From assembly GCF_000803625.1 (NCBI RefSeq), contig NZ_CP007496.1, positions 660,001 through 692,000 on the forward strand: 32,000 bases of DNA, in the 5' to 3' direction. The stretch comes from Candidatus Nanosynbacter lyticus (GTDB lineage: Bacteria > Patescibacteriota > Saccharimonadia > Saccharimonadales > Saccharimonadaceae). Below the pieces are notes generated by a model, which ran no database searches, was not told the DNA's origin, and saw only the letters and a list, made by a program, of their open reading frames with translations. Position numbers and translations under genes: made by a program. This document shows positions 1-32,000 of the stretch, one piece after another; the first letter of the stretch is position 1; each line of letters begins with the position of its first letter.

Positions 1-5
1 CTATC

Positions 6-1559
6 CTAACTCGGTATATCTCTAAACAAATCAACCTCCTGGCGATCAATAGATATTTTATTCGTCTCCCTGATGCCTTGTAGTATATCGACGTCAACTA
101 TACTTGTGTCTCTAACTGTTTTCATTATGTCGTCCTTTAGCCAATCAATACACCAGATAATAGAATTATCAATATATGCTCTTTCACTGACTGACCGGGT
201 TAATAATTCATTAAATTGCAAGTCCGGATCAATAGAGTAAGATACTCGCTGCAACCAAATATCTAATAAGCCAGTGTTAGGTATAATCTTGAACTTATCA
301 AGAATTTTTTGAACAAGGAGTCCCCTCCTTGACTCACCCGCCCCACGGATAGTTAGACTCGCAACCGCCATCGCCATATTGTAGTATTTAGGGTTTTTAA
401 TTGCCATATTAACTACAATACTCAGCATAACTTCTGGTTTTTCATAATGACGTAAGCTTTTTCCTTGATCTAAGTAATCAAGAAGTTCCTCGTGAAACAT
501 ATTTAGCTGGCGAGACACCATACCTGAATTAGGATATTTATAACTAGCTGCATAAATCTGCATTAACCATTTTGCAAAATTATCTTTTTCTTTCTTTATA
601 TTCGGTATAAATAATTCTTCGATCTTATCCTTTTTAATAGAACTCAAGACTATATCGCTGCTCTTTTTGGTCTTCTGTGCATTTAATCTAAGACCAAGTA
701 TTGCTAAAATTTCAGTTAACTCTTTCAGTATACGAGCTCCTAGATCTAGCCTATTGGTAAAAATTCGATAGTCATCCCTGTAGCGAACAATGGAATATTC
801 TCTTTTATCAATATCTTTTATAGCTTGAGCTAAAAGATTATCAGCATATGCAAAGATAAGCTCAGCAATAAAATCAGAAAGAGTGTTTCCCTGAGGTATC
901 CCATTTGTTTGTCGATGATTCATCATCTGAAAATGCTCATCAATTTTACCTCCCAAAGATTTTTTATCACGGTTAGCATAAGCCTCGTCTTTACCATGAA
1001 GAGCCCATGAAATAGAATGCGTATATATTGATCCATAACAGTTTGCAACATCAGTTTCTAAGACATATCGAAACTCAAGACCTTTAGCCGCACAGTTTTG
1101 CTCAAATTTCTCCCACCAAGCACGTATTTGCTCCGCTTTCGCGCTTTTCTTTTTTGAGGGTTGCACTGGAATACTAGCAACTTCAATATTACAACCCCTC
1201 CTTAACTCAGAAAATCGCTTTTTTATAACACTCCAATTATCCTCTTTAGTGATATAATGCACTAACCCTACATAAAGAACCGGATTTATTATCTCAAATG
1301 GCCTCCAGGCTAGTTCACCGTCTTTGTTGCCGTAAATCACTTTATTTACATCATGTCTATCTCGTGGGTCTTTCTTCTTACGGCCACCATCCTCTGGATC
1401 AAAAAAATAATTAACATCATAACCGCCCATCTTACTTGACACAGCTTGAAGTATTGGATCAAAGTTAAAATATTCAGGCAAATCAAAGTTTACATAACTT
1501 TTACCGTCCAGCAAAAAAGCACGAGCTTGCTTATGATCAAGTTCTAATATATTAGCCAT
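6..1559 (-). CDS. Reverse transcriptase of the AbiA / UG-Abi (defence-associated, non-retron) type, 517 aa
   Basis: RT motifs are readable in the translation: KDGELAWRPFEIINP (motifs 1-2), LETDVANCYGSIYTHSISWALHGK (motif A), NGIPQGNTLSDFIAELIF (motif B), VRYRDDYRIF (motif C; YRDD = nt 771-782), LGLRLNAQKTK (motif D/E). The SIYTHSI-W-GK block resembles lactococcal AbiA as I recall it. A ~215-aa helical-looking C-terminal extension follows. The ATG shares one base with the hsdS stop (TAATG, 1557-1561). Confidence 0.8.
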   Translation of the reverse strand: MANILELDHKQARAFLLDGKSYVNFDLPEYFNFDPILQAVSSKMGGYDVNYFFDPEDGGRKKKDPRDRHDVNKVIYGNKDGELAWRPFEIINPVLYVGLVHYITKEDNWSVIKKRFSELRRGCNIEVASIPVQPSKKKSAKAEQIRAWWEKFEQNCAAKGLEFRYVLETDVANCYGSIYTHSISWALHGKDEAYANRDKKSLGGKIDEHFQMMNHRQTNGIPQGNTLSDFIAELIFAYADNLLAQAIKDIDKREYSIVRYRDDYRIFTNRLDLGARILKELTEILAILGLRLNAQKTKKSSDIVLSSIKKDKIEELFIPNIKKEKDNFAKWLMQIYAASYKYPNSGMVSRQLNMFHEELLDYLDQGKSLRHYEKPEVMLSIVVNMAIKNPKYYNMAMAVASLTIRGAGESRRGLLVQKILDKFKIIPNTGLLDIWLQRVSYSIDPDLQFNELLTRSVSERAYIDNSIIWCIDWLKDDIMKTVRDTSIVDVDILQGIRETNKISIDRQEVDLFRDIPS

Positions 1560-2668
1560 TATATCTTAATCTCTCCGGAAATTAATTTTGGTAAAAGCAA
1601 ATCACGAATTTTGGACAAATAATCTATTTGCTTCTTGTTTTCATGTATCATATCAAACAATGGTCGCACCATCTGCTCGAAATCATCAAACTCGCAATCT
1701 GATAAATCAACAATTTCCAAAAGCTCTATGTGCTTTGGATAAATATGCGGCTGACCAGAGCCAGTTTGCATATCGTATATCTCTTTTTGCTTGTTCTTGA
1801 GGAATAAATAGTAGGTATAAACATATTTGGTAATTGTTGAGTCAATGTACGAAGAGTCTGCCGACCATACTGGTTCACCCCAAACAGACACAAAACCAGC
1901 ATTTGCTCCGGATGCACTTATCGTGATAACTGGCGCGGTCGTATTTGCTTCATTGTGAAATCCGGCTGGCTTCAGTCCACCGCTAATAACCGGTGTGTCA
2001 CCACAAATCATATCTCTAGCTTGCAAACTTCTACCTCTTTTTGGATGAAACTTTTTTCCTAAAGGTATGGTCTGTATATTACCATTACTCTGCTTAGCTT
2101 TATCAACAAAATAATGACGAAAGAGGGTTTGGCCAAGCTGCTCGAGGGTTTCGTTCATGCGGCGGTTGAGCTCGATTTTTTCATCAAGGCTGCTGAGGAT
2201 ATCGGCAATTTTCTTTTGTTGGTAGAGTGGCGGCAGATTGATGGTCATAGCTGATATTTGCTTAGAACCCAAATTCTGCTGAGCAGCACCAACAGCAGCG
2301 CTTAGGAGTTTTTCATAACTATTTACAAGATAATAGTACACGAATCTATAATCAGCTTTGTTGTTATCAATTATTAAATTGCAACAGGCTTGATTTGTAG
2401 CCAATGGAATCTTATTAATCGCAGACCTGCCGGCAGTTGCACCATACATAGCTACAATCACGGAATCTTCAGGGATAATCTTTGCCGATGAGTTCTTTAG
2501 CCCTAATTCTGTAATTGTTTTTTCAGTTGAATAAATATTACCAAAATTAACCTCCTGAGTCCTTAACCACGGTATACCGCCACCATAGTAATCATCCCTC
2601 TTGGTTAACGGCGTTCCACCAGATGTAATTTTAGTACAAATATCGCTCAACGAAACCGTCTGTATCAT
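1559..2668 (-). CDS. hsdS: Type I restriction-modification specificity subunit HsdS, 369 aa
   Basis: Two variable target-recognition halves are separated by the central conserved helix LPPLYQQKKIADILSSLDEKIELNRRMNETLEQLGQTLFRHYF, with the C-terminal conserved LLPKLISGEIKI. The start overlaps the KAP gene stop (ATGA, 2665-2668). Same operon as hsdM. Confidence 0.85.
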   Translation of the reverse strand: MIQTVSLSDICTKITSGGTPLTKRDDYYGGGIPWLRTQEVNFGNIYSTEKTITELGLKNSSAKIIPEDSVIVAMYGATAGRSAINKIPLATNQACCNLIIDNNKADYRFVYYYLVNSYEKLLSAAVGAAQQNLGSKQISAMTINLPPLYQQKKIADILSSLDEKIELNRRMNETLEQLGQTLFRHYFVDKAKQSNGNIQTIPLGKKFHPKRGRSLQARDMICGDTPVISGGLKPAGFHNEANTTAPVITISASGANAGFVSVWGEPVWSADSSYIDSTITKYVYTYYLFLKNKQKEIYDMQTGSGQPHIYPKHIELLEIVDLSDCEFDDFEQMVRPLFDMIHENKKQIDYLSKIRDLLLPKLISGEIKI

Positions 2669-3960
2669 CGCTCATCACTTTCTGTAGAGATTGTTGTATA
2701 TAAACCAATGAGAGCAGTCGCCTCCTCAAAATCTTGTAGGTTTTCGCCACTTCGCCCCCTACCTTCAGAAGCAAAGATATTTTTGTATTCCACTATCAAC
2801 GCATCTACCGCCTTCTCTTTCATCTCCTCTTGCGATAAACTTGAACCATCCTCATATACAAATCTTTCTGCATATCCAAGAGCACTATATGAATTAGCAG
2901 TAAAATCTCTTAGTACGCCCTCACCTCTGCCTGATTTGAATTGTTCATATAAACTATCGTTTTTTATCTTTAGCGCAAGGGCCAGAGGTACGAACACAAG
3001 CTGTGTCGGATATTGGTCCTTCCTCCAGTTGTTATTTCTTGTCAGAAACCGACTCACCAAACGAAGTGATGAATAGTATGAATTAATTTCACGCATCTCA
3101 AAGCCGTAGTATTCTATAGCGTCAAATGCAACTCCATTAACTATCATGCTGCCTTCCATCCAGTCAAGTACGCTTCTTGCATACACTTCGATGCTCAACT
3201 TACGCAAACCAAACGTAAAATCAAAAAATTTATTTAGATACGCATATCCATCAAAGTCACTTCCGTAATATTTCTTAATTGTATGTGAAAGTTGATTGAC
3301 ATTTGTCGTAATGATGAACGTCACATCATCACGCATAAAATAATGCTTAACAACCTCTAGCAACTCGACAGCAAAAGACGGACGACAGCGATCAAGCTCA
3401 TCAATTACAAAAATGAGTCTTTCGGAATCACCTTTTAACTTATCAATGAATTCGTTTACTGTATCGTGTCGATTTACTTGATCTTTTACCGCTTTGACAA
3501 GGTCAGCCTTACTAGTCTTATTATCAATGTCTATAAAATCATGGGTTATGTTCTTTAATCCTGCAGACATGGTTATCATACTAAGAGCCTTCTTTATCGA
3601 GCCTTGGGTCAGACTTTCATCGTCGTCCGCTATCAACTTTAGCAACATAGCACTGAGCGCGTCGCCAAGATAATCATATTCCCACGCATTGAAATAGAAA
3701 GTTTTTTGTTTTTCTCGCAAAAGGTTGATTGCATTCTCGTCAAGAGTATTATGGCCATAATCTTGAATAGCACTGTCAGATAACATTAGTAGTTGCTTTA
3801 CAAACACCGTTTTACCGGATCCCCATGCACCATCAATTGCCAAAACGGTACTTTCTTTCAATGAATTTAGTAGCTTCACAAGCATTGACAGCTGATTGTT
3901 ACGCAGAATAGTATTATTGTGCAAATGCCTTAGGATTTGTTTATCTGTTAATTCTTTCAT
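2665..3960 (-). CDS. KAP-family P-loop NTPase, apparently soluble, 431 aa
   Basis: Walker A GAWGSGKT (aa 44-51), FNAWEYDY, Walker B FVIDELDRCRP (aa 184-194) and a later EMREINSYYSSLRL block are the KAP NTPase signature as I know it. No convincing TM helices lie between Walker A and B. An SD-like GGGGAAG sits in the 9-nt gap upstream. Confidence 0.75.
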   Translation of the reverse strand: MKELTDKQILRHLHNNTILRNNQLSMLVKLLNSLKESTVLAIDGAWGSGKTVFVKQLLMLSDSAIQDYGHNTLDENAINLLREKQKTFYFNAWEYDYLGDALSAMLLKLIADDDESLTQGSIKKALSMITMSAGLKNITHDFIDIDNKTSKADLVKAVKDQVNRHDTVNEFIDKLKGDSERLIFVIDELDRCRPSFAVELLEVVKHYFMRDDVTFIITTNVNQLSHTIKKYYGSDFDGYAYLNKFFDFTFGLRKLSIEVYARSVLDWMEGSMIVNGVAFDAIEYYGFEMREINSYYSSLRLVSRFLTRNNNWRKDQYPTQLVFVPLALALKIKNDSLYEQFKSGRGEGVLRDFTANSYSALGYAERFVYEDGSSLSQEEMKEKAVDALIVEYKNIFASEGRGRSGENLQDFEEATALIGLYTTISTESDER

Positions 3961-3969
3961 TTCTTCCCC

Positions 3970-4332
3970 TTAACCTTCTCCTTCACAGATAGCCCAGATG
4001 CGAAAATTGGTAGCAATATTTGACTTCACACGGTAACCAAGCTCAATTAACGTGTCTAGGCTATAATGCTCTATATTCCTTGAGACCTCACGATCACCTT
4101 TAGTTTGAACTATAAAGAATTTCTTTATAGTTGCCGAAGGGACGAGCGCTTTCTCTTCGTAGATATTCTTAATATGTTGGCCTATATTTTGCCTTGTAGT
4201 CTGAAATACCTGGGCCAACTGCACTTGAGTGAGCCACATATTTTCATCTTGTAGCCTAGCTTGAATCTGCGGCTTGCCGTCATCGCCAACATACAACACC
4301 ATCTCGCTGTTCGGGTTGTTGCTATTCATCAT
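3970..4332 (-). CDS. RhuM-family protein, N-terminal fragment only (120 aa; likely a truncated remnant)
   Basis: The translation [31 protein letters not shown] ... [33 protein letters not shown] matches the N-terminal third of RhuM-like proteins (usually about 300+ aa, from memory). It then ends in ICEGEG-stop. The start overlaps the hsdM stop (ATGA, 4329-4332). Confidence 0.6.
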
Positions 4333-5816
4333 TTGGTTTCTTTCTCTATTTTGGCAAGATTTTCTTTTATTTTTACCTCTAACTCACGGCTCTTCGCAAA
4401 TTGCCCTTCAAGCTCAGCCGTCAACCGAGCAAATTTCTCGGCGAACGGCTCATCGTCTTCCTCGGCCTCTTCGACACCAACGTAACGACCGGGTGCCAGT
4501 ACGTAATCATGCTGCTTGATTTCTTCTAGATCAGCGACTTTGCAGAAGCCCTGCTGGTCAGCGTAATCCGCGCTGGCAGTTTTATAATCGTGATATGTCT
4601 TTGCTACCCTGGCAATATCTTCTTCGGTCAGCTCGCGGTTACGACGGGTGACCATTTTACCCAAATTACGCCCATCGATGAACAGTACTTTACCGTGACG
4701 ATTAGCACGATCGCGCGACACAAACCACAGACAGCACGGTATAGCGACGTTAAAAAATAACTGACTCGGCAGTGTGACGATGGCGTCAACCATATCATTG
4801 AGCACTAGCTGCTTGCGGATGTCACCTTCGCCGCCAGTTTGACTGCTCATGCTCCCGTTTGCCAACACAAAACCTGCCGTACCACGCGGGCTCAAGTGGT
4901 GAATCATATGTTGAATCCAGGCAAAGTTAGCATTACCCTTTGGCGGCAGTCCATACTTCCAGCGTGGGTCGGCCTGCAAATGTTCTTGACCCCAGTCACT
5001 AATATTAAACGGTGGGTTAGCTAAGATATAATCAGCTTTCAGGTCAGGAAGCTGGTCATCCATCAAGGTGTCGCCGCGTTTGATATTTGCGTCAATTCCC
5101 CGAATTGCCATATTCATTTTAGCGAGTCGCCAAGTGGTTTCGTTGAGCTCCTGACCATACACCGCGATATCGCTAACGCGGCCCGCATGCTCCTCGACAA
5201 ACTTCTCACTCCAGACGAACATACCACCACTACCGCAACATGGGTCGTACACGCGCCCACTGTATGGCTCAAGCATTTCTACCAGCAATTTCACGATGGA
5301 GCGCGGCGTGTAGAATTCACCACCATGCTTACCCTCACTGTCGGCAAACATACCCATAAAATATTCGTACACTTGACCAAGCAAGTCTTTGGAGCTGGCA
5401 GTATCAAATTTAATATTGGTAAATAAATCGATGAGTTCACCTAGGCGACGCTTATCCAGAGCTTCACGAGCATAATTTTTTGGCAACACTCCCTTCAGAC
5501 TAGGGTTGTCGCGCTCAATCGCCTCCATGGCACTATCAACTAAGACGCCAATTTCTGGCTGTTTGGCACTCGCCACTAGGTATTCCCAACGAGCCTCCTT
5601 GGGAATCCAAAAAATATTCTCCGCCAAATACCAATCCTGGTCTTCAGGATCATAATTCTCATCAATCGCTGTCTGATATCGCACCGAAAACGCATCCGAA
5701 ACATATTTTAGAAAGATCAACCCCAGTACCACATATTTATAGTCCGACGAACTAATATTACCCCGTAGTTTATCCGCCGCAGCCCACAACTGCTTTTCAA
5801 GCTCCCTCGTATTCAT
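4329..5816 (-). CDS. hsdM: Type I restriction-modification N6-adenine DNA methyltransferase HsdM, 495 aa
   Basis: HsdM N-terminal domain ([32 protein letters not shown]), SAM-binding motif [13 protein letters not shown], catalytic LANPPFN. Confidence 0.93.
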
Positions 5817-5822
5817 AGATAG

Positions 5823-5831
5823 ATTATATCA
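5823..5831 (-). promoter_or_regulatory. Extended -10 element TGATATAAT placed 6 nt from the hsdM ATG (leaderless-type promoter)
   Basis: The minus strand reads TGATATAAT-CTATCT-ATG(5816). There is no Shine-Dalgarno. The element lies directly after the radC stop (5847-5849). Confidence 0.45.
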
Positions 5832-5846
5832 GATTTTGAGGCTCAT

Positions 5847-6500
5847 TTACTCTGCGTGCAGCAAGCTCTTGTAATTAAGTTTTGTAACGATAATATGATC
5901 ATTAAGCGTAATACCAAGCAGTTTTCCCGCTTCCACCAGCCTGTTCGTTACTTCTTTATCAGCAATACTGGCCCCTAAACACCCGCTCGGATGATTATGC
6001 GCCACGATAATCGAGGCGGCACGGTCGGCGATGGCGTCGGCGAAGACCTCGCGCGGATGTACCAAGCTGGCGGTCAGCGTGCCGATGGTCACCACCCGCT
6101 TGGCGATCAAACGATTCGCGCCGTCCAGCGTCAGGCAGACAAAATATTCCTGCTTTTTGTCGCGAATGTCGGCCAGTAGCTCGACGGCCTTTTCTGGGCT
6201 GTCGATGATTGGTTGGTCGCTATCTAGCAAGTACCGCCGCGCCAGTTCCAAACTTGCCAGAATCACCGGAATTTTCGCTTCGCCCAAACCAACCACGCTA
6301 CGCAGATCATCATACGAAACATCGCCGCCTTTTTGACGCAAAATTTTCAGTACCTCGCGCGCAATTTTACTGACATCGGCCCGAGCGTTGCCGCTGCCAA
6401 TAATCGCCATCAACAGCTCCAAGTCACTCAGCCGCGCCGTACCGTAACGCGCCAATTTCTCGCGGGGACGGTCGATTTTTGGCTTGTCGAGCACTTTCAT
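5847..6500 (-). CDS. radC: RadC-like JAB/MPN domain protein (UPF0758 family), 217 aa
   Basis: N-terminal helix-hairpin-helix-like region (LSDLELLMAIIGSGNARADV) and the C-terminal JAB motif IIVAHNHPSG. Confidence 0.85.
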   Translation of the reverse strand: MKVLDKPKIDRPREKLARYGTARLSDLELLMAIIGSGNARADVSKIAREVLKILRQKGGDVSYDDLRSVVGLGEAKIPVILASLELARRYLLDSDQPIIDSPEKAVELLADIRDKKQEYFVCLTLDGANRLIAKRVVTIGTLTASLVHPREVFADAIADRAASIIVAHNHPSGCLGASIADKEVTNRLVEAGKLLGITLNDHIIVTKLNYKSLLHAE

Positions 6501-6506
6501 AGTTTC

Positions 6507-6515
6507 ATTATATCA
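6507..6515 (-). promoter_or_regulatory. Extended -10 element TGATATAAT placed 6 nt from the radC ATG (leaderless-type promoter)
   Basis: The minus strand reads TGATATAAT-GAAACT-ATG(6500). There is no SD. Confidence 0.45.
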
Positions 6516-6597
6516 GGCTTCAACCATTCATCAGCTGCCAATCTTCGCGCTATCATTTCGTGCAGCCCTATTTATCGCTTACACCACGCAAAGATCA

Positions 6598-8355
6598 TCA
6601 GCTATTCGGAATCGCTCTAGCTTGTCGGCCGCGCGCCACACACATCGCCACCACCAACATACCAACCAGCCGCGACACCAATGACGAGTCATCCGCAGCC
6701 GATTGAGTCGTTGTCACCACTCCCTCTTCTGGATTTAGCGGACTATCGTCTGACCATAAACCAAATGATGGATGGATATTCATCAGCAAATCATCACCAT
6801 TCGCTACATTTTCTTCGCCATTATAGACACAATCATCCAGAGCATCGTTAAGTTCTACTTGCTCTCCGGACAGGTTGATGCCTGATTTTATATCACTAAC
6901 ATCCATAATTACACTTTCAATTTTATCATCACTGCGCAGCAAATCGCTTTTTTCCGATGTTTTCACAAACCTAAATTCACACTTCTCACGAGGCACGGGA
7001 CATTCCTCTGGAATTTTCGCTGCCACCTCGTCCGACTCAATATCAGGTATTGTTTCGATAATCGATGAAGTGGAAATAGTTACTTGCTCCACTGGCTTAT
7101 AGTCATCAGTTTCTTCACGCACTGTAATGGTTTCTATTGGCAGCGCAATCGTCACTGCTTCAGCCGAAGACACTTCCGACTCTACTGCTGGCGACTCCTG
7201 CCGTTCGACAAAGAAAACCGTATCTTCTTCAGCCCAAAAATCATTATCCTTATCATGACTACGCTCTACCGCTACATTGTTATAGTCAAGTTGCTCAATT
7301 GACGATATCTGTGTATCAATGAAAATTTGATCCGCCGCCAATACGTCAATCTCCTCATTTGGAGGATTAACCTTAGCTTCATCAATTATTGCGGTATCAA
7401 CCAGCCGCTCATTATCAATACTGTCAGTCGATTCGACAAAATTATTATAATCCGGCGTCGCATCTAAGGATTCTGGTGTCGGTTTCTTGTTGTCATTATG
7501 CGCTGCGTCAGAAATAGCATCAATGACGTGTGACTTCACCTCTATTGAAGGACTACTCGCCTCTGCTGTTTCGGTAAAATGCCCTTCGCCAGAAATTTCG
7601 CTAGTACTTTCTGACAGAGCTTCCCCGGCATCTGTAGTATCGTCAGCGGCAATTTCTGGGGCTGTTTTTAACTCAAAGAATGGCGTTTCTACTGCTTCAG
7701 TATCCACATCCTCGCCCGAAGCTTCAACCGCCTGGTTAGTCGAAGTTTTATCTTCTCGTTCCTGCGATATGAGTTTCTCAGTTGACTTATTTGTTTTAGT
7801 TGTCAAATCTATGGGTTTTGCCTCTGCCAACACTAGCTCAGGCGCTTTTTTAATAATAGGCTCTTGATAATCGGTAGGCTCTGAATATCCCGCCATCACC
7901 AATTCCCCGCGTCCATTTTCATCCAGACTGTCGAGATCGTCTGGAGCTAGCAATCTCTCCAGATAACTTTCTTTTGGTGTTATTTCCATCAGATTAGGAA
8001 CCGCCTCTTCACCCGCAGAACTCATATCGTCAGATAGTTTATCCTGACTCTCTGATTCCTGTTTCACGGCTAACGCCTGAGGTTTTACACACTGGCTAAG
8101 AAATGGACAGCCAACACATGTCGCGCATGCTGTTTGACCAATTGACGCTGTTACTTCCCCAGTAGAAGGTAGCTCTTCTTCACCGCTAGCCACCGCCACC
8201 AAATCAAACTGCTCAACACTATCAGCCACCGTTTCGCCAATACCAAACAAAAGATCTTCACCACTGACACCATCTCTTAGCGACGAAAATACGTCAGAAT
8301 CATCACCGTCAATTCCTGTCGATGATAATTCTACGGTAGTCGTCGCCCCAATCAT
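6598..8355 (-). CDS. Hypothetical hyper-acidic protein, 585 aa, with an N-proximal CxxCxxCx5C cluster and a C-terminal hydrophobic anchor
   Basis: 1.76-kb uninterrupted ORF whose ATG overlaps the upstream FNR-like gene stop (ATGA, 8352-8355). It is D/E/S/T-rich throughout. Cys77/80/83/89 (CATCVGCPFLSQC) map to nt 8089-8127. The C-terminus is LVSRLVGMLVVAMCVARGRQAR. I recognise no family. Confidence 0.55.
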   Translation of the reverse strand: MIGATTTVELSSTGIDGDDSDVFSSLRDGVSGEDLLFGIGETVADSVEQFDLVAVASGEEELPSTGEVTASIGQTACATCVGCPFLSQCVKPQALAVKQESESQDKLSDDMSSAGEEAVPNLMEITPKESYLERLLAPDDLDSLDENGRGELVMAGYSEPTDYQEPIIKKAPELVLAEAKPIDLTTKTNKSTEKLISQEREDKTSTNQAVEASGEDVDTEAVETPFFELKTAPEIAADDTTDAGEALSESTSEISGEGHFTETAEASSPSIEVKSHVIDAISDAAHNDNKKPTPESLDATPDYNNFVESTDSIDNERLVDTAIIDEAKVNPPNEEIDVLAADQIFIDTQISSIEQLDYNNVAVERSHDKDNDFWAEEDTVFFVERQESPAVESEVSSAEAVTIALPIETITVREETDDYKPVEQVTISTSSIIETIPDIESDEVAAKIPEECPVPREKCEFRFVKTSEKSDLLRSDDKIESVIMDVSDIKSGINLSGEQVELNDALDDCVYNGEENVANGDDLLMNIHPSFGLWSDDSPLNPEEGVVTTTQSAADDSSLVSRLVGMLVVAMCVARGRQARAIPNS

Positions 8356-9014
8356 TGCTCAAAAAATGTCTCCGTTGAAATATGTGATTCATCGACACCG
8401 GCGGCGGTGAGTTTTTGCCAAACATCTCGTACAAATGGCAAGCTACCGCAGACCAGAAAGTGCACCTCACTCGGCACCTCACCAACAATGTTTGCTACCT
8501 CAAACCGCCCATTATACCAGCCATCTCGTTCCTCAACCTGCTGGCGGGTACTAAACTTTTTGACCGTAATATTCGACGCCGCTAACTCCTCAGAAAACAC
8601 CATATATTCTGGCGATTTTTGACTAAAATAGAGAAAGGTCGGCTGCTGGGTGTCTGCCAAAATACTCCAGATCGGACTCAGCCCGCACCCCGCAGCGATG
8701 CCAACCAGCGGCCGCTCGGTTTGCGGATTGAAATCGCCATATGACCGACTAATATGTAACGTATCGCCAACGCGGCGCGAACACAGATAGCTTGAGAATT
8801 CACCGCCAACATTTTTGACGGTAATTGACATCAGCTCCTCACTTGGGCGCGAGGAAATACTATAGGCCTTGCCTTCACGCACCTGGCTGCCCTCAATGAA
8901 CACCGTGATATATTGCCCCGCCATAAAGTCAAACGTTCGCGCAAAATACAGCGTTGTCACCTCAGGGTTTTCCTGGCGCACGCGCACAATTTCGACAGTT
9001 AGTGAATCACGCAT
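8352..9014 (-). CDS. FNR-like (ferredoxin reductase / PyrK-type) FAD/NAD(P)-binding oxidoreductase, 220 aa, with no Fe-S domain
   Basis: FAD-binding-like GKAYSISS and VKNVGGEFSSYL, NAD(P)-binding GIAAGCGLSPIWSIL, C-terminal FLVCGSLPF. The gene overlaps the nrdG stop by 16 nt. Confidence 0.7.
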   Translation of the reverse strand: MRDSLTVEIVRVRQENPEVTTLYFARTFDFMAGQYITVFIEGSQVREGKAYSISSRPSEELMSITVKNVGGEFSSYLCSRRVGDTLHISRSYGDFNPQTERPLVGIAAGCGLSPIWSILADTQQPTFLYFSQKSPEYMVFSEELAASNITVKKFSTRQQVEERDGWYNGRFEVANIVGEVPSEVHFLVCGSLPFVRDVWQKLTAAGVDESHISTETFFEQ

Positions 9015-9742
9015 TCTTCGACATACCTTTCCATTATTTTTTGGGCAGCTCTGAATTCCTCATCAGTAAAGGTGTGGTAGTTGGCAAATTTTGGACTAAT
9101 CGTCGTGCCAGTGCGAAAATGCTGCAGAGCAAATCGCTTGGCACCTTTAACAAGCTCACCAATCTTTTCAAAATCCGCCACCTCCAGCTGCTCGCGGACG
9201 ATCGTCGTCCGAAATTCATGACCAATCCCTGAATCAATCATCAGCCGCACATTGTCTTTGATCGCCGTGAGATCAATCGGCCGCGCCGCAATCTCCACGT
9301 ATTTTTCCAGCGGCCCCTTAACGTCCATGGCGATGAAGTCAATCGTCCCCTCCTCGACCATACCGCGCACCATGTCAGGATGCGTGCCGTTGGTATCCAG
9401 CTTGACATCAAAACCAAGACCCTTAATCATCCGACACAACACCGGCAAATCCTCATTGACCGTCGGCTCGCCACCAGAAATCACCACGCCGTCTAGCCGG
9501 CCAATACGCGATTTCAGAAAGATCATCGCCTCCTCGACCGGGATGCTCGGTGCCAACCGCTCAGGTAACACCAGCTCAGGATTGTGGCAATAGCCGCAGC
9601 GCATATTACAGCCAGAGAGAAACAGCGCTGCCGCCACGTGCCCGGGATAGTCCACCAGCGACAGCTTCTGAATCCCGCCAATCGCCACCTTAAGCTGGGA
9701 CAGCGACGGCGCAAGCTCGCTGATGTTCGGCGGCATCGTCAT
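8999..9742 (-). CDS. nrdG: Anaerobic ribonucleoside-triphosphate reductase activating protein (radical SAM), 247 aa
   Basis: Radical-SAM cluster motif CNMRCGYCHN and GGEPT. It lies immediately downstream of nrdD and overlaps it. SD GAGGGAG lies upstream of the ATG. Confidence 0.85.
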   Translation of the reverse strand: MTMPPNISELAPSLSQLKVAIGGIQKLSLVDYPGHVAAALFLSGCNMRCGYCHNPELVLPERLAPSIPVEEAMIFLKSRIGRLDGVVISGGEPTVNEDLPVLCRMIKGLGFDVKLDTNGTHPDMVRGMVEEGTIDFIAMDVKGPLEKYVEIAARPIDLTAIKDNVRLMIDSGIGHEFRTTIVREQLEVADFEKIGELVKGAKRFALQHFRTGTTISPKFANYHTFTDEEFRAAQKIMERYVEECVIH

Positions 9743-11819
9743 AATGCTCCCTCATGTCAAATTCAGCCTGCTTACCCTTGTTCCACTGAGAAACTGGGCG
9801 CAAGAAGCCAACCACACGTGAGTAAACTTCGGTCGTTTCATTACAATTTGGACATGTTGGATGTTCACCAACCAAGTAACCGTGATTCTTACAAATACTG
9901 AAGCTTGGGCTGAAGGTGAAGTATGGCAGTTTGTAATTTTCACAAATCGTTTTGACCAGTTTTTTCAGCGTCTGCGGATCATCCATGCGCTCACCCAGGA
10001 AGAAGTGAATCACCGTACCACCCGTGTACTTGGTCTGCAAATTATCCTGCAAATCCATCAGCTCAAACAGGTCGTCAGTGTAGTTGACCGGCAAGTGGCT
10101 GGAGTTGGTATAGAACGGATGCTTGACCGCCGCGCCGAGGCCATTGGCGAAGTGCGCTCGGTCAGGGAAGCTGGCCTTGTCGAGCTGCGCCAAGCGATAG
10201 GTCGTACCCTCAGCTGGCGTCGCCTCCAGGTTGTAGTTATTGCCCGTTTCTTTCTGGTATTCCACCAAGCGGTCGCGCATGAAATCAAGTGTTTTCTCGG
10301 CAAACGCCTTACCCTTTTCCGTGCCAATGTCAACACCCAGCAGGTTCAACGCCGCTTCGTTGGTGCCAATCAAACCAATGGTTGAGAAGTGATTTTTCCA
10401 GTATTGGTTAAATCGCTGCTTGATGTTGCGCAAGTAGAACTTGGTGTACGGGTAGAGGTTAGCGTCAGTCAATCGCTCCAGGACCTTGCGCTTAGTCTCC
10501 AGACTATCTTTCGCCATATCCATGAGTTCGCCTAGGCCCTTGAAAAACTCTTTCTCATTCTTCGACTTCAGTGCCAAACGTGGCAAGTTAATCGTCACCA
10601 CACCAACTGAACCAGTCATTGGGTTTGAGCCAAACAAGCCACCACCGCGATATTCCAGCTGGCGATTATCAATGCGCAAACGGCAGCACATTGAGCGCGC
10701 GTCTTCTGGATCCATATCAGAATTGATGAAATTCGAGAAGTACGGAATGCCATACTTGGCGCTGGCTTCCCACAGACTTTCAATCACTGGATTATCCCAG
10801 TTGAAATCCTTGGTAATATTAACCGTTGGGATTGGGAAGGTAAAGACGCGGCCGTTAGCATCACCCTCAGACAGCACCTCCAGCAGCGCCTTGTTGAGCA
10901 TATTCATCTCTTCTTGGTATTCGCCATAAGTGGAATCCTGCATTTCACCGCCGATTATCACTGGATTATCAGCCATGTGTTTTGGGCACTCGAGATCAAG
11001 CGTAATGTTGGTAAACGGTGTTTGGAAACCAACTCGTGTTGGCACATTAACATTAAAGACGAATTCTTGCAGCGCCTGCTTCACCTCGTCGTAGTTCAAT
11101 TTATCAGCGCGAATAAATGGCGCCAGCAGTGTATCAAAATCAGAAAATGCCTGAGCACCAGCTGCCTCACCCTGCAAGGTGTAGAAGAAGTTTACCACCT
11201 GGCCCAAGGCTGAGCGGAAATGCTTGGCTGGCTTGGAGGCCACCTTTCCAGCAACACCGGTAAAGCCTTCTTGCAACAGATCAGTTAAATCCCAACCAAC
11301 ACAGTAAACACTGAGGAGATTCAGGTCGTGAATGTGCAAATCACCCTCTTTGTGTGCCTGACCAATCTTTGGCGTGTAGATTTTGTCCAACCAGTAAGTT
11401 TTGGTAATTTCGGCTGAAACGTAATTGTTCAAACCCTGTAGGCTGTAGCCCATGTTGGAGTTTTCATTCACTTTCCAGTCCAAGTTGCCCAGGTATTTAT
11501 CAATTAAATCAATGTGCGATTCAGAGGTAATTTCACGTAATTTTTTGTGCTGGTCGCGGTAAATAATGTAGGCCTTGGCGGTCTTCTTAAACTTAGAATC
11601 AATCAAAATATCTTCGACAATGTCTTGGATATCTTCAACGCCCGGTAGACGTTTTTGGTTGCGAGCTTCCAACACCACCAGCACTTTCTCAGTTAGATCC
11701 TCGGCAGTTTTTTTATCAAATTCGCCAGTCTCCAGGCCGGCTTTTTCAATGGCTTTTTCGATTTTTTTGCGATCAAATTTGACGGTGCGACCATCACGTT
11801 TTTTGATTGATTTGTACAT
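9690..11819 (-). CDS. nrdD: Anaerobic (class III) ribonucleoside-triphosphate reductase NrdD, 709 aa from the SD-supported start
   Basis: N-terminal ATP-cone (MYKSIKKRDGRTVKFDRKKIEKAIEKAG), active-site SMCCRLR, C-terminal Zn-Cys CKNHG...CPNC, and the glycyl-radical segment SRVVGFLRP. A strong SD TAAGGAGGGG lies directly before ATG 11819, so the ORF-track start at 11888 is rejected. Confidence 0.93.
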   Translation of the reverse strand: MYKSIKKRDGRTVKFDRKKIEKAIEKAGLETGEFDKKTAEDLTEKVLVVLEARNQKRLPGVEDIQDIVEDILIDSKFKKTAKAYIIYRDQHKKLREITSESHIDLIDKYLGNLDWKVNENSNMGYSLQGLNNYVSAEITKTYWLDKIYTPKIGQAHKEGDLHIHDLNLLSVYCVGWDLTDLLQEGFTGVAGKVASKPAKHFRSALGQVVNFFYTLQGEAAGAQAFSDFDTLLAPFIRADKLNYDEVKQALQEFVFNVNVPTRVGFQTPFTNITLDLECPKHMADNPVIIGGEMQDSTYGEYQEEMNMLNKALLEVLSEGDANGRVFTFPIPTVNITKDFNWDNPVIESLWEASAKYGIPYFSNFINSDMDPEDARSMCCRLRIDNRQLEYRGGGLFGSNPMTGSVGVVTINLPRLALKSKNEKEFFKGLGELMDMAKDSLETKRKVLERLTDANLYPYTKFYLRNIKQRFNQYWKNHFSTIGLIGTNEAALNLLGVDIGTEKGKAFAEKTLDFMRDRLVEYQKETGNNYNLEATPAEGTTYRLAQLDKASFPDRAHFANGLGAAVKHPFYTNSSHLPVNYTDDLFELMDLQDNLQTKYTGGTVIHFFLGERMDDPQTLKKLVKTICENYKLPYFTFSPSFSICKNHGYLVGEHPTCPNCNETTEVYSRVVGFLRPVSQWNKGKQAEFDMREHYDDAAEHQRACAVAVPA

Positions 11820-11904
11820 ACCCCTCCTTATTATGACAACAACAAACAGGCCCCAATCTCCCCGAGGGGTGCGTGTTGCAAAAAACATTATTTATTTTCT
11901 AAAA

Positions 11905-11920
11905 ACACCATATATAGTGC
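11905..11920. promoter_or_regulatory. NrdR-box-like palindrome 1 (ACACCATATATAGTGC)
   Basis: 16-mer fitting the acaCwAtATaTwGtgt consensus as I recall it. Its centre is 32 bp from box 2, downstream of the predicted -10 of nrdD. Confidence 0.5.
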
Positions 11921-11929
11921 TTAATATAG

Positions 11930-11959
11930 AATATACACGCGATATATAGCGTATGTCAA
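11930..11959 (-). promoter_or_regulatory. sigma70-type promoter of nrdD (-35 TTGACA, 18-nt spacer, -10 TATATT)
   Basis: Minus strand: TTGACA = 11954-11959, TATATT = 11930-11935. This leaves a leader of about 100 nt to ATG 11819. Confidence 0.45.
11937..11952. promoter_or_regulatory. NrdR-box-like palindrome 2 (ACGCGATATATAGCGT)
   Basis: Near-perfect palindrome with a C-ATATAT-G core. It sits in the spacer between the predicted -35 and -10 of the nrdD promoter. Confidence 0.5.
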
Positions 11960-11994
11960 CGAAAATACATTGTATTATTTACATATATCAACTT

Positions 11995-13005
11995 CTATAC
12001 AGCTTGTAGTAGATCATAAGCGGTGGCCGCTGACAGCGCCTGCATTTGGCGAAGATTATCACCTGGCTTAAGCGGCGGTTTGAGGCTGCGGATAAGGAAA
12101 AAACCGACAAACGCTGCCAGCATTTCAGTATTGAGTTCATCTAGCCACGGCGCTACATCCTGTCCGTGGCGCGCCATATCGATTAGAAACTCCGTCGCTC
12201 CAGACCCCTGAGGTGCATAGGAAGCCCAGTTCCAATCAACCAATTTCAACTCACCAGTTTGCGGATGAAACGCCAAGTTATCACTGCGAACATCAGTGTG
12301 ATTAAAACAATCTTCTGGCTGTTTGGCGAAGTGTTTAGCATGTACCGAAATATCGGCTAATTCATCGCCCCTATTTAGTAACTCTATCATCTTCTGGCAG
12401 CGCCGCTGGTTGACTTCTGATTGCTCCGGTAATAATATTTGGTAATTATCGATCAGCTGACGGCGAATATCACCGTCAATAATAATCTGGTCAATGCCAT
12501 TATCCAAGCCAAGTTCTGTCACTGCAAATGATTGCAGTTGCAGCTCCTCAATAACCTCACGTGGTAAATCTGTTTTTTCCAGCTCGCGAACCGCCGCTAC
12601 CACCGCTAAAATGTATCGTTCTGCCACAGATTTTTCCTCTGGCGGTTGCCACAACCAGCCGTTGGCTGACGCATAACTGGTTGTCATCAGCACATATCCA
12701 TCATCACTTAGCGTAATCTGATCAGCCACATATTGCGGGTGAATTTCCTGCAACATCCGCATCACTTCATAATCTTTTTTCAGCCAGCCTAATTCCCGCT
12801 CGCCTTCGTCTGGCAACACATCAACATCAACTTCTTTGACAAAAATCGTCCGATCGCCCGCCGACACCAAGGCTCGGCGATTACGTGAAAAGCCACCACT
12901 GACTGACGTTACTCGCAGGCCAGAAGAGCCGATACCGAGTTCTGCTGCCGCACAATGCAGCGCTCTGTCGGTCAACAACTGTCTTTGATTAACTAAAGCC
13001 TCCAT
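11995..13005 (-). CDS. Phosphotransferase of the APH / choline-kinase-like family, 336 aa
   Basis: Catalytic-loop motif FNHTDVRSDN (HxDxxxxN) followed by LVDWNWA (metal-binding Asp). Substrate unknown. Confidence 0.7.
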   Translation of the reverse strand: MEALVNQRQLLTDRALHCAAAELGIGSSGLRVTSVSGGFSRNRRALVSAGDRTIFVKEVDVDVLPDEGERELGWLKKDYEVMRMLQEIHPQYVADQITLSDDGYVLMTTSYASANGWLWQPPEEKSVAERYILAVVAAVRELEKTDLPREVIEELQLQSFAVTELGLDNGIDQIIIDGDIRRQLIDNYQILLPEQSEVNQRRCQKMIELLNRGDELADISVHAKHFAKQPEDCFNHTDVRSDNLAFHPQTGELKLVDWNWASYAPQGSGATEFLIDMARHGQDVAPWLDELNTEMLAAFVGFFLIRSLKPPLKPGDNLRQMQALSAATAYDLLQAV

Positions 13006-13011
13006 GTAAAA

Positions 13012-13020
13012 ATTATATCA
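13012..13020 (-). promoter_or_regulatory. Extended -10 element TGATATAAT placed 6 nt from the kinase ATG (leaderless-type promoter)
   Basis: The minus strand reads TGATATAAT-TTTTAC-ATG(13005). There is no SD. Confidence 0.45.
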
Positions 13021-13091
13021 TTGATATTACTACTGTTGTCTCATTAACCTACTACTATCGACTCTCTTTTGTTATTGGGTTTATAGACTAC

Positions 13092-13120
13092 TTTACTTTC
13101 ATTAAGCTTATAGTTATAAT
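13092..13120 (+). promoter_or_regulatory. Candidate promoter of the GH16 gene (-35 TTTACT, 17-nt spacer, -10 TATAAT)
   Basis: TTTACT = 13092-13097, TATAAT = 13115-13120. It is followed by SD GGGGGAG and ATG 13150. Confidence 0.35.
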
Positions 13121-13149
13121 ATCTGTGAATACATATATAGGGGGAGAAA

Positions 13150-14778
13150 ATGTTAATAAAAAAACGTTTTTCAAATAAAAAAGTAAAGGCATTGGCTGGA
13201 ATAATGACCGCATGTCTAATTTTCGGCGGAACATTATTTGCGTTACCAATACAAAATGCTAGAGGTAATGATGATTCATATCCACCCAACGATGACAATT
13301 ACGAAAAGGTTTGGTGGGACGAATTTAATGACACGTCTTTAAATAGAGAAAAATGGGATTATTACGTCGGCGGCTGGAACGCCAGTGAAGTTCAAAACTG
13401 CTATAAAGATTCACCCGAGAACGTTAATGTTAGTGGTGGCAGCTTAAACCTGGTCGGCCTTTATAAGCCAGGTCTGACATGTAACCAAGGAAGGAACGGT
13501 GACTTTACCTCTGGATTTGTGCATACAAAAGATAAAAAAGCTTGGACTTATGGCTATTTTGAAGCTCGCATAAAAATGCCAACAAATAAAAGTACTTGGC
13601 CTGCATTCTGGATGAGCCCTCAGGAAGCTAAATACGGTGGCTGGCCTAAGAGTGGAGAAATCGATATCGTAGAGACAAAGGGCTCTAACTTAAATTATGC
13701 CGCTTCTGATGCTCACTGGGGAATTTCAGCAGTGAATAAAAGCCACAGTCAGCGCGTAATTGGAACAGATAAATTTAGCGATACTAGCCAGTGGCATACA
13801 TACGGCGTTAAGTGGACCGAAGGCAAGCTTGAATTTTATATTGACGGTAATAGATACCATGAAATTAAAAACTTTAGCCAGCCGAACTCTACTAATCACC
13901 CTGGACCCTTCAATATCCCATTTTACCTACGACTTAACCTAGCGATTGGCGGTAGCTACATTGACGCTCCATGGAAAGATGCCCATAATTCTATAGCCGA
14001 CTTCCCAGCTACTATGTCAATCGACTATGTCCGTGTTTATCAGAGAAAACCGCGACAGCCTAAAAACGTCAATGTGCCAGATAGCAATTTGCGTACCCTG
14101 CTTAACCAAAAATTAGCAGCACAACTTGGGACTACTCGCACCAATGATCAAGTCATTACCGACGTAGAGCTAGAAAGCTTAACAAATCTTAACTTGGATG
14201 CAGCACCAAATGCACCACTTGATCAGCGAATTAACAATCTTACCGGCCTAGAGGCAACTAAAAACCTCACAGCCCTGTCCCTTCAGAATAATGCAATTAG
14301 CGACCTAAGACCGCTTGCCGGACTAGCATCCTTAACTTCGCTAAATCTTAATGATCAATTAATCGCTTCAAGCACTAATACCGACTCATTTGCTTCACCT
14401 CTAAGGGATCCTGCAGGAAATACTGTCGATATAAATAATTCAGCAGAAGTAGCTAACGATGCAGCAAACCCTGGAAAGATTAAACTACTCTCACCAATCC
14501 GTGACGGCAATCCTCATCTTATTGTCGCTAATTGGTCGAGGAACGTAACTATTGGGACAGCTTCAGCCGTCTTTAGTGGCAAACTTAATGTAACCGCCAC
14601 CTTGCAAGCAGCGCCAACACCACAGCCACAGCCTAACCCTAGTACGCCAAGTAATACTCAGAAACCAGGAAAAACTCAAAGCTCTAATAATTCACTAGCA
14701 AGCACAGGATTTAATATTCTCCTGGGAGTCGTAACTGCCCTACTGATTGGTATAGCAGGCATGTTTATCCTACGATAA
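13150..14778 (+). CDS. Secreted, cell-wall-anchored glycoside hydrolase family 16 (beta-glucanase/laminarinase-like) with a leucine-rich-repeat module and an LAxTG sorting signal, 542 aa
   Basis: N-terminal signal peptide (KALAGIMTACLIFGGTLFALPIQNA). GH16 catalytic motif EIDIVE (nt 13657-13674). Internalin-like LRRs (LTNLNL...NLTGLEATKNLTALSLQNNAISDLRPLAGLASLTSLNL). Pro-rich linker, then LASTG (nt 14695-14709) plus a hydrophobic helix and a basic tail. Confidence 0.85.
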   Translation: MLIKKRFSNKKVKALAGIMTACLIFGGTLFALPIQNARGNDDSYPPNDDNYEKVWWDEFNDTSLNREKWDYYVGGWNASEVQNCYKDSPENVNVSGGSLNLVGLYKPGLTCNQGRNGDFTSGFVHTKDKKAWTYGYFEARIKMPTNKSTWPAFWMSPQEAKYGGWPKSGEIDIVETKGSNLNYAASDAHWGISAVNKSHSQRVIGTDKFSDTSQWHTYGVKWTEGKLEFYIDGNRYHEIKNFSQPNSTNHPGPFNIPFYLRLNLAIGGSYIDAPWKDAHNSIADFPATMSIDYVRVYQRKPRQPKNVNVPDSNLRTLLNQKLAAQLGTTRTNDQVITDVELESLTNLNLDAAPNAPLDQRINNLTGLEATKNLTALSLQNNAISDLRPLAGLASLTSLNLNDQLIASSTNTDSFASPLRDPAGNTVDINNSAEVANDAANPGKIKLLSPIRDGNPHLIVANWSRNVTIGTASAVFSGKLNVTATLQAAPTPQPQPNPSTPSNTQKPGKTQSSNNSLASTGFNILLGVVTALLIGIAGMFILR

Positions 14779-14789
14779 TCATATAAACT

Positions 14790-14827
14790 AGAAGATGTCA
14801 TCACTTATGGTATGACATCTTCTTTTT
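14790..14827 (+). terminator. Rho-independent terminator of the GH16 gene
   Basis: Perfect 12-bp stem AGAAGATGTCAT / ATGACATCTTCT with a 10-nt loop, followed by a T-run (TTTTTG). Confidence 0.7.
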
Positions 14828-14855
14828 GTATATTTACTGTCCAGCTAAGATAGGT

Positions 14856-14882
14856 AAAGAAAAAACACCTCCGCAGAAGTGT
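14856..14882 (-). terminator. Possible small terminator downstream of tRNA-Asn
   Basis: The minus-sense RNA ACACUUC-UGCG-GAGGUGU forms a 7-bp stem including one G-U pair, followed by UUUUUCUUU. It starts 7 nt after the tRNA CCA end. Confidence 0.35.
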
Positions 14883-14889
14883 CTTTTCT

Positions 14890-14964
14890 TGGCTCCGGCA
14901 GCTGGGCTCGAACCAGCGACCTATTGGTTAACAGCCAACCGCTCTACCACTGAGCTATGCCGGA
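14890..14964 (-). tRNA. tRNA-Asn (anticodon GTT), 75 nt, CCA encoded
   Basis: The reverse complement folds as a cloverleaf. Acceptor TCCGGCA/TGCCGGA, D arm GCTC-AGTGGTA-GAGC, anticodon arm GTTGG-CTGTTAA-CCAAT, T arm GCTGG-TTCGAGC-CCAGC, discriminator G, CCA. Confidence 0.93.
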
Positions 14965-14975
14965 ATACGAATCTT

Positions 14976-15004
14976 ATTATAGCGAGTTTTTAAACAGTTG
15001 TAAA
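14976..15004 (-). promoter_or_regulatory. Promoter of tRNA-Asn (-35 TTTACA, 17-nt spacer, -10 TATAAT)
   Basis: Minus strand: TTTACA = 14999-15004, TATAAT = 14976-14981. The -10 element ends 11 nt before the mature tRNA 5' end. Confidence 0.5.
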
Positions 15005-15005
15005 G

Positions 15006-15338
15006 TTACTGACGAACAATTTCTAGTGCTTTTTTCAAAATTTCTACTTCTTTGCGTGATTTTTCATCATCTTTTTCTTCTCTTTTCTTGATCTCTCTAG
15101 TCAAATTATTCCACCAAACCTCTTTTTCAGCACTACACACAGCCAAAGACCTTACTTCGCCGTCGCGCTTATCCAGTAATCCTGCCGACACCAAATTATC
15201 AACATGTTTAGCTACAGTTGAAACCGATTTATATCCGAGTGCACGCATAATTTCCCGCAGTGTCGGACTGTAGCCGTTACCCTTAATAAAACCATCGATG
15301 AAATCCAGCATCATTTTCTGTTTTTTCGTCAACTTCAT
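15006..15338 (-). CDS. LexA-type winged-helix DNA-binding protein without the S24 peptidase domain, 110 aa
   Basis: MLDFIDGFIKGNGYSPTLREIMRALGYKSVSTVAKHVDNLVSAGLLDKRDGEVRSL matches the LexA N-terminal DNA-binding domain. The C-terminus is a K/E-rich helix instead of the Ser-Lys protease. ATG 15338 is preferred over the ORF-track GTG 15353, which lies inside the -10 element. Confidence 0.65.
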   Translation of the reverse strand: MKLTKKQKMMLDFIDGFIKGNGYSPTLREIMRALGYKSVSTVAKHVDNLVSAGLLDKRDGEVRSLAVCSAEKEVWWNNLTREIKKREEKDDEKSRKEVEILKKALEIVRQ

Positions 15339-15344
15339 ATCTAA

Positions 15345-15350
15345 AGTATA
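15345..15350 (-). promoter_or_regulatory. -10 element TATACT placed 6 nt from the ATG of the LexA-DBD gene (leaderless-type)
   Basis: The minus strand reads TATACT-TTAGAT-ATG(15338). Confidence 0.4.
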
Positions 15351-15360
15351 CACTATGCGC

Positions 15361-15366
15361 TATACT
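15361..15366 (+). promoter_or_regulatory. -10 element TATACT placed 6 nt from the ATG of the Wzy-like gene (leaderless-type)
   Basis: The plus strand reads TATACT-TACAGT-ATG(15373). It is the exact inverted copy of the element at 15345-15350, 10 bp away. Confidence 0.4.
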
Positions 15367-15372
15367 TACAGT

Positions 15373-16788
15373 ATGTCAAAAAACCTCATCAATGATATTC
15401 AATTTTGGCTCCTCGTAACGGTTATTTTCGGTGGTGCATTTGCCTTGCATCCCAGCCTCAACTTAGCAATCCTTGATTTTCCTTCATTACGATTAGGTCT
15501 ATATCAGTTAGTTGCAGTCAGCCTAGTACTATCCACGATACCGATATTATTTAAGAAACGGCAAACCTTCCTTAAAAATCGTTACCTAATTGGCGGGTTT
15601 TTAGCAATTTTTCTAGCCATGGCTATAGGCGTCTTTTTTGCCGAAGCGCATCTTCGCACTGCGCTTTATTCATTGTCGCTCTTATTTTTATTAGTTGTAG
15701 GCTTGTCGGCTGGCGTGGTTTATACAGAATTGTCAAAGACCAAAAAACACAGATTAGTCAAGTTTGGTTTATGGAGCGGTCTGGTTTTCGGAATCTTAGC
15801 AATTATCCAGCTCGTCGTTGCCACCTTCGAACCAACTGGCTTTGGCACGCTTTGTTCTGGCTGTAAAGCTGACGTTTTTGGTTTTCCGCGCATCAATCTA
15901 TTCGCCGCTGAACCACAGTTTTTAGCCAATGCCCTGCTACCCGCCTTTTTCTTAGCCCTCTTCCAACCAAAATCCCGCCTCACTCAACTCAGTTTATTTT
16001 TCACTGCCACAGCCATAGCCTTAACCTTTTCTCGCGGCGGATTTTTAGCAATTTTTCTAGCCATTATAATTTTCATCGCTATCGCCTCAATCAAGCGCCT
16101 CAATATTTCTTTCCTCTATAAAAACCTTCCTCTGATTATTATCGGCACGTTTTTCGGATTTACTTTACTATTTCTGTCTGCCAATATTCGCTATAGCAGT
16201 TCGCCGTTTATAGCACATAACACGCTTGTTAGTATGATTGACCAATTATCCCTCGGCCGAATTAAAATACCGCAAAAAACTGTCATTAAAACCCAGCCAG
16301 CACCATCTTCTCAACAGAAGACCTCAGATATAAAATCCACCCCGACAAAACAGGACTTCCAGCCTACCGGATTCGTTGAAGCTTCAGCTAACGATCGTCT
16401 TAGCGCCAGCGACCTAGCCCTTAAGTCCTGGCTGAGTTCGCCTCGTACGTTATTCTTTGGCGTCGGCCTCGGTAATCTCGGCAGCTTCATCCAAAAGCAC
16501 CTCCACATTAGCGTACCGACCGACCAAACCGTCTACATTTTCTACGTTTTACTACTTAGCGGACTCGGCATCATTGGCTTATTGCCGCTCATCCTACCAT
16601 CTCTTACAATTATCTTCTTTGCTATAAAAAATATCTGCCACCCTAAAGCGCAGCTTATCTTTTCATTAACCACTGCACTACTTATCCATTTCTGGTTTTT
16701 TGGCAGTTTTATTAACACAATTCATTGTTTTGCTATAATTGGTATATTTTTGTATAATTACCCCAGAGATTATGCGGAAAAAGTCTGA
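15373..16788 (+). CDS. O-antigen ligase / Wzy-type polymerase family membrane protein, 471 aa from the preferred start
   Basis: About 10-12 hydrophobic helices. The TFSRGGFLAIFLAIIIF segment is typical of the Wzy_C / O-antigen ligase family, and a large polar loop follows (PQKTVIKTQPAPSSQQKTSD...). Start chosen from the TATACT-N6-ATG geometry; 15355 is an alternative. Confidence 0.65.
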   Translation: MSKNLINDIQFWLLVTVIFGGAFALHPSLNLAILDFPSLRLGLYQLVAVSLVLSTIPILFKKRQTFLKNRYLIGGFLAIFLAMAIGVFFAEAHLRTALYSLSLLFLLVVGLSAGVVYTELSKTKKHRLVKFGLWSGLVFGILAIIQLVVATFEPTGFGTLCSGCKADVFGFPRINLFAAEPQFLANALLPAFFLALFQPKSRLTQLSLFFTATAIALTFSRGGFLAIFLAIIIFIAIASIKRLNISFLYKNLPLIIIGTFFGFTLLFLSANIRYSSSPFIAHNTLVSMIDQLSLGRIKIPQKTVIKTQPAPSSQQKTSDIKSTPTKQDFQPTGFVEASANDRLSASDLALKSWLSSPRTLFFGVGLGNLGSFIQKHLHISVPTDQTVYIFYVLLLSGLGIIGLLPLILPSLTIIFFAIKNICHPKAQLIFSLTTALLIHFWFFGSFINTIHCFAIIGIFLYNYPRDYAEKV

Positions 16789-18193
16789 TTTTTACTTCAA
16801 AGTTGTTCTGGTCGTTCTTGATATCTTGGCTTTATTGAGCGCCTTTACTATTGCCTATATTTTACGCATATCCTTAGATCCTAGACCGTTCCACGTCAGT
16901 ATCAATGCTTTAGATTTCATTACGTCTATCGCTATGACCTTACCGCTATGGATTATAATGTTCTATTTCTTCGGACTTTACGACCGCGAAAGCTACACCC
17001 ATCCTTTACGCCAATTTGGACGAATTCTTCTGGCATCAGTTACCGGAATTATGATTATGATTTCAGTAACTTTTTTCACCAACACGCCGCTGTTTCCAGC
17101 CAAGCTTGTCGCTGTCTATGCTACCGTGATTGGCTTTGCTCTATTGATGGTTTTTCGTAGCACCGCCAATATCATTCGTTTACGGTTATTAAAACGTGGA
17201 TTGGGTGCACGTCGAGTCGTAATAGTCGGCAATTGCGACTTAACTCATGTTTTAGCCGATTTTATTGAGAATAATCCACTAACTGGCTTTAGGGTCAGCG
17301 GAATTGTAGCACGAGCTGAGTTTATACCGATTGAGCTGAAAAGTCTCAGACGCTCATCATTAGAATCAGCACTAACCAGAGATAAAATTGACGTTATTAT
17401 CCAAACTGATTCAAAAAATGTTAATAACAATTACCAGCTCGCCCAGAAACATTATTTAGATTTTTATCAAGCACCAGAATTTGACGGAATTATGACCACT
17501 AAGCACACGATTGACATCATTGATTCCGTGCCGCTAATTCACGCCCACCCAACACCGCTGATGGGCTATGGCCAGATTGTGAAACGAGTTATGGATATTG
17601 TCGGCGGAACAATTGGTATTATTTTAGCCTCGCCGATAATGCTTTTGGTAGCAATTGCCGTGAAAATTAGCGATCCAGCCGGCCCAATCCTGATGCACGG
17701 CAAACAACAAAAGCGTCTCACTCGTTACAACCGGCCGTTCAAAGTTTACAAATTCCGCTCGCATTATGCCAAATTTGACGGTAAGACTGACGAAGAAGTA
17801 TTCCAAATGGTCGGCAAACCGGAGCTGATTGAAGAATATCGTAAAAACGGCGATAAACTTGATCAAGATTTTCGCGTTACGCCAGTCGGCCGTTTTATCC
17901 GCCGGTTTAGTCTGGATGAATTGCCGCAGTTGTTTAATGTCCTAAAGGGTGACATCAGCCTAGTTGGACCGCGTGCTTTAGTACCGCATGAACTCAGCGC
18001 ATACGATAAAAAACATGTTTTACTGGCGGTAAAATCCGGATTGACTGGGCTGGCGGTAGTCTCTGGCAGGCGCAGTATTAGCTTTGAGGAACGGCGGCGA
18101 ATTGATCTATACTACGTACAGAACTGGAGTTTATGGTTGGATATTACTATTCTATTAAAAACCTGCTTGGTTATTTTCCAAAAGGATAATTGA
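16772..18193 (+). CDS. Polyprenyl-phosphate hexose-1-phosphate transferase (WbaP/EpsE-type priming sugar transferase), 473 aa
   Basis: N-terminal TM helices and a C-terminal bacterial sugar transferase domain (KRVMDIVGG...FKVYKFRSH...DELPQLFNVLKGDISLVGPRAL). First in-frame ATG of the ORF (the track start is TTG). Confidence 0.85.
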   Translation: MRKKSDFYFKVVLVVLDILALLSAFTIAYILRISLDPRPFHVSINALDFITSIAMTLPLWIIMFYFFGLYDRESYTHPLRQFGRILLASVTGIMIMISVTFFTNTPLFPAKLVAVYATVIGFALLMVFRSTANIIRLRLLKRGLGARRVVIVGNCDLTHVLADFIENNPLTGFRVSGIVARAEFIPIELKSLRRSSLESALTRDKIDVIIQTDSKNVNNNYQLAQKHYLDFYQAPEFDGIMTTKHTIDIIDSVPLIHAHPTPLMGYGQIVKRVMDIVGGTIGIILASPIMLLVAIAVKISDPAGPILMHGKQQKRLTRYNRPFKVYKFRSHYAKFDGKTDEEVFQMVGKPELIEEYRKNGDKLDQDFRVTPVGRFIRRFSLDELPQLFNVLKGDISLVGPRALVPHELSAYDKKHVLLAVKSGLTGLAVVSGRRSISFEERRRIDLYYVQNWSLWLDITILLKTCLVIFQKDN

Positions 18194-19335
18194 TGAGCAA
18201 GCCAAAGATTGCCATAGTTCACGACTGGCTGTATGGCGGCGGCGCGGAAAAAGTCGTCTTAGAAATCCACAAATTATACCCAGAGGCACCAATTTATACT
18301 TCTTTTTGCAGCGATGAATGGCGACAAAAACTAGATAATAAAGTCATTACTGGCTATTTGCAGCGCTGGCCATTTTCAAAACTCCGTCGCTTTTTGCCGC
18401 TCTTGAGGCAATGGTGGTTTGCGCGGCTCGACCTTAGTCAATATGACATTATCCTCTCTAGCTCGGGCAACGGCGAAGCTAAATTTGTCCGTAAGTCCCG
18501 CCCCGAACAACTGCATATTTGCTATTGCCACACGCCAACGCACTTTTATTGGCGGCACTATGATGAATATATTAAGCGCCCCAGTTTTCGTCCGCGCTGG
18601 CTAGCCAGATTAGGCTTAAAAACTTTGGTTCGTCCGCTGAAAAAACGCGATTTTATTGCTGCCCAGCAAGTTGATATTTTCATTGCCAATTCCACCGGCA
18701 TCCAAGCTGATATCACAGAATTTTACCAGAAAAAAAGCACTATTATTTTTCCGCCCATTGACCTATCGAATTTCTCGCCGCTATCTAAAACTCGTCAGAA
18801 AAAAATCATTCCTAAAAAGCCGCGTTGCCTGATTTGGGGACGAATTGTGCCGATGAAGCGACTTGATGTAGCTATCAACGCCTGTCAAAAACTTGGTTGG
18901 AAACTAGATATTATAGGTAAGGGTCCCGACATGGACCGTCTAAAAAAACTGGCCGGCCCACATACAAATTTCTTAGGATTTGTTGATGATGCAACGCGGG
19001 AAAAGTACATAAAAGAAGCCGATTTATTTATTTTTTGTTCACACGAAGACTTTGGTATCGCGCCAGTTGAGGCTTTAGCGGCAGGAATTCCGGTAATCGC
19101 TTACCAAGCAGGCGGCGCACTTGATTATATTAAACCAGAAAAAAACGGCTGGTTTTTCTCAGAACAAACGGCCGAACAATTGGTAAAAACTTTGAAAGAG
19201 TTGCCAGGCAAAAAAATTTCGCCAGCAAAAATTTCTGCTACTGCCAATGAATTCTCAGCCGCCATTTTCCGCAAATCAATGAAAAATATAGTTGAAAAAT
19301 CATGGAAGGAGTATTCTCATGAAAATCGCCATTGA
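18193..19335 (+). CDS. Glycosyltransferase family 4 (GT-B), 380 aa
   Basis: IAIVHDWLYGGGAEKV N-terminus and the C-terminal EDFGIAPVEALAAGIPVIA (E-x7-E region). ATG 18193 overlaps the upstream stop (TGATG) and is preceded by AAAGGA. Confidence 0.8.
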   Translation: MSKPKIAIVHDWLYGGGAEKVVLEIHKLYPEAPIYTSFCSDEWRQKLDNKVITGYLQRWPFSKLRRFLPLLRQWWFARLDLSQYDIILSSSGNGEAKFVRKSRPEQLHICYCHTPTHFYWRHYDEYIKRPSFRPRWLARLGLKTLVRPLKKRDFIAAQQVDIFIANSTGIQADITEFYQKKSTIIFPPIDLSNFSPLSKTRQKKIIPKKPRCLIWGRIVPMKRLDVAINACQKLGWKLDIIGKGPDMDRLKKLAGPHTNFLGFVDDATREKYIKEADLFIFCSHEDFGIAPVEALAAGIPVIAYQAGGALDYIKPEKNGWFFSEQTAEQLVKTLKELPGKKISPAKISATANEFSAAIFRKSMKNIVEKSWKEYSHENRH

Positions 19336-20422
19336 CGCTCGCACATTACGAACAAGTACTGGACGCTACATTGAACGGCTGATTCATTATCTACAAAAGA
19401 TTGATAAGAAAAATGACTATATTATTCTACTAAAGCCAAAGGATTTCGATAGCTGGCAGCCAACTAATCCGCGTTTTCAAAAAGTAGCTTGCCCTTATAA
19501 AGAATATACTTTTGCTGAACAAATTGATTTTAAAAAACAATTGGAGGGGCTGAATCTAGACCTGGTGCATTTTGCAATGGTTCAGCAGCCGGTTTGGTAT
19601 CATGCTAGTCCAGTCGTCACCACCATGCAAGACCTAACCACTGTTCGGTTTAGAAATCCTGATAAAAATCCCGTTATATTCTGGATAAAGCAACAAATTT
19701 ACAAATGGGTCAATAAAAAAGTCGCTCGAAAATCCGCTCATATTATCACTATTTCCGATTTCGTGAAAAATGATTTGGTTGGATTTACTGGTATTAGTCC
19801 AGATAAAATTACAGTGACACTGGAGTCGGCTGACGAACTACCAAAGGGTAACGAGCCTGTTAAAGATCTGATTGGCAAGAAATTTATTATGTATATCGGT
19901 AGGCCAACACCGCATAAAAATTTACGGCGGCTGATTGATGCTTTTGCATTATTGCAAAAAAAATATCCAGAGTTGACTTTAGCTTTAGCTGGCAAAAAAG
20001 ACAGTAATTATGCTCGCCACGAAGCATATGTCAATAAGCATGGAATTAAAAATGTCGTATTCACTGACTTTATATCAGATGAACAATTGCGCTGGATGTA
20101 TGAAAATACGGCTGTTTATTGTTTCCCCTCACTTAGCGAAGGATTTGGCTTGCCAGGTCTTGAGGCAATGCTACACGGCGCGCCAGTTGCTTCAAGCACC
20201 ACTACTTGCCTGCCAGAAACTCACGGCGATGCCGCTCACTATTTTGATCCGTATGATGTCGAGGATATAGCGCGAGCTATTGATGAAATTTTGTCTGACG
20301 AAAAGCTACGTCGAGAATTGATTAAAAAAGGCAAACAGCACGTCAAAACTTTCTCCTGGCAGCGGATGGCCGAGCAGACGCTAGCGGTTTATGAACAATA
20401 CGGTAGCCAGAATAAAAACTAG
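19319..20422 (+). CDS. Glycosyltransferase family 4 (GT-B), 367 aa
   Basis: MKIAIDARTL start preceded by GGAAGGA. C-terminal SEGFGLPGLEAMLHGAPVA motif. Confidence 0.8.
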   Translation: MKIAIDARTLRTSTGRYIERLIHYLQKIDKKNDYIILLKPKDFDSWQPTNPRFQKVACPYKEYTFAEQIDFKKQLEGLNLDLVHFAMVQQPVWYHASPVVTTMQDLTTVRFRNPDKNPVIFWIKQQIYKWVNKKVARKSAHIITISDFVKNDLVGFTGISPDKITVTLESADELPKGNEPVKDLIGKKFIMYIGRPTPHKNLRRLIDAFALLQKKYPELTLALAGKKDSNYARHEAYVNKHGIKNVVFTDFISDEQLRWMYENTAVYCFPSLSEGFGLPGLEAMLHGAPVASSTTTCLPETHGDAAHYFDPYDVEDIARAIDEILSDEKLRRELIKKGKQHVKTFSWQRMAEQTLAVYEQYGSQNKN

Positions 20423-20856
20423 CTTTCTTGACCAGTAGCCTGATTAATACGCGTAGACGAATCTGCTTTATTTGTACCGCCAACTCCATATACCATTTCG
20501 ATGTTGTATTTTTCACAAACATTACGCTCTGGTACAACCTCTGGCGCCGATCGATCGCCGCCATTAGCAAATACCAATTGACAACCTGGATACTGTCGCG
20601 CAATCATTTCCAGCGTCTCCGTTACTGGCGGCTCTTCGTCAATAGACAACATTACTTGATCAACACCTTTTAATGCTCGCATTAATCGAAGCCGATTTTC
20701 CTCATTGAGAATGATTTTTCCTTTTTTAAGCAATTGCTGTTTGTCGTTATTAACAACCACAATCAAATAATCACCCATTTTTGCCGCTGCTTCAATCATG
20801 CCTAAATGTCCACCGTGCAATGGATTAAAATAGCCACTAACAATTACAACCTTCAT
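20419..20856 (-). CDS. Cytidylyltransferase-like nucleotidyltransferase (HxGH family), 145 aa
   Basis: MKVVIVSGYFNPLHGGHLGMIEAA carries the HxGH motif of the CTP/ATP sugar- or glycerol-phosphate nucleotidyltransferases. Strong SD GAGGAGG upstream. Substrate not assignable from the sequence. Confidence 0.7.
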   Translation of the reverse strand: MKVVIVSGYFNPLHGGHLGMIEAAAKMGDYLIVVVNNDKQQLLKKGKIILNEENRLRLMRALKGVDQVMLSIDEEPPVTETLEMIARQYPGCQLVFANGGDRSAPEVVPERNVCEKYNIEMVYGVGGTNKADSSTRINQATGQES

Positions 20857-20887
20857 ATTTCCTCCTCTGTAACTTCTATATTATACC

Positions 20888-21916
<1,029 letters not shown>

Positions 21917-21918
21917 TT

Positions 21919-22485
21919 ATGTTTGATCCAAACGACTACAACGAACTAACCGTCACCGAATCACCCATCCCTGGTCTATTCGTCGTCAAATTACCAGTCC
22001 ATGGCGATAATCGCGGCTGGTTCAAAGAAAACTACCAAAAAGAAAAAATGGAAGCACTGGGACTACCGTCGTTTACCATCGTGCAAAACAACATCAGCTT
22101 CAATGATAAAGCTGGCGCCACTCGGGGCTTACACGCCGAGCCATGGAACAAATTCATCTCCACCGCCAACGGTCGGGTGTTCGGCTCGTGGTGCGATTTG
22201 CGTAAAGGCGACAGCTTTGGCCGAGTTTTCACGCACGAAATTAACCCCGGCACAGCAATTTTCGTACCAAAAGGCGTTGCCAATGGCTATCAAGCGCTTG
22301 ACGACAACATTGCCTACACTTACCTGGTTGACGCGCACTGGTCGCCAGCCGCCAAATACACCTTTGTCAATCTGTTTGATCCGGCACTCGGTATTGACTG
22401 GCCGATCAGCCAGGATCAAGCGATTATTTCTGAAAAGGACGCCGCTCACCCGCTACTTACAAACGTAATCCCAATGGAGGTTTAA
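21919..22485 (+). CDS. rfbC: dTDP-4-dehydrorhamnose 3,5-epimerase, 188 aa
   Basis: Cupin-fold RmlC features (GDNRGWFKENY, RGLHAEPWNKF, GVANGYQ). ATG 21919 lies 2 nt after the rfbB stop, so the ORF-track upstream extension overlapping rfbB is rejected. Confidence 0.9.
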   Translation: MFDPNDYNELTVTESPIPGLFVVKLPVHGDNRGWFKENYQKEKMEALGLPSFTIVQNNISFNDKAGATRGLHAEPWNKFISTANGRVFGSWCDLRKGDSFGRVFTHEINPGTAIFVPKGVANGYQALDDNIAYTYLVDAHWSPAAKYTFVNLFDPALGIDWPISQDQAIISEKDAAHPLLTNVIPMEV

Positions 22486-22486
22486 T

Positions 22487-23332
22487 ATGAATTCAAATAA
22501 CATTTTTATCGTCGGAGCAAATGGTCAACTAGGGCGGGCACTTCGTCAACAATATCCAGAAGCACAGTTCGCCGACATAGACGAGATGGATATTACTGAC
22601 CGCCAATCAGTTGAGTCATTTGATTGGTCAGGAATATCAATCGTTTTAAACGCAGCAGCCTTTACTAATGTTGACGGCGCAGAAACACCAGAAGGTCGCG
22701 TTGCAGCCTGGAAGGTTAACGCCTCAGCGGTTGCCAACCTAACCCGAGTTTGTCGCTCTCACAATATGACTTTAGTACATATTTCCAGCGATTACGTATT
22801 TGACGGGACAAAAGAACCACATTATGAAAGCGAAGACTTTAGTCCGCTGAGTGTTTATGGTGCATCAAAGGCTGCTGGAGATTTGTTGGTTGAACAACTC
22901 GATAATTTTTACCTACTGCGTACTACTTGGGTGATTGGTGAAGGTAAAAATTTCGTCCGCACCATGCTGGGATTGGCGGAGAAAAATATTTCACCAACTG
23001 TTGTTCATGACCAAATTGGCCGGCTAACCTTTACTAATGAATTGGTGAGAATTATTGACCACCTGCTGTCAACTAAGGCACCGTTTGGCACATACAACGC
23101 CACCAACGATGGCCCGTTGGAAAGCTGGGCTGACATTACCAGGCGAATATTTAAGCTGGCTGGGCGCAATGACCTGACTGTTACCAACACGACGACGGCT
23201 GAATATTTTGCTGGCAAAGATGGGATTGCACCACGTCCATTAGGCAGCAACATGAGCCTTGACAAGTTACATTCAACTGGATTTACTAGCTGTGATTGGA
23301 CGCATGACTTAAAAGATTATATACTGAGCTAA
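22487..23332 (+). CDS. rfbD: dTDP-4-dehydrorhamnose reductase
   Basis: [29 protein letters not shown] (YxxxK). Position within the rml operon. Confidence 0.9.
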
Positions 23333-23342
23333 AAGGAGTTTT

Positions 23343-24188
23343 ATGAAAGGAATAATTTTAGCAGGTGGATCAGGGACGCGCCTTTGGCCAATTACTCAGG
23401 CGATCAGTAAACAACTAATGCCGATTTATGATAAGCCGATGATTTATTATCCGCTTACTACACTCATGCAGGCAGGAATTCGCGATATTTTGATAATTAC
23501 CACACCAGACGACCAGGCTGGCTTTCAACGACTCCTTGGCGACGGTTCACAGTGGGGTATCACCCTCGAATATGCCGTTCAACCTAGCCCAGACGGCCTA
23601 GCACAAGCCTTCATCATCGGTGAAGATTTCATTGGCGACGACAAGGTGGCGTTAGTCCTGGGAGATAACATCTTCCACGGTGAGCGGCTGGATGAATCTC
23701 TACAGGGGTGTACTAATCCTGATGGTGGTATAGTTTTTGCCTACAAGGTTTCTGACCCAGAACGATACGGTGTTGTCGAGTTTGATGAACAAAATCAAGC
23801 TATTTCCATTGAAGAAAAACCAGCCAAGCCAAAATCAAACTTTGCCGTTGTTGGTTTGTATTTTTATGACAATGACGTGGTCGAAATCGCCAAGAACGTC
23901 AAACCATCCGACCGCGGTGAGCTAGAGATTACCTCCATCAATGCTAAATACTTGCGCCGCGGTAAACTGCGGGTCCAAGCCTTAGACAACGGTGACGTTT
24001 GGCTGGATACTGGAACGATTGACAGCCTGACCGATGCCTCTGACTTTGTTCGGGTTATCCAAAAACGAACCGGCCGCATCATTGGTAGTCCAGAAAAAAT
24101 TGCCTTTAAAAATGGCTGGATTAATCGGGATCAGCTTAGCAAGCTCTCTGAGCCGCTGAAAAAATCTGGTTACGGTAAGTATTTATAA
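23343..24188 (+). CDS. rfbA: Glucose-1-phosphate thymidylyltransferase
   Basis: [18 protein letters not shown] signature. SD AAAGGAG upstream. Confidence 0.93.
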
Positions 24189-24192
24189 ATAG

Positions 24193-24201
24193 TGTTATAC
24201 T
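24193..24201 (+). promoter_or_regulatory. Extended -10 element TGTTATACT placed 6 nt from the GT2 ATG (leaderless-type promoter)
   Basis: The plus strand reads TGTTATACT-ATTAAC-ATG(24208). There is no SD. Confidence 0.45.
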
Positions 24202-24207
24202 ATTAAC

Positions 24208-24912
24208 ATGAAGAGGGTTTGTGTTATTATTCCAGCTTATAACGAGGCAGCTGTCATTGAAAGTGTAATTAAAAAAGCCAAGAAGGTTTTTTCAAAAGCC
24301 AAGAAAGATTATTTGATAGATATCGTACTTGTTAATGACGGGTCGAAGGATAATACTCTTGATCAAGCGCAAAAAGGCGGCGCAATTGTCATTGATCATA
24401 TCTTGAATTCCGGAGCTGGCGGTGCAACACTAACTGGACTTGCCTACGCGCAGCAACGCGGCTATGATATTGCCGCCACCATGGATGCTGATGGTCAGCA
24501 CGATCCAGAAGATGTCTTGGCGGGCATTCGACAGAGCGACAAATCTAACACTGATTTACTTATCGGTAGCCGGCTCATCAATAGCGAAGGCATGTCTAGG
24601 ACTAAGGTTTTGGGAAATAAAGGCTTAAGTTTCATCACTTATGCTCTGTTTGGCATCAATGTCACTGATTCACAGTCCGGTCTGCGAGTTTACTCGCGAA
24701 AGGCAATTGATAACCTCGACTGGAAATCGACTGGCTACGAATTTTGCTCAGAGATGATTTGGCGCGCCAAACAAGCAGGCATGGTTATTTCCGAATACCC
24801 AATTAAAGCAATTTACACCGACTATTCCCGTGCCAAAGGTCAAAACAACTGGAATGCCATCAATATTGTCAAACGACTATTTAAGCAACGCTTAACGGAG
24901 TTATTCGAATGA
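24208..24912 (+). CDS. Glycosyltransferase family 2 (polyprenol-phosphate sugar synthase / GtrB-like), 234 aa
   Basis: VIIPAYNEA, VNDGSKD and DADGQHDP (DxD) motifs. The small size and lack of TM helices fit a polyprenyl-phosphate glycosyl synthase. Confidence 0.8.
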   Translation: MKRVCVIIPAYNEAAVIESVIKKAKKVFSKAKKDYLIDIVLVNDGSKDNTLDQAQKGGAIVIDHILNSGAGGATLTGLAYAQQRGYDIAATMDADGQHDPEDVLAGIRQSDKSNTDLLIGSRLINSEGMSRTKVLGNKGLSFITYALFGINVTDSQSGLRVYSRKAIDNLDWKSTGYEFCSEMIWRAKQAGMVISEYPIKAIYTDYSRAKGQNNWNAINIVKRLFKQRLTELFE

Positions 24913-25262
24913 GATACCTTGTCCTTGTATTACTTAATGTGCCGATTATTTTAGCAGCATTGATCAATATCATCACTCAGTACAAACTGCGCAAAGTCAG
25001 CGTAGCACGCTTTCGTCATCAATTAATCATCTGGGTAGTTATCATGGTTGTCCTGATTGGGTCATTTCCTCTGTATAATATTTCGATTGGCCATCCGCCG
25101 CTGGATTCATCAGAGTTAAGCTTATTTGATATTTTGCAAACTACAGCGATTATTTTGCTATTCTACATCGCCAACAACCAGCGCCAGCGTATCGACCAAA
25201 ACGAGCGAAGACTACGCGATTTACATCAAGAATTATCAATTAGGCTGTCGGATGAAAAATAG
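24909..25262 (+). CDS. Small integral membrane protein (DUF2304-like), 117 aa
   Basis: Three to four hydrophobic helices and a charged C-terminal helix (QRQRIDQNERRLRDLHQEL). The ATGA overlap with the upstream GT2 matches the usual genomic partner of DUF2304 proteins as I recall; the family call is unverified. Confidence 0.5.
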   Translation: MRYLVLVLLNVPIILAALINIITQYKLRKVSVARFRHQLIIWVVIMVVLIGSFPLYNISIGHPPLDSSELSLFDILQTTAIILLFYIANNQRQRIDQNERRLRDLHQELSIRLSDEK

Positions 25263-26067
25263 TATTGATATCATCGTACCTTACTGGGGTGAGTTTTCAC
25301 TGCTGAAACAAACCGTCGATTCAGTGCTAGCACAAACCAGCAAAGCCTGGCATTTAACGATCCTCGACGATCATTATCCAGATAAGACCGCCTATGATTA
25401 TTACAAAAAGTTAAATGATAAACGCATCACATATATCAGACATAGCAAAAATATTGGTATCACTGCCAACTTTAATTACGCTATTCAGCATGCAAGCGCA
25501 CCGTATTGCATGATTGTTGGCTGCGACGACAAGCTATTGCCTAACTATGTTGCAACTATGCTAAAAAATATCGGTGAAGCAGATTTTTATCAGCCTCGCG
25601 TACAAATAATCGACGACAAAAGTAACGTATATCTACCGCTTGTCGATAAAGTGAAAAGAATATTGCAGCCTAAAAAATCCAGCATACTGTCTGGCGAAAA
25701 ACTTGCCGCGTCGCTTTGCCACGGTAATTGGCTTTATTTTCCATCCATCACTTGGAAAACCGATACTCTCAAACGATATTCATTTGATACAAAGTATAAA
25801 ATCCTTGAAGACGTCATCGTCGAATTAACCATGATTATTGATGGCGCTTCGCTTTGTTTTGACACAACAGAAACTTTTCAATACCGCCGTTTTGCCGAGT
25901 CGTTATCTAGCAAGGAAAAAGGTAAAAATGGTGTCCGATTCAAGGAAGAGAACGAAGTCTATGATAATTTTTCCGATAGGTTTAATGAGATTGGCTGGAA
26001 AAAAGCCGCACGAGCAGCAAAACTTCGCGTGACATCACGCATCCACAGTTTCCTGTCGCGGTTTTAG
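25252..26067 (+). CDS. Glycosyltransferase family 2, 271 aa
   Basis: IDIIVPYWGE, LTILDDHYPD and MIVGCDDKL (DxD-type) motifs. ATG 25252 is preferred over the ORF-track start at 25126, which lies inside the preceding gene. Confidence 0.75.
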   Translation: MKNSIDIIVPYWGEFSLLKQTVDSVLAQTSKAWHLTILDDHYPDKTAYDYYKKLNDKRITYIRHSKNIGITANFNYAIQHASAPYCMIVGCDDKLLPNYVATMLKNIGEADFYQPRVQIIDDKSNVYLPLVDKVKRILQPKKSSILSGEKLAASLCHGNWLYFPSITWKTDTLKRYSFDTKYKILEDVIVELTMIIDGASLCFDTTETFQYRRFAESLSSKEKGKNGVRFKEENEVYDNFSDRFNEIGWKKAARAAKLRVTSRIHSFLSRF

Positions 26068-26083
26068 CGCTTATCCTATCACT

Positions 26084-27067
26084 CTATTTTGTCTTTGCAA
26101 ACTTACGATTAACCGCCCACGTATACAGATTGACGATTATCGATTGCGGCAATAGGTCATACAGTCGCCAGTTTATGTCTTTCTTCGCCACTGGCATTTT
26201 AGCGTTTTTCCAGGGCGTTAGTTTCAAATATTTACGCCACAAAAAACCAACTGGATTATCGTTACCCCGCTGCCATGGCCGACCGTTCACACCAAACTGC
26301 GAATGAATGATCTTCGGCGTGTAGTAACTCTCCATGATTTCATCATAACTGTAAAAGCTTTCAGGCAAGAAACCGTTGGCTTTAATGTATTTTTTAATAT
26401 CATAGCCATAGAAAACAGTCGAGAAATTATATTCCACACCAACTTTCTTGATCTTACCTTTGAAAAACACGTTGCACAAATCTTGGTCAGCCACCTCGTA
26501 GCTATTGTGCCGCAAATGCTCGCGCATCTTGGCATCAATCTTATCTTTCATCCATTTTTTGTGATTGATAAGCATAATTCCACAGTTAAAGTAGCCGTCG
26601 GTTGGTTTCAAACCAATGACATCTTTGTGCGCGTTCACCATGGTAGCGTCGTACGACAGAGCCATCACATTACCCTCGAAATCAAGCTCCAGAAGACCAT
26701 CAAGCGCACCACTAATCACCGTGTGCGGGTTAATGTACAAAATTCGGTCCGTTTTAATATCAAGCTTAGCAAACGCCAACATCTTATACCACGTGATATA
26801 CAGCCCCTTCCAAGCCTTAACGCCGATCTCTTTCAGTTCATCATGGTAGCTTGAGACATCAACAAACGTAATTGTGGCATTCTGGTAGTTACCAACCATT
26901 TTGTTGAATTTATTGATACTATCTTTTTCCAGCTGGTGTCCGAGGTAAAAAATATTAATCTCTTTCAAATGTTTATTGTTCTCCAAAAGCGATACAATAG
27001 AAATTGCACTGACTACGGCATAGTTGTCATCACTTTGATATATAACATTTATAATTCCTTTATTCAT
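26084..27067 (-). CDS. Glycosyltransferase family 8 (LgtC/RfaJ-like) with an atypical metal-site motif, 327 aa
   Basis: NVIYQSDDNYAVVS, YFNCGIMLINHKKW, ADQDLCNVF and IIHSQFG..GRPW align to GT8 landmarks. The position of the DxD motif reads LYINPHT (N113-P-H115, nt 26723-26731). Confidence 0.8.
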   Translation of the reverse strand: MNKGIINVIYQSDDNYAVVSAISIVSLLENNKHLKEINIFYLGHQLEKDSINKFNKMVGNYQNATITFVDVSSYHDELKEIGVKAWKGLYITWYKMLAFAKLDIKTDRILYINPHTVISGALDGLLELDFEGNVMALSYDATMVNAHKDVIGLKPTDGYFNCGIMLINHKKWMKDKIDAKMREHLRHNSYEVADQDLCNVFFKGKIKKVGVEYNFSTVFYGYDIKKYIKANGFLPESFYSYDEIMESYYTPKIIHSQFGVNGRPWQRGNDNPVGFLWRKYLKLTPWKNAKMPVAKKDINWRLYDLLPQSIIVNLYTWAVNRKFAKTK

Positions 27068-27078
27068 GACTGTAATTC

Positions 27079-27936
27079 CTATCCACTAACCGGCAGTTGT
27101 TTAATGTAATCTTTCAGCATGTCCGTGTAGTCTCTTGGCGTGAAACCTGCTCGACGCAACTTCGACAAGTCCATATCACTATTGAGTGGTCGTGGCGCAA
27201 AGCCTGGTTTGCTGGCAGCGTATTCCTCGGTAGAAATTGGTTGCACACGATTGCGGTCATGTCCGGCGTATTCGAACACATCGGCAGCAATTTCATACCA
27301 TGATTTAACTGGACCTTCGTTAGTGACATTGTATAGTCCGTATGCTACGTTATTATCTAAGAAATATTTAGTAGCTCGAGCAATCTCTGACGCAAACGTC
27401 AGCCGACCAAACTGATCATTAACTACTTTTGGATTGATGCGCATATCCGCCAATTTTTTCATAGTTTTTGGCATATTGTGACCGTCACCAACGACCCAAG
27501 ATACCCGCATAATGTAGTGTTTTGGCACTAAGCTAACCACCAAATCACCCGCCGCCTTACTTTCTCCATAAACCAAAAGAGGCGCAACCACTTCATCATC
27601 TTGATGGTTTTTCTCCCGACCGTCCCAGACATAATCTGATGAATAGTGGACAAGGGTCTTATTCTGCTCAATAGCAATCTTAGCTAGGTTGCGTGGACCA
27701 TAAGCATTCGCCAACCACGTCTTAGCACGCAGGTCGTCTGTCTCAGAACCATCAGCGTTAACCAAGGCTGCCGCATTTATGATAACGTCGTATTTCGACC
27801 AATCAAACGCGTCTATTTGCGCTTCATCGGATATATCTAATTCTTCTCGTGATAACGCCTTGGCGTCTGGAAACATAACACACAGCGCCCTACCCAGTTG
27901 TCCACTTGCTCCCACAATTACATACTTCTTACTCAT
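27079..27936 (-). CDS. Second RmlD-like NAD(P)-dependent dTDP-4-keto-6-deoxyhexose reductase paralogue, 285 aa
   Basis: VIVGASGQLGRAL, SSDYVWDG and YGESKAAGD. It is collinear with the rfbD product at 22487-23332 but clearly diverged. Confidence 0.8.
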   Translation of the reverse strand: MSKKYVIVGASGQLGRALCVMFPDAKALSREELDISDEAQIDAFDWSKYDVIINAAALVNADGSETDDLRAKTWLANAYGPRNLAKIAIEQNKTLVHYSSDYVWDGREKNHQDDEVVAPLLVYGESKAAGDLVVSLVPKHYIMRVSWVVGDGHNMPKTMKKLADMRINPKVVNDQFGRLTFASEIARATKYFLDNNVAYGLYNVTNEGPVKSWYEIAADVFEYAGHDRNRVQPISTEEYAASKPGFAPRPLNSDMDLSKLRRAGFTPRDYTDMLKDYIKQLPVSG

Positions 27937-29189
27937 AACTCCCCTTTTCTCTTGTCAATTATTATAGCATCTTTTAGTGACCGCTTGTAGATAACCAACA
28001 GAAGTGCTAGTTGCAAAAAGCTGATCAGCATAAAAACTAACACACTACCCAACATCGCCAACTGCTCAATCAGGCATATAGACATCACTACCGCCAAAAC
28101 ATCTGTGAGTAGCAATGTATAAAACTGCCCCTTAAACCGACGCATAATTATCAGCAAATTAACATAAATCGACACAAAAGCGTTCGCCGCCGCGCCAATC
28201 ACCATAATAGTCAAATCAAGGCGGAAATTATTGATATTGATGCCAAAAATAACGTTAAGCATCCAAACACCAATCAAATAGCTCAGGACAACTGAAAGTA
28301 CGCCCATCCCAAAAGTTATTTGATTAATCTTACCAACAATTCGCGCGAACTCCTTCAATTTTCCTTTTGCTAATAACTCAGACAAATTCACGACATTCGG
28401 CTGAATGATAAACGATATGAAGAGTCCAAGGAGCGTAATTGGCATCGCCATAATGCCAAAATAGCCAATTTGGTCAGGATGGGACTTGTCCAAAAAATAC
28501 CGCGGGATATTGAGTGAAAACATCGTCAAAAACATCACAACGAACACCACTGAAGTGTGTTTCATGATGACAACAGCCTGGGTGATATACTCTTTGCATA
28601 ATTTTTTACTTATACTGATAGTTTCAACGCGCCGCACCCAAAGTATATCGTAGAGGAATATAATCAGCATATTAATCAATAATATTGCCAACGTGCCGTA
28701 TATGACATTTTTAGTGACAATGTCAACCGCCATGAACGCCGCAAAACCAAGCATCGCTTTCATAGTTAATGATATGCCAGCGATATATAGCTTATGATGA
28801 ATTTGCAGGACACCGTATAGCGAGTCGGCGATTGATTCTAGTATCTTAAAGGTTACCAAAATCATGATCAGACCTGTCTTTGTAGTGTTATATCCGTTAA
28901 GGAAGCAAAATGCTACCGCGGAAATCGCCACAATGAGTGATGCGACGAAGCGTACAGCAACATAGCCGCCACTCGAAAATTCCCGCTTAATATCAGATAC
29001 TTGATAGGTCCGACCACCCCATAAAGAAACCGCCCAAAACACCACCGAAAGCGACAGCGCAAACGAAAATAACCCAGAATCCTCGATGCCATTCAACCGC
29101 GTAATAACAATCAATAATACTGGTGAAATTGCACTCTGTAACAATGAACCTAACGAGTTCCAGATGTAGTCCTTTTTCTGCGATTGCAT
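27933..29189 (-). CDS. Wzx-type polysaccharide flippase (MOP superfamily), 418 aa
   Basis: About 12 predicted TM helices, typical size, and a location in the glycan cluster. Its stop overlaps the start of the RmlD-like gene (27933-27936). Confidence 0.7.
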   Translation of the reverse strand: MQSQKKDYIWNSLGSLLQSAISPVLLIVITRLNGIEDSGLFSFALSLSVVFWAVSLWGGRTYQVSDIKREFSSGGYVAVRFVASLIVAISAVAFCFLNGYNTTKTGLIMILVTFKILESIADSLYGVLQIHHKLYIAGISLTMKAMLGFAAFMAVDIVTKNVIYGTLAILLINMLIIFLYDILWVRRVETISISKKLCKEYITQAVVIMKHTSVVFVVMFLTMFSLNIPRYFLDKSHPDQIGYFGIMAMPITLLGLFISFIIQPNVVNLSELLAKGKLKEFARIVGKINQITFGMGVLSVVLSYLIGVWMLNVIFGININNFRLDLTIMVIGAAANAFVSIYVNLLIIMRRFKGQFYTLLLTDVLAVVMSICLIEQLAMLGSVLVFMLISFLQLALLLVIYKRSLKDAIIIDKRKGEL

Positions 29190-29195
29190 ATCATT

Positions 29196-29204
29196 AGTAT
29201 AGCA
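29196..29204 (-). promoter_or_regulatory. Extended -10 element TGCTATACT placed 6 nt from the flippase ATG (leaderless-type promoter)
   Basis: The minus strand reads TGCTATACT-AATGAT-ATG(29189). There is no SD. Confidence 0.45.
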
Positions 29205-29207
29205 AGT

Positions 29208-29236
29208 TTGCTCAATAAACTACTCTACTTTATAAT
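29208..29236 (+). promoter_or_regulatory. Candidate promoter of the first DUF2142-like gene (-35 TTGCTC, 17-nt spacer, -10 TATAAT)
   Basis: TTGCTC = 29208-29213 and TATAAT = 29231-29236, 11 nt before ATG 29248. This implies a very short leader with no SD. Confidence 0.4.
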
Positions 29237-29247
29237 TTGCTTAGTAT

Positions 29248-29340
29248 ATGAAAAAATATTGGTCTTTATTCTTATCTTTTATTAAAAAGCCTGAAAATGT
29301 CTTTATATCTTTGTCATTGTTTTTTGGAGTGTTGTCGGCA
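29248..29340 (+). repeat. 5' near-identical block of the tandem duplication (93 bp, 3 mismatches versus 30676-30768)
   Basis: Base-by-base comparison by eye. Identity starts exactly at the ATG and collapses after ...TTGTCGGCA. Confidence 0.85.
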
Positions 29341-30636
29341 GCCACCGTACCTCTGCTATCAATCAATGACGAAGGTGTACATTATATGCGGGCCTATGGG
29401 CTATCCCAAGGAAAAATTGAATCAGGAGTTGCCTGTACTTTACCTAAAGAAGTGGTATTAAAAGCAAAAGAAGCAGATGTAAATAATTTCGTAACTAGCT
29501 ATAAGAAAACTATAAATCGTAGCGATACAGAGACAGGGAAATGCAGTAGCGCAACTGGCTATCCTCCAATTATGCATCTACCGCAGACAATTGGTATCAT
29601 TTTGGCAAATCTCGTACACGGTTCACTTGGGATAACTATTATATTCGGAAGATTAGCCAACCTAATATTTTATTCATTTGCTCTTTATTTCATCATAAAA
29701 TGGGTACGCGTTGGCAAATGGGCATTCGTAGCAACCGGCCTATTTCCGCTAATGATACATTTGGCAGCGTCTCTTTCCGGAGATAGTGTGACAAATATCG
29801 CAATTTTTACCGCTATTGCTGCTACATTAAATTTCTTTAGTCAAAAAAGCCCGTTAACTCGACAACAGCAGTTGCTTATTATTGCTGTAGCCTGCTTGTT
29901 AATTCTCACAAAGTCGGTAACAATACTCTTATTATCACCAGTCATTTTCTTGCCAAAGCGCCTCTTTGTTCCAGATAAAAAATCAAAAATATCTTTTATT
30001 CCGCAAAAATGGTTGGTTCTCTCAGCAGCAGCAATATTAGCAGGCCTTTGTTTAATAGCGTGGCTTCATGTATACACACAACCCCTACTCACCACTGGCG
30101 CACCGCATAATCCGCTTCATAGCAATCCGCTCAAATTTATCCAGATATTATTTAATACTTACCTAAACCCAAACCTGCCCGTATCCGACGATATCCTGAG
30201 GGGCGTGATTGGCGCATTCTCTGCTTTTAAATACGGGCTGCCACTTTTTATATTACTACCATCATTTTCCCTCCTCTTCCTCTCTCTCCTTCATTACAAC
30301 AAGAAAGACCAGGAGTTATTAGGAGAGCAGACTGGTAAATTGGCAGTGTATAATTTGGCGACAATTGGGTTGTTTGTTTGTGCAGTGTCGTATGCTATGT
30401 ATACAGCGTGGGCCTTATTGCCATTTAGGTTTGGCGAGGGAGCGTATTATGCGGATGGTGTTCAGGGTAGATATTTTACAGCAACAGCAGCTATGTTGGT
30501 GCCGGTAGGATTGTGGCTGCAGAAGTATATTAATGTGAGAACTAAGAATGACAAGGTATTTAACCTTATTATGTTCTTTGGGCTAGCTTTAGTGCTTGGG
30601 TTTTATGTTTTTGAGACGGTGTGGAAATTTAAGTAG
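29248..30636 (+). CDS. Polytopic membrane protein, DUF2142-like (putative GT-C-type glycosyltransferase), copy 1, 462 aa
   Basis: About 10-12 TM helices with an extracytoplasmic loop after helix 1 (SINDEGVHYMRAYGLSQGKIE...) and the conserved GYPPIMHLPQ. Located in the glycan cluster. The family call is from memory and unverified. Confidence 0.6.
   Translation: MKKYWSLFLSFIKKPENVFISLSLFFGVLSAATVPLLSINDEGVHYMRAYGLSQGKIESGVACTLPKEVVLKAKEADVNNFVTSYKKTINRSDTETGKCSSATGYPPIMHLPQTIGIILANLVHGSLGITIIFGRLANLIFYSFALYFIIKWVRVGKWAFVATGLFPLMIHLAASLSGDSVTNIAIFTAIAATLNFFSQKSPLTRQQQLLIIAVACLLILTKSVTILLLSPVIFLPKRLFVPDKKSKISFIPQKWLVLSAAAILAGLCLIAWLHVYTQPLLTTGAPHNPLHSNPLKFIQILFNTYLNPNLPVSDDILRGVIGAFSAFKYGLPLFILLPSFSLLFLSLLHYNKKDQELLGEQTGKLAVYNLATIGLFVCAVSYAMYTAWALLPFRFGEGAYYADGVQGRYFTATAAMLVPVGLWLQKYINVRTKNDKVFNLIMFFGLALVLGFYVFETVWKFK
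30265..30572 (+). repeat. 3' block identical to 31693-32000 (308 bp, no mismatch seen; truncated by the window end)
   Basis: Line-by-line comparison by eye, offset 1428 nt. The bases immediately upstream (30263-30264 versus 31691-31692) differ. Confidence 0.85.
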
Positions 30637-30656
30637 CTATCCTAATCATGACAATG

Positions 30657-30665
30657 TGCTAGAAT
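30657..30665 (+). promoter_or_regulatory. Candidate extended -10 element TGCTAGAAT in front of the second DUF2142-like gene
   Basis: The element ends 10 nt before ATG 30676. There is no SD. Confidence 0.3.
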
Positions 30666-30675
30666 AAAAACAGTT

Positions 30676-30768
30676 ATGAAAAAATATTGGTCTTTATTCT
30701 TATATTTTATTAAAAAGCCTGAAAATGTCTTTATATCTTTGTCATTGTTCTTTGGAGTATTGTCGGCA
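30676..30768 (+). repeat. Partner of the 5' near-identical block (versus 29248-29340)
   Basis: Same comparison, offset 1428 nt. Confidence 0.85.
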
Positions 30769-32000
30769 ATACTAGTCCCTCAGTTATCTGTAAGCGATGA
30801 AAATATGCATTACCTGCGAGCTTACGGAATATCTCAAGGCCGCGTAGAATCTGGATCACATTGTACGCTTCCAAAAGATGTTGCTAAAAGAGCTGGGTCG
30901 GTTTACGAAGGTAATTTTTCTGCAGACTACTCTAAGCCTATAGACCGCAATACATTAGATGTTGATAAATGTAGTAGTGCATCTGGCTATCCGCCAATTA
31001 TGCACCTGCCGCAAGCAATCGGCATTAATATAGCAAATCTATTTGGAGGATCTACTGGGTTAACTATTCTGTTTGGACGAATTGCTAATATAATTTTTTA
31101 TTCAGTAGCCGTCTTTTTCGTCATAAAATGGGTACGCGTTGGCAAATGGGCATTTACGGCAATTGGGCTTATCCCTCTTATGGTTCATATGGCCGCTTCA
31201 CTATCAAGCGACTGCATGACAAATGTGGCAGTCTTTACAATTACTGCTTTTACCTTGAACCTATTCACCCAAAAGGACAAGTTATCACATAAACAAACAG
31301 TCGCTCTTATCTGTATAGGAGTATTCCTTACTCTAACCAAATCTGTAAATGCCTTACTACTATTTCCTCTTCTGTTTTTACCAAAGCGTCTATTCTCACC
31401 CAACAAAAACGAACGTCTGCCATTTAATATTCAGAAGTGGGCTATATTAACAGTAACTGGTGTTGCCGCGATTATTAGCATACTAATTTGGCAGAAAATA
31501 TTTGGACAGCCGTTACTTACGTTAGGCGCAGCGCACAATCCGCTCCACAGTAATCCATTAAAGTTTATTGCCATACTGTTTAACACCTACATTAGCCCAA
31601 CTATCGGATACACGGATGTTGTATTACGTGGTAGCGTTGGTGATTTTTCATCCTTTAAATACCACCTGCCTTTGTTTGTGTTGATACCGCTCTTTTCCCT
31701 CCTCTTCCTCTCTCTCCTTCATTACAACAAGAAAGACCAGGAGTTATTAGGAGAGCAGACTGGTAAATTGGCAGTGTATAATTTGGCGACAATTGGGTTG
31801 TTTGTTTGTGCAGTGTCGTATGCTATGTATACAGCGTGGGCCTTATTGCCATTTAGGTTTGGCGAGGGAGCGTATTATGCGGATGGTGTTCAGGGTAGAT
31901 ATTTTACAGCAACAGCAGCTATGTTGGTGCCGGTAGGATTGTGGCTGCAGAAGTATATTAATGTGAGAACTAAGAATGACAAGGTATTTAACCTTATTAT
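30676..32000 (+). CDS. Polytopic membrane protein, DUF2142-like, copy 2 (3' end beyond the window)
   Basis: My own translation from ATG 30676 is open to nt 32000 (MKKYWSLFLYFIKKPENVFISLSLFFGVLSAILVPQLSVSDENMHYLRAYGISQGRVE...). It is collinear with copy 1 at a constant offset of 1428 nt. It is absent from the ORF track because no stop is reached. Confidence 0.65.
   Translation, partial: MKKYWSLFLYFIKKPENVFISLSLFFGVLSAILVPQLSVSDENMHYLRAYGISQGRVESGSHCTLPKDVAKRAGSVYEGNFSADYSKPIDRNTLDVDKCSSASGYPPIMHLPQAIGINIANLFGGSTGLTILFGRIANIIFYSVAVFFVIKWVRVGKWAFTAIGLIPLMVHMAASLSSDCMTNVAVFTITAFTLNLFTQKDKLSHKQTVALICIGVFLTLTKSVNALLLFPLLFLPKRLFSPNKNERLPFNIQKWAILTVTGVAAIISILIWQKIFGQPLLTLGAAHNPLHSNPLKFIAILFNTYISPTIGYTDVVLRGSVGDFSSFKYHLPLFVLIPLFSLLFLSLLHYNKKDQELLGEQTGKLAVYNLATIGLFVCAVSYAMYTAWALLPFRFGEGAYYADGVQGRYFTATAAMLVPVGLWLQKYINVRTKNDKVFNLI
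31693..32000 (+). repeat. Partner of the identical 3' block (versus 30265-30572)
   Basis: Same comparison. Confidence 0.85.

Follow-up and report, generated by a model that had tools for sequence, protein, structure and literature searches.

Does a type I restriction–modification (R-M) locus that carries a reverse transcriptase (RT), a KAP NTPase and a RhuM-like gene among its hsd genes encode one composite defence system, or does it house several separate ones? The question arises in Candidatus Nanosynbacter lyticus TM7x, an oral episymbiont of the Saccharibacteria whose 705-kb genome holds a single type I R-M locus. A preliminary description of the window (the whole 32,000-nt stretch analysed, NZ_CP007496.1:660001–692000) had favoured the composite.

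ORF scanning and profile searches place five minus-strand ORFs in the order hsdM, RhuM-N, KAP, hsdS and RT (Table 1); the ORFs, junctions and domain calls first described are all present. Read from the sequence, the hsdM stop and RhuM-N start overlap in ATGA (4329–4332), a 9-nt gap (GGGGAAGAA) separates RhuM-N from the KAP ATG, the KAP stop and hsdS start overlap in ATGA (2665–2668), and the hsdS stop and RT start overlap in TAATG (1557–1561). The genome is compact, and in the rest of the window, too, genes that adjoin on one strand mostly overlap or lie no more than ~11 nt apart. Tight junctions are the norm in TM7x, and the junctions alone are therefore not above background; judged by sequence comparison, it is the conservation of the arrangement across other strains and phyla that goes beyond chance.

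Table 1 Features of the TM7x type I R-M locus, with positions counted from the first letter of the window
Feature	Position	Strand	Evidence and remarks
Start of 1365-bp insertion (PIN, 168 aa, plus 264-aa partner, opposite strand)	1..4		Rest outside the window
Abi-P2-type RT, 517 aa, slot 2 cargo	6–1559	−	PADLOC AbiP2 4.1e-171, positions 4–484 of 489
hsdS, specificity subunit, 369 aa	1559–2668	−	Pfam Methylase_S 1.2e-38; PADLOC Specificity_I 1.2e-88
KAP-family P-loop NTPase, 431 aa, slot 1 cargo	2665–3960	−	Pfam KAP_NTPase (PF07693) 1e-36, positions 1–283 of 293
RhuM N-domain-only ORF, 120 aa	3970–4332	−	Pfam Virulence_RhuM, positions 1–48 of 252 only
hsdM, methyltransferase subunit, 495 aa	4329–5816	−	Pfam N6_Mtase 2.7e-113, HsdM_N 1.4e-26; PADLOC MTase_I 2.7e-208
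Extended −10 promoter element TGATATAAT	5823..5831	−	6 nt 5′ of the hsdM ATG (5816)
radC	5847..6500	−	Pfam RadC 1.1e-38; conserved left border of the locus, outside the system

The promoter assigned to hsdM is real: TCTGnTATAAT followed by 6–7 nt and ATG is kept in 12 strains, L106 among them despite unrelated upstream DNA, and its position predicts a leaderless or near-leaderless mRNA. The statement that no terminator lies inside the operon needs qualification. There are three weak terminator-like patterns on the minus strand inside ORFs (at 5559, 2295 and 1763), and a scan of positions 1–7000 on both strands gave 10 matches against 4.4 ± 2.6 expected, but all are short stems within coding sequence and are not convincing. 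Co-transcription of the passengers with hsdM and hsdS is, as had been proposed, very probable.

By gene content the locus is of type I: HsdM has HsdM_N and N6_Mtase domains, HsdS has two target-recognition domains (TRDs; the Methylase_S match falls in two stretches), and HsdR has a nuclease, an SF2 motor and a C-terminal domain. Methylation and restriction are the predicted activities. Between strains, hsdM has a dN/dS of 0.02–0.07; in hsdS, the central conserved region (window ~2100–2240) is the only part common to all strains, and TRD1 is replaced in strains L005 and L007. The operon had been described as running off the left edge, and hsdR does lie there (L002:12927–16079, outside the window; 1050 aa, REase_I E = 0, all five Pfam domains), but a convergent PIN gene and a separate hsdR promoter intervene. 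In all extended contigs the RT stop (6–8) is followed, 8 nt beyond, by the stop of the PIN gene (Pfam score 28.2, cut-off 23.6); hsdR comes a further 1.39 kb past this, with its own conserved −10 element, and TGGTGTATAAT is located 9 nt 5′ of the hsdR ATG. The opposite-strand PIN and 264-aa genes form the 1365-bp insertion (L002:11556–12920), which comes between the RT and the hsdR promoter; L018 and L019 are without it, and there hsdR starts 9 nt after the RT. Two NCBI assemblies, CP040011.1 and CP076459.1, have the RT, hsdS or hsdR genes split, and in some cultures the TM7x-type locus may therefore be in decay.

The frame radC–hsdM–slot 1–hsdS–slot 2–hsdR is conserved in sister strains, and radC lies 5′ of hsdM in nearly all Nanosynbacter-type loci. 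TM7x fills slot 1 (hsdM–hsdS) with the RhuM-N-domain gene and a soluble KAP NTPase, and slot 2 (hsdS–hsdR) with the RT and the opposite-strand PIN/264-aa pair.

The slot 2 RT, 100% identical to TM7x_03560, is by its sequence a full-length Abi-P2 enzyme, of the UG/Abi class 1 RTs. It matches PDB 7r08 over residues 2–493 (6e-72) and aligns with the RTs of the P2-like coliphages P2-EC30 and P2-EC58 at 33% identity and 99% coverage, C-terminal region included; YRDD (260–263), the catalytic Y(R/V)DD motif, is shared with these and present in 77/80 relatives. The setting differs: the coliphage founders are solitary genes at a hotspot flanked by the portal gene and gene A of the prophage, and relatives in P2 prophages and on plasmids stand alone, whereas in TM7x a chromosomal R-M operon houses the RT and couples its translation to that of hsdS. 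The family is described as protein-primed, template-independent DNA polymerases (PMC11077055), and Abi-P2 excludes phage T5 without partners (PMC8632793). DNA synthesis and an abortive-infection phenotype are predicted for the TM7x RT by analogy with these family members.

The Pfam RVT_1 match would also be expected had a conventional retroelement, be it a group II intron, a retron or a DGR, merely inserted here. NCBIfam group II and retron models do hit the protein, but weakly and far under their cut-offs (56 bits against 300 and 32 against 235), and the AbiP2 and 7r08 matches are full-length. Rfam found no intron or retron RNA in the window, its one match being a tRNA. On the left flank, which the preliminary description had asked to see, lie the PIN cassette and then hsdR. 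Together these results refute a retroelement, and we give this origin practically no credence.

How general is the placement of the RT? Among 80 species loci (the best 80 of at least 586 relatives), same-strand hsd genes lie beside the RT in 36, against 2 with opposite-strand hsd genes only (binomial 5e-9); among loci flanked by 5 kb or more on each side, the count is 22/39. The RT sits between hsdM/S and hsdR in 24 census loci, and hsdS ends no more than 150 nt from the RT start in 16 of 63. Co-passengers of the hsd-embedded RTs are typical defence domains (RhuM, SIR2, TIR/ThsB, Schlafen, GmrSD and AbiH). Enrichment of RT and KAP homologues next to hsd genes is strong, and the lack of enrichment that the preliminary description had named as a refutation is not seen. 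In the literature available to us we found no description of this clade's strong preference for the hsdS–hsdR junction.

Such non-random, same-strand embedding invites comparison with PrrC, the anticodon nuclease of the type IC hsd locus EcoprrI, which lies between hsdS and hsdR, exemplifies layered defence and is masked by the R-M enzyme, an established precedent (PMC12707154). The RT and/or KAP could likewise be bound and silenced by the type I enzyme and fire once a phage anti-restriction protein puts it out of action, which is in essence the model of the preliminary description. The RT occupies the prrC position, and its translation is tied to that of hsdS in TM7x as in many phyla; the frequent hsdS/RT start/stop overlap in distant phyla could mean stoichiometric assembly with HsdM2S, and the KAP NTPase tmn synergizes with PrrC-type systems. 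On the RT tree, however, embedded and free enzymes are intermixed, co-diversification with HsdM, HsdS and HsdR is weak (Mantel r 0.16–0.25), and the HsdM partners diverge by as much as 84%. Unrelated cargo fills the same slot in sister strains, and in P2 prophages Abi-P2 acts by itself (PMC8632793). The TM7x passengers are unrelated to PrrC in sequence and domains, with no ABC ATPase–HEPN architecture, and none matches PrrC in PADLOC. This evolutionary pattern of weak co-diversification, intermixing and slot swapping argues against obligate coupling of the RT to the R-M enzyme, and the intermixing, weak co-diversification and solitary action of Abi-P2 also count against the composite first proposed. 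We therefore consider silencing by the TM7x enzyme unlikely, and hold it improbable that the hsdS-coupled Abi-P2 clade, which spans at least 10 phyla, is a general type I guardian gated by, or assembling with, HsdM2S.

Sister strains reveal how freely the cargo is exchanged. Slot 2 alternatives are an AbiA-like RT with HTH/Panacea, an AriA/OLD-like ATPase with M78/DUF4411, PIN_12 with an S24 peptidase, and AbiZ; slot 1 alternatives are a full RhuM with HATPase, HATPase_c_3, and RhuM-N with a Schlafen-AlbA ATPase. KAP is seen with five different slot 2 cargos and Abi-P2 with three different slot 1 cargos. Strain comparison maps the breakpoints exactly. Identity is mosaic, with an inner block at 100% and flanks at 88–96% (RT identity in L001–L010 being 100% by construction of the retrieval), and in L018 and L019 the RT and the final ~50 nt of hsdS travel together as one block (window 5–1608). 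Cargo GC is 0.36–0.39, against 0.48 for hsdM and 0.53 for radC. KAP and the RT assort independently among sister strains, and the dedicated hsdM–KAP–hsdS–RT composite does not survive this observation.

Foreign GC content and visible recent sweeps between strains are also what selfish hitchhikers or addiction modules would leave if they merely exploited a constitutive, hard-to-lose operon and gave no phage protection, and toxin–antitoxin-like pairs do recur in slot 2 (PIN + 264 aa, HTH-Panacea + 136 aa, M78 + DUF4411). We find this very unlikely: experiments have established Abi-P2, AbiA and AbiZ as anti-phage genes, purifying selection acts on the cargo, and the pressure to shed useless DNA is strong in a genome of 705 kb.

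The slot 1 genes belong to families that PADLOC lists as candidates, defined by embedding in type I R-M, BREX or DISARM loci, and their defence roles are candidate assignments. KAP is PDC-S20 (8.7e-54), a family name that we found in no paper, with weaker matches to PifA (8e-13) and QatA (2e-9). Like tmn, PifA and QatA it has a KAP-family P-loop, both Walker motifs being intact (A, GAWGSGKT at 44; B, LIFVIDELD at 182), but its PifA and QatA matches are partial; it is much shorter than either and has no Qat partners. Nor does it match tmn: it lacks the transmembrane helices that interrupt the P-loop domain in tmn and classical KAP proteins, and no transmembrane segment was found (maximum 19-residue Kyte–Doolittle mean 1.13), indicating a soluble protein. 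Its dN/dS is 0.14–0.31.

RhuM-N is PDC-S05 (1.5e-42) over the N-terminal ~113 positions, the C-terminal bulk of the full-length family (~330 aa) being absent. It had been called a remnant, but its homologues (the best 120 of at least 120 clusters) are all 97–138 aa long and its dN/dS, from only ~120 codons, is 0.23–0.39, which shows that purifying selection maintains it as a short gene and that it is not debris. Residues 1–88 are nearly invariant and the tails vary with the downstream gene; homology with the full-length RhuM of L018 stops at window ~3992 and with the L178 variant at ~4067. Together with the selection on the intact ORF and its position, always directly 5′ of an NTPase-type cargo gene, this would suit a two-gene module in which a ~90-residue sensor or adaptor serves a swappable effector, be it the RhuM C-domain in cis or the KAP NTPase or Schlafen-AlbA ATPase in trans. 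Yet no RhuM-N was detected beside the cargo in L019 and L106, it may be conserved in part because it serves recombination as a homology arm and bridges translational coupling from hsdM, and a structure model of RhuM-N (pLDDT 42.6) was unusable, giving neither fold nor function. The module is a tentative idea that we think rather doubtful.

The locus has clear precedents. 'Guilt by embedding' (Payne et al. 2024, bioRxiv 10.1101/2024.01.29.577857) describes, in the text available, defence genes within type I R-M, BREX and DISARM loci; same-strand cargo between hsd genes, PDC-S20 and PDC-S05 are common to both, whereas the TM7x locus offers two slots, filled by four cargo genes in all, and lies in a Saccharibacteria genome of 705 kb. 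That text has no mention that we could find of Abi-P2 as a preferential hsdS–hsdR passenger, and in the literature accessible to us we found no two-slot hotspot described in Saccharibacteria. TgvAB, in the type I R-M cluster of Vibrio cholerae VPI-2, is embedded, active alone and complements restriction (PMC11411939). It resembles the TM7x case, known from its genes, as an independent system within a type I operon, but is a GmrSD-like type IV restriction system, whereas TM7x carries an RT, a KAP NTPase and a PIN pair. The Rlo genes of Campylobacter jejuni, variable ORFs between the hsd genes of conserved type I loci, follow the same insertion pattern with different gene families, as far as their citation in PMC11411939 tells. 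The parts of the arrangement, for which the preliminary description knew of no characterised counterpart, are the catalogued families AbiP2, PDC-S20 and PDC-S05, and the embedding is published: the TM7x locus clearly adds a new case to a known pattern and does not define a new four-part system.

What stands of the preliminary description is that defence passengers ride in a type I R-M locus; what does not is their dedication to one another. We think it likely that the type I R-M operon is a hotspot and carrier for autonomous, co-expressed, horizontally exchanged defence cargo. The window would hold the mod half of the locus, where one extended −10 promoter would drive a translationally coupled message, hsdM > RhuM-N > KAP > hsdS > RT, while hsdR would be transcribed apart from its own −10 element. 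Classical type I systems have separate Pmod and Pres promoters, as proposed here. Restriction would attack unmethylated incoming DNA, and Abi-P2, and probably KAP, would each work on its own as an abortive-infection or second-line module once a phage has got past restriction; we know of no cultured Saccharibacteria phage. Strains would exchange cargo through homologous recombination, with homology arms provided by the conserved 5′ part of hsdM/RhuM-N, the central region of hsdS and the 5′ end of hsdR. Should the improbable gating of Abi-P2 by type I enzymes hold instead, anti-restriction would trigger untemplated DNA synthesis, Abi-P2 would be a second, polymerase-based analogue of PrrC and, by extension, the two hsd operon slots would be dedicated docking sites for guards.

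At the left end of the window, ORF calling returns five minus-strand ORFs with the coordinates first described: hsdM (4329-5816), RhuM-N (3970-4332), KAP (2665-3960), hsdS (1559-2668) and RT (6-1559). Their identities (HsdM, a RhuM N-terminal piece, a KAP NTPase, HsdS and a reverse transcriptase) are upheld by Pfam, PADLOC and NCBIfam, and the junctions claimed for the cluster all read directly from the sequence. The junctions alone do not rise above background, because neighbouring genes are closely joined all through this compact window. Directly upstream of the locus (8352-11888, minus strand), the genes for NrdD (ATP-cone + NRDD; anaerobic ribonucleotide reductase), a radical-SAM activase and a 220-aa oxidoreductase-like ORF are all joined by overlapping junctions, so tight packing is the genome norm. 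Conservation of the arrangement, unlike tight junctions by themselves, does exceed background. Adjoining radC (6598-8355, minus strand) is a very acidic, low-complexity protein of 585 aa with no Pfam match; the sister-strain version has 647 aa, and the alignable part amounts to only ~49% of the gene (91% identity). It appears, by sequence, fast-evolving and possibly surface-exposed.

Contigs of related strains encoding an identical RT or KAP give the full gene order: radC, hsdM, RhuM-N, KAP, hsdS, RT, a PIN gene with a 264-aa partner (opposite strand) and hsdR. The hsdR gene sought beyond the left edge is thus present, past RT and the PIN/264 pair. The RT matches TM7x_03560 of Candidatus Nanosynbacter lyticus TM7x (genome 705,138 bp) at 100% identity. 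Two complete NCBI genomes, L012 (CP076459.1) and L013 (CP040011.1), have broken ORFs despite ~100% nucleotide identity to the window, with RT called as 166 + 373 aa and hsdS or hsdR split or absent, reflecting either sequencing/homopolymer error or real pseudogenisation in culture.

Features of the hsd locus and cargo of its two slots (slot 1, hsdM-hsdS interval; slot 2, hsdS-hsdR interval). L-numbers are contigs of related strains; other positions are in the window, where window position = 11560 minus L002 coordinate.
Feature	Position	Strand	Detail
hsdM stop/RhuM-N start overlap	4329-4332	-	common ATGA, read from sequence
RhuM-N stop to KAP ATG	gap 9 nt	-	read from sequence
KAP stop/hsdS start overlap	2665-2668	-	common ATGA, read from sequence
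hsdS stop/RT start overlap	1557-1561	-	common TAATG, read from sequence
TGATATAAT, hsdM promoter element	5831-5823	-	6 nt 5' of hsdM ATG; 15 nt past radC stop codon
TGGTGTATAAT, hsdR element	L002:12921-12945 and L018:11557-11581	RT strand	9 nt before hsdR ATG
hsdR	L002:12927-16079, outside window	RT strand	1050 aa; PADLOC REase_I E=0
PIN protein	within L002:11563-12847, just left of window position 1	opposite strand	168 aa; Pfam 28.2 bits vs cut-off 23.6
Slot 1, TM7x and L099-L105			RhuM-N + KAP
Slot 1, L018			full-length RhuM + 666-aa HATPase
Slot 1, L019			685-aa HATPase_c_3 protein
Slot 1, L178-182			RhuM-N + Schlafen-AlbA ATPase
Slot 2, TM7x			Abi-P2 + PIN/264
Slot 2, L018/19			Abi-P2 alone
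Slot 2, L099			AbiA-like RT + HTH-Panacea + 136 aa
Slot 2, L103			AriA/OLD-like ATPase + opposite-strand M78/DUF4411 (Peptidase_M78 367 aa + DUF4411 169 aa)
Slot 2, L104 and L183-6			PIN_12 + S24 peptidase
Slot 2, L105			AbiZ
Slot 2, L178-L182	L178-L182:10060-11711		other, shorter RT, 324 aa, RVT_1; 196-aa ORF precedes

The leaderless-type promoter proposed for hsdM gains support from strain comparison: TCTGnTATAAT, with an ATG 6-7 nt beyond it, stays unchanged across 12 strains amid variable neighbouring bases, and one of these strains (L106) has unrelated upstream DNA. The hsdR element is conserved both with the PIN insert (TM7x type) and in strains lacking it. Because hsdR has its own conserved element, it most likely forms a separate unit, transcribed apart from hsdM through RT, comparable to the separate Pmod and Pres promoters of classical type I systems. 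With spacings of 6 and 9 nt to the ATG, hsdM and hsdR seem to have little or no leader, possibly a general trait of gene expression in Saccharibacteria. The stop codons of RT and PIN are convergent and 8 nt apart; a terminator scan found none between them, and weak intragenic matches at most across the locus.

The RT covers the whole PADLOC AbiP2 model (4.1e-171), matches the solved Abi-P2 structure 7r08 over residues 2-493 (6e-72), aligns full-length with the family founders from phages P2-EC30 and P2-EC58 (33% identity) and has YRDD at residue 260, marking it, at the level of homology, as a bona fide Abi-P2. That a conventional retroelement merely inserted here can be dismissed: the left flank holds PIN/264 and then hsdR, NCBIfam models for group II introns and retrons fall far short of their cut-offs, and Rfam over the window matched a tRNA alone, hence no retroelement RNA. 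This tRNA-Asn (GTT; 14890-14964, minus strand), the sole Rfam/ARAGORN match in the window, lies ~9 kb from the hsd locus with no evident link to it.

KAP covers PF07693 from end to end and also hits the PADLOC candidate defence family PDC-S20 (8.7e-54), with weaker PifA and QatA matches and intact Walker A and B motifs. It has no transmembrane segment, unlike the KAP defence protein tmn. RhuM-N (120 aa) spans only the N-terminal ~113 positions of the RhuM/PDC-S05 models and had been taken for a remnant. It is not decaying debris: the best 120 homologue clusters are all 97-138 aa, dN/dS is 0.23-0.39, and residues 1-88 are nearly invariant, with C-terminal tails varying with the downstream cargo. 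Either it works in its own right, perhaps together with the neighbouring NTPase, or it is retained as a bridge for coupling and an arm for recombination. An AlphaFold2 model from a 20-sequence alignment was too poor for use (mean pLDDT 42.6).

A profile scan with one genome per species found at least 586 relatives of the RT, of which we looked at the top 80 (39-100% identity, many phyla), calling ORFs in flanks of up to 10 kb each side and running iterated profiles built from the Hsd proteins of TM7x against them. Among these 80, hsd genes lie on the RT strand in 36 loci versus two with hsd-like genes on the opposite strand only (binomial 5e-9); of the 39 loci flanked on either side by 5 kb or more, 22 carry hsd genes. 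The RT sits between hsdM/S and hsdR in 24; in 16 of the 63 with enough upstream sequence the end of hsdS falls no more than 150 nt from where the RT starts, often with an overlap, and hsdR starts within 88 nt past the RT end in ten. These counts clearly establish the enrichment beside hsd genes on which the preliminary description depended. Same-strand co-passengers in the hsd-bearing loci comprise RhuM, SIR2, ThsB/TIR, STALD, Schlafen-AlbA, GmrSD, YhcG nucleases, AbiH and Abi_C, which are typical defence domains. In a KAP-profile metagenome scan, hsd genes were nearby in 27/80 loci (5/22 where both flanks reach 3 kb or more), an association weaker than that of the RT yet, by estimate rather than computation, well above chance.

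The preliminary description envisaged a PrrC-like passenger, held inactive by the R-M enzyme and fired by anti-restriction. Were this true of the RT, the conserved hsdS-RT coupling would mean more than co-expression. RT distances show only weak correlation with the distances of the neighbouring HsdM, HsdR and HsdS (Mantel r 0.16, 0.25 and 0.17), rejecting strict co-evolution, and HsdM partners of RT relatives differ by up to 84%. Embedded and free RTs are intermixed (nearest neighbour of same status 0.54 versus null 0.49, p = 0.35), which rejects an hsd-specific RT lineage. More distant family members stand alone: one setting is a P2 prophage hotspot, and others are flanked by IS elements or lie next to a type IIG-like enzyme. 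All three tests (distance correlation, intermixing and stand-alone members) say that the RT is no dedicated partner of the R-M enzyme. Phage T5 is excluded by Abi-P2 alone (PMC8632793), and we regard the PrrC-like role as improbable.

Sister Nanosynbacter strains keep the frame (radC, hsdM, hsdS, hsdR) and change the cargo. KAP is paired with five different cargos in slot 2, and Abi-P2 with three in slot 1, which dissolves the proposed dedicated hsdM-KAP-hsdS-RT composite. Three distinct RT types (Abi-P2, the AbiA-like RT of L099 and the 324-aa RT of L178) occupy one slot, hsdS-hsdR, in one lineage; the 324-aa RT sits there in a very common Saccharibacteria variant of the locus. Homology of the locus ends at window ~3992 (L018), ~4067 (L178) and ~4378 (L019), and of hsdS only the central region (~2100-2240) is common to all strains. 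RT travels as a single block with the final ~50 nt of hsdS (1608-5). The PIN/264 pair separates the RT stop from the hsdR promoter, at which the frame resumes; the insert is exactly L002:11556-12920. Its 264-aa protein overlaps the PIN gene and has no family in Pfam or PADLOC. The M78/DUF4411 pair of L103 is analogous (opposite strand, same slot), and both pairs are possible TA-like or defence modules whose partner is unusually large.

RT-PIN-p264 is 100% identical in strains whose radC, hsdM and hsdR are 88-96% identical (RT identity in L001-L010 follows from how they were retrieved, that of PIN and p264 does not); RhuM-N, KAP and hsdS are likewise 100% identical in L012/L020. Identical cargo within a diverged frame indicates, from these comparisons, recent spread by recombination. 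GC rises from cargo (0.36-0.39) to hsdM (0.48) and radC (0.53). In L005 and L007, hsdS TRD1 (2113-2668) is replaced (22% aligns) and TRD2 plus RT are 95-100% identical, an exchange indicative of a putative specificity switch among co-existing oral strains.

The presence of other defence genes within type I R-M operons is already known. Payne et al. (bioRxiv 10.1101/2024.01.29.577857) report 17,432 genes that lie embedded within loci of BREX, DISARM and type I R-M systems, with RhuM among the most abundant families, and 145 PDC candidate systems derived from them and added to PADLOC. PrrC (PMC12707154) and TgvAB (PMC11411939) are characterised precedents of type I-embedded defence. A survey of UG/Abi RTs (PMC9226505) describes AbiP2 as a stand-alone multi-domain protein that occurs in defence islands, in phages and on plasmids; hsd is nowhere mentioned in it. 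Literature searches on PDC-S20, AbiP2 + hsdR, KAP NTPase + R-M, RhuM + type I and Saccharibacteria defence found nothing specific to the TM7x locus. Since every part belongs to a catalogued family, the locus is no new category; modestly novel are this Abi-P2 clade's preference for the hsdS-hsdR junction and the two-slot hotspot in Saccharibacteria.

The most likely reading, and a probable one, is a carrier operon whose cargo acts independently. Of the preliminary description, a type I R-M operon with defence passengers stands; its dedicated composite does not, as cargo swaps independently and the RT-Hsd link is weak. One promoter would drive HsdM, RhuM-N, KAP, HsdS and Abi-P2 together, with HsdR expressed separately. 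Restriction would form the first barrier; Abi-P2 would cause abortive infection by untemplated, protein-primed DNA synthesis, independent of KAP, which would itself act independently as a further candidate layer. The Nanosynbacter lineage is naturally competent, and cargo would turn over by homologous recombination. TM7x can be cultivated with its host, so these predictions are testable. The tie of one Abi-P2 clade to a precise hsdS-RT-hsdR position across many phyla is a lead to what Abi-P2 senses. An ultrasmall, CRISPR-less, naturally competent episymbiont devotes ~10 kb of 705 kb to a two-slot, rapidly reshuffled defence hotspot, which bears on phage resistance in CPR bacteria.

Follow-up and report, generated by a model that had tools for sequence, protein, structure and literature searches.

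A predicted Abi-P2-family polymerase encoded directly behind hsdS in a type I restriction-modification operon of Candidatus Nanosynbacter lyticus

The polymerase gene and its operon

The window, that is, the whole stretch of 32,000 nucleotides that was analyzed, carries at its left end a gene for a reverse transcriptase (RT)-like protein of 517 amino acids, displaying 100% identity to TM7x_03560 of Nanosynbacter lyticus (Saccharibacteria). The gene belongs to a type I restriction-modification (R-M) operon in which the order is hsdM, a RhuM remnant, a KAP NTPase, hsdS, the RT gene, a convergent pair made up of a PIN gene and a 264-aa gene, and hsdR. The flank left of the window was read from identical contigs, where the RT stop is followed after 8 nt by the convergent pair and then by hsdR. 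The features of the locus are the following:

4329..5816, minus strand: hsdM (495 aa), first gene of the R-M operon (Pfam N6_Mtase 2.7e-113 and HsdM_N; PADLOC MTase_I 2.7e-208)
3970..4332, minus strand: N-terminal remnant (120 aa) of RhuM / PDC-S05, by partial profile matches
2665..3960, minus strand: KAP-family P-loop NTPase (PADLOC PDC-S20), a variable embedded cassette, by profiles
1559..2668, minus strand: hsdS (369 aa; Pfam Methylase_S 1.2e-38; PADLOC Specificity_I 1e-88)
6..1559, minus strand: Abi-P2-family polymerase gene (517 aa; identical to TM7x_03560), ATG at 1559..1557 and stop at 8..6
654..1559, minus strand: RT-like lobe (fingers and palm), approximately residues 1-302, delimited by RVT_1, the strands of the model and superposition
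9..653, minus strand: predicted C-terminal all-helical lobe (alpha-solenoid / alphaRep) in place of a thumb, approximately residues 303-517 of the model
1470..1472, minus strand: codon of Tyr30 (LPEYFNF), the predicted priming tyrosine, by alignment to Tyr61 of P2-EC30 Abi-P2
1050..1052, minus strand: codon of Asp170, the catalytic aspartate of motif A, TDVANCYGSIYTH, by direct reading and as an invariant column
771..782, minus strand: YRDD (motif C), residues 260-263, by direct reading

The original prediction had placed at 6..1559 an open reading frame carrying YRDD, with an ATG sharing a base with the hsdS stop, and both statements proved correct. The frame is real and lies on the minus strand, the YRDD codons running from nt 782 to 771, and the last A of the hsdS TAA is the A of the RT ATG (TAATG), a 1-nt overlap that leaves the RT gene with spacers of -1 nt upstream and 8 nt downstream. 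A promoter and terminator scan of the locus returned 20 promoter-like sites, 23 being expected. Among the related loci, the order hsdS, RT, convergent PIN/264 pair, hsdR was found in L001 to L008, while in L009 and L010, having an RT 97% identical to that of the window, the order is hsdS, RT, hsdR, with spacers of -1 and +8 nt. Of the Pfam RhuM model (252 positions) the RhuM remnant covers positions 1-48, and of the PADLOC models (330-346 positions) approximately 1-113; a full-length RhuM of 340 aa was detected at the same place in L009.

In the RT protein Pfam recognized RVT_1 (residues 145-301) and no other domain, thus bearing out the earlier statement that there is no maturase or endonuclease tail; likewise no VTG signature is present, the string being absent from the protein. 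The block SIYTHSISWALHGK begins at residue 177 and GIPQGN at residue 220. The RT motif set had been described as complete including YRDD, and indeed Asp170, the QG pair at residues 223-224, YRDD and Lys296 are all present and invariant, although "complete" is a loose wording, Abi RTs being described as having no RT motif 7 (PMC8632793). The residues Tyr30, Pro28, Asp170, Q223/G224, R261/D262/D263 and K296 were invariant in 54 homologues of 42-68% identity. As far as the sequence can tell, the active site is intact, both the motif A aspartate and YRDD being present and unchanged throughout that set of homologues.

Assignment to the Abi-P2 family

By profile, pairwise sequence comparison and predicted fold, the gene product is a full-length polymerase of the Abi-P2 family (Class 1 UG/Abi). 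The PADLOC AbiP2 profile (PDLC03744) aligned residues 1-513 to positions 4-484 of its 489 with E = 4.1e-171, the runners-up being RT_UG14 (3e-51) and AbiK (1e-28), and phmmer against PDB sequences found the Abi-P2 entry 7R08 with E = 6e-72 over residues 2-493. Moreover, ORF570 of P2-EC30 displayed 33% identity over 99% of the length by tblastn and BLASTP. Classification among the UG/Abi groups, which had been suggested as a check, thus led to AbiP2 and not to retron, group II or DGR RTs.

An AlphaFold2 model of the protein (pLDDT 92, pTM 0.92) was compared with known structures using Foldseek. The best six matches were all chains of 7R08, with TM values of 0.81-0.84 when normalized by the query and 0.87-0.88 when normalized by the target, an rmsd of ~3 Å and a full-length alignment of ~530 columns between the predicted model and 7R08. 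Lower TM values were obtained for DRT6 (0.63), DRT4/UG15 (0.58-0.61), AbiK (0.51-0.54) and AbiA (0.42-0.46, at 13-14% identity). As for the comparison with the C-terminal helical domains of Abi proteins, also proposed originally, the match is to Abi-P2 (7R08, TM 0.84/0.88), AbiK reaching ~0.53. The predicted structure displays a bilobal fold, with palm and fingers but no thumb, followed by a C-terminal alpha-solenoid: the final beta strands end at residue 300, only helices are found from residue 303 on (pLDDT mostly >85 in this part), and the RT-like lobe of the model superposes on the RT-like domain of Abi-P2 in 7R08. A C-terminal helical domain is known for Abi-P2 and for Class 1 UG/Abi RTs (PMC9508834, PMC9226505).

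Tyr30 corresponds to Tyr61 of P2-EC30 Abi-P2 in an ungapped alignment, and in the AlphaFold model it falls within the loop that connects helices 19-22 and 34-44. In Abi-P2, the Y61F substitution abolished DNA synthesis; the enzyme makes DNA in vitro without any added nucleic acid and assembles into trimers or hexamers (PMC9508834). These results agree with the original prediction of a protein-primed Abi-type polymerase working without a ncRNA, since profile, sequence and predicted fold all point to Abi-P2 and the priming tyrosine is kept; protein priming in TM7x is itself suggested by homology.

The resemblance to lactococcal AbiA that had been seen in the motif A and GIPQGN blocks was not sustained, as these blocks are those of Abi-P2 (SIYTHSFEW and GIPLGSTL in P2-EC30). 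The AbiA structure 8OZ7 did not appear among PDB sequence matches at E <= 1e-3, AbiA was outside the top 25 PADLOC families for the RT protein, and its TM was the lowest among the three Abi structures. In AbiA, which is a dimer, the helical domain is followed by a C-terminal HEPN domain (PMC11077055); no C-terminal HEPN was detected by Pfam in the RT protein, which ends at residue 517 inside its Abi-P2-type helical lobe, and membership in AbiA was rejected on these grounds. Full-length membership in AbiK, helical domain included, was rejected as well, the PADLOC match (E = 1e-28) covering residues 162-397 only and the rmsd being 7-11 Å.

TM7x_03560 is an unexceptional representative of a family whose structure and biochemistry are already characterized. 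The labels carried at present by this protein and its relatives ("RNA-directed DNA polymerase" or "hypothetical protein") can be replaced by Abi-P2-family protein-primed polymerase, with Tyr30 as the predicted priming residue.

Embedding in type I loci and competing explanations

Taking the locus as a whole, we consider it likely that TM7x_03560 is an Abi-P2-family polymerase that is protein-primed, untemplated and stand-alone, and that is co-expressed with the R-M system. The relationship with type I genes was followed across homologues collected by an alignment-based metagenome scan; a pattern search of genome contigs did not reach beyond the window's own lineage (4 loci), the single-protein patterns being too specific. 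Among 52 sampled homologue loci with enough flank (38-68% identity), HsdS was directly upstream of the RT in 15 and did not precede it in the remaining 37, and M/S genes upstream together with an R gene downstream were found in six of the 27 loci having at least 3 kb on both sides. In 12 embedded loci, three of them from the window's own lineage, hsdS and the RT overlap by 1 or 4 nt, and hsdR follows 8-35 nt after the RT in five of these 12. All 10 upstream ORFs tested were true Methylase_S proteins, and the hsdS-RT arrangement was scattered over a neighbor-joining tree of the RT, and the type I families accompanying it differ in HsdM/HsdR identity.

Other homologues, located on plasmids or in prophages of the P2 type, have no linkage to type I genes, several loci with 8-kb flanks have no type I gene nearby, and L013, L014, L017 and L018 (RT 46-64% identity) lie outside any R-M locus. 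A near-obligate association with R-M across the family was therefore not what we observed. Neighboring genes differ among RTs that are 97-100% identical, and also among distant homologues, as expected of a stand-alone gene with neither a conserved partner gene nor a ncRNA. AbiP2 has been described as a stand-alone multi-domain protein (PMC9226505), and a review raises the question whether Abi-P2 defence requires further elements of the locus (PMC8632793). That about one quarter of the sampled Abi-P2 relatives lie directly behind hsdS, mostly with overlapping codons, can be turned into a testable question: does the arrangement provide co-regulation only, or coupling? The accessible text of the literature searched contains no statement on an AbiP2-hsdS association, only a general paper on embedding (bioRxiv 10.1101/2024.01.29.577857).

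The hsdS-RT coupling is tight and recurrent, more than island co-location, and thus leaves room for a functional coupling to the R-M enzyme. The polymerase would then behave as a guard in the manner of PrrC, held inactive by HsdM/S/R and released once an anti-restriction protein of a phage has put the R-M complex out of action. The frequency of HsdS immediately upstream, the short overlaps with hsdR close behind, and the scattering of the arrangement across the RT tree with differing type I families are all consistent with this explanation, as is the position of the RT. It had been proposed that the RT occupies the PrrC slot, and the gene does lie between hsdS and hsdR and is co-oriented with them; however, a convergent two-gene insert precedes hsdR here and the likeness is positional only. 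Against the guard stand the 37 homologues without HsdS before the RT, and the founding Abi-P2 and the plasmid copies, which reside in prophage hotspots or beside unrelated genes, in contrast to PrrC, which is found embedded almost without exception (bioRxiv 10.1101/2024.01.29.577857). In L014 the RT adjoins RadC with no R-M genes, and in L001 the RT has remained 100% intact beside a frameshifted hsdM and an hsdR with an internal deletion. Moreover, type I loci have been shown to harbor embedded autonomous systems quite generally (bioRxiv 10.1101/2024.01.29.577857). We thus regard a PrrC-like functional coupling of the RT as unlikely. It is similarly doubtful that the HsdS-coupled sub-population of Abi-P2 proteins is wired to the type I enzyme as a PrrC/PARIS-like guard, sensing for example DNA-mimic inhibition or stalled translocation; if this were true, the TM7x copy would be an experimentally accessible polymerase-based guard in a CPR bacterium.

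A templated RT (retron-, DRT2/DRT9-, DRT3-, group II- or DGR-like), with its RNA inside a neighboring coding sequence or elsewhere in the genome, appears very improbable. The Pfam RVT_1 domain is compatible with it, weak sub-threshold NCBIfam matches to the group II, retron and Drt2/3 RT cores were obtained, and UG8 in DRT3, a Class 1 UG/Abi RT, works with a ncRNA (PMC9226505). However, those matches cover the RT core only and score far below the respective cut-offs: 56 vs 300 bits for group II (TIGR04416), 31.6 vs 235 bits for retron (NF038233) and 25 vs 390 bits for Drt2. The protein has no maturase, En or thumb domain, no GIIM or HNH was detected by Pfam, and TM values to group II, retron, DRT2 and DRT9 RTs were 0.28-0.34. 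Accordingly, four candidates were discarded: retron RTs (no VTG, the low score, no Rfam match, no intergenic space), group II intron RT/maturases (core-only sub-threshold score, no GIIM/HNH, no Rfam intron, TM ~0.3), DGR RTs (no A-specific TR/VR pair in the locus or the window) and DRT2/DRT9 (sub-threshold profile, no Rfam match, TM ~0.3).

With respect to the RNA itself, neither the gathering thresholds nor a limit of E <= 1 gave any Rfam match in the 11.5-kb locus, and no repeats of at least 16 nt were found there beyond chance. The original claim that the window holds no template/variable repeat pair stands as regards a DGR pair, although one long direct repeat pair does exist (29247-30636 vs 30675-32000), formed by tandem DUF2142 paralogues ~29 kb away from the RT. 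As a TR/VR pair it was rejected: these are whole-gene paralogues whose mismatches are not A-biased. The sequence left of nt 6 had been pointed out as the only place where a ncRNA could lie. Since the RT is on the minus strand, that sequence lies downstream of it; inspecting it for structured RNA, as had been advised, gave 8 nt followed by a convergent gene, with no Rfam match. On the other side, the hsdS of L009 and L010 is only 33-34% identical to that of the window, so that just ~50 nt of upstream DNA are conserved. Narrow spacers on both sides and flanking genes swapped in relatives with a 97%-identical RT speak against a templated enzyme as well. No ncRNA is indicated for the RT, because there is no Rfam match, no DGR repeat pair and no conserved flank.

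Another explanation takes the RT as one component of a multi-gene system together with the KAP NTPase, the RhuM remnant or the convergent PIN + 264-aa pair. All these genes are packed in a single locus, KAP (PDC-S20) and RhuM (PDC-S05) are PADLOC defence candidates, and PIN is a nuclease-type effector domain; however, KAP, PIN and the 264-aa gene are all missing in L009 and L010 despite their 97%-identical RT, L015 and L016 hold different inserts without PADLOC match, the PIN/264 pair is on the opposite strand and RhuM is reduced to a 120-aa remnant. A system with KAP or PIN/264 was rejected because both are absent from the loci with a 97%-identical RT, and we give the multi-gene explanation in general very little credence.

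It is hardly conceivable, finally, that the RT gene has lost its function and is decaying as a passenger while the genome shrinks: its GC is below that of the rest of the window, and among relatives a frameshift near aa 136 interrupts the gene of L011 (Minimicrobia vallesae IHU2) and that of L022 (contig at 1.9x coverage) is split, but the disrupted records carry other frameshifts or very low coverage, which makes sequencing error likely, and the RT of the window is intact and full length, keeps all family-invariant residues and is 100% identical over many independent metagenome contigs (67 index blocks; 61 member sequences).

Proposed mode of action and relation to known systems

Following the characterized members of the family, the Abi-P2-family polymerase of TM7x would oligomerize as a trimer or hexamer and would extend ssDNA of random sequence without template or RNA, priming on its own tyrosine (predicted to be Tyr30, by homology to Tyr61 of Abi-P2), while the helical lobe would hold the nascent strand where a template would otherwise lie. 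The protein would thereby serve as a stand-alone, second-line antiphage defence of the abortive-infection type. A phage ssDNA-binding protein may stabilize the ssDNA product, otherwise degraded, with harm to the cell or the phage; this step is drawn from the analogy with DRT4/DRT6 only. DRT4 is tyrosine-primed and makes random ssDNA, and for this class it is the source of the one trigger model that has been worked out (PMC12783706). Embedding in the operon would provide co-transcription, translational coupling and co-inheritance with R-M, the polymerase being presumably independent of the R-M enzyme in its mechanism.

In an episymbiont with a genome of 0.7 Mb, a type I R-M operon is thus maintained together with at least three additional cassettes of defence type. 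An R-M operon filled with defence cassettes argues for real phage pressure on CPR bacteria. The first experimental system pairing TM7x with a phage is very recent (PMC13578794), and genetic work through natural competence is now possible in Saccharibacteria (PMC10187176).

In the case of PrrC (anticodon nuclease of the EcoprrI type IC R-M locus), the likeness is that of an accessory defence gene placed after hsdS and before hsdR in the same orientation, both genes being examples of "defence embedded in defence" (Payne et al., preprint 10.1101/2024.01.29.577857). However, PrrC is an unrelated protein (ABC-ATPase/HEPN-like ACNase) and not a polymerase; it is masked by the R-M enzyme and almost always embedded, whereas the Abi-P2 relatives are embedded in about one quarter of the sampled loci and also work from prophages and plasmids.

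Within the Abi class, AbiA of Lactococcus lactis (PDB 8OZ7) shares the RT-like and helical lobes, and AbiA carries out untemplated DNA synthesis. AbiK, also of L. lactis (PDB 7R06/7R07), is protein-primed at Tyr44, makes untemplated ssDNA and forms a trimer-based oligomer; the TM7x protein has the same combination of an RT-like lobe and a helical lobe, with sequence similarity restricted to the RT core, and no sequence homology exists between the helical domains of AbiK and Abi-P2 (PMC9508834). The single-gene Class 1 UG/Abi RTs DRT6 (UG12) and DRT4 (UG15) gave the next best profiles (Drt6 1e-48, Drt4 2e-44) and the next best structures (TM 0.58-0.63), yet their rmsd was 6-9 Å and the helical lobes could not be superposed in detail; they are separate families, the NCBIfam Drt4 score being 124 bits vs a 450-bit cut-off.

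The closest known relative is Abi-P2 itself (ORF570 of the E. coli prophage P2-EC30, PDB 7R08). The contexts differ, with an enterobacterial prophage and a P2 hotspot on one side and, on the other, an episymbiont of the Saccharibacteria in which the gene lies in a type I R-M operon; the start of the TM7x protein coincides with Met32 of the P2-EC30 ORF as annotated, and identity is only 33%. Nevertheless, both proteins are collinear over their full length and display the same two-lobed fold (predicted for TM7x), share the blocks SIYTHS, QTNGIP.G and VRYRDDYRIF as well as the LP.Y.NF motif around the priming tyrosine, and are encoded by single-gene units with a GC content lower than their surroundings.

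The polymerase gene and its operon

The gene under study (RT), assigned to the Abi-P2 family on the evidence presented in the next section, lies among type I restriction-modification (R-M) genes and several smaller cassettes, as follows.

ATG at 1559, stop at 8..6, minus strand: RT ORF, 517 AA, the single long ORF of the first 1.56 kb
2668..1559, minus strand: hsdS, type I specificity subunit (Pfam Methylase_S, 1e-38; PADLOC Specificity_I, 1e-88), directly upstream of RT
2665-3960, minus strand: P-loop NTPase of the KAP family, a PADLOC candidate (PDC-S20), flanked by hsdS and the RhuM remnant
3970-4332, minus strand: RhuM N-terminal remnant, 120 AA (PADLOC PDC-S05)
Upstream of the RhuM remnant, minus strand: hsdM
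5847-6500, minus strand: RadC (JAB domain), directly upstream of hsdM
L002 11563-12847, just past the window's left edge, minus strand in L002: PIN/264 insert, between RT and hsdR
Beyond the PIN/264 pair, on RT's strand: HsdR, 1050 AA (flank taken from contigs L001-L008)

RT is identical (100%) to TM7x_03560 of Candidatus Nanosynbacter lyticus; uncultured Saccharibacteria MAGs encode the protein too, as does Ca. Minimicrobia vallesae IHU2 (0.71 Mb). Its motif set includes YRDD at residues 260-263 (nt 782..771), with the blocks SIYTHSISWALHGK from residue 177 and GIPQGN from residue 220. The TAA of hsdS and the ATG of RT have one A in common (the last of the stop), and the KAP gene overlaps hsdS by 4 nt. 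Direct reading of the ORF and junction confirmed the original prediction as to ORF, motif set and zero spacer to hsdS; since RT is on the minus strand, the DNA left of nt 6 is its downstream flank.

In the eight contigs with an identical RT (L001-L008), the RT stop is followed by 8 nt, the convergent PIN/264 pair and then HsdR. The PIN-domain protein has 168 AA (Pfam PIN, 3e-6), its stop lying 8 nt from that of RT, and its gene overlaps by 17 nt that of the 264-AA protein, for which no Pfam or PADLOC match was obtained; the two genes could form a small defence module or a toxin-antitoxin system. Two MAG loci whose RT is 97% identical (L009 and L010) have neither the KAP gene nor the PIN/264 pair; it is only in the TM7x lineage that this pair cuts hsdR off from the other operon genes. 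Their hsdS is another allele (33-34% identity), with direct spacers of -1 nt from hsdS to RT and +8 nt from the RT stop to hsdR. Both carry a full-length RhuM (340 AA; PDC-S05, at the same place after hsdM, 5788-6810 in L009), followed by a 666-AA ORF without PADLOC match in the place of KAP; the window's RhuM copy looks like the leftover of a cassette replacement. Since RT is kept while KAP, PIN/264 and the form of RhuM differ, it is the one fixture between hsdS and hsdR in this lineage, and the inserts around it vary.

The GC content is 36-40% over RT, hsdS and KAP (window 1-4500), below the 42-52% of most of the window; the hsdM, RadC and nrdD region has 47-52%, and most of what lies farther on has 41-49%. 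The low GC of the embedded cassettes is consistent with horizontal exchange. Separately, a 21-nt motif containing TATAAT (CTGATATAAT...CTATGAA) precedes the starts of both RadC and hsdM (L002 5044-5064 and 5728-5748), a repeat that suggests duplicated promoter or leader sequences.

Family assignment and priming residue

The PADLOC AbiP2 model covers RT end to end (E = 4e-171), the next families being RT_UG14 (3e-51), Drt6, Drt4 and Drt3b, with AbiK at 1e-28; AbiA is absent from the top 25. NCBIfam models for retron, group II and Drt2-5 matched the RT core only, far under their cut-offs, and Pfam returned RVT_1 and nothing else. RT shares 33% identity over 99% of its length with the founding Abi-P2 protein, encoded by prophage P2-EC30 as ORF570, and phmmer against PDB 7R08 gave E = 6e-72. 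An AlphaFold2 model built on a 54-sequence alignment (pLDDT 92, pTM 0.92) predicts two lobes, one mixed alpha/beta and ending near residue 300, the other made of helices only and taking up the remaining chain from residue 303. When this predicted model was compared with the PDB by Foldseek, all six 7R08 chains ranked first (TM 0.81-0.84 / 0.87-0.88, rmsd ~3 Å); further down were DRT6 (0.63), DRT4/UG15 (0.58-0.61), AbiK (0.51-0.54) and AbiA (0.42-0.46), and group II, retron, DRT2, DRT9 and telomerase RTs reached ~0.3.

The motif A and B blocks had been thought to resemble AbiA, a likeness that did not hold up: the aligned stretches of P2-EC30 read SIYTHSFEW and GIPLGSTL, and the blocks credited to AbiA are those of Abi-P2. 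The defining features of AbiA are that it is a dimer and carries an additional HEPN domain at its C-terminus (PMC11077055); membership was rejected on the missing HEPN domain together with the PADLOC ranking and the TM values. Profiles and predicted fold thus indicate Abi-P2 as the label, replacing "AbiA-like".

In Abi-P2 a thumb is replaced by the helical lobe, which holds the growing single strand; synthesis is lost in Y61F and kept in Y46F, Tyr61 being on the loop that joins fingers helices alpha2 and alpha3 (Figiel et al., PMC9508834). The ungapped N-terminal alignment pairs Tyr61 with Tyr30 of RT (LPAYINF and LPEYFNF, respectively) and Tyr46 with Phe15. Tyr30 and Pro28 are invariant in 54 homologues (42-68% identity), as are Asp170, Gln223/Gly224, Arg261/Asp262/Asp263 and Lys296, and Tyr30 is predicted to lie on a loop between helices 19-22 and 34-44. 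The conserved residues and the modelled placement of Tyr30 are as expected of a functional Abi-P2-type enzyme, from which we infer the chemistry. Judging by profile, fold and conserved Tyr30, the central proposal of a protein-primed Abi-type polymerase in an R-M operon appears to be right.

The only worked-out antiphage model in this class is that of DRT4/DRT6, in which random ssDNA is constantly made and removed by a host exonuclease, and a phage DNA-binding protein shields the ssDNA 3' end so that toxic ssDNA builds up (PMC12783706); purely by analogy, a trigger of this type could act on RT.

The RT start falls at the position of Met32 in the annotated 546-AA P2-EC30 ORF (L102 78-1718), and close RT homologues, mostly of 490-530 AA, are too short for the P2-EC30 N-terminal extension; going by these alignments and lengths, the native protein may lack residues 1-31 of Abi-P2 as annotated or crystallised.

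Search for an RNA partner and for repeats

The spacer before RT is -1 nt and the one after it 8 nt, and the upstream DNA is conserved over ~50 nt only, among near-identical-RT loci, in a stretch coding for the conserved HsdS C-terminus. Rfam gave no match in the 11.5-kb locus at gathering thresholds or at E <= 1, in line with the expected absence of an ncRNA at RT. Not finding an RNA partner is unsurprising, because Abi-P2 makes DNA in vitro with no nucleic acid added (PMC9508834). Repeats in the locus did not exceed chance, and the sole long repeat of the window is 29 kb off.

29247-32000, plus strand: tandem paralogues of a DUF2142 membrane protein, 1428 nt apart

Their mismatches show no A-bias, on which ground the pair was rejected as a DGR, and the earlier view that no template/variable pair is present stands. 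The pair is a mosaic (first 100 nt 91% identical, middle 48-76%, last ~350 nt compared 92-100%), which points to either a diversified centre or ends homogenised by gene conversion.

Embedding among homologues and comparison with known systems

Homologues were sampled as 80 metagenomic loci by an alignment-based scan and several by exact-protein look-up, HsdS being called by a profile from verified sequences, for ORFs co-oriented with RT that end no more than 200 nt from its start. An HsdS ORF was directly upstream in 15 of the 52 loci having at least 1.2 kb upstream, or roughly a quarter once two near-duplicate pairs and one locus from the window's lineage are considered; all 10 upstream ORFs submitted to Pfam were Methylase_S above the gathering threshold. 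Where 3 kb or more was available on each side of RT (27 loci), six loci had hsdM/S upstream and hsdR downstream. In 12 embedded loci the hsdS stop and the RT start overlap (1 or 4 nt), and in five of these hsdR follows RT after 8-35 nt. Identity of the partner HsdM/HsdR spans 27-32% to 71-79%, so the partners come from more than one type I family. In a Neighbor-Joining tree the embedded state is scattered over the clade, the window's sub-clade being mostly embedded with L014 as the exception.

In L014 (7299-9560) a 64%-identical homologue comes right after RadC (50% to the window's RadC), without hsdM/S/R, and looks like a RadC-hsdM...hsdS-RT locus that lost its R-M genes and kept RT; its upstream genes, MazG-like and a Schlafen-group-3 helicase, are the same pair found before RT in L013.

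A polymerase functionally coupled to the type I enzyme, in the manner of the anticodon nuclease PrrC, would fit the recurrent hsdS-RT-hsdR architecture with its translational coupling, but we regard such a functional link as improbable given the many homologues that are not embedded: no type I genes were found within 5-8 kb per side of L013, L014, L017 and L018 (46-64% identity), and plasmid and prophage copies, away from type I genes, adjoin unrelated genes or occupy the P2 hotspot. Moreover, in L001 hsdM (5774-7232) is frameshifted and hsdR (12927-14953) is without residues ~350-706, with RT 100% intact, which points weakly to an RT independent of the R-M enzyme. In Ca. Minimicrobia vallesae IHU2 (L011; 10001-11550, 12936-16086), RT, hsdR and the 264-AA gene are frameshifted, which may be sequencing errors; we read the L001 and L011 disruptions as strain-level decay.

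Explicit mention of AbiP2 was not found in the embedding literature searched (texts, and supplements in part). Autonomous defence systems inside type I R-M, BREX and DISARM operons are 96.7% co-oriented, PrrC being a case that is almost exclusively embedded (bioRxiv 10.1101/2024.01.29.577857), and TgvAB is a further example of embedded defence (PMC11411939). The interest of the locus lies in the recurrent, translationally coupled hsdS-RT-hsdR architecture and in how densely defence cassettes are packed into a CPR genome of 0.7 Mb; RT itself comes from an enzyme family that is well characterised, and its genomic arrangement is of a known type, in an unusual host phylum.
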